This document shows positions 1 to 37,491 of a DNA stretch of 37,491 nt, piece after piece. The translations under genes were made by a program, and so were the position numbers. Numbering within the stretch: the first letter of the stretch is position 1; each line of letters starts with the position of its first letter. The notes under the pieces are model-generated. The model did no database searches, was not told the origin of the DNA, and worked only from the letters and a program-made list of their open reading frames with translations. Origin of the DNA: Minisyncoccota bacterium. Lineage in GTDB: Bacteria; Patescibacteriota; Minisyncoccia; UBA6257; HR35. Location: assembly GCA_032249155.1 (NCBI GenBank), contig JAVVGJ010000003.1, forward strand, positions 1 through 37,491, given 5' to 3'.

Positions 1-2
1 TT

Positions 3-380
3 TTATTTGATTTCTACTTTAGCTCCTGCTTGTTCGAATTTTTTCTTTAATTCTTCTGCCTTTGCTTTTTCTATTTGAGAAGCAACTCTTTGCGGTGGAT
101 TATCAACCATATCTTTAGCATCTTTCAAAGACAAGTTAGGATTGATTTCTCTTAAGACTTTAATAACATTAATTTTGTTAGCTCCTGAATCAACCAAAAT
201 AACATCGACAAGAGAAGAAGTTTGTGTTTCTTGGGTTTGTGAGGGAGCTTGAGGAGCAGAAAAAGCAAATTGCATAGGGCTAATATTAAATTTTTCTTCT
301 AAAGCTTTAACAAGTTCATTAAGTTCGACAACTGTTAATTCTTCGATCATTTTAATGATTTGTTCAATTTTTTCTGACAT
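3..380 (-). CDS. rplL: 50S ribosomal protein L7/L12
   Basis: 125-aa ORF with an N-terminal dimerisation helix, an Ala/Pro/Gln hinge and a C-terminal domain (GANKINVIKVLREI...LKDAKDMVD...AGAKVEIK) typical of L7/L12. Lies 12 nt downstream of rplJ. Confidence 0.95.
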   Translation of the reverse strand: MSEKIEQIIKMIEELTVVELNELVKALEEKFNISPMQFAFSAPQAPSQTQETQTSSLVDVILVDSGANKINVIKVLREINPNLSLKDAKDMVDNPPQRVASQIEKAKAEELKKKFEQAGAKVEIK

Positions 381-392
381 TGTTTTTAATTA

Positions 393-896
393 TTATTTTT
401 TAATTGCCGACAAAATTAATAATAATTTAGAAAATGGCATTTTTAAATCGTAAGTTAATCTTTGAAGCGGCAAAGAAAGAGAGAAAATAAGTTTGTAAAT
501 AAGTTCTTCTCTTGATGGAAGATCAACAAGTTCCCAAATATCTCGAGAAGAAAGTTTTTTACCTCTAAAATATCCACCTAAAACTTTTATCTTTTCTTCT
601 TTCTTATAATCTTTAAGAGTTTTTAAAGCAGATAAATTTTCATCTAAAAGCCAAAGAAAACCAAATGGTTCTTTGAGTTCTTCTTCACTGAAAGGAAATT
701 CAGGATTACTTTTATAAATCAAAGTTTTTTTAGCAACTTCAATCAAGCCTCTTTTTTCTTTAACTTGGAGGCGTAAAGTTTGAAGAGTTTCTCCATCCAA
801 ATTAAGTAAACTAAAAATCACATAACCAGGATTTTCTTCAAATTTTGTTTTTAAACTCTCAATAATTTTTGATTTTTCTTTTTTTGTTTTTTTCAT
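393..896 (-). CDS. rplJ: 50S ribosomal protein L10
   Basis: 167-aa ORF with an L10-like N-terminus (KSKIIESLKTKFEEN...VIFSLLNLDGETLQTLRLQVKEK). Shows the conserved rplJ-rplL synteny and has an ATG start at 896. Confidence 0.9.
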   Translation of the reverse strand: MKKTKKEKSKIIESLKTKFEENPGYVIFSLLNLDGETLQTLRLQVKEKRGLIEVAKKTLIYKSNPEFPFSEEELKEPFGFLWLLDENLSALKTLKDYKKEEKIKVLGGYFRGKKLSSRDIWELVDLPSREELIYKLIFSLSLPLQRLTYDLKMPFSKLLLILSAIKK

Positions 897-899
897 TTT

Positions 900-958
900 G
901 CCTCGAGAGGGTTCCTTAAAAGGATTTAAGCCTTTTGGCCCCTCTTTTCTCAGGCTTA
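900..958 (-). promoter_or_regulatory. Structured 5' leader of rplJ (candidate L10 autoregulatory leader)
   Basis: GC-rich island between the predicted TSS (~962) and the rplJ ATG. On the minus strand, an outer stem AGAGGG/CCCTCT encloses hairpins GCC-aaaa-GGC and CTTAAA-tcct-TTTAAG. The position matches known L10 leaders, but it was not tested against a covariance model. Confidence 0.4.
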
Positions 959-968
959 ATTAATAAAA

Positions 969-997
969 ATTATAAGGCAAAATTTATTTGAAGTCAA
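969..997 (-). promoter_or_regulatory. Sigma-70 type promoter of rplJ-rplL
   Basis: The minus strand reads TTGACT (997-992), a 17-nt spacer, then TATAAT (974-969). The -35 overlaps the trpS stop codon. Confidence 0.7.
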
Positions 998-1974
998 ATT
1001 TTTAAGCCAGTAACTTTTATAACTTTTTTAATAATCTCTTCCGAAGCTTTAATGCTTTTTTCTTTTCCTTTTTCTAAAATTTCTAAAACTTCTTTTTTCT
1101 TTAATTTTGATTTCTTTTTTCTTGCCAGATCAAAGTGTTCCAAAAATTTTTTATAAACTTCTCTTTTAAAATCTGCATAGGAAATATCACGAAATTCTTC
1201 TTCTATTTCTGGAAGCGGTTTATTTGTAAGATATTTATAAATTATCATCAAATTGCTTATTCCAGGTTTATTTTCAGGATCATATCTTATTTCTCTTCCA
1301 GAATCTGTAACTGCTTTCATTATTTTTTCTTCAATTTCTTTTTCAGGAGCAAAAATTTCTAAACAACCTTCTGGCATAGATTTAGACATTTTTTTTAAAG
1401 GATTAGAAAGACTCATTATTTTATAAGTTTCTTGTGGAATAAGTGCTTCAGGAATTTTGAAAATTTTTCCAAATCTGGAGTTAAACCTGCGAGCAATTTC
1501 TCTTGTAAGTTCAAGATGTTGTCTTTGATCTTCTCCTACAGGAACTAAATCTGCATTATAAAGTAAAATATCAGCTGCCATTAAAACAGGGTACATTAAA
1601 ATACCAGAACCTACTCCTTCTTTCTTATATTTCTCGCTTTGTTCTTTAAATTCGTGCATTCTTTGAAGTTCTCCTACATAGGTAAAACAACCTAAAATCC
1701 ATGAAAGGTATGGATGCCATGGATTATCAGATTGAAGAAAAAGACTCGTTTTTTTAGGATCAATTCCTAAGGCTAAAAGAGAAGTCACTAAATCATATGT
1801 TAATTCTTGGAGTTCTTTGGGATCATAAGGAACAGTTTGTGCATGTAAATTAGCTATCATTAAAAATACTTCGTTTTTTTCTTGAAGATCAATCACTTGT
1901 CTTATCATTCCTAAATAATTTCCAAGATGGACTTTTCCTGTTGGTTTTATACCTGTAAGAATTCTTTTTTTCAT
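994..1974 (-). CDS. trpS: Tryptophan--tRNA ligase
   Basis: 326 aa with class I motifs: GKVHLGNYLG (HIGH-type) and KMSKS. Length and overall pattern are typical of TrpRS. The start overlaps the upstream stop as ATGA. Confidence 0.95.
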   Translation of the reverse strand: MKKRILTGIKPTGKVHLGNYLGMIRQVIDLQEKNEVFLMIANLHAQTVPYDPKELQELTYDLVTSLLALGIDPKKTSLFLQSDNPWHPYLSWILGCFTYVGELQRMHEFKEQSEKYKKEGVGSGILMYPVLMAADILLYNADLVPVGEDQRQHLELTREIARRFNSRFGKIFKIPEALIPQETYKIMSLSNPLKKMSKSMPEGCLEIFAPEKEIEEKIMKAVTDSGREIRYDPENKPGISNLMIIYKYLTNKPLPEIEEEFRDISYADFKREVYKKFLEHFDLARKKKSKLKKKEVLEILEKGKEKSIKASEEIIKKVIKVTGLKI

Positions 1975-2729
1975 TTTTGCACTTGAAAAAATATTTCTAC
2001 CGCCTCAGGCTCTTCAGAAAGAAAATCAATTATTGATTCAACTTTTTGTGTTTCTTTTGATTTTATTTGAAAATAAGTTCGGGACAGTCCTATTAGTGAG
2101 TTTTCTTTATTGTATAAAAAAATTATAGCTTCTATTTTATCAAAATCATAAATTGAACTGTTATAAACATTAAAAGAAATCCGATAGCCTCCTATTTCTA
2201 GTTTTTCTATTTTTGGTTCATAATAAATAAGATCACGAGAAGAAAATTTTTCTTCAAATTCTTTCCAATCATAGTCATTTATTTCTACTTTTGGTTTAAA
2301 ATCATCAAATTCTGGAGCTCTTACGTTTTGAATGATAAGCCACCTTGTTTCGTTAGGATAAATAAAAGAAGTTTCTTTTGGTGTTTCGAAAATTTTTTTA
2401 CCTTCTTTATCATAAAGTTCAAAATAATATGAAAGTTTTTCTAAACCATATTTTTCATTAGGATTAAAAATTTTAAAAACAAAATCATAACTGCCGTCTT
2501 TGTAAGAAATAAATCTTTTAGAAGAAATTCTTAAAGGCTCTAATTTTTTGACTTCGCAAGGAGGACAAGGACCACCACAATCAATATCTAACTCTCCTTG
2601 ATTTTTTATATTATCAAAACAAGAAGGTTTTGGAGAAAGAAATTTGTAAAGAGAAAAAAATAAAAAGATTAAAAGAGGAGAAACAAAAATTAAAAAAATT
2701 TTAATTTGTTTTAAAAGCCTTTCTGACAT
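1971..2729 (-). CDS. Membrane-anchored hypothetical protein with CX14CGGPCPPC motif
   Basis: The ORF is trimmed to Met22 (MSERLL..., ATG at 2729) because the longer ORF overlaps the 5S rRNA. It has one N-terminal TM helix, then CFDNIKNQGELDIDCGGPCPPC and a beta-rich region. Its stop overlaps the trpS start. Confidence 0.7.
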   Translation of the reverse strand: MSERLLKQIKIFLIFVSPLLIFLFFSLYKFLSPKPSCFDNIKNQGELDIDCGGPCPPCEVKKLEPLRISSKRFISYKDGSYDFVFKIFNPNEKYGLEKLSYYFELYDKEGKKIFETPKETSFIYPNETRWLIIQNVRAPEFDDFKPKVEINDYDWKEFEEKFSSRDLIYYEPKIEKLEIGGYRISFNVYNSSIYDFDKIEAIIFLYNKENSLIGLSRTYFQIKSKETQKVESIIDFLSEEPEAVEIFFQVQK

Positions 2730-2751
2730 TAGTTTAATTTTAAAATAAAAA

Positions 2752-2867
2752 GCCCGGGCAGCACCTACTCTCGCACCCTTAGGTACTACCATCGGCTCCG
2801 GGCCGTTTCACCCAACTGTTCGGAATGTGAAGGGGTGGTTCCAACCCGGATATACAGCCACCCGGGC
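2752..2867 (-). rRNA. rrf: 5S ribosomal RNA
   Basis: The reverse complement reads GCCCGGGTGGC...CCGAACAGTTGGGTGAAACGGCCCGGAGCCGATGGTAGT...GCGAGAGTAGGTGCTGCCCGGGC, the canonical 5S pattern with a closing helix. Lies about 20 nt downstream of the 23S. Confidence 0.9.
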
Positions 2868-2888
2868 AAATTTTATTTTAAAAACTTC

Positions 2889-2912
2889 GAATGATCACTG
2901 CTCAGGTGATTA

Positions 2913-2929
<17 letters not shown>
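2889..2929. repeat. 3' arm of the long inverted repeat flanking 23S (processing stem / helix 1)
   Basis: 2913-2929 GTTAGAAGTTAGCTGAG is the perfect reverse complement of 5929-5945. 2889-2912 pairs imperfectly with 5946-5968. Confidence 0.8.
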
Positions 2930-5928
<2,999 letters not shown>

Positions 5929-5945
<17 letters not shown>

Positions 5946-5968
5946 TATCACCTCAGCACTAATCATTC
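5929..5968. repeat. 5' arm of the long inverted repeat flanking 23S (processing stem / helix 1)
   Basis: Complementary to 2889-2929: 17 bp perfect plus about 23 bp with two mismatches. Typical RNase III-type processing stem. Confidence 0.8.
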
Positions 5969-6056
5969 TCTATTTGAAATTTTTAAGGTACAATCAAAAA
6001 CACCAAAAACAAATTAAAAATAAAAAATGTTAAATCACCAGTTTCTTTTCAAATTT

Positions 6057-6086
6057 ATTATACTATAACCAAAGCTTTGAAGTCAA
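6057..6086 (-). promoter_or_regulatory. Sigma-70 type promoter of the 23S-5S operon
   Basis: The minus strand reads TTGACT (6086-6081), an 18-nt spacer, then TATAAT (6062-6057). This lies about 85 nt upstream of the 23S processing stem. Confidence 0.7.
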
Positions 6087-6103
6087 TACAAAAAATTAAA
6101 GTT

Positions 6104-6781
6104 TTATTTAAATTTTCCTCTTAAATTTTCAAGTACTTCCTTGGCTAAATCTTGTCCACCCAAGCCAAAAGCTAAACCGCCTGCTAAACCAAAGAAAAGC
6201 ATAAAACCAAAAAGAAGAGTATTAATAAGTTCGGTAGCTATACCTAAAACATTCAAAGCAGTAAAAAATGAAAAACCTACAATTGACCACTTGATAATTG
6301 AAGAAGCAAAATCAGCTGTTCTTTTTTCGAAGCCTCTAAAAACTCCATAAAGAATTTTTTTCATTAAATCACCAAAAACAAAACCAGCTAAAACAACAAA
6401 GGCCGAAGTAACAGCTTTGGGTATGAAATAAAGAAGATCTTTAAGAAAACTAGTAACTAATTTAAGACCTAAAATATCTGTAGCTGTCATAAGGAAAAGT
6501 AAAAAAACAAACCAAAAAACTGCTTCTCCTAAAACCTTTGAAGCTTTTTCTTCAAAAGAAAAACCTTCAAAATAACTTGCCAATTTTGTTTTTCGGAGTA
6601 CTTCTTCCAATTTTGAATTTTCAACAACAAGTTCTACTAAAAGTTTAAAGAATTGACTGATAAGCCAACCAACAACAATAACCAAAAGAGCCAAAGTAAG
6701 ATTGATTATACTTTGTAAAAAAACTGGATATAAAGAAAGTAAAAAGGAATTAAAAACATCAAGTAAATTAGTGCTGGCCAT
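6104..6781 (-). CDS. Multi-pass membrane protein (conserved-TM-helix / MscS N-terminal-like repeats), function unknown
   Basis: 225 aa with about 5 hydrophobic helices and repeated L..LL.A.VV...GW/F pattern. ATG at 6781. The family assignment is by eye only. Confidence 0.55.
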   Translation of the reverse strand: MASTNLLDVFNSFLLSLYPVFLQSIINLTLALLVIVVGWLISQFFKLLVELVVENSKLEEVLRKTKLASYFEGFSFEEKASKVLGEAVFWFVFLLFLMTATDILGLKLVTSFLKDLLYFIPKAVTSAFVVLAGFVFGDLMKKILYGVFRGFEKRTADFASSIIKWSIVGFSFFTALNVLGIATELINTLLFGFMLFFGLAGGLAFGLGGQDLAKEVLENLRGKFK

Positions 6782-6877
6782 TTAATTTTTGAATAATTTT
6801 TTTTCTTAATTCGACCTTTAAAAAAATTTTAATAAGAAAATTTGAAATTTTAAAATCGAAATTGTTAATATAAACAC

Positions 6878-6906
6878 TTGACTTTTAAAAAATCATGGTT
6901 TAAAAT
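6878..6906 (+). promoter_or_regulatory. Sigma-70 type promoter
   Basis: TTGACT (6878-6883), a 17-nt spacer, then TAAAAT (6901-6906). It sits in an otherwise featureless 300-nt divergent intergenic region. Confidence 0.6.
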
Positions 6907-6922
6907 GTTAAATATAAAAGCT

Positions 6923-7012
6923 ATGAAACTTACCTCTTTTAACTATATTAATTTGTTTATTTGTCAAAAGGTCACCACAAAAAAGTGGGGGCCTTTTCTT
7001 TTTTGTGTTTAA
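6923..7012 (+). other. 29-codon ORF (MKLTSFNYINLFICQKVTTKKWGPFLFCV) inside the leader; possible leader peptide or non-coding
   Basis: ATG at 6923, TAA at 7010. The ORF runs through hairpin 1. There is no clear Shine-Dalgarno sequence. Confidence 0.2.
6966..7004 (+). terminator. Hairpin 1 with U-tract (intrinsic-terminator-like)
   Basis: AAAAGGTCACCAC - aaaaaa - GTGGGGGCCTTTT forms a 13-bp stem with one mismatch and one G-U pair. It is followed by CTTTTTTG. Confidence 0.5.
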
Positions 7013-7035
7013 AAAATAAAGAAAAATTAAATAAA

Positions 7036-7070
7036 AAAGAAAGGGCCCCCAGAAAGGGGGTCTTTTCTTT
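7036..7070 (+). promoter_or_regulatory. Hairpin 2 (15-bp stem, GC core) immediately upstream of the 7082 CDS
   Basis: AAAGAAAGGGCCCCC - agaaa - GGGGGTCTTTTCTTT. Its 5' arm is also nearly complementary to the 3' arm of hairpin 1, so alternative pairing is possible. Confidence 0.45.
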
Positions 7071-7081
7071 TATAAGAAGAA

Positions 7082-7663
7082 ATGTCAGAATTAACAGGTT
7101 TAAGAGAAAAAATAAGCGAAGTTCTTAAGGCCAAGAGCGTTCCTAATTTTGATTTTTTGCCTCAAGAAGAGGTAAAAGTTTTTATTACTGCTTTAAGAAA
7201 TTTCCCTAAGCTTTTACCTTATTTTGAAATAAAAGCAAAGAAAGAAGATTTAGAAAAATGGGCTTTAATTTATATCTCTCTGCATAACCTTTTTCACGAA
7301 ATTTTTGAAAATTATAAAATAGAAGAAAAAGAGCTTGCTTCGACTTTAAAGATATTTTTAGAAACAGAAAATCTTCTTTCTCAAAATCAAAAAGAACTTC
7401 TTACTTCTTCTTATACTCTTTTAGCTATAGAATCTTTAAACCTCCATCATGAACTTCCTTATCTTATAAGCGAAAAGATAATTTTAGGAGAAAGTTACTT
7501 CTTTGGCGTTTTTGAACCTTCTCTTTGGGGAACTAAAATAGAAAGCGAAAAACTTTTAGAAGTAGTAAAAAATGTTAATAAAAAATTTGAAGAAGGAGAT
7601 ATACAGAAACTAATAGAAGCTTATAAGAATTTTAAGTTTGATATTTTAAAATTTAAATTTTAA
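7082..7663 (+). CDS. Hypothetical protein (all-alpha, no recognised motif)
   Basis: 193-aa ORF with an ATG start and codon/amino-acid usage like its neighbours. Its 3' end overlaps the convergent 7653..8909 CDS by 11 nt. Confidence 0.65.
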   Translation: MSELTGLREKISEVLKAKSVPNFDFLPQEEVKVFITALRNFPKLLPYFEIKAKKEDLEKWALIYISLHNLFHEIFENYKIEEKELASTLKIFLETENLLSQNQKELLTSSYTLLAIESLNLHHELPYLISEKIILGESYFFGVFEPSLWGTKIESEKLLEVVKNVNKKFEEGDIQKLIEAYKNFKFDILKFKF

Positions 7664-8909
7664 AAAGAATCGTAAAAACTAAAGTAATTAAAGTTATAAA
7701 AATAAGTGGCAAAAAGATTTCAATTATTTTAGAGTTAGAAGAATAAATTTCTGCTTTTCCTTTATTTAAAATTGACTTATCAAAATCATTAGTTTCAATT
7801 TCTTCTTTTGAGATCTTATTAGCTTTTACTTCTTCTTTGGATTCTTCAACTTTTAAATTATTTTCTTGATAGCTTTCTTTTTCGTTTTCTCTTCCAGGTG
7901 TTGGCAAGGCCCAAAACCATTCTTCTTCGTTTCTTGAAAAAGAAAGACCTTCTGGCGCTTTTCCTGAATAAGAAATTTTATAAAGAGTTTCTTTATCTTT
8001 CAAAAGACTAATTTCTTCTCCTGAATTTCTTATATAAAATCTATAGTCACTATTTCTTAAAACTTTAAATTCTTTTTCCTTAATTTCTCCGCTAAGTTTT
8101 AATTTAAATCTTCCTACTTTTAAAGTTAAGCCATCTAAATTTAACTTTTTGTCACATTCATTATAAAGTTCTATAAATTCTCTATTTTCATCCCTGCCTT
8201 CAGGATTAGGCAAAAATTCGTTGATCACAAGACAAGAAAAATCTTCTTCAGACATCGTAGACGTACTTATTAAACTTAATAAACTAGATGTAGAAATTTC
8301 ACTCGATGAAGATTTTAAAGAAATTTTTTCTTCATTATTTTGAGAAGCATTTTTTTCTTTAACATCCTCTTCAATTTTTTCTTTTATTTCCAATTTTCTT
8401 TCATCTGGATAAACTCCGGGATTTCCACCTTTTTGACTATTTTCATAACAAATGTTATTTATAAAAATAATTGAATAGCTGTTTCCATTTCCGCCGCAGG
8501 TATTTGAATATTCTCTATAAGCCCTTAAATTTTTATTTTCATCAAAAATGCTTATAATACCCTTTTCGTTTCTTAAACTCATATTTTTAACTTCTATTAT
8601 CTTTCCTCTAAAAGAAGGGTATTCACTCAAAAATTTTTGCTTATTTTGAGCGATAATTAAAACTTCGTTAGGATTTAAAATCACTTCAGTTTCCTCAAAA
8701 AGATGGTTACTTCCATCATTAAATCTCCAACCTTTCTTACCTCCAAAAATTTTTATGGATGCCGAAGAAAGATTAACTACTTCTACCCATTCTCTTCCTT
8801 CATCACTGCCTTCAGGACTGTACATTATTTCAGAAATATAAAGATCACTAGCGAAAACTAAATTTGAAAGAAAAAAGAAAAAGAAAAAGATTTTCTTAAA
8901 ATCTAACAT
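7653..8909 (-). CDS. Exported protein with two lamin-tail domains (LTD) and a C-terminal TM anchor
   Basis: N-terminal signal-like FFFFFFLSNLVFA. Two LTD signatures: LYISEIMYSPEGSDEGREWVEVVNLS and LVINEFLPNPEGRDENREFIELYNEC. A Ser/Thr-rich linker lies between them, and the C-terminus has the hydrophobic helix IFLPLIFITLITLVFTILF. Confidence 0.8.
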   Translation of the reverse strand: MLDFKKIFFFFFFLSNLVFASDLYISEIMYSPEGSDEGREWVEVVNLSSASIKIFGGKKGWRFNDGSNHLFEETEVILNPNEVLIIAQNKQKFLSEYPSFRGKIIEVKNMSLRNEKGIISIFDENKNLRAYREYSNTCGGNGNSYSIIFINNICYENSQKGGNPGVYPDERKLEIKEKIEEDVKEKNASQNNEEKISLKSSSSEISTSSLLSLISTSTMSEEDFSCLVINEFLPNPEGRDENREFIELYNECDKKLNLDGLTLKVGRFKLKLSGEIKEKEFKVLRNSDYRFYIRNSGEEISLLKDKETLYKISYSGKAPEGLSFSRNEEEWFWALPTPGRENEKESYQENNLKVEESKEEVKANKISKEEIETNDFDKSILNKGKAEIYSSNSKIIEIFLPLIFITLITLVFTILFKI

Positions 8910-9234
8910 TTAAAAACCTATCCAAAGAAATTTTTCCCGGACCTATAAAAATTAAAACTAATATTAAAGAAATTTTAAAAATTTCTAATGTTAAATCATT
9001 TTTTTCTAAAAATTTTTTTGTTAAATTAAAAAATTCGTAAAATAAAAGAAAGAAACTTACAAAAGAAGTGTAAAAACCTAAAGATAAAAAAATTGATGAA
9101 GTAATTAAAAAAAGAGAAAGAAAATATTTGTCTTCTTTGTTTTGCTTTAAAGCCTCTTTAAAATAATAGTAAGATAAAGAAAGTCTCACTATTAAAAGGG
9201 AAAGAAAATCAAAAAACCATAAATCTTGAATCAT
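8896..9234 (-). CDS. DoxX-like small membrane protein
   Basis: 112 aa with 3-4 TM helices. The C-terminal FIGPGKISLDRFL resembles the DoxX GPGxxSLD signature. It overlaps the LTD gene start by 14 nt. Confidence 0.5.
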   Translation of the reverse strand: MIQDLWFFDFLSLLIVRLSLSYYYFKEALKQNKEDKYFLSLFLITSSIFLSLGFYTSFVSFFLLFYEFFNLTKKFLEKNDLTLEIFKISLILVLIFIGPGKISLDRFLNVRF

Positions 9235-10264
9235 GGAAGAAAAAATATCTTACTTAGCTTTATCTTATAATTTTAAACCTCCTAATAAAAAAGTTTTATC
9301 TCTCTATAAAAAATATAAATCTTTTTCGAAAGTTTTTCAACTTTTAGAAAACGAGTTTAAATTTAAACTTGATTGGGAAAAGGAATATTTAAAACTTAAA
9401 AACTTAGGTGGTGAGATTCTTTTAATAAACGAAAAAAGTTTTCCAGAAGAACTTAAATTTAACCAAACTTTTGTTTTAGGTATTTTTGTTTTGGGAGAAA
9501 TTAATTTAAATAAATTCAAAGAAAAAGTAGCTATTGTTGGGACAAGAAAACCAACAAAAATTGGAGAAAAAACTGCTAAAAATTTTTCTTACGTTTTAGC
9601 AAAAAATGGCCTTTGTATTGTTAGCGGTTTAGCTTATGGTATAGACTTAGCTGCTCATTTAGGAAGTTTAGAAGCTAAAAAAGAAAATATTGCTGTTATT
9701 GGCTCTGGTTTTGATTTTATTTTAAAAGACCCAAGAAAAAAATATGTAGAAAAAATTATTGAAATTGGCGGAAGCATCGTGAGCGAATATCCCCCAAAAA
9801 CTCCTCCTTTAAATTATCATTTTCCTTTAAGGAATAGAATTATAGCAGCTTTAAGTAAAATAGTAATCATTATTGAAGCTCCTGAAAAATCTGGCGCTTT
9901 AATTACTGCTAAATTTGCTTTGGAATACGGTAAAGATGTTTACGCTTTGCCTGGAAGCATTTATGAAAAAAATTATTTAGGAAACTTAAAACTTATCCAA
10001 GAGGGTGCTTTTCTTTTAATTTCACCTGAAGAAGTTCTTGAAATTTTTGGAATAAGAAAAAACAAAATGATAGTTGAATTAGAAGATGATGAAGAAAAAA
10101 TTTATAAAATGATTAAAGAAAAACCAAGAAGCATTGAAGAATTAACAAAAGAATCAGGTTTAGATGTTTCTCAAATTTTAAAAATTATCACTTCTTTAGA
10201 AATTAAAAACTTAATTTTTGCTAAAGAAGGAAAATATTATTCAAATGAAAATTATAATTGTTGA
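9233..10264 (+). CDS. dprA: DNA processing protein DprA (Smf)
   Basis: Rossmann-like core motifs: VAIVGTRKPT, IVSGLAYGIDLAAHLGSL, IAVIGSGFD, FPLRNRIIAALS, IIEAPEKSGALITAKFALEYGKDVYALPG. Shows the conserved dprA-topA synteny. Confidence 0.9.
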   Translation: MEEKISYLALSYNFKPPNKKVLSLYKKYKSFSKVFQLLENEFKFKLDWEKEYLKLKNLGGEILLINEKSFPEELKFNQTFVLGIFVLGEINLNKFKEKVAIVGTRKPTKIGEKTAKNFSYVLAKNGLCIVSGLAYGIDLAAHLGSLEAKKENIAVIGSGFDFILKDPRKKYVEKIIEIGGSIVSEYPPKTPPLNYHFPLRNRIIAALSKIVIIIEAPEKSGALITAKFALEYGKDVYALPGSIYEKNYLGNLKLIQEGAFLLISPEEVLEIFGIRKNKMIVELEDDEEKIYKMIKEKPRSIEELTKESGLDVSQILKIITSLEIKNLIFAKEGKYYSNENYNC

Positions 10265-11846
10265 ATCACCTACAAAAGCAAAAACTATAAAAAAATTTTT
10301 GAAAGATTATTTTGTTTTAGCTACTTATGGGCATCTTTTAGATTTACCTTCAAATTCTTTCGGTATTTATTTAAAAAATAATCAAATAGAAGCTAAATAT
10401 GTTCCTTTAAAAGGCAAAAATAAAATTATTAAAAAGATCAAAGAAATTGGAAGTAAGGCTGAAATAATAATCTTGGCCACTGATCCTGACAGAGAAGGTG
10501 AAATGATTGCTAAAGAAGTGGAAATGATTTTACCAAAAAAGGAGCATAAAAAAATAAAAAGAGTTTATATTCATGAAATTACTCCTTTTAGCGTTTTAAA
10601 GGCTTTAAAAAATTTATCTTCAATTAATGAAAATTTAGTTAATGCCCAAAAAGGAAGAAGGTATTTAGATAGAATTTTTGGTTATACAGTTTCTCCGCTT
10701 TTATGGAAAATAGAAAAAAATCTTTCTGCTGGAAGAGTACAGTCGGCTGCTTTAAGGATTATTATTGAAAGAGAAGAAGAAATCAAAAATTTTAAAAAAG
10801 AAGAATATTTTCAAATCTATCTCATTTTAGAAAATTTTCCTTTAAAAGCAGTTTTAACTGATAAAAATTTAAAACCATTAAACTTACATAGAGAGGAGTT
10901 AGATAAAATTAAAAAAGAAATTTTTCAAATTAAAGAACTAAAGCTAGAAAAATTTATTGAAGAAGAAAAGAAAATTTATCCACCGCTTCTTTTAGATACT
11001 GAAAATTTACAAAGATTAGCTTATAAGTTTTTAAAATTTCCTCCAAAAAAGACAATGTTTATAGCCCAAAAATTATTTGAGTCCGGTTTTATTACTTATC
11101 ATCGAACAGATAGTCACTATATTGATAGAAATTTTTCTTTAAAAATTAGAGATTTCATTATTCAAAACTACGGAGAAAATTATTTTTCTTTTCCAAGATA
11201 TAAAAAGGAAAAAATTAGTTTTGAGGCTCATGAAGCCATCAGACCAACATTTTTAGAAAAGCCAAAATTAACTGGAGATTTTTTAAAGTTATGGCAACTT
11301 ATTTTGATGATAACTCTTTCAAGTCATTTTAAACCTTTAGAATATTTAGAAACAAAATATATCTTTTCATCTAATAATTTTTATTTTCTTTCTCTAAACA
11401 AAAGCTTAATTTTTGATGGTTTCAGTAAAATTTACCCTCTTAAAGAAAAATTTTTACCTAAAATTAAAGTCAAAGAAGGAGAAAATTTTTCTGTTTTAGA
11501 TTTTGAAATTAAGAAAATTGAGACCAAACCACCTTCAAGATTTACTGAAGCAAGCTTAATTAAAAAAATGAAAGATTTGGGAATTGGGAGACCTTCAACT
11601 TACGTTCAAACTATAGAAATTTTGAAAAAGAGAAAATATGCTCTTAAAGAAAAAAATTTTTTAAAGCCTACAGAACTTGGTTATAAAGTTTATCAATTTT
11701 TGAAAGAAAACTATCCGGAATTTATTGATTTGAAATTTACAGCTTTAATGGAAGAAAAACTTGATGAGATTGCTTTAAATAAATTGGATTATCAAAAATT
11801 TGTCATTGATTTTTGGCAAAAAATAGACAAAGATATTACTTTTTAA
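10245..11846 (+). CDS. topA: DNA topoisomerase I, core domains only (no C-terminal zinc-ribbon region)
   Basis: Start moved to ATG 10245 (MKIIIVESPTKAKTI, TOPRIM). The DxD motif is ILATDPDREGE and the active-site Tyr context is GFITYHRTDS. The 533-aa product ends right after the conserved core. Confidence 0.88.
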   Translation: MKIIIVESPTKAKTIKKFLKDYFVLATYGHLLDLPSNSFGIYLKNNQIEAKYVPLKGKNKIIKKIKEIGSKAEIIILATDPDREGEMIAKEVEMILPKKEHKKIKRVYIHEITPFSVLKALKNLSSINENLVNAQKGRRYLDRIFGYTVSPLLWKIEKNLSAGRVQSAALRIIIEREEEIKNFKKEEYFQIYLILENFPLKAVLTDKNLKPLNLHREELDKIKKEIFQIKELKLEKFIEEEKKIYPPLLLDTENLQRLAYKFLKFPPKKTMFIAQKLFESGFITYHRTDSHYIDRNFSLKIRDFIIQNYGENYFSFPRYKKEKISFEAHEAIRPTFLEKPKLTGDFLKLWQLILMITLSSHFKPLEYLETKYIFSSNNFYFLSLNKSLIFDGFSKIYPLKEKFLPKIKVKEGENFSVLDFEIKKIETKPPSRFTEASLIKKMKDLGIGRPSTYVQTIEILKKRKYALKEKNFLKPTELGYKVYQFLKENYPEFIDLKFTALMEEKLDEIALNKLDYQKFVIDFWQKIDKDITF

Positions 11847-12129
11847 TACTTTTTATGAGTTTTTTGAAGGCATCGTTTATAGCTTGATAAAAGTTTTTTC
11901 CTAAGCCAAAAGCAATATTAGCTGTTCTTTTAGGAGTATCAAAAATAATTTTGACCTTATAAAGACCTTTCTTTTCTCTAACCTCTTTATCTTTTTTAAT
12001 TTCTACTTCTAAAATTCCTTCTCCTTCTTTCTTTTCTATAAAAGAAAGTTTTTGGCTTTTTCTTTTTATAAAATTAATAACGTCTTGAGGTAAATTTTTT
12101 AGATTTTTTAAATAATAAACTATTTTCAT
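11836..12129 (-). CDS. Ribosome hibernation factor-like protein (HPF/YfiA, S30AE family)
   Basis: 97 aa. The C-terminal NFYQAINDAFKKLIKSIKK aligns by eye with the YfiA/HPF motif (D)MYxAIDxxxDKLERQLxK, and the N-terminal beta-alpha pattern is similar. Confidence 0.55.
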   Translation of the reverse strand: MKIVYYLKNLKNLPQDVINFIKRKSQKLSFIEKKEGEGILEVEIKKDKEVREKKGLYKVKIIFDTPKRTANIAFGLGKNFYQAINDAFKKLIKSIKK

Positions 12130-12133
12130 TTTG

Positions 12134-12216
12134 TGCCCGGGGCGGGATTCGAACCCGCACGGCTCATCGCCACTGCCCCCTCAAGACAGCGCGTCTACCA
12201 ATTCCGCCACCCGGGC
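12134..12216 (-). tRNA. tRNA-Leu (anticodon GAG)
   Basis: Cloverleaf on the reverse complement. Acceptor GCCCGGG/CCCGGGC, anticodon stem CTGTC/GGCAG with loop TTGAGGG, long variable arm, T-arm GCGGG-TTCGAAT-CCCGC, discriminator A. CCA is not encoded. Confidence 0.9.
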
Positions 12217-12232
12217 CATTAATTTAATTTTA

Positions 12233-12775
12233 TCAAAAATTCTTCTCATAAATAAAAAACTTATCTAAATATACTTCTTTTACTTTTTTATTGGGAAATT
12301 TAAATTTATAGCTAATTATTTTAGTTTTAGGACTAATTTTTTCGAAAATTTCTTCTTCTATTTCTTCTAAGAATTTTGGCAAAAGATATAAATAAATGTA
12401 GTCACATTCTTTAAGGTCTATTTTTCTTAAATCGCTTCTTATAAAATTTGCTTTACTTTTCTTAATCTTTTTAAGAATTTTTGAAAATAAATAAAGAATC
12501 AAATTGTTTTCTACTCCGTAAGCTTTCATTCCTTTTTCTTCAGCCAAAAAAACAACTCTGCCATCACCTGAACCTAAATCAAAAAATATCTTCTCTTTTT
12601 CAAAAGGATAAATTTTAAAAAATTCTTCAATTATTCTTTTCTCCGAGGGAGCGAAGAAAACTTTATTTTTTATATCGTAGTAAATAAAAAGAAATGATAT
12701 TAAAATATAAAGAGAGAGCAAAATTAAAAGTATAAAAAAAATAAATAATAAGAAATAAACAAGCATTAAGTTCAT
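12233..12775 (-). CDS. Membrane-anchored class I SAM-dependent methyltransferase
   Basis: Trimmed to Met97 (MNLMLVY, ATG at 12775) because the longer ORF overlaps the HD gene. It has an N-terminal TM helix, then motif I FFDLGSGDGRVV. Confidence 0.7.
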   Translation of the reverse strand: MNLMLVYFLLFIFFILLILLSLYILISFLFIYYDIKNKVFFAPSEKRIIEEFFKIYPFEKEKIFFDLGSGDGRVVFLAEEKGMKAYGVENNLILYLFSKILKKIKKSKANFIRSDLRKIDLKECDYIYLYLLPKFLEEIEEEIFEKISPKTKIISYKFKFPNKKVKEVYLDKFFIYEKNF

Positions 12776-12812
12776 TATAAAAAATTTTGTCGAATTTAAT
12801 TTTGATAAAAAA

Positions 12813-13370
12813 ATGGATTTAAGAAAAAGAGCTTTAGAATTAATTGACGAATACATCAAAAATCCAAACTTAAAAAAACATCTTTTAGCAACAGAAAATT
12901 TAATGAGGCATTTAGCAAGAAGATTTGGTGAAAATGAAGAAATTTGGGCTTTAGCAGGACTTTTACATGACTTAGATTGGGAAATAACAAAAGAAACCCC
13001 AGAAAAACATCCACTTATTGCTGTAGAAATTTTAGAAAAAGAAGGTTTTCCAAAAGAAGTCATCTCTGCTATTAAAAAACATAATCATCTTCAAGGCTTG
13101 ATTCCGGAAACAAATTTAGAAAAAGCTTTATATACTTGTGAAGAAATTACTGGGCTTATTGTTGCTGTAGCTTTGGTTATGCCAAATAAAAAATTAAGTG
13201 AAGTGACTGTAGAAAGAATTTTAAGTAAATTTAAAGAGCCTTCTTTTGCTAAAGGAGTTAATCGAGAAATAATTTTAAAAGCAGAAGAAATGTTAGGATT
13301 AAAATTAGAAGAACTTGCAGAAATAGCTTTAAAAGCAATGCAAGAAATTAGCGATGAACTAGGTCTTTAG
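12813..13370 (+). CDS. HD-domain phosphohydrolase
   Basis: 185 aa. H...HD pattern (KKHLLATENLMRHLA...AGLLHDLDWE) typical of small HD-superfamily hydrolases. Confidence 0.8.
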   Translation: MDLRKRALELIDEYIKNPNLKKHLLATENLMRHLARRFGENEEIWALAGLLHDLDWEITKETPEKHPLIAVEILEKEGFPKEVISAIKKHNHLQGLIPETNLEKALYTCEEITGLIVAVALVMPNKKLSEVTVERILSKFKEPSFAKGVNREIILKAEEMLGLKLEELAEIALKAMQEISDELGL

Positions 13371-13444
13371 CGGGGGAGGCAGGATTCGAACCTGCAACCT
13401 GCGGTTTTGGAGACCGCCGCTCTACCAATTGGAGCTACTCCCCC
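13371..13444 (-). tRNA. tRNA-Trp (anticodon CCA)
   Basis: The reverse complement reads GGGGGAGTAGCTCAATTGGTAGAGCGGCGGTCTCCAAAACCGCAGGTTGCAGGTTCGAATCCTGCCTCCCCCG. The anticodon loop is CTCCAAA. Confidence 0.9.
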
Positions 13445-13606
13445 TCATTTTTTTGCCTCTTTGTGTGCTGTATGTTTTCTGCAATTTTTACAATATTTTC
13501 TAAAATTTAGCTTATATTCAGCTCCTTTCTTTTTCCAGTAATAATAATTAATCGAATTACATTCTGAACATCTAACTTTTACCAAACTTCTATTTTTACT
13601 AGCCAT
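13445..13606 (-). CDS. rpmG: 50S ribosomal protein L33
   Basis: Not in the ORF track (53 aa). Hand translation gives MASKNRSLVKVRCSECNSINYYYWKKKGAEYKLNFRKYCKNCRKHTAHKEAKK, with the L33 CxxC...CxxC zinc ribbon and the KHTxHKE motif. The TGA stop abuts tRNA-Trp. Confidence 0.85.
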   Translation of the reverse strand: MASKNRSLVKVRCSECNSINYYYWKKKGAEYKLNFRKYCKNCRKHTAHKEAKK

Positions 13607-13614
13607 TAGTTTAA

Positions 13615-14598
13615 TTATAACATAAATTTCTTAAATATAAATCTAAGTGCTTTTCTAAGTTTTTTGGGAGAATGTTTAAAATAAGTATCCTTAACCAAAG
13701 CTAAATCTTTTTCAATAACTTTAACACCTAATTTTTCTAAATTCTTTTTATCAATTTCAACAATCTCTTTATTTTCTTCTTTAATTTTCTTTAAAAATTC
13801 TTTTTTAGGTTTAGTTTTACTTGCTAAAACTATATCTATTTTTTTTAGTCCTGAAATCCTTAAAAATTCTTTTAAATGATCGCTGGCTTTGAAAAAATCT
13901 GTTTCTCCTGGTTGCGTTAAAAGATTTAAAATAAATATTTTAATAGCTTTACTTTTGTTTATTTCTTCACTTACTTTTTCTATTAAAAAATTAGGCAAAA
14001 TACTCGTATATAAGCTTCCAGGACCTATCAAAATAAAATTAGCTTCTCTTATTCTTTTAAGAGCTAAAGGTGTTGGTTTCGGTTTTTTAGGATATAAAAA
14101 AAGATTTTTTATTTTAACTTTGTTTTGCAAAGTATATTCAGGAATTTTATCTTCTCCAATTATTTTTTTACCATTTTCAAAGATGGCTCCAAGATGAATA
14201 TTTTCTGTAGTTATAGGAATAACTTCTCCTTTTATTTTTAAAATTTTTGAAGCTATTTTCACTGCTTTTTCAAAATTGCCTTGAGTTTCCATTAGGGCTA
14301 CTAAAAATAAATTGCCTAAAGGATGGTTTTTTAAGCCTTTGCCTTTAAATCTATACTGAAAAGCTTTTTTTACATAGTTTTCGATATCTGAAAGTGCTAA
14401 AAGACAGTTTCTAATATCTCCTATAGCCGGAATTTCATAAATCTTTCTTAAAATACCTGCACTTCCTCCTGAATCAAAAGTGGTTACTAAGGCAGATAAA
14501 TTTTTAATTCTTTTATAAACATCGTCTTTTAACGCTGATAAAAGCTGTGAAAGACCAGTGCCTCCTCCAATACACACAATATTAATTTTTTTCTTCAT
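13615..14598 (-). CDS. yvcK: YvcK / CofD-like gluconeogenesis factor family protein
   Basis: 327 aa. N-terminal INIVCIGGGTGLSQLLSALK and downstream FDSGGSAG and GPGSLYTSILPNFL motifs are characteristic of UPF0052/YvcK. Confidence 0.85.
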   Translation of the reverse strand: MKKKINIVCIGGGTGLSQLLSALKDDVYKRIKNLSALVTTFDSGGSAGILRKIYEIPAIGDIRNCLLALSDIENYVKKAFQYRFKGKGLKNHPLGNLFLVALMETQGNFEKAVKIASKILKIKGEVIPITTENIHLGAIFENGKKIIGEDKIPEYTLQNKVKIKNLFLYPKKPKPTPLALKRIREANFILIGPGSLYTSILPNFLIEKVSEEINKSKAIKIFILNLLTQPGETDFFKASDHLKEFLRISGLKKIDIVLASKTKPKKEFLKKIKEENKEIVEIDKKNLEKLGVKVIEKDLALVKDTYFKHSPKKLRKALRFIFKKFML

Positions 14599-14600
14599 TT

Positions 14601-14834
14601 TTAAAAAATTACTTGAAAAAAATTAATTAAATATTCCTCTATTTTTTCAATTTTAAATTGCGGGAAGTTTTTGTCTATAAAAGCTAAAAAATTATTAAAA
14701 CCAATTTTAAGAATTTGAACTATTTTCAAAGAATCTATTTTATTTTTTAAATCAATAAGAAAATCTTTAGGTACTAATGCCAAAATTAAAAAGAAAACTA
14801 AAATTTTAAAAAGAAAAGAAAAGATTTTATTCAT
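14601..14834 (-). CDS. Small membrane-anchored hypothetical protein
   Basis: 77 aa with one N-terminal TM helix. It overlaps the gltX stop by 8 nt and lies 2 nt upstream of yvcK, suggesting translational coupling. Confidence 0.5.
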   Translation of the reverse strand: MNKIFSFLFKILVFFLILALVPKDFLIDLKNKIDSLKIVQILKIGFNNFLAFIDKNFPQFKIEKIEEYLINFFQVIF

Positions 14835-16272
14835 TTAATTTTTCCAAAGCTTTATCAATAAGTGAAATGGTTTTTTCTTTTCCAAAAACTTCAGCAATTT
14901 CAAAAGGCGGAGGTGAAGCTTCTTTACCTGTTAGCGCTGCTCTAAGTGGCCAGAAATATTTTCCTTTTTCATTTTGAGAAAGCTTATCAAGAACTTCTTT
15001 TATTTTATCACTTTTGAAATCTTCTTCTTTAAGTTTTATAAACTCATCTCTTATTTCTTCTAAATTTTTTTTAATTTCTTCAAAAGAAGCGTTTTTCCAT
15101 AAAAGTAAGTTTTTATCATAATCAAAATCTTTAAAGAAAAATTCTACACTTAGAAGTATTTCCGTGATAGTGTTTGCTCTTTCTTTGCCCATTTCTATTA
15201 TTTTTAATACTTTTTCTTTAGAATAAATATTCCCATTTAAAGCATAAAAATTGTCTCCTTTAAATTCACCGTAAGGAGAAAAATTTATAATTTCTAAAAG
15301 ATCTTTTGAATCTTTTTGTCTAAGATAGTAGCGATTAAAGAAAATCAATTTGTTTATATTAAATCTTGCTGGAGAGGTGTTAATTTTTTCTAATTTAAAT
15401 TCTTTAATCATTTCTTCTAAAGAAATTATTTCTCTGTCTCCTTCCGGATGCCATCCTAAAAGAGCTATAAAATTTATTAAAGCTTCGGGAAGGTACCCTT
15501 CGTTTCTATATTCTTTTATACTTTTAGCACCATGTCTTTTAGAAAGTTTTGTGCCATCTGGACCTAAAATTAAGGGCAAATGAACAAAAATAGGTGGTTC
15601 CCATTCCATATATTTAAATATAAGAAGCTGTTTAGGCGTATTAGGTATATGATCTTCGCCTCTAATAACATGAGTAATTCCTTGATAGTGATCATCTACG
15701 GGTGCCGCTAAAAGATAAAGAGGACCTCTTTCATTTTTAGCAATAACAAAATCTCCTAAAAGTCTGAAATCAAATTTTATTTCACCCCTGAGAAAATCCT
15801 TAAACGTAATTATTTTTTCTGGTACTTTAAGTCTAATAACATAACTCTCTCCTCGAGAAAGTTTCTTGTTTACTTCTTCTTTAGTCAAATTTTTACATTT
15901 TCCAGAATATCTTGGAGGTTCTCCTCTTGTAAGTTGTTCTTGTCTTCTGATTTCTAACTCTTCTTTTGTGCAAAAACAATAGTAAGCGTAACCTTTATCA
16001 ATTAGTGTTTTTATAACTTTTTCATAAAGATCTAATCTTTGACTTTGCTTTACTATTTCTTCATCTGGATATAGTCCTAACCAATTTAAACTTTCAATAA
16101 TATCTTCTTCATATTCAGGTAAAGAGCGAGATTTGTCTGTGTCTTCTATTCTTAAAATAAAAGTTCCTTTTTGAGATTTGGCAAAAAGAAAATTGAAAAG
16201 AGCTGTTCTGGCGCCTCCTATATGTAAATAACCAGTTGGTGAAGGAGCAAATCTAACTCTTGGTTTTATCAT
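14827..16272 (-). CDS. gltX: Glutamate--tRNA ligase
   Basis: 481 aa with RFAPSPTGYLHIGGARTALFN (HIGH) and KLSKRHG (KMSKS-type). Confidence 0.95.
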   Translation of the reverse strand: MIKPRVRFAPSPTGYLHIGGARTALFNFLFAKSQKGTFILRIEDTDKSRSLPEYEEDIIESLNWLGLYPDEEIVKQSQRLDLYEKVIKTLIDKGYAYYCFCTKEELEIRRQEQLTRGEPPRYSGKCKNLTKEEVNKKLSRGESYVIRLKVPEKIITFKDFLRGEIKFDFRLLGDFVIAKNERGPLYLLAAPVDDHYQGITHVIRGEDHIPNTPKQLLIFKYMEWEPPIFVHLPLILGPDGTKLSKRHGAKSIKEYRNEGYLPEALINFIALLGWHPEGDREIISLEEMIKEFKLEKINTSPARFNINKLIFFNRYYLRQKDSKDLLEIINFSPYGEFKGDNFYALNGNIYSKEKVLKIIEMGKERANTITEILLSVEFFFKDFDYDKNLLLWKNASFEEIKKNLEEIRDEFIKLKEEDFKSDKIKEVLDKLSQNEKGKYFWPLRAALTGKEASPPPFEIAEVFGKEKTISLIDKALEKLNE

Positions 16273-16275
16273 TAA

Positions 16276-17565
16276 CTAAATTATACCAGGAATAAGTTCT
16301 TTTTCTAAAGGAAGCGTAACGGTTACTTTTGTACCTTTATTTTCTTCTGATTCTACTTTTATTTCTCCTCCATGAAGTTCGATAATCTTTTTAGCGAGAT
16401 AAAGTCCTATACCAAAACCTCCAACTTCTTTTTCTTTAGCTTTTTCCCCTCGATAATATTTTCTAAATAAATTTTTTAAATCTTTTTCTGTCATACCAAT
16501 ACCTGTATCTTTTACTTCAATTTTGATATATGGCCTTCCTTCAATTTTTTCTGCTAAAATATTTATTTCTCCAAATTCTTTATTATAAATAACAGCATTT
16601 TCAGTTATGGTAAAAAGACAAAGGAAAATAAGATTTTCGTCTCCATAAATTTTTCTTGCTTTTTCATAAATTTCTACATTGACATTTATTTTCTTCTCTT
16701 CAATTTTTCTTTTTAGGATTTTTAATATCTTTTTAAAAATTTCATCAATATAAACTTCAGTTAAATTCAAACTTAAAGATTCTTTTTCTGCTCTTATAAA
16801 ATTAAGAATGTTTTGAGAAAAAACTATAGTCGTAGTGACAATATCTAAAATGTTTTCTATTATTTTTTTATTTTCTTCATCAAGCTTTTCTTCATCTAAA
16901 CTTTCTAAAAGCCATCTTATTTCTGAAAGAGGAGTCAAAAGGTTATGAGAAACAATTTGAATAAATTCAATTCTTTTTTTACTTTCGATAACATCTTTTG
17001 TTTTTTCAATAATCAATCTAAATTTATATATTTTTCCATCTATTTCTTCATCAAAATAGCTAATAGTAAAATATCTTTCTTCAGGAAAAGAAAATTTAAC
17101 TTCAATTATTTCCAATGGTTTTTCAGAAACAATTTGAATTTCTTCTCCGTTAATAAAAGGGAAAAAGAGATTGCCTAAAATTTCGTATGTTTTATTTTTT
17201 ATCATCCATTGACCTACTTCCAAATTTTTGAGATCTTCCCTTTTCAAATTAACTATTTCAGCAAATTTTTCGTTAGCATAAAAGATTTTCAAATTTTCAT
17301 CATAAATAACTATTCCTTCTTGAAGGTTGCCTAAAATTTTTTCTAAAAAAGGAAAAAAAGAAGGTTTTTCTTTAGTCTGCTTTTTTTTAAGATAAAGATC
17401 TAAGAAAAGGAAATTAAGATTAAAAAGAATGGCTAAAAATAAAAAAATCTTAAGCAAATTAAAATCTTTGATAAAAAAGGAAACAAACAGAAAAAAGATT
17501 ATAAAAATTAAAAAATAAAAATAAATATCTTTTCTTATTTTTTCTAAAATGTCTTTTGGTTTCAT
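16276..17565 (-). CDS. Sensor histidine kinase (2 TM, PAS-like, HisKA, HATPase_c)
   Basis: H-box FIQIVSHNLLTPLSEI, an N-box region and the G-boxes DTGIGMT and GGFGIGLYLAKKIIELHGG. No response regulator lies in the window. Confidence 0.85.
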   Translation of the reverse strand: MKPKDILEKIRKDIYFYFLIFIIFFLFVSFFIKDFNLLKIFLFLAILFNLNFLFLDLYLKKKQTKEKPSFFPFLEKILGNLQEGIVIYDENLKIFYANEKFAEIVNLKREDLKNLEVGQWMIKNKTYEILGNLFFPFINGEEIQIVSEKPLEIIEVKFSFPEERYFTISYFDEEIDGKIYKFRLIIEKTKDVIESKKRIEFIQIVSHNLLTPLSEIRWLLESLDEEKLDEENKKIIENILDIVTTTIVFSQNILNFIRAEKESLSLNLTEVYIDEIFKKILKILKRKIEEKKINVNVEIYEKARKIYGDENLIFLCLFTITENAVIYNKEFGEINILAEKIEGRPYIKIEVKDTGIGMTEKDLKNLFRKYYRGEKAKEKEVGGFGIGLYLAKKIIELHGGEIKVESEENKGTKVTVTLPLEKELIPGII

Positions 17566-20078
17566 TTGATAAGGTCGGCTAAATTTTTACCTTCGCTAAT
17601 GTTTACTTTAAGTGGCACAGAAAGCGGCATAACATTTTCCATCACTTCTTTAATTATAACCTTAATTTCTTCTTTAACTTCTTCTTTAACTTCAAGAATA
17701 ATTTCATCATGAATTGTAAGAACAAAAAAAGCATTATTTTGCCATCCGTTTTCCAATATTTTTTTCTCTATTTCTAAAAGAGCTTTTTTTAAAATATCAG
17801 CTCCTAAGCCTTGAATAGGCATATTTATAGCTATTCTTTCTGCTTCGTTTTTTTCTTTATAAGAAAGAGAATATATTTCTGGAAGAAATCTTTTTCTTCC
17901 TAAAAGTGTTTCTGTATAACCTTTTTCTTTGGCAAAATTTATACTTCTTTTTTGATATTCTTTTACTTTAGGATAAAAGTTAAAAAATCTTTCCATCAAA
18001 TTTTTAGCTTCATTTAAACTCACGCCTAATCTTTCTGCTAAGCCCCGAGGAGAAATACCGTAAACAATACCGAAATTAATAATTTTTGCCTTTCTTCTTG
18101 TTTCCTGATCTTCTTTACCAAAAACATACTTAGCTACTTCACTATGAATATCCCAACCTTCTTTAAAAGCTAAAATAAGATTTTCGTCTTGAGAAAGGTG
18201 CGCTAAAATTCTTAATTCTATTTGTGAATAGTCGGCACTTATTAAAACAAAACCTTCCTCGCTTACAAAAATTTTTCTAAACTCCTTTGCTAAATCTCCT
18301 TTTAAAGGTAAGTTTTGAAGATTAGGTTTTTCAGAAACGATTCTTCCTGTTGCTGCTTTAGTTTGATTAAAAAGAGTATAAATTTTTTTATTTTTAAAAT
18401 CAATATATTTTAAAAAGCCTTCAGTATAAGTTCTTAAAAGTTTAGTATATTCTCTGTAACTTAAAATTTTTTCTATAATAGGGTGGGAATCTATTATTTT
18501 TAAAAGATCTGCTTCCTGTGTTGAATAAATTCCTGATTTTGTTTTAGTAATATTTTTCGTAGGTAGCTTTAACACTTCAAAAAGAATAAAACTAAGCTCA
18601 TGAGGTGAATTTAAATTAAATCTTCTTCCTGCTAAAGTATAAATTTCTTCTGCTATTTTTTCTATCTCTTTCTTCAAAAATTTTTTAAATTCCTCAAGCT
18701 TTTCTAAATCAACCTTTATACCTCTAAATTCCATTCTTGCTAAAAGAGGCGAGATTTTAATTTCTAAATCATAATAAAGATTTTTAAGTTCTTTTTCTTC
18801 TAATTCTTTTTTTAAAATTTCGTAAACTTTAAGAGAAGATGAATAAATGTTTTCAAAATTTTCTTTAAGATAGTATCTTAAGTTATCTTCAAAAGTAAAA
18901 TTGCTTCTTTCAGGGTTTAAAAGCCAAAAAACTATTTTTAAATCAAAAATTTTTTCTAAAGAAATTTTTTTATCAAAGTAGAAGTCTTCTTTTAAAGTAA
19001 TTTTAACAAGCTCTTTGAAATCATAAACAATTTTTTCGTGTGGCAAACTAAGAAGATTTTTTAATTCAGAAAGAGGAAAGGTTTTTACATTAGAACCGTC
19101 ATAAACTTCTAAAATATCTTTATTTAAATAAAGAAAAAATGGTGAATTTAAACTTTCTATTTTACCTTCTTCTTTTTTAACTTCTTCTCTTTTTTTTAAA
19201 GAAAAAAGACCTGGCTTTTCTTTTTTAAATCTTTCTATTAAAGATTTAAAAGAAAATTCTTCAAAAACTTTTATAAGGTTTTCTTCATTATAACCTTCAT
19301 ATTTCATCTTTTCCGGTTCAAAATCAAAAGAAATATCTTTTCTTAAAGTAACAAGTTCTTTAAAAAAAAGCAATCTTTCTTTATTTTCTAAAATTTTGCT
19401 CCTAAATGAAGGATCTAATTTTCCCTTTTCTGCTTTTTCAATAATTTTTTCCAAGTTACCATATTTATTTATAAGAAGACTAGCTGTTTTTTCTCCTATT
19501 CCCGGAATTCCCGGGATATTATCTGATTTATCTCCAACCAAGGCTTTAAAGTCAGGAACTTTTTCTGGTAAAATACCAAATTTATTTTTTACCTCTTCAA
19601 TGTCATAAATTTTCATTTCTGAAATTCCCTTTTTCATAGTAAGGATTTTCGTTTTTTCATCAACAAGCTGAAGTGTATCTAAGTCTCCTGTTAAAATCAC
19701 TATTTCTTTAGCAAAAGATTTAAATCTTTCTTTTAAAGAAGCAATAAGATCATCGGCTTCATAACCTGTTTTTTCAATAATAGGAATATTAAAGCCTAAA
19801 AAAATCTTTTTAGAAAGACCAATTTGAATCTTAAGATCATCTGGTGCTTTTTGCCTTTGGGCTTTATACTCTTTAAAAACCTGATGTCTTAAGGTTGGTT
19901 CTGGTCTGTCATAAAGAGCAAAAATATAATCTGGTTTATAATCTTTTAAAAACTTTAAAAGAATATTTGAAAGACCATAAAGAGCATTTGTTGGTCTTCC
20001 TTGAAAATCAGTAAGCCTTGGAAGAGCATGATAAACTCTATGAATAAGAGAATTAGCATCTATAAGAACTACTCTCAT
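17562..20078 (-). CDS. polA: DNA polymerase I
   Basis: 838 aa. Contains a 5' nuclease domain (LIDANSLIHRVYHA, GIPGIGEKTA) and Pol A motifs: DYSQIELR, RRKAKIINFGIVYG and QIHDE-like TIHDEIILE. Confidence 0.95.
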   Translation of the reverse strand: MRVVLIDANSLIHRVYHALPRLTDFQGRPTNALYGLSNILLKFLKDYKPDYIFALYDRPEPTLRHQVFKEYKAQRQKAPDDLKIQIGLSKKIFLGFNIPIIEKTGYEADDLIASLKERFKSFAKEIVILTGDLDTLQLVDEKTKILTMKKGISEMKIYDIEEVKNKFGILPEKVPDFKALVGDKSDNIPGIPGIGEKTASLLINKYGNLEKIIEKAEKGKLDPSFRSKILENKERLLFFKELVTLRKDISFDFEPEKMKYEGYNEENLIKVFEEFSFKSLIERFKKEKPGLFSLKKREEVKKEEGKIESLNSPFFLYLNKDILEVYDGSNVKTFPLSELKNLLSLPHEKIVYDFKELVKITLKEDFYFDKKISLEKIFDLKIVFWLLNPERSNFTFEDNLRYYLKENFENIYSSSLKVYEILKKELEEKELKNLYYDLEIKISPLLARMEFRGIKVDLEKLEEFKKFLKKEIEKIAEEIYTLAGRRFNLNSPHELSFILFEVLKLPTKNITKTKSGIYSTQEADLLKIIDSHPIIEKILSYREYTKLLRTYTEGFLKYIDFKNKKIYTLFNQTKAATGRIVSEKPNLQNLPLKGDLAKEFRKIFVSEEGFVLISADYSQIELRILAHLSQDENLILAFKEGWDIHSEVAKYVFGKEDQETRRKAKIINFGIVYGISPRGLAERLGVSLNEAKNLMERFFNFYPKVKEYQKRSINFAKEKGYTETLLGRKRFLPEIYSLSYKEKNEAERIAINMPIQGLGADILKKALLEIEKKILENGWQNNAFFVLTIHDEIILEVKEEVKEEIKVIIKEVMENVMPLSVPLKVNISEGKNLADLIK

Positions 20079-20509
20079 TTTATTTCTACTAATCTTTTTT
20101 TAAAGGAAATTATTTTAATCGTGACTTTAACAAAATTAAATTTTTTTCTTTTTAAATAATTTTCTATCTTTTCTCCCCATTCAATTAAAAAGATATTTTT
20201 CTTATCTTTTATTTCTTTTTTTAAATCAAGCTTAAGAATTTCTTTTGCTTTTTTTATTCTATAAAGATCCAGATGATTTAAATAATATTTTTTACCTTTT
20301 AAGAAAAACTCGTATTTTTGCCAAAGAATAAAAGTTGGGCTTTGAAGAACTTCTTTTATTTTAAGTCTTTTAGCTAAAAGTTTGATATATGTTGTTTTAC
20401 CGCTTCCAAGATCTCCTATAAATAAAAAAATTCTTTCTTTGGGTATTTTTTTAAAAATAAAATCAATAAGTTTTTTAGATTCCTTTAAATTTTCAATTTC
20501 GAATTTCAT
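20075..20509 (-). CDS. tsaE: tRNA t6A37 biosynthesis ATPase TsaE
   Basis: Start placed at Met18 (MKFEIENL). This gives the usual ~30-aa spacing to the P-loop FIGDLGSGKTTYIK, and SPTF follows. The longer ORF would encode the terminator hairpin. Confidence 0.85.
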   Translation of the reverse strand: MKFEIENLKESKKLIDFIFKKIPKERIFLFIGDLGSGKTTYIKLLAKRLKIKEVLQSPTFILWQKYEFFLKGKKYYLNHLDLYRIKKAKEILKLDLKKEIKDKKNIFLIEWGEKIENYLKRKKFNFVKVTIKIISFKKRLVEIK

Positions 20510-20520
20510 ATTTATTATTT

Positions 20521-20550
20521 TAAAAAAATCCCCTCCAAAAAGGAGGGGAT
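20521..20550 (-). terminator. Rho-independent terminator after the acidic-protein gene
   Basis: The minus strand reads ATCCCCTCC-ttttt-GGAGGGGAT (9-bp stem) followed by TTTTTTT. It starts 30 nt downstream of the stop at 20580. Confidence 0.7.
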
Positions 20551-20579
20551 TTGAGTGCATTTTTAAATTTATCTTTTAA

Positions 20580-20849
20580 TTACCACTCTTCATCTTCTTC
20601 CTCTTCTTCATCTTCTTCTAGATCAATTTCTTCCCATTCATCATCTAATTCTAATTCTTCCTCTTCCTCAGGAGATACTTCTTCATCTTCTTCTTCATCT
20701 CTGTCTCCTAATCCTCCTAATTCTTCAAATCCTTCTTCTTCTCCTCCTTCTTCTCCTTCAATAATACCTTCTTCCTCCACTCCTTCTTCCTCATCTTGCA
20801 TCAAAACTTTTAAAATCTCTTCCAAGTCTGGGTTTAACAACTTTAACAT
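20580..20849 (-). CDS. Hyper-acidic small protein (about 49 of 89 residues D/E)
   Basis: ATG at 20849. A 17-aa amphipathic N-terminus is followed by an almost pure E/D/G tract ending in DDEW...DEEW. It shares the strand of all neighbours and is bracketed by a promoter-like element and a terminator. Confidence 0.6.
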   Translation of the reverse strand: MLKLLNPDLEEILKVLMQDEEEGVEEEGIIEGEEGGEEEGFEELGGLGDRDEEEDEEVSPEEEEELELDDEWEEIDLEEDEEEEEDEEW

Positions 20850-20888
20850 CTTTTTTTCTTCTCTAATTTACGACCATTTTATTTAAAA

Positions 20889-20917
20889 ATTTTCATATCT
20901 TTTTTTCTAAAAGTCAA
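20889..20917 (-). promoter_or_regulatory. Candidate promoter of the acidic-protein gene
   Basis: The minus strand reads TTGACT (20917-20912), a 17-nt spacer, then GAAAAT (20894-20889). The -35 lies in the last codons of yebC. Confidence 0.45.
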
Positions 20918-21617
20918 GATTTTCTGCGCTTGTAAAAACTTCGTCAACGTCATCTAAATCTAAAAGTTCATTTATTAAATTTTTAAGTTTCTCTTTTGTT
21001 TCTTCATCTTTAATTTCCACAAGATTTATTGGGAAAAATTCAATATAAGAATCAAAAATTTCTATACCTTTATTTAAAATTCTATTTTTTAATTCGTTAA
21101 GATTTTTTACACTAGTTATTAACATAAGGGTTTCACTATCTTTTTCTCTAATATCTTCAATAATATCTAAAAACTCTAAAACATCATTTTCATTTTTTTT
21201 ATAGATTTCAACAACGCCTTTTTCCTCAAAGCTCCATCTTACTGATCCAGGATTAGCTAATTTACCTCCTTTTTTATTAAGAATCGCTTTTATATTACCT
21301 AAAGTACGATTTTTATTGTCTGTAATTGCTTTTATTAAAAGAGAAACATTTTCAAAATATGCTTCATACCAAACTTCTTCTAAATTTAAACTTTTATCTT
21401 CAGCTTTTTTAATAGCTCGCTCAATATTTTCCAAAGGAACTTTAAATTCTTTAGCTCTTTCAATAGCATTTCTAAGTTTTGGATTTGTTTCAGGATTATT
21501 TCCTTCTCGAGCAGCTACAGTAATAGCATTTATAATCTTGCCAATAAGCTGGCTTTTCTTTGCATCAAGCAGCGCTTTCTTTCTTTTTATTTGTGCCCAA
21601 TGTGAATGTCCTGCCAT
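20907..21617 (-). CDS. yebC: YebC/PmpR family protein
   Basis: 236 aa. The N-terminus MAGHSHWAQIKRKKALLDAKKSQL...NPETNPKLRNAIERAK is diagnostic for the family. Confidence 0.9.
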   Translation of the reverse strand: MAGHSHWAQIKRKKALLDAKKSQLIGKIINAITVAAREGNNPETNPKLRNAIERAKEFKVPLENIERAIKKAEDKSLNLEEVWYEAYFENVSLLIKAITDNKNRTLGNIKAILNKKGGKLANPGSVRWSFEEKGVVEIYKKNENDVLEFLDIIEDIREKDSETLMLITSVKNLNELKNRILNKGIEIFDSYIEFFPINLVEIKDEETKEKLKNLINELLDLDDVDEVFTSAENLDF

Positions 21618-21639
21618 TTTTGAATAAAAAATAAAAATT

Positions 21640-21979
21640 GGGAAGGATCATAAGCCGGGTTCTGTTTTAGCTAATCATCTGTCTAAACCCTTTGTTGCCA
21701 AAGGGCTCATGCGGCACTCCCGGTTTTAAACCGGGCACGGCCTTGCACCCAGGAAGAAGAAAGCAACCTTATGAATTGCTTCATAAGGTATGGAGGTAGC
21801 CAAAAGAAGACTCTTTTGACACCCTCCATCTTTTCACCTTTCTCCAGGTTTTAAAACCTGGATAGTATAGTCTCTGTGCTTTCTTCTAGGGCTTTCGCCC
21901 TAACTCCTTTTCGGAGTTTCCCTAAATGGGTGCCCGGACTTTCCTCTGGAAAAAATCCCAGCGATTAGCGATCCTTCCC
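21640..21979 (-). ncRNA. rnpB: RNase P RNA (bacterial type A-like)
   Basis: The reverse complement starts GGGAAGGATC...CCAGAGGAAAGTCCGGGC (CR-I) and ends ...ACAGAACCCGGCTTATGATCCTTCCC (CR-V plus P1 closure). It is a strong GC island. Confidence 0.9.
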
Positions 21980-22792
21980 TATAATATTATACCACTCTTT
22001 TTCAAAAACGATTTTTAAATCTCCGTTTTTTTGAGTAAGCCATAAGTTTTTATTTTTAAAGAAATTTAAAACCTCTTTATGTGGATGTCCATATCTATTA
22101 AATCCAGATTGAATGACAATAATTTTGGGATTTATGGATTCAAAAAATTCTTTAACTAAAGAATATTTAGAGCCGTGATGGGGAAAATCAAGAAGAGAAA
22201 GGTTTTTTAAAAGATTTGTGTATTTCATTAAATTTTTTTCAATGCCTTCTTTTTCTATATCTCCTGTAAGAAGAAAGCTAAAATCTTTTCTTTTACCATA
22301 AATTACTAAAGAATTATCATTATCTCTTTTATAAGATTTGTCTGGATGTAAAACTAAAATGGTTGTTTTGTTTAAAATTATTTTGTCGCCTTTATCTATA
22401 AAAAAGATTTTTATCTTCTTTTTTTCTAAATTTTTTAAAAGTTCTTTAAAACTATAATCATTTAAAGAGGTTTTATTTAAAAGAAGAAGTCTTATTTCAT
22501 ATTTCTCGCTTATAGAGTTTAGTGATAAATAATGATCAACATCTGGATGGGAAATAATTACTATATCTATATTTCTTTTAAAAAATGGCAAGTTATTATT
22601 TAAGGCTTTTAATATTTTAAAATCATTTTTGCCTGTATCGTACATAACAACATTTTTTCCTTCTTTTAAAATAAAACTTTTTCCTTGGCCAATATCTGGA
22701 GCTAAAAGAAAATTTTCTGAATTTAGATAAACAAAAATAGAATAATAGATAAAAATATTAGCGAAAATTAAAATTAAATTCAATGTTTTCAT
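21965..22792 (-). CDS. comEC: ComEC C-terminal metallo-beta-lactamase domain protein
   Basis: 275 aa. An N-terminal hydrophobic helix is followed by MBL motifs: VIISHPDVDH, LLTGDIE, FPHHGSKYS and RYGHPHKEVL, as in the ComEC/Rec2 C-terminal domain. Confidence 0.85.
   Translation of the reverse strand: MKTLNLILIFANIFIYYSIFVYLNSENFLLAPDIGQGKSFILKEGKNVVMYDTGKNDFKILKALNNNLPFFKRNIDIVIISHPDVDHYLSLNSISEKYEIRLLLLNKTSLNDYSFKELLKNLEKKKIKIFFIDKGDKIILNKTTILVLHPDKSYKRDNDNSLVIYGKRKDFSFLLTGDIEKEGIEKNLMKYTNLLKNLSLLDFPHHGSKYSLVKEFFESINPKIIVIQSGFNRYGHPHKEVLNFFKNKNLWLTQKNGDLKIVFEKEWYNIIGKDR
21986..21994 (-). promoter_or_regulatory. Extended -10 promoter of rnpB
   Basis: The minus strand reads TGgTATAAT, 6 nt, then the first G of P1 at 21979. 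It lies inside the comEC-MBL coding sequence. No good -35 was seen. Confidence 0.5.
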
Positions 22793-23936
22793 TTTTATTA
22801 ATTTTATAGATAAGAAAAAGAGTTATGAAATAAAAAGTTAAATAAAAATAGCTTGGCAAAAGAAGATTTATTTCTGGAAGAAAATTTCCTAACTCTGCTA
22901 TTTTTCTTATAAAAAGGAGGGGTGGATAAAGAATAAAAGAAAAATAAGGAAGAGGAGAAATGAAAATTCCCAAAATAAAAATAGTTGGCAGAAGAAAAAG
23001 CACCGGAAGATTAAAGAAAAGTCCAAAAGGATTTAAAGAGTTAAAAGCAAAACCAAGAAATGGAAAAACTAAAATGAAAGAGGCAAAAGACTGAGAAATA
23101 GTTTCTTTTAAATAATCGTTTTTTAAAAAACTTAGTTTTTCTTTAATAAAAGGAGAAATATAAATTATGCCTAAAAAAGAAAGAAAAGAAAGTATTGTTC
23201 CGATTTCAAAAATTTCTTTAGGAAAAATCAAAAGAATAATAATAAGCGCTGTTAGAATAATATTTCTTTTTAGCGGTATTCTTCCAGAAAAACTCTTAAT
23301 AAAAATTAAAAATAAAATGAAAATAAAGGCTCTTAAAATGCTTCCTTCAAAGCCAACTAAAAATAAATAAAAAAGTAAAATAAAAATTGAAATAAGAAGC
23401 GAAATTTTATAATTTAACCTCAAATTTCTCAAAAAAGATAAAAAAATTGAAAAAATTAAAACAAGATTACTTCCTGAAGCAACTAAAATATGAGAAATGC
23501 CTACTTTTTGAAAATTTTTATAAAGATCCCTATCTTCAATATTCTCGCCAAAAATAAGTCCTCTTAAAATATTTTCTTCTGGCCAAGGAAGGTTTTTCTT
23601 TATTTTCTCATCATAAAAATTTCTTACTTTAGAAGAAATTCTAAAAATAATATTAGCTTTTTCTTTTTGAAAAATTTTTGGAAAATAAATCCTATTTTCT
23701 TTAATTTCAAAATTATCAAAAATTAGTTTTTCTCCTAAGTTTACCTTTTCCCTCAAATATAAAAAGTAATTTCCTTTATTTTTTAAGTTAACGGCTTTTA
23801 CCTTGTAGTAATTTTGAATTTTTTGAGGATGAGAAATAACTAAAAATTCATTATTTGGAGATTCTTTTTGGAAATTAAGTAAAAAAACTATAAAAGCTAA
23901 AAAAATCAAAAGAAAAAAATATAAATTAGCTTTCAT
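22758..23936 (-). CDS. comEC: ComEC N-terminal OB-like and competence channel domain protein
   Basis: 392 aa, polytopic. GISHILVASGSNLVLIF matches the ComEC competence-domain signature. It ends 35 nt after the start of the MBL ORF, in another frame. Confidence 0.8.
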   Translation of the reverse strand: MKANLYFFLLIFLAFIVFLLNFQKESPNNEFLVISHPQKIQNYYKVKAVNLKNKGNYFLYLREKVNLGEKLIFDNFEIKENRIYFPKIFQKEKANIIFRISSKVRNFYDEKIKKNLPWPEENILRGLIFGENIEDRDLYKNFQKVGISHILVASGSNLVLIFSIFLSFLRNLRLNYKISLLISIFILLFYLFLVGFEGSILRAFIFILFLIFIKSFSGRIPLKRNIILTALIIILLIFPKEIFEIGTILSFLSFLGIIYISPFIKEKLSFLKNDYLKETISQSFASFILVFPFLGFAFNSLNPFGLFFNLPVLFLLPTIFILGIFISPLPYFSFILYPPLLFIRKIAELGNFLPEINLLLPSYFYLTFYFITLFLIYKINKNENIEFNFNFR

Positions 23937-23943
23937 TAAAATT

Positions 23944-24014
23944 TGCCCCTAGGAGGACTCGAACCTCCATCTTCTCCTTAGGACGGAGACGCTCTTCCTT
24001 TGAGCTATAGGGGC
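23944..24014 (-). tRNA. tRNA-Arg (anticodon CCT)
   Basis: The reverse complement reads GCCCCTATAGCTCAAAGGAAGAGCGTCTCCGTCCTAAGGAGAAGATGGAGGTTCGAGTCCTCCTAGGGGCA. It forms a standard cloverleaf with anticodon loop GTCCTAA. Confidence 0.9.
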
Positions 24015-24047
24015 ATTTTTCTCTTTTTATATTTTAAAATAAAACTC

Positions 24048-24362
24048 ATGAGATTTCTTTCTTTGTGCTTAATTTTTTTAATCATTTTAGGTTTTGTCTT
24101 TGCCGAAGAAGATGGTTTTCAAAAAATTCAAGATGAGGTTTTTAGAATTTTAAGAAATATTATTATGTTTCTTTTTTCAGCTTTAATGCTTTTATCTGGT
24201 TTAGTTTTACTTTTTTTAGGTGTGAAATATATTTTTGCTAAAGGTGATATTAAAGAGCTTCACAAAACGCTGCTTTATGTAGTCTTAGGTATTATTCTTT
24301 TAGCAAGCTCTTTTTTTGTACCTAATCTCTTAAAAAACCTTATTGAAGGTTTAAGATCTTAA
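24048..24362 (+). CDS. Small pilin-like membrane protein (signal peptide plus two TM helices; TrbC/VirB2-like layout)
   Basis: Start moved to ATG 24048 because the TTG-extended ORF overlaps tRNA-Arg. The product is 104 aa: signal peptide MRFLSLCLIFLIILGFVFA, then helix-GVKYIFAKGDIKE-helix. This pattern recurs in the N-terminus of the 35956..36807 protein. Confidence 0.55.
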   Translation: MRFLSLCLIFLIILGFVFAEEDGFQKIQDEVFRILRNIIMFLFSALMLLSGLVLLFLGVKYIFAKGDIKELHKTLLYVVLGIILLASSFFVPNLLKNLIEGLRS

Positions 24363-26443
24363 TTTTCTTCTTTAAGTATTTCTTCTAATTCTTCTGGCGA
24401 AATTAAAACTCTTCTTGGTTTAGATCCTTCTTGTGGTCCTACGATTCCTTTTTCTTCCATCAAATCTAAAAGCCTTGCAGCTCGAGCATATCCTATTTTA
24501 AGTTTTCTTTGAAGAAGAGATGTCGAAGCTTTGCCGGTACTGACAACAATCTTTATAGCTTCTTTAAGAAGCTCTTCATCTTCAGCATCTTCAAGGTCAG
24601 GAAGATAACTTTTTTCTATTTCCTCTATAGAAATTTTTTTAATTTCTTCTTCAGTAATTTTTTCCGATTGATTTACCCAAAATTTTACAATTTTATTTAT
24701 TTCTTCTTCGCTTATAAAAGGAGCTTTAACTCTTAAAGGTCTATGAAGATGAGTAGAAATAAAAAGAGCATCACCAGAACCAATAAGTTTTTCTGCTCCT
24801 CCAGTATCTAAAACAGTTCTCGAGTCAACTTGGCTAGCTACCTTAAAACATATCCTGTTGGGTATATTTGCTTTAATTAAACCAGTAACAATATCAACAG
24901 ATGGTCTTTGCGTTGCTAAAACAAGGTGTATGCCTGTAGCTCTTGCCATTTGAGCTAAACGTATAATTATTGTTTCTACAGAAGAACCGTAAGTTACCAT
25001 AAGATCTGCCATCTCGTCAATAACTAAAACTATTCTTGGCATTATTTTTTCTTTTCTTTGAATCTGTTTTTTGTTATAGCTATCTATATCGCGAGAGTTG
25101 GTAGCTTCTAAAATTTTATATCTTTCCTCCATTTCGTTTACCACCCAATTAAAAACTGCTAAAGTCTTCTTTACATCAGTAATAGGATCAAGAAGAAGAT
25201 GAGGAAGAGATTGATAATTTACAAGTTCTACTCTTTTAGGATCAATAAGAATAAGATTTAAAGTTTCTGGCGTATTCTTCATTAAAAAAGAAATAAGCAT
25301 ATTATGAATAAAAATAGACTTTCCTGAACCTGTAGTTCCAGCAATTAAAAGATGGGGCATTTCAGCTAGATCGGCAAAATAAGGTTCGCCGTTTATTTTT
25401 CTTCCTACAGGAAAAAGGAGAAGGTTGTCAGAGTTTAAAAATTCTGGAGTATTCAAAACGTTACCCAATCTAACCACTGCTGATTTTATATTAGGAACTT
25501 CTATTCCTATAACTGCCTTTCCTGGAATAGGAGTTTCCAAAATTAAATTAGGAACACCTAAAGCTAAAGCAATATCATTTTGAAGACTCAAAATTTTAGA
25601 AAGCTTTACTCCTTCTCCTGGTTTTAAAGAAAATCTTGTTACTGCTGGTCCTATTTCTACTCCGACTATTTCTGCTTTTATTTCGAAACTTTCTAATGTT
25701 TTTATAATAATTTCAGAAGTTTTATTAACATCCGGGGCCACAACTTCTTCCTTTCCTTGTTTAAGAAGCTCTAATGAAGGAAGCTCCCATTTGCTTTTTT
25801 GAATTATTTTTCTAAGAGGTAAAGATGGAGTTGGTTTTTCTATTTTTTTCGGTTTTGCTTTAGTTTCAACTTTTAATTCTTGTTTTATTCCTTTAAGCGG
25901 TTCTTCTATTTTTTCTTTTTGTAAAGTTTTTTCTACTTCTTTCTTAGCACTAAAAAATAAAGATTTAAAAAATAAGAAAAATTTTTCTTCTAAAATAAGC
26001 CACAAACCGAAAATTGAAAGAAGAAAATAAAAAAGAAAGCTTCCTAAGGGTCCAAAAATGTAAGCATTAAAATAAAGAAGCTTTCCTAAATAACCACTTT
26101 CTCCAAAAAAATATTCAATATAAAAACCTATAAAAATGAAGATAAAAATTAAACCAAAGGCTCTTTTAAGAATTTGAAACCAAGAAAATTTTTTAAAAAG
26201 AAAAAAAGAAAGAAAGATTAAAAATGGTGGTGAAAAATAAAAAGTCCATCCTAAAAGCTTTTGTAAAAAGACGTATAGTTTATAAGTAATTAATCCCTTA
26301 GGACTTAAAATAGAAAGAGTGAGAATAAAAGATAAAAAAACTAAAAACCAGCCTAAAAAAGGTTTAAAATTTTCTGAATTAATTAGTTGAAAAATTTTTT
26401 CTTCAAGTTTTATCTTATTTTTTTTATTATTTCTTTTCATCAA
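24359..26443 (-). CDS. ftsK: DNA translocase FtsK
   Basis: 694 aa. N-terminal TM helices, a linker, the motor domain with PHLLIAGTTGSGKS and VLVIDEMADL, and a C-terminal gamma winged-helix (STSLLQRKLKIGYARAARLLD). Confidence 0.92.
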   Translation of the reverse strand: MMKRNNKKNKIKLEEKIFQLINSENFKPFLGWFLVFLSFILTLSILSPKGLITYKLYVFLQKLLGWTFYFSPPFLIFLSFFLFKKFSWFQILKRAFGLIFIFIFIGFYIEYFFGESGYLGKLLYFNAYIFGPLGSFLFYFLLSIFGLWLILEEKFFLFFKSLFFSAKKEVEKTLQKEKIEEPLKGIKQELKVETKAKPKKIEKPTPSLPLRKIIQKSKWELPSLELLKQGKEEVVAPDVNKTSEIIIKTLESFEIKAEIVGVEIGPAVTRFSLKPGEGVKLSKILSLQNDIALALGVPNLILETPIPGKAVIGIEVPNIKSAVVRLGNVLNTPEFLNSDNLLLFPVGRKINGEPYFADLAEMPHLLIAGTTGSGKSIFIHNMLISFLMKNTPETLNLILIDPKRVELVNYQSLPHLLLDPITDVKKTLAVFNWVVNEMEERYKILEATNSRDIDSYNKKQIQRKEKIMPRIVLVIDEMADLMVTYGSSVETIIIRLAQMARATGIHLVLATQRPSVDIVTGLIKANIPNRICFKVASQVDSRTVLDTGGAEKLIGSGDALFISTHLHRPLRVKAPFISEEEINKIVKFWVNQSEKITEEEIKKISIEEIEKSYLPDLEDAEDEELLKEAIKIVVSTGKASTSLLQRKLKIGYARAARLLDLMEEKGIVGPQEGSKPRRVLISPEELEEILKEEN

Positions 26444-26461
26444 TTAAAATTATAAAAAACA

Positions 26462-26905
26462 ATGGTTCTTATTCAAAACAAAGATATTTTCCGAAATTAC
26501 GAGATTTTAGAAACATTTGAAGCAGGAATAGAACTTTATGGTTTTGAGGTTAAGTCTATTTTAGTAGGTAAAGGAAGTTTAAAAGGAAGTTATGTCACTT
26601 ATAAAGGAAGAGAACTTTTCTTAGTTAACTTTTATATACCTCCTTATCAAGAAAAAAATGTTTTTAAAGGATATGATCCTTTAAGACCTAGAAGACTTCT
26701 TTTAAAAAAGAAAGAAATTGATTATCTTATTTCTAAAATAAAAACTAAGGGGTTGACTGTTTTGCCGCTGAAGATTTATAATAAAAATAGACTTATAAAA
26801 GTAGAAATTGCTGTGGTCAGGGGTCTTAAAAAATACGAAAAAAGAGAAAAGTTAAAAGAAAAAGAGTTTAGAAGGGTTAAAGAAAGAATCCTCAAAAATT
26901 TTTAA
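26462..26905 (+). CDS. smpB: SsrA-binding protein
   Basis: 147 aa with the typical SmpB pattern (NYEILETFEAGIELYGFEVKSI...) and a basic C-terminal tail. It is directly followed by ssrA. Confidence 0.95.
   Translation: MVLIQNKDIFRNYEILETFEAGIELYGFEVKSILVGKGSLKGSYVTYKGRELFLVNFYIPPYQEKNVFKGYDPLRPRRLLLKKKEIDYLISKIKTKGLTVLPLKIYNKNRLIKVEIAVVRGLKKYEKREKLKEKEFRRVKERILKNF
26753..26782 (+). promoter_or_regulatory. Consensus promoter inside smpB, candidate ssrA promoter
   Basis: TTGACT (26753-26758), an 18-nt spacer, then TATAAT (26777-26782). This lies about 125 nt upstream of the tmRNA 5' end. Confidence 0.5.
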
Positions 26906-27241
26906 GGGGGTGAGAATGGAGGTCGAGGAGGAATAAAGAAATCATTGGAGCTGGCAGGTTGGCAACCTTAACAGCTAAATAAGTGCCAACAGAGTCCCAG
27001 CTTACGCTCTTTCGTAAAGAAGAGCGGCTTCTAAGAAGCTTAGCGGAGGAGCTTCTTAGGGGTTAAAATTTCTCCGCTAGGTTTTAGGTGATGGCTCTAG
27101 CCTAAAACCGAAATTAAAGAGCCTTTGCTTCTCGAAGGTTTGTTTGTTTCCCTTCGAGAAGTCAAATTTAAAAAACAAACTGCGCCAGGAGAGCCAATGA
27201 TTTCTTTTCCTCCGATGGGGGTTCGACTCCCCCCACCTCCA
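26906..27241 (+). ncRNA. ssrA: tmRNA (SsrA)
   Basis: The 5' GGGGGTG pairs with the 3' CACCTCC, including a G3-U70 pair. It has the T-arm GGGGG-TTCGACT-CCCCC and discriminator A. The candidate tag frame GCC AAC AGA GTC CCA GCT TAC GCT CTT TCG TAA (26985-27017) encodes ANRVPAYALS. Confidence 0.9.
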
Positions 27242-27244
27242 CTT

Positions 27245-28888
27245 TTATAAAATTCCTGTTACTCTTTCTACTTCTTCTAAAGTAGTAACTTTCTTTAAAG
27301 CTTTAATAAGGCCATCTTGTTTCATACTTACAAAATTATCCTTGATTTCTAAATATATTTCTTCTTCTGTAGGATTTTTTAAAATCAGGGGTTGAAGTTC
27401 TTCTTCTAAAACAAATAGTTCAAAAATGCCAATTCTTCCTTTATAACCTGTATTAAAACACAAACTGCAACCTAAACCTTTAGCGAGTTTGAAATTATCT
27501 AAATCAAAATCCTTATTTACTCTACTGGGTAAGTTTTGGAGTTCTTTTTTTATTTTTTCTCTAGTTTTTTCGTCAGGCTCATATTCTTCTTTACAATTTT
27601 CACAAATTTTTCTTACAAGTCTTTGAGCGATCACAAGTCTTAACGCTGAAGGAATAAGTTTAGGATCAACTTCTAAGCTTATAAGCCTAGGAATTGCTCC
27701 TAAAGACGAGTTAGTGTGTAAGGTTGAAAGAACAAGGTGTCCTGTCAAAGAAGCCTGAATGGCTGTGTTAGCTGTTTCTTTATCTCTTATCTCACCAACT
27801 AAAATCACATCGGGGTCATGTCTTAAAAAAGCTTTAAGTGCTGAAGCAAAAGTTAAATTTTTCTTTTCGTCTATTTCTACTTGAGTTATCCCTTCAATTC
27901 TGTATTCGATAGGATTTTCAATAGTTATGATCTTTACTTCGGGTCTTTTGAGTTTCATTAAAATAGAATAAAGAGTTGTTGTTTTTCCTGAACCTGTAGG
28001 ACCAGTATTAAGGATCATTCCATTAGGAAGGAAAATGATTTTATTTAAGATTTCATAATCATCTTCTCTAAGCCCTAAATCCTCTAAAGATTTTGTGATT
28101 TTAGAAAAATTTAATATTCTAATAACAAAGGCTTCACCATAACCTGTTGGTAAAGAAGAAACACGAAAATCTATTTTATTTTTTTCAAAATTTACAGAAA
28201 AACTGCCGTCTTGTGGTTTATCAGTGATATTTAAAATCATTCCAGAAATGATTTTTATTCTGTTTTTAATAATCTCATAGTTTTCTTTATCTAAAGAAAT
28301 AACATCATAAAGAAGACCGTCTAAACGATAACGAACTATTACTTTATCTTCATAAGGTTCAAAATGAATATCAGAGGCATCAAATTTTAACCCTCCGGCA
28401 ATAATAGTATCCAATATAAAAAAGGGATTTTCTTTTAAAAGCTCTTGACAAAAATTTTGTAAAAGCTCTTTTCTTGTTATTTCTTTATTTACTTTTTCAA
28501 TCACTTCTTGGCTTAAATCTAAACTTTTAGAAATTTTAAGTTTTTTAAGTCTAATCAAGCTATATTCGTCTAAAGCTTCTAAAAAACTAGAATTAGAAAT
28601 TATACCCCAAACAACTTCCTTTCTTTTTTGTTTTAAATTCTCCATAAAATCTTTAAGACCTGGAAGCAGAGGATCAACAATACCGATAATAATTTTTCTG
28701 CCATCATCTTCTATAGGAATGAGTTTAAATTTTTCAGCTTCTTCTTTAGAAATAGTCTCTAAAGCTGCTGGTTTTGGTTTTAAAAGAGAAAGGTTAAAAT
28801 AAGGAACACCCAATCTCGAAGCTAAAACTTGGGCCAAATATTCTTCTTGCTCTCTTTTTTTTCTTTTTATTTCTTCCCACTCTATCAT
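27245..28888 (-). CDS. pilB: Type IV pilus / type II secretion assembly ATPase (PilB/GspE family)
   Basis: 547 aa from ATG 28888 (the track starts one codon earlier at TTG). It has an N-terminal GSPII-E-type domain, Walker A GPTGSGKTTT, Asp and His boxes, and a CxxC...CxxC tetracysteine motif. Confidence 0.9.
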   Translation of the reverse strand: MIEWEEIKRKKREQEEYLAQVLASRLGVPYFNLSLLKPKPAALETISKEEAEKFKLIPIEDDGRKIIIGIVDPLLPGLKDFMENLKQKRKEVVWGIISNSSFLEALDEYSLIRLKKLKISKSLDLSQEVIEKVNKEITRKELLQNFCQELLKENPFFILDTIIAGGLKFDASDIHFEPYEDKVIVRYRLDGLLYDVISLDKENYEIIKNRIKIISGMILNITDKPQDGSFSVNFEKNKIDFRVSSLPTGYGEAFVIRILNFSKITKSLEDLGLREDDYEILNKIIFLPNGMILNTGPTGSGKTTTLYSILMKLKRPEVKIITIENPIEYRIEGITQVEIDEKKNLTFASALKAFLRHDPDVILVGEIRDKETANTAIQASLTGHLVLSTLHTNSSLGAIPRLISLEVDPKLIPSALRLVIAQRLVRKICENCKEEYEPDEKTREKIKKELQNLPSRVNKDFDLDNFKLAKGLGCSLCFNTGYKGRIGIFELFVLEEELQPLILKNPTEEEIYLEIKDNFVSMKQDGLIKALKKVTTLEEVERVTGIL

Positions 28889-28924
28889 CAAGAATATTAT
28901 AAGATGGTTTAAAATTTAAATTAA

Positions 28925-30955
28925 ATGAAATCTTTTTTCAAACTTCTATTTTTTTTCTTTTTTGTTTTTTCAAGTTTGCTTTTAATTCTTTATTTCTATT
29001 TTTCAAAAGATCTTCCTGAACCTAGCATTTTAGGACAAAAAATAGTCAGTGGCGGCGTAGAAATTTATGATAGAACAGAAACAGTTCTTCTTTACAAAAT
29101 AGGATTTAGAAGAAAATGGGTTGATTATAATGAAATTCCTGACAAAGTTATTAAATCTTTTTTAGTAGCTGAAGATGTTGAATTTTTTAAACATAAAGGT
29201 GTAAGCTTAAGAGGGATTATAAGATCAATATATTTAAATTTAAAAAAAGGAGAATTTTCTTACGGAGGCTCAACGATTACTCAACAGCTTGCAAGAAATC
29301 TTTTTTTAACTAAGGAAAAAACTTTAGGAAGGAAAATTAGAGAGATTATTCTTGCTTGGAAAATTGAAAAAAAATATTCTAAAGAAGAAATTTTAACTTT
29401 TTATTTAAATTCTATTTATTTAGGAGAAGGAAATATTGGTGTTGGGGCCGCTAGTGAGTATTATTTTGATAAAAAAATCCAAAGGGTTTCCTGGTCTGAA
29501 GCTGCTATTTTGGCTAGTATTGCTCGAGCACCAGCTCTTTATGCTCCAACTTCTCCGGAAAATTTAAAAAGATTAAAAGAAAGAAGGGATTTTATTTTGA
29601 AAAAACTTTATGAAAGCGGTTTTCTTTCTTCAATAGAATATGAAAAAGCTTTAAAAGAAGAAATACCTTTAGTTAAAGGAAAGTATGCTGGAATTATTGC
29701 GCCGCATTTTGTTATGGAAGTAATTAACGTTCTTAAAGAAAAATTTCCTAATAAGAATTTAGAGGAGCTTAATCTTAAGGTGGTAACAACTTTAGATTTA
29801 AAGCTTCAAAAAATTGCTGAAGAAACTATCGAAAAAAGAGTAAAAGAAAATAAGGAGAAATATGGAAGTACTAACGGAGCTTTAATGGCTATTAACCCTA
29901 AAACAGGAGAGGTTTTAGCTTTAGTAGGTTCTAAAGATTTTTTTGATGAAACTATTGACGGTCAAGTAAATGTTCCTTTTAGAAAAAGACAACCTGGTTC
30001 AGCTATTAAACCACTTGTTTATTCTGCTCTTTTTGAATTAGGTTATCCTGATAAAACAATAGTTTTTGATGTTCCTACAAATTTTGGAAATTATAAACCT
30101 AAAAATTTTGATGGTAAGTTTAAAGGACCGGTAAATTTAAGACAAGCTTTAGCAGAATCAAGGAATGTTCCCTCTGTAAAGGTTTTTTATCTAGCTATTC
30201 CTGAAAGAGTTATTACTTTAGCTAAAGAAGCTGGTATGGAATATCTTGATGATTGGAAAAAATATGGACTTTCCTTTGGTTTGGGAACAGCAGAAGTAAG
30301 AATGGCTGACCTTATAAGATTTTACGGTGCTTTAGCCAATGATGGCATTTTGGTTTCACAAACTTTAATTTTAAAAATTGTTCAAGAAGGTAAAATTATT
30401 TACGAATATTTCCCTCAAGAAAAAAGAATAATTTCTTCGGAAACAGCTCGTTTGGTAACAGATATTTTAAAAGACAAAGAGGCGAGAAGGGGGCTTTTTC
30501 AAAGAAGTTTTTATCTAACTGATTTTGGTTTCTATGAGGTGGCTTTAAAGACAGGAACAACACAGTTTTATCAAGATGCCTGGACTTTTGGCTATACTAA
30601 AGATTTAGTTGTTGGAGTTTGGACAGGAAATACTAATGGACAAAGACTTAAATCTCAAGCCGCAAGTATTGTCGCTGCTTTACCTATTTTTCATGATTTT
30701 ATGCAAAAACTCATAGATGAAGGCGTTCTTCCAGAAAACAAATTTGATCCGCCAGAAAAAAGAGAAGTAAATAAACCTATGCTAAACGGTGAATGGATAA
30801 CACCTTACGGAATTCATGATATTCTTTTTTATGTAGATCGTTTTGATCCTTTAGGACCTATTCCTTTAAATCCAGAAAAAGATCCGCAATTTTTGCTTTG
30901 GGAAGAGGGTGTTCAAAATTGGCTTAGATCTTTTGGTGAAAATAAAGAATTTTAA
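28925..30955 (+). CDS. Class A penicillin-binding protein (glycosyltransferase + transpeptidase)
   Basis: GT51 motifs EDVEFFKHKG, GGSTITQQLARN and RKIRE. Transpeptidase motifs SAIKP (SxxK), SRN and KTGTT. It has an N-terminal TM anchor. Confidence 0.9.
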   Translation: MKSFFKLLFFFFFVFSSLLLILYFYFSKDLPEPSILGQKIVSGGVEIYDRTETVLLYKIGFRRKWVDYNEIPDKVIKSFLVAEDVEFFKHKGVSLRGIIRSIYLNLKKGEFSYGGSTITQQLARNLFLTKEKTLGRKIREIILAWKIEKKYSKEEILTFYLNSIYLGEGNIGVGAASEYYFDKKIQRVSWSEAAILASIARAPALYAPTSPENLKRLKERRDFILKKLYESGFLSSIEYEKALKEEIPLVKGKYAGIIAPHFVMEVINVLKEKFPNKNLEELNLKVVTTLDLKLQKIAEETIEKRVKENKEKYGSTNGALMAINPKTGEVLALVGSKDFFDETIDGQVNVPFRKRQPGSAIKPLVYSALFELGYPDKTIVFDVPTNFGNYKPKNFDGKFKGPVNLRQALAESRNVPSVKVFYLAIPERVITLAKEAGMEYLDDWKKYGLSFGLGTAEVRMADLIRFYGALANDGILVSQTLILKIVQEGKIIYEYFPQEKRIISSETARLVTDILKDKEARRGLFQRSFYLTDFGFYEVALKTGTTQFYQDAWTFGYTKDLVVGVWTGNTNGQRLKSQAASIVAALPIFHDFMQKLIDEGVLPENKFDPPEKREVNKPMLNGEWITPYGIHDILFYVDRFDPLGPIPLNPEKDPQFLLWEEGVQNWLRSFGENKEF

Positions 30956-31145
30956 AATTAGAAAATTTTCTTTGAAAATCAAGTTTTATTTCTTCTAATT
31001 TATATAAATCAACAGGGTTTAAAAAATGAATTTCGATAACTTTATTTTTTAATTTAATTTTTATTTTTGCTTCCGGAAAATGTTTTTTTAAAAGATAGGC
31101 TAATTCATAAATTTCATTTAGATGAAAATCAAGTCTTTTAAACAT
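30924..31145 (-). CDS. Small hypothetical protein translationally coupled to dnaN (possible truncated DUF721-like)
   Basis: 73 aa. Its ATG overlaps the dnaN TAA as TAATG. The position and the pattern LKNKVIEIHFLNPVDLYKLEEIKLDF weakly resemble DUF721 proteins found near dnaN. Confidence 0.45.
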   Translation of the reverse strand: MFKRLDFHLNEIYELAYLLKKHFPEAKIKIKLKNKVIEIHFLNPVDLYKLEEIKLDFQRKFSNFKILYFHQKI

Positions 31146-32269
31146 TAAAGATGCATAGAAACATAAATAAAGTCCTCATCTAAAGGAGAGCTAAGATAAA
31201 GAGGAAAAGATTCTTCTCCTGCAGAAAAAAAGCTTAAAAATACTTTTTCAGAATCATAAACGCTAAAACCATCGAAAAAGAAATCTAAGTTAAACTTAAT
31301 TTTAAATTCATCTCCTCCGTAACTATTTTCTTTAATTTCGAAATCGACTTCATTTTTTGCTTCGCCTAAAAGTTCATTTTTTGAAATAAGATAAATTTTA
31401 TTTTCTTTAAAATCAAAAATTACATCAAGTTCTTTTAAATCAGTTGTATAAACCTTATTAAGTTTTAAAGCTTTTAATATTTCTTCTGTATTTACTTCTA
31501 AAGTAAAAAGAAAGCTTGTTGGTTCGACAAAATCTTTATAATTTGGATAATCTAATGATAGAATCTTAGTGGTTAAAAGATGGTTCCCTATTTCAAAAGA
31601 AACTTGGTTCTCCTCGAAATAAATTCTTAATTTTCCTGTTTTCTTCTTAATGTTTGTATATTCTTTAATAATTCTTTGAGGTAAAAGAACTTTAATTTCG
31701 CTTATATTTGTTTCGTAAAAAACAGGTTTTATTTTTTTTACTCCTAATCTAAAAGAATCTGTGGAAACTAAACTAAGTCCGTTTTCAGACAAGTCAAAAT
31801 AAATTCCTGAATATTCAGGTCTTATATCAGAAGTTTTCAAAATTGGTTTTAGTTTTTCAACAACATCTAAAAAAATTTCGTTATCTATTTCAAAAAAGTT
31901 ATCTTTAGTAACTGGTGAAAAAGTTGGGTAATCTTCTTGAATAAGTCCTGGTAAATTAAGAAAGAATTTTTTTCCTCTAATGTAAAGAGTATCATCTTTT
32001 GTTTCTAAAGTAATATCTTCTTCATAAAGGTTATCTACAATGTTTTCGAATTGTTTAGCTGGAATAAGAATTTTTCCTTCCTTTTCAATTCTTACAGGAA
32101 ATTTTGTTTGATAGTTGATTTCTAAGTCTGTGGCAGCAATAAAACATTCACCATCTTTAGCTTCAAGATAAAAATAGTTGAGAATATTGATATCTGTCTT
32201 TTTTGGACAAACACTTCTTACTACTTGTATTATTTCTTTTAATTTTTCTTTTGAAATAGTAATAATCAT
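31145..32269 (-). CDS. dnaN: DNA polymerase III beta sliding clamp
   Basis: 374 aa. Typical N-terminus (ISKEKLKEIIQVVRSV...INILNYFYLEA...IAATDLEI), a three-domain length, and a position downstream of dnaA. Confidence 0.9.
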   Translation of the reverse strand: MIITISKEKLKEIIQVVRSVCPKKTDINILNYFYLEAKDGECFIAATDLEINYQTKFPVRIEKEGKILIPAKQFENIVDNLYEEDITLETKDDTLYIRGKKFFLNLPGLIQEDYPTFSPVTKDNFFEIDNEIFLDVVEKLKPILKTSDIRPEYSGIYFDLSENGLSLVSTDSFRLGVKKIKPVFYETNISEIKVLLPQRIIKEYTNIKKKTGKLRIYFEENQVSFEIGNHLLTTKILSLDYPNYKDFVEPTSFLFTLEVNTEEILKALKLNKVYTTDLKELDVIFDFKENKIYLISKNELLGEAKNEVDFEIKENSYGGDEFKIKFNLDFFFDGFSVYDSEKVFLSFFSAGEESFPLYLSSPLDEDFIYVSMHL

Positions 32270-32363
32270 ATTAGTAATCTTAAAAATGTTAATTCTTTTT
32301 AAATTTTATCTAAAATTTTAATTAAAAACATTTTGTTTTTATTTAAAAAAAGTGTAAAAATTG

Positions 32364-33734
32364 TTAACTTTCTAAAAGTTTTGCTTTAATAATTTCTATT
32401 TCTTTTTTAAGCTCTTCGTTTTTATTCAACTCTTCCACAGTTTTTTCATAAAGATAAATAGCAGTCGTATGATCTTTTTTTAAAATTTCCGCAATTGATG
32501 TATAAGAAAGTTGACTATATTCTCTCAAAAAATAAACTAAAAGCTTTCTGATTTGTGTAAGATGTTTATTCCTTAATTTTTTGAAAAGTTCTTCTTCTTT
32601 TATTTCATAATGAGAAGTGATAACTCTGATAACTTTTTTAGGGGTAACCTTTTTATAATAATCTTTTGAAAATCTTTTAACAATCTCTTTAACAGTTTCT
32701 AAACTTATTTTTTCTATAAATTGACTCTCGAAATAGATAGCAGTTAAAATTCCTTCAAGTTCTCTAATGTTATTCACAAATTTTTCAGCAATAAATTCAT
32801 AAATTTCTTCACTAAGTTCTAAACCTTTTTCTTGAGCTTTCATTTTCAAAATAGCCACTCTTGTTTCAAAATCAGGAGGATTAATATCGATAACTAAACC
32901 ACCTTCAAATCTTGATCTTAGTCTTGCTTCTATATCTTGAATAAGAGAAGGTGGTCTATCTGATGAGAAAATAATTTGTTTAGAAAGATTATAAAGATAA
33001 TTAAAAGTATGAAAAAGTTCTTCTTGAGTGCTGATTTTGCCAGAGAGAAAATGAATATCATCTAAGATAAGAACATCAACATCTCGAAATCTTAATCTAA
33101 ATTCTTCTGTAGAATGATTTTTAATAGAATTTATAAAAAGATTGGTAAACTCTTCTGTCGTGAGGTACTTAACTTTAAGATTTTTAAAGTTTTTACAAAT
33201 TTCATTGCCTGTAGCCTGAAGAAGATGAGTTTTTCCAACACCTACAGGACCATAAATAAAAAGAGGATTATGTAAGCCACCCGGATTTTTGCTTACCGCT
33301 TGACAAGCAGCAAAAGCAAGTTCATTTGTCTTACCAACAACAAAATTATCAAACCTATAACGAGGATTTAAGTTTGTTTGAGGATTAGTTTCAAAAATAG
33401 AAAGCTTTGGGGTTTTTAAAGCTAAGGTTTGAAGCCTTTTAATAACTGTTTTTCTTGAAGAAATAGCTATTTTTTCCTGAGAATTTTCAACTATTATTTC
33501 AATATTTTTAACCTCAGGAAATTTATTTTTAATAATTTTAAAAACAAGAGGTAAATAGTTTTTTTCGATCCAATTTTTGATAAATTTACTAGGAACAGAA
33601 ATTTTTAAAGAACTATGTATATAAGTTTTTGGCAGGAATTCGTTAAACCAAATGTTAAAACTTTTTTCTCCTACAGAATTTTTGATTTCTTCTAGAATTT
33701 CTTTCCAAAGAGATTCAAAAGTTTCTAAGGTCAT
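32364..33734 (-). CDS. dnaA: Chromosomal replication initiator DnaA
   Basis: 456 aa. Walker A GPVGVGKTHLLQA, Walker B ILDDIHFL, sensor motifs, and C-terminal domain IV (KDHTTAIYLYEK). Confidence 0.95.
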   Translation of the reverse strand: MTLETFESLWKEILEEIKNSVGEKSFNIWFNEFLPKTYIHSSLKISVPSKFIKNWIEKNYLPLVFKIIKNKFPEVKNIEIIVENSQEKIAISSRKTVIKRLQTLALKTPKLSIFETNPQTNLNPRYRFDNFVVGKTNELAFAACQAVSKNPGGLHNPLFIYGPVGVGKTHLLQATGNEICKNFKNLKVKYLTTEEFTNLFINSIKNHSTEEFRLRFRDVDVLILDDIHFLSGKISTQEELFHTFNYLYNLSKQIIFSSDRPPSLIQDIEARLRSRFEGGLVIDINPPDFETRVAILKMKAQEKGLELSEEIYEFIAEKFVNNIRELEGILTAIYFESQFIEKISLETVKEIVKRFSKDYYKKVTPKKVIRVITSHYEIKEEELFKKLRNKHLTQIRKLLVYFLREYSQLSYTSIAEILKKDHTTAIYLYEKTVEELNKNEELKKEIEIIKAKLLES

Positions 33735-33746
33735 TTCTTATCTTGT

Positions 33747-33775
33747 ATTATAATATAAAGTGTAAAAGAGTTCAA
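33747..33775 (-). promoter_or_regulatory. Candidate dnaA promoter
   Basis: The minus strand reads TTGAAC (33775-33770), a 17-nt spacer, then TATAAT (33752-33747). Only 12 nt separate the -10 from the dnaA ATG. Confidence 0.5.
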
Positions 33776-33785
33776 GAGATAAAAA

Positions 33786-33899
33786 ATGACAAAAAGAAAG
33801 AAAAAAAGAACATCAGGATTTTTAATAAGAAAGAGAACGAAAGCAGGAAGAAGAATTCTTTTAAGACGAAGAAGAAAAGGAAGAAAGAGACTAGCTTAA
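33786..33899 (+). CDS. rpmH: 50S ribosomal protein L34
   Basis: Not in the ORF track (37 aa). Hand translation gives MTKRKKKRTSGFLIRKRTKAGRRILLRRRRKGRKRLA. Shows the classic rpmH-rnpA-yidC order. Confidence 0.9.
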   Translation: MTKRKKKRTSGFLIRKRTKAGRRILLRRRRKGRKRLA

Positions 33900-33903
33900 T
33901 TTA

Positions 33904-34239
33904 ATGCTTAAGAAAATTTACAGATTAAAAGGAGAAGATTTAAAAGTTTTTTTTATGCAAAAAAATAAAACCTTAAAAAATAAAAATTTTTTGATAATTT
34001 TTAGAGAAAACAATTTAGATTTTCCAAGATTTTCAATTAAATTTAATGCTAAGATTTTTAAAAAAGCAGTTAAAAGGAATAAATTAAAAAGAAGAATTTA
34101 TGAGATCATAAGAAAGAATTGGGGAAAAATTGTGGATAAAAAGTTTGATATTGTTATTTTCCCTTTAAAAGAAGAATTAATTAACGAAAAATTCGATTTA
34201 TTAGAATCAGAAGTTTTAAGTTTGTTAAATAAAATATAA
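33904..34239 (+). CDS. rnpA: RNase P protein component
   Basis: 111 aa. The AVKRNKLKRRIYEIIR motif (RNR motif) and synteny after rpmH support the call. Confidence 0.85.
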   Translation: MLKKIYRLKGEDLKVFFMQKNKTLKNKNFLIIFRENNLDFPRFSIKFNAKIFKKAVKRNKLKRRIYEIIRKNWGKIVDKKFDIVIFPLKEELINEKFDLLESEVLSLLNKI

Positions 34240-34241
34240 AG

Positions 34242-34880
34242 ATGAGTTTTATAGAAAACAATTTTTACGGTTTTTTTAAATTTCTCTTAGATTTAACAAA
34301 AGACTACGGTTTAGCTCTTTTGAGCTTTGTTTTTATTTTAAGATTAGCAATGCTTCCTTTAAGTTTTTTAAATTTTAGAGAAGAAATAAAGCTAAAAAAA
34401 ATAAGACCAAAAATAAAAGAAATAATGGAAAAATATAAAAGCGATCCTTTAAAACAAATTGAAGAGTTAAACAAAGTTTATGAAGAATTTAAATATAATC
34501 CTATTTTAACTTTATTTTTGCAATTTTTGCCCTTACCTATTTTAATTTCGATTTTCTTTGTTTTAAAAAAAATTATTCAAGAAGATAAAAAAATCTTTTT
34601 CTTAGGAATTATTGACCTAACTTCTAAAAATATTTTTTTAATTATTTTAACTATTTTAATTCAAGCAATTTATTTTTTAATGCAAACTAAAGGAGAAAAA
34701 GAAAATTTAAAAATGCAAATTTTCTTTTTGCTTCTCATCTTTTTGATAATAATTCAGTTTCCTGCAATTTTTACTCTTTATTGGTTAAGCAATCTTATTT
34801 TAATGATAATTGAAAGAAAGCTATTCGAGATTTACAACATAAAGTTTAGCGTCGTTTCTGTTCCAAAAAATAAGTCCTAA
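34242..34880 (+). CDS. yidC: Membrane protein insertase YidC (short form)
   Basis: 212 aa, polytopic. KIRPKIKEIMEKYKSDPLKQIEELNKVYEEFKYNPI matches the conserved YidC/Oxa1 loop. Synteny after rnpA. Confidence 0.85.
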   Translation: MSFIENNFYGFFKFLLDLTKDYGLALLSFVFILRLAMLPLSFLNFREEIKLKKIRPKIKEIMEKYKSDPLKQIEELNKVYEEFKYNPILTLFLQFLPLPILISIFFVLKKIIQEDKKIFFLGIIDLTSKNIFLIILTILIQAIYFLMQTKGEKENLKMQIFFLLLIFLIIIQFPAIFTLYWLSNLILMIIERKLFEIYNIKFSVVSVPKNKS

Positions 34881-35954
34881 AGGAGAAATTTGTGGACTAA
34901 GAACATCAAAATTTCCATTTAAAATAATTTCTTTTTCTTCTTTATTTTGTGGATCATAGATTACAATTTTATCTTTAGATGCCTTTTTAAGCTTAAGCCA
35001 ATCTTCATAGTTAATATTATTTAAAGAAACACCACAAACAAGAAGTTTTTTGAAAGTACATTTTTCTGACGGAGCCCACCAACTAAATTTTTTAATTTCC
35101 TTTAGATTTTTATCTAAAAGCTTAGAAATTAAAACACCATTTTCTTCATAAGAAAAAAGTAAAAATTTTTGATCATCGCTTGAAAGTAAAGAAGGCCAAG
35201 ATTTTTTATCAAAAAGAAGTTTAATTTTGCTAGGATTTTTAAGATTTAAAGAAAAAATTGGTGTTGAAGGTGAAATAAGAGGATCTGCCCAAACAAAAAC
35301 ATCATCTCCAAAAATTTCCATTTTTGCTTGTGGAAGATTTAAATTAGCTAAAACTAAAGGATCTTTTTTGAAATCACTTAATCTTAAAATTCGCCCACCC
35401 TTTTCTTCATCAAAATAAAAATAAATTAAATCATCGTTTTTCCATTTGAAAAAAGCAATATCTTCCTTTAAGGTTTTAACTTCATCAAAAGAAAAATCGA
35501 TAATTTTCCATTCATTATAATCTTTTAAAATAAGTCTTTTTCTTGTAGGAGATATAGAAGGAAAGTAAACTGAAAATGATTTATAAAGCTCTTTGTAAGA
35601 TTTATCATCTAGATTTAAGTATTTAACTATGCCATTTTGAGGATCATAAATGTAAATATAGGGATAAATAAGATCAATAAAAAGTAGTTCAGAATCAAAA
35701 AGAGGTTTAATTTTTTCTTCTAAAGTTGAAGTAGGAAGAGAAAGCTCTTTGGAAGAAGTTTCTTTTTTTTCTGGAATTAAAGAAGGCTCTTCTTTAGGAA
35801 TTTCAAGAGGAGCTGGTTTTTCTTCAGGTGCTTCTACAATCTTTGGTTCTTTAGGAAGTTCTTTTTTTCTAGTGACAAAATAACCTAAGAAAGAAACCAA
35901 GGTTATAATAATGAGAATAGCTAATCCTAATATAAAAAGATTTTTTCTATTCAT
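34821..35954 (-). CDS. Membrane-anchored protein with Pro/Glu/Lys linker and beta-propeller-like repeats
   Basis: 377 aa with an N-terminal TM helix and a PEEKPAPLEIPKEEP linker. A repeated IYDPQN motif occurs near both ends of the globular part (YIYDPQNGIVKY, VIYDPQNKEEKE), suggesting a TolB/PD40-like fold. Confidence 0.65.
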   Translation of the reverse strand: MNRKNLFILGLAILIIITLVSFLGYFVTRKKELPKEPKIVEAPEEKPAPLEIPKEEPSLIPEKKETSSKELSLPTSTLEEKIKPLFDSELLFIDLIYPYIYIYDPQNGIVKYLNLDDKSYKELYKSFSVYFPSISPTRKRLILKDYNEWKIIDFSFDEVKTLKEDIAFFKWKNDDLIYFYFDEEKGGRILRLSDFKKDPLVLANLNLPQAKMEIFGDDVFVWADPLISPSTPIFSLNLKNPSKIKLLFDKKSWPSLLSSDDQKFLLFSYEENGVLISKLLDKNLKEIKKFSWWAPSEKCTFKKLLVCGVSLNNINYEDWLKLKKASKDKIVIYDPQNKEEKEIILNGNFDVLSPQISPLGLIFWNRNDAKLYVVNLE

Positions 35955-35955
35955 T

Positions 35956-36807
35956 TTATGGATTAATATCTAAAATTATGTGAAGATGGGGCCTCGTGTA
36001 ATGACAAGTGCTTCCTTGCTTAGGACAACTTTTTGCTATTTTTCCTCCGTGCTCATCTGTACAATATATATCTTCTTCGCTTTCATTTAATATATGAAAA
36101 CCGCAATTTAAAAAAGCATCTGCAAGCCTTTGATAAGTTATACCATTTGGCATAACATCTATACAATTAGCCCAACGGGTTCCATCTTTATGACATAAAT
36201 CTGGGTATGTATAACCTTCATCATAACCCCAAGTAATAATATAACTATTTGAACCAATCTGCTTATCTACACAATTTGTTAAAGCATCAACGATTTCACT
36301 TCTCATTAATTTTCCTCGATATCTTACTATTTCATTATTATATTTGTTTTTTGCATAAATTTCATAATTTTGTCTGGCTGTGCATATATAGGGCATCCAT
36401 TTTTCTCCCAAATAATTTAAATTAAGACGCGGGAAAGTGGTATCTGTAATAGGATCAACGCGATACTCATAAGCTTCATCTGGAAGACCTTCGTAAACTT
36501 TAAATTTAAGAACACCTGCCTTTTCTACATAAGGTATTTTTAATTTCACCTCAAAAATTCTTGGATTAATAATATGAAGAATTTGAGGTAAAACTAAAAC
36601 AACAATTATTGCTCCTATAGAGTTCATAATCCTATTTTTTCCCGATTCTTTACTTGTAATACTTCCTGCAGAAAAAAGATATTCCACTGCTCCATAAACC
36701 ATATTTAAAAAAGCTAAAGAAAACAAAACTACAATTCCTAAATTATAGATAGCTTGAAAACAACTTGCTAAATCTGAACAAGTAGTAATTTGATTAAGCC
36801 AAGGCAT
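35956..36807 (-). CDS. Pilin-like two-helix membrane module fused to an 8-Cys, His-rich globular domain
   Basis: 283 aa. The N-terminus (GIVVLFSLAFLNMVYGAVEYLFSAGSITSKESGKNRIMNSIGAIIVVLVL) has the same layout as the 24048 protein. The C-terminus contains TWGY, CHKDG...ANCID and PHLHI motifs. Confidence 0.65.
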   Translation of the reverse strand: MPWLNQITTCSDLASCFQAIYNLGIVVLFSLAFLNMVYGAVEYLFSAGSITSKESGKNRIMNSIGAIIVVLVLPQILHIINPRIFEVKLKIPYVEKAGVLKFKVYEGLPDEAYEYRVDPITDTTFPRLNLNYLGEKWMPYICTARQNYEIYAKNKYNNEIVRYRGKLMRSEIVDALTNCVDKQIGSNSYIITWGYDEGYTYPDLCHKDGTRWANCIDVMPNGITYQRLADAFLNCGFHILNESEEDIYCTDEHGGKIAKSCPKQGSTCHYTRPHLHIILDINP

Positions 36808-36808
36808 T

Positions 36809-37429
36809 TTATCTTAAAAAGGCGTCGGCAAAGGCACTTTCGCTTCTGTTTTGTTTATTCCTTACTTCTAAATTTAAAAAACCTCCACTTAAAAGATAAG
36901 GATTTAAAGTTTTATCGTTAGAAATAAAATTGCCGTTAAGTCTCCAAATAGAAGTAAGATCATTTGAAGAAAAACCAAAAGCTTTAAAGGTTATTTCTTC
37001 TTTTTCTAAAGGATTGCCTACAAAAGGAATTTCAAAATAATTATTTTTAAGATAGATAATAGAAACATCTGGTTTTTCTAAATAGATGTTACCATCAAAA
37101 GAAGAAAGCAAATTTCCATTTATTAAATTTTTGATTGAAAGACTTATCTTAAAATCTCCGCTTGAATATCTTTTATTAAGATCAATTTTTATAAAGGGTT
37201 TATTTGAAAAAATTTCAGGTGTTTCTGAAAAAGGAAGTTTCCATTCATATCTAGAAAGAGATGGATAGGAATAAACCGCTTTTGTTTTTTTATCGACAAA
37301 AACAGCAGAAACAATTGCTCCATTATTTAATTTTTTAGAAAAGAAATAAACGTCTTTTGTTTGAGCAAAAACAAAAAATGGAAAGAAAATGAAAAGAATT
37401 AAAATAGGGGTTAATCCTCGAGGGGACAT
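36809..37429 (-). CDS. Secreted beta-rich hypothetical protein
   Basis: Start placed at ATG 37429, which gives a canonical signal peptide MSPRGLTPILILFIFFPFFVFAQT. The frame stays open upstream to the window edge (GTG at 37444 in the track), so the 5' end is uncertain. Confidence 0.6.
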   Translation of the reverse strand: MSPRGLTPILILFIFFPFFVFAQTKDVYFFSKKLNNGAIVSAVFVDKKTKAVYSYPSLSRYEWKLPFSETPEIFSNKPFIKIDLNKRYSSGDFKISLSIKNLINGNLLSSFDGNIYLEKPDVSIIYLKNNYFEIPFVGNPLEKEEITFKAFGFSSNDLTSIWRLNGNFISNDKTLNPYLLSGGFLNLEVRNKQNRSESAFADAFLR

Positions 37430-37491
37430 TTTAGCTTTACCCACTATAGTGGGTTCAGCTATTTTTTTAGTTACCTTCGTTGCTTTACTTA

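Follow-up and report, generated by a model that had tools for sequence, protein, structure and literature searches.

This locus raises the question of what a protein might do that begins with a pilin-like membrane hairpin and continues into a domain of no modelled family. The gene lies in the window, a stretch of 37,491 nucleotides from a Minisyncoccota bacterium, and the original prediction had described its product as a pilin-like module fused to a possible surface-displayed zinc hydrolase or effector. The gene and its first part are the following:

35956..36807, minus strand: whole gene, anchor plus putative Hedgehog/LAS-type peptidase domain (ORF, homologues, purifying selection)
36517..36807, minus strand: N-module, residues 1-97 (Pfam, invariant residues, hydropathy, model helices, DNA repeat)

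The ORF starts with ATG and encodes 283 amino acids followed by a stop codon. Full-length homologues at 41-97% identity were found in JGI, ENA and NCBI assemblies. Selection was assessed against a 93%-identical orthologue in locus L007 (dS = 0.19), and the N-module had an omega of 0.08, the C-terminal domain one of 0.22. The ORF is a real gene under purifying selection.

The N-module consists of a short N-tail, a first helix, a K/R-containing loop (residues 47-61), a second helix, an NPxIF motif and a linker. Residues C10 and C16 of the N-tail and the NPxIF motif are invariant across the family. Hydropathy bore out the proposed pair of hydrophobic helices, at approximately residues 20-46 and 62-82, with AGSITSKESGKNRIM and its three K/R residues between them; the helices of the AlphaFold2 model span residues 13-46 and 53-80. 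The positive-inside rule was ambiguous, with three K/R residues in the loop against four in the linker after helix 2. According to hydropathy no signal peptide precedes the hairpin, which starts near residue 17-20, whereas the short pilin encoded in the window (24000..24362) has an N-terminal leader.

Against the Pfam family PF18895 (T4SS_pilin, gathering score 26.6 bits), the window protein fell short of the cut-off with 17.3 bits (E = 0.005). Nine of ten newly scanned relatives passed it (27-33 bits), as did two others (38.3 and 27.7 bits). The relatives scoring 27.1-38.3 bits carry N-modules 43-58% identical to that of the window protein, within an overall range of 43-98% among relatives. 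Because the window protein stays below the cut-off and its relatives lie above it, family membership rests on the relatives, and by transitivity through their sequences the assignment of the N-module to T4SS_pilin probably holds. The pilin-like anchor originally proposed was thus supported. Its supposed common layout with the short pilin stood only by way of the shared Pfam family, as a direct profile comparison of the two was not significant. With the N-module alignment as query, a word-indexed homologue search recovered two fragments only; further relatives came from scanning genome and metagenome contigs for sequence patterns.

The remainder of the protein is made up of the following features:

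36316..36516, minus strand: poorly conserved N-terminal sub-domain of the presumably extracytoplasmic part, residues 98-164 (alignments, model)
35959..36315, minus strand: putative LAS/Hedgehog-DD-peptidase core, residues 165-283 (PDB profile matches, model, Foldseek, hhalign)
36157..36192, minus strand: H206 (36190-36192) to D217 (36157-36159), predicted zinc ligands, invariant in 18 sequences and aligned to H141 and D148 of Sonic hedgehog (Shh)
36082..36084, minus strand: E242 (in NES), counterpart of Shh E177 and predicted catalytic base (alignments)
35995..36078, minus strand: Cys-containing insert, residues 244-271, a β-hairpin in the model (hhalign, alignment, model)
35980..35988, minus strand: H274-L-H276, HxH motif, invariant in 18 of 18 aligned family members

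The three motifs singled out in the original prediction were found in the claimed order, ITWGY at 191-195, CHKDGTRWANCID at 205-217 and RPHLHIILD at 272-280. The count of exactly eight cysteines in the C-terminal part was also correct (residues 142, 179, 205, 215, 235, 249, 261 and 268), while the label 'His-rich' was overstated for 7 His in 283 amino acids. The cysteines are not all conserved: most are missing from the relative P0022, and in several orthologues Ser or Gly stands in their place. Since they are not conserved across the family, the cysteines do not form the catalytic core, and a catalytic or Cys4 metal-binding role was rejected. Invariant residues in an alignment of 18 sequences were T192, H206, D217, G236, F237, H274 and H276, and Glu is conserved at position 242. 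The site residues H, D, E and HxH are kept across three sub-families that are 16-37% identical to the window domain. Ten residues separate His and Asp in the window protein, six in P0004-P0007 and seven to ten elsewhere; the usual zinc motif of the clan is H-x6-D, with H-x3-D in lysostaphins. The earlier caveat that the spacing departs from that of LAS enzymes therefore applies to the H-x10-D of the window clade, a loop modelled with low confidence in the window protein, but not to the orthologues with a canonical H-x6-D. The insert at 244-271 is missing or short in sister sub-families, where hhalign skipped 19 residues. The C-domain family is rare; a set of 1.84 billion representative proteins contained 9 clusters of it.

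In searches of the PDB with family profiles (hmmsearch), all of the 22-25 significant matches were Hedgehog N-domains; no bacterial M15 structure was matched by sequence. The Sonic hedgehog N-domain was found with E-values of 1.9e-6 (profile A4), 1.9e-7 (A5, insert removed) and 4.6e-8 (A7, 18 sequences). The residues aligned to Hedgehog are its zinc ligands and catalytic Glu, and after removal of the insert E242 and H274-L-H276 align to Shh E177 and H181-I-H183. The deletion was designed to mimic the Hedgehog spacing, and the gain in score came partly by construction; independent support was provided by unedited hhalign comparisons to insert-less sister groups, in which the HLH was matched with a probability of 98.3%.

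The full-length AlphaFold2 model reached a pLDDT of 65.6, and Foldseek returned helical-hairpin noise only; the C-domain was therefore modelled alone with a deeper alignment (pLDDT 81.6, pTM 0.82). In this model residues 98-164 form two short hairpins and a helix, and the core elements follow in the order helix, ITWGY strand, His loop, CIDVMP strand, helix, FHILNES strand, insert and HLHIIL strand. The top 11 Foldseek matches were Hedgehog N-domains, followed by VanXYc, all with weak scores (E = 0.07-1.6, TM 0.30-0.46), and M15 phage peptidases were among the weak BFVD matches. The structural comparison agrees weakly with the clan fold, a central antiparallel sheet flanked by helices on one side. 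The window C-domain had no match in Pfam even at E ≤ 10, including HH_signal, Peptidase_M15, M15_3, M15_4 and VanY, and none in NCBIfam; 1 of 15 C-domain members matched Peptidase_M15_3 weakly (E = 0.013). As no existing Pfam peptidase family was matched, the C-domain would constitute an unmodelled family within its clan. Profile matches and aligned site residues, with weak agreement from the predicted fold, support its placement as a divergent member of the LAS/Hedgehog-DD-peptidase clan (MEROPS clan MD), and the suspected resemblance to LAS/M15-type peptidases appears well founded.

Hedgehog N-domains and their bacterial counterparts, bacHh (M15A-like), share with the window family the order of elements, the His and Asp ligands, the Glu and the HxH motif, and bacHh domains are likewise located C-terminal to transmembrane segments (Roelink 2018, PMC6027127). 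The window family differs by its low identity to Hedgehog (~12-17% in the Foldseek alignments), a His-Asp spacing of 6-10 instead of a fixed 6, a Cys-rich insert of 20-40 residues between Glu and HxH, the unmatched HH_signal profile and a pilin-type hairpin as anchor. The VanY/M15B D-Ala-D-Ala carboxypeptidases, VanX, LdcB and the phage L-Ala-D-Glu peptidases would belong to the same clan and follow the same zinc-site logic, and VanXYc was the first non-Hedgehog match in Foldseek. In VanY the motif is ExxH instead of HxH, and Pfam M15 matches are absent save the one weak case. With the window family a deeply branching bacterial lineage is added that has the animal Hedgehog ligand as its nearest solved relative, and this bears on the debate on a peptidase ancestry of Hedgehog.

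Two neighbouring genes complete the operon as far as it lies in the window:

36809..37491, minus strand: upstream operon gene, its 3' part, open to the window edge with no stop, homologue of a ~400-aa membrane protein (w400)
34821..35954, minus strand: downstream operon gene, 377 aa, with an N-terminal membrane anchor and of no known family (w377)

The stop codon of w400 is 1 nt from the ATG of the fusion gene (TAAAATG), and the junction between the fusion gene and w377 is likewise TAAAATG. The window stops within w400 and does not reach virB4, so that the T4SS context was taken from orthologous loci. There, w400 directly follows virB4 (L003, L005, L007 and other loci), and the order PrgI-like, VirB4, w400, fusion, w377 was found in about 20 loci. 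These T4SS clusters lie beside yidC/rnpA/dnaA, and the VirB4 of an orthologous locus matches NF045971 at 1e-113. The window itself contains a class A PBP gene near the origin. Whichever enzyme head is present in the T4SS slot (LAS, YkuD, CHAP-like or SLT-like), it is followed by w377, for which a PDB search yielded no match. Patescibacterial T4SS are located near dnaA, mostly without VirB1 (PMC12102498); surveys found VirB2-like pilins in most genomes with such a system and VirB1-type hydrolases in few. These systems are essential for epibiotic growth, have no relaxase and are thought to export proteins. No other T4SS is known to be essential to the cell that carries it.

The closest described case is SEML1_0007 of Ca. 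Southlakia epibionticum ML1, which is encoded directly after virB4, is classed by ECOD as Hedgehog/DD-peptidase and was growth-defective or essential in Tn-seq (Wang et al. 2023, PMC10633639). The window protein resembles it in the post-virB4 position, the origin-proximal T4SS cluster and the lack of a Pfam match. The ECOD reference for the C-terminal domain of SEML1_0007 is a Sonic hedgehog structure, and the likeness concerns position and fold class. SEML1_0007 is much larger (1113 against 283 aa) and has no PF18895 record, and in the window lineage, unlike in Southlakia, a ~400-aa membrane protein stands between virB4 and the peptidase gene. A literature search for a fusion of pilin anchor and peptidase found no description. 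The architecture can thus be called undescribed in the sense that no paper on it was found, but it recurs in public metagenomes and the Southlakia protein is on record.

The survey of genome and metagenome contigs for the same fusion revealed at least six types of enzyme head on one N-module, recurring across related genomes and public metagenomes. The heads comprise C39-like (C39_2), SLT-like, YkuD, VanY and CHAP-like domains and other LAS variants. Pfam matched the VanY head at 5e-18 (VanY-type in L020 and L023) and the YkuD head at 1.7e-14; SLT_3-like heads were present in P0012, L015 and L030 and CHAP-like heads in L021 and L028. When the profile of the C-domain was compared with those of the VanY-type, C39-like, SLT-like and CHAP-like heads, no comparison was significant. 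The heads are accordingly unrelated domains and not divergent copies of one. L,D-transpeptidase and DD-carboxypeptidase heads are wall-maturation enzymes and not hole-punchers. Each genome has two fusion copies. The second follows genes for a Mur ligase, DegT and FemAB; in some genomes it stands opposite murA, mraY and a gene for a DD-carboxypeptidase, and the next gene, rplL or murA, lies on the opposite strand. In related genomes the two N-modules form inverted repeats of ~300 bp, 98-100% identical, which flank ~37-42 kb with dnaA. One anchor, many wall-enzyme heads and two genomic slots make a compact engineering rule, with gene conversion keeping the anchors of a genome identical.

We consider it the best explanation, with a probability of roughly 0.55, that the gene product is a membrane-anchored, outward-facing, zinc-dependent peptidoglycan peptidase which remodels the cell's own wall at the site of T4SS or pilus assembly. 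We infer a topology in which the VirB2-like hairpin (1-97) has both ends outside the membrane and the K/R loop inside. A zinc ion would be held by H206, D217 and H276, and E242, aided by H274, would activate a water molecule for the cleavage of a peptide bond in a murein stem or cross-link. Close to the replication origin, the gene is presumably translationally coupled with virB4 and the genes for the 400-aa membrane protein and the 377-aa protein, and the most likely task of the enzyme would be the remodelling of the own wall where the T4SS or pilus is assembled. It belongs to a swap-head family that puts other wall enzymes on the same anchor and has two members in each genome. A peptidoglycan target is favoured by the wall-enzyme sister heads and by the second copy among Mur ligase, FemAB, murA and mraY genes.

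The protein may thus correspond in function to VirB1, which appears to be missing from most Patescibacteria. VirB1-type hydrolases of Gram-positive T4SS (TraG of pIP501, PrgK of pCF10, CwlT of ICEBs1, TcpG) are also membrane-tethered, are encoded in monoderm-type T4SS clusters and presumably open the wall for the machine (PMC12102498). They carry SLT and CHAP or NlpC/P60 domains behind an ordinary signal anchor, whereas the window protein would combine a LAS head with a VirB2-like anchor. It has no SLT or CHAP catalytic domain, although sister fusions carry SLT_3-like and CHAP-like heads, and its relation to VirB1 would be one of functional analogy, not homology. If the remodelling role is correct, wall enzymes hidden behind pilin-like anchors and unmodelled LAS domains could account for the 'missing' VirB1 function, and a concrete, assayable enzyme would be linked to the Patescibacterial T4SS.

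A host-directed weapon is a rather unlikely alternative. In that case the T4SS would take the protein into or onto a VirB2-type pilus, the head would cut the host wall and the variable heads would match different host walls. The gene is located within a T4SS operon of the relaxase-free, essential and putatively protein-exporting kind described above, and the family recalls polymorphic effectors in that its N-module is constant while the C-terminal enzyme heads vary. In F-pilus structures both pilin termini are on the pilus exterior, and a C-terminal head could thus be exposed. VirB2/TrbC and the PF18895 pilins of Patescibacteria share the two-helix hairpin family and the T4SS cluster location with the window protein. 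These ordinary pilins, however, are ~100-140 aa long with a cleaved signal peptide and no enzyme domain, while the window protein starts with the hairpin, has no signal peptide before it and bears a 186-aa head. If every subunit bore a head of 190 aa, packing into a filament would be difficult, and the N-module has no detectable profile similarity to the genome's own short pilin. No head-specific immunity gene was found directly downstream in either slot: w377 is constant in one, and in the other rplL or murA lies on the opposite strand. A classical polymorphic toxin with an immunity gene, of which the combination of constant N-module and variable C-terminal domains is reminiscent, was rejected for this lack of a head-specific downstream gene.

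Next in plausibility, and likewise improbable, comes an ordinary housekeeping wall enzyme, for which the hairpin would be the standard anchor of the lineage and the adjacency to the T4SS a by-product of clustering near the origin. The second copy, placed with wall-synthesis genes, together with the L,D-transpeptidase and DD-carboxypeptidase (YkuD and VanY) heads typical of maturation enzymes, fits such a function as well as it fits a T4SS role, and the class A PBP gene near the origin points in the same direction. This explanation leaves unaccounted for the 1-nt coupling to the post-virB4 gene, which is kept in ~20 loci with anchors down to 46% identity, and an anchor homologous to a T4SS pilin family instead of a generic signal anchor. 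The Hedgehog/DD-peptidase-fold protein of Ca. Southlakia is also encoded right after virB4, although the cluster is otherwise organised differently.

It seems doubtful that the fusions are enzyme-bearing minor pilins whose two copies serve as a recombinational head switch without a dedicated recombinase. Homologous recombination between the ~300-bp inverted repeats would then flip the origin-containing segment of 37-42 kb and swap the heads expressed from the T4SS operon and the wall-synthesis operon in a shufflon-like manner. In the R64 shufflon the C-terminal segment of PilV is switched, which gives a constant pilus module with alternative ends. The window family resembles R64 and polymorphic toxins in its constant N-terminal module with alternative ends, and its inverted repeats could exchange heads. 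It differs in having ~300-bp coding repeats 37-42 kb apart, not short sfx sites, and no immunity genes. No gene for a site-specific recombinase was seen in the window. Head exchange between the slots could be an assembly artefact.

We regard as very improbable a non-catalytic Hedgehog-like adhesin or wall-binding module that has merely kept the fold. Its nearest solved relatives are signalling ligands with a disputed enzymatic role, and the His-Asp spacing of the window clade is non-canonical. The invariance of the five site residues over three divergent sub-families (16-37% identity) argues against it, as pseudo-enzymes of the Drosophila Hedgehog type, in which the peptidase motif is lost, have lost exactly these residues.

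An assembly chimera of two unrelated genes joined at a repeat is scarcely credible and was rejected as the source of the fusion. Each genome has the ~300-bp N-module repeat twice, so that assemblers could swap what follows it, but w400, N-module, LAS head and w377 occur full-length in six independent assemblies, both halves are under purifying selection, and both repeat copies always lead in frame into an enzyme head, so that any swap would still yield a fusion protein. The repeat is a caveat for the assignment of heads to slots. Many metagenome contigs end inside the N-module repeat, and the surroundings of the origin in these genomes are broken or flipped by it in metagenome assemblies.

In the best-supported reading, the fusion gene would encode a zinc peptidase that acts on murein peptides, faces outward and is anchored by a hairpin. 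The gene and the landmarks of its product are:

35956..36807, minus strand: fusion ORF, ATG start, 283 aa
Residues 191-195, 205-217 and 272-280: motifs ITWGY, CHKDGTRWANCID and RPHLHIILD, from N- to C-terminus
Residues 142, 179, 205, 215, 235, 249, 261 and 268: the eight cysteines after residue 100
35995..36078 (residues 244-271): insert in the C-terminal domain

The original prediction had described two hydrophobic helices followed by a part with eight cysteines and these three motifs in this order. The motifs are present as stated, eight cysteines were counted beyond residue 100, and the helices were seen at about residues 20-46 and 62-82 with three K/R in the connecting loop. The label 'His-rich' did not hold, as the 283 aa include just 7 His. 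Homologue alignments showed that the family conserves the cysteines only in part.

The window protein scored 17.3 bits against the Pfam model PF18895 (T4SS_pilin), below the cut-off of 26.6 bits. This cut-off was exceeded by relatives that share 43-98% identity with the window protein over the first ~97 residues: two reached 38.3 and 27.7 bits and, in another scan, nine out of ten reached 27-33 bits. A direct profile comparison of the N-module (residues 1-97) with the short pilin encoded in the window gave no significant match. The predicted pilin-like anchor was thus upheld through the relatives, and not by the window protein's own score or by the short pilin. AlphaFold2 modelled the N-module as two long helices (13-46 and 53-80), and its invariant positions are C10, C16, Q18, Y21-N22, A32-F33, G39-A40, Y43 and N81-P82-x-I84-F85. 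The hairpin opens the window protein directly, whereas the short pilin has a leader peptide. Given the missing leader and the non-significant match, the N-module is treated as an anchor from a putative divergent T4SS_pilin branch, not as a proven pilus subunit.

The C-domain (the remainder, core 165-283) has no model in Pfam or NCBIfam and is rare: nine clusters were recovered when 1.84 billion representative proteins were searched exhaustively with HMMER, and the same N-module is present in all the full-length ones. The profile searches proposed earlier were run against Pfam and PDB. In PDB, a 7-sequence profile matched Desert hedgehog marginally (E = 0.059), a 15-sequence profile matched Sonic hedgehog (Shh; E = 1.9e-6), and an 18-sequence profile that included two sister sub-families reached E = 4.6e-8; significant matches were exclusively Hedgehog N-domains in each search. 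The profile alignment placed ITxGY..D.CHxxGxCID on RVTEGWDE..ESLHYEGRAVDI, where the zinc ligands of Shh (H141 and D148) lie, and GFxVLNES on GFDWVYYES, which carries Shh E177. In the alignment of 18 sequences, of which many share <25% identity with the domain of the window protein, T192, H206, D217, G236, F237, H274 and H276 do not vary, with Glu at 242. Judged by sequence, these residues make up the signature that PMC6027127 gives for LAS / Hh-DD-peptidases. Several orthologues have the canonical His-Asp spacing of 6, others have 7-10, and the window clade has 10. The suggested likeness to LAS/M15 peptidases therefore holds for the site residues, and the differing spacing for the window clade and not for the family throughout.

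H274-L-H276 lies ~30 residues downstream of the Glu strand, past the Cys-containing insert. In metagenome sister sub-families that lack most of the insert, HLH was matched across a gap of 19 residues (hhalign Prob 98.3%, E = 1.5e-14), and once the insert was deleted from the alignment Desert hedgehog scored 31 instead of 18.5 bits, a gain that arises partly by construction. On these grounds H274-x-H276 was equated with Shh H181-x-H183. In the orthologues P0004-P0007 and P0017 the insert reads C-x(n)-CPxxC-x(n)-CxC, resembling a zinc ribbon, and it has a weak PDB match to a DUF1610 zinc-ribbon protein; the window clade retains three of these cysteines. The insert may form a second structural metal site or a disulfide knot.

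A model of the C-domain, built from the 15-sequence alignment, was reasonably confident (pLDDT 81.6, pTM 0.82) and arranges its elements in the order of Hedgehog: helix, strand, His loop, Asp strand, helix, Glu strand, insert and HxH strand. The best 11 Foldseek matches in PDB were Hedgehog N-domains, followed by VanXYc, at weak scores (E = 0.07-1.6, TM 0.30-0.46), and weak matches among viral structures include M15 and M15A phage peptidases. The structure prediction that had been proposed thus suggests a Hedgehog-like fold by element order and top matches, at weak scores.

The fusion gene lies between two genes of the same strand, both junctions reading TAAAATG with 1-nt spacing. The neighbouring features are:

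36809..37491, minus strand: upstream ORF, open at the window end, no stop
34821..34880: 60-nt overlap of the 3' ends of convergent yidC (plus) and the 377-aa gene (minus)
L005:1381-2010 and 2007-3806: split VirB4 of an orthologous locus, likewise in L003, L006, L007, L016-L018 and others

The gene order VirB6-like polytopic protein, PrgI-like protein, split VirB4, w400 (a membrane protein of ~400 aa), fusion gene, w377 (an anchored protein of 377 aa), yidC, rnpA, dnaA, dnaN was read from the orthologous loci L003, L005, L007 and L014 and from more distant ones. Their split VirB4 matches NF045971 (E = 1e-113, above cut-off). Consistently, an N-terminal part (~209 aa) and an ATPase (~599 aa) are encoded by separate, overlapping ORFs, which looks like a natural split and not a sequencing error. 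The upstream ORF of the window, given as 211 aa from a GTG start, in fact extends to the window end and is the C-terminal half of w400, which belongs to no known family and directly follows virB4 in related loci.

Patescibacterial T4SS clusters lie near dnaA, and recognisable VirB1 is absent from most genomes with a VirB2-like pilin (PMC12102498); the position near dnaA agrees with the loci studied here. In Ca. Southlakia epibionticum ML1, SEML1_0007 immediately follows virB4, its C-terminal domain is classed as Hedgehog/DD-peptidase, and Tn-seq called the gene essential (PMC10633639). This provides an experimental precedent for a T4SS-linked peptidase of this fold; SEML1_0007 adjoins virB4, whereas w400 is interposed in the orthologous loci.

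Pattern scans with the N-module recovered 6 genome loci and 33 metagenome loci, so that the survey for the same fusion found it recurrently, with several types of enzyme domain (heads) behind the N-module. LAS-type heads are the window's Hedgehog-like domain, two further sub-families and the head of locus L031; the other heads are VanY (E = 5e-18), YkuD L,D-transpeptidase (1.7e-14), Peptidase_C39_2, an SLT_3-like lysozyme domain and a CHAP-like Cys/His domain. All are peptidoglycan-acting enzyme kinds, which independently supports murein as the predicted substrate of the window protein. Fusion genes are found at two conserved positions (slots), one in the T4SS operon and another after Mur ligase, DegT and FemAB, facing rplL in some genomes and murA, mraY and a DD-carboxypeptidase gene in others. 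As the gene downstream of the T4SS slot is constant irrespective of the head, an immunity gene matched to each head is lacking; this speaks against a toxin-immunity system of the classical kind.

Acting as a VirB1 analogue in function, the window protein would be co-expressed with the T4SS core and would most likely remodel the producer's own wall at the machine. An enzyme displayed on the pilus and directed at the host is kept alive by the combination of constant anchor and variable heads. A plain housekeeping enzyme with an incidental T4SS neighbourhood is favoured by the second slot and the maturation-type heads, and a link to the T4SS by the tight operon and by the precedent in Southlakia. 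The C-domain could also be a non-catalytic binding domain; the evidence distinguishes these three rivals only partly. An assembly chimera is very unlikely as the origin of the fusion: the ORF is a real gene, with full-length homologues (41-97% identity) in JGI, ENA and NCBI data and, against the closest orthologue with DNA sequence available (L007, dS = 0.19), omega values of 0.08 (N-module) and 0.22 (C-domain).

In related genomes the N-modules of the two fusion genes also form an inverted repeat around the origin. The coordinates concerned are:

36517..36807: window equivalent of the repeat
3..380, minus strand: rplL, left window edge (1..380)
L005:5010-5323 and L004:9993-10306: repeat pair; further pairs are L003 with L002 and L007 with L009

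Three contigs (Ga0080007_1104133, DAINRM010000005.1 and BEIL01000002.1) contain both copies, with the genes convergent, 37-42 kb apart and dnaA between them; the N-module DNA of the copies is identical at 286/291, 280/291 (100% from +24 to +306) and 290/291 positions. The edges are sharp and the sequences beyond are unrelated. Three more pairs on separate contigs showed the same near-identity and sharp edges, giving an inverted repeat of ~260-315 bp with 98-100% identity per genome. Since N-modules of orthologues diverge far more between genomes than the copies do within one, concerted evolution by gene conversion is indicated. Base 1 of the window falls 1 nt past the stop of a C39-type paralogue in the 97.6%-identical contig L001, which places a second copy just outside the window, the window spanning almost exactly the inter-copy segment. 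L001 (JAUQQL010000027.1) is labelled a Thermodesulfobacteriota MAG, yet matches the window at 97.6% identity along 1.5 kb and has the same Patescibacteria-type gene set; it is probably mis-binned.

Opposite joinings were found in L016 (VirB4, w400, fusion, rplL) and L015 (FemAB, fusion, w377), and organisms Y and Z differ in the same way, as expected from inversion between the repeats. Both orientations occur across the assemblies L016, L015, L028, L029, L021 and L023, joining T4SS genes to the rplL/murA side and wall-synthesis genes to the w377/yidC side. Many contigs end within the repeat (L002, L009, L024, L025, L033-L038). Inversion is a hypothesis only, as an assembler flip at a 300-bp exact repeat could mimic it; neither recombinase nor integrase families turned up in Pfam scans of the window.

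Neither the fold class nor a Hedgehog/DD-peptidase linked to a T4SS is new. The literature searched gave no description of the pilin-type anchor, the C-domain family, the two-slot head-swapping family or the conversion-kept origin-flanking repeat, all of which appear undescribed; the original prediction likewise did not recognise the combination of pilin-like anchor and enzyme-like domain as one already described.

The window interior is of housekeeping type, with 23S and 5S rRNA, RNase P RNA, tmRNA, topA, dprA, polA, comEC, ftsK, pilB and a class A PBP; 16S rRNA was not found within the window.

2922..5934 and 2753..2865: 23S and 5S rRNA genes
7653..8909: lamin-tail-domain protein
9233..10264: DprA
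27245..28891: PilB-type ATPase
28925..30955: class A PBP

Genes for competence, type IV pili and wall synthesis thus cluster around the origin. ComEC seems to be divided between two ORFs with a 35-nt overlap (Competence domain 22758..23936, metallo-beta-lactamase domain 21965..22792), either a natural split or a frameshift. The short pilin adjoins ftsK, 12 kb from the T4SS-linked gene. The proposed TTG start of its ORF (23943..24362) is overlapped by tRNA-Arg (23943..24015, minus), so that the start is most likely the ATG at 24048, as originally taken. The 5' end of a 273-aa ORF (1971..2792) shares 40 nt with the 5S gene, and the true start of this ORF is therefore probably further in. In HR35, an ORF at L004:14932-15450 may, judged by eye, encode a LAGLIDADG-type endonuclease.
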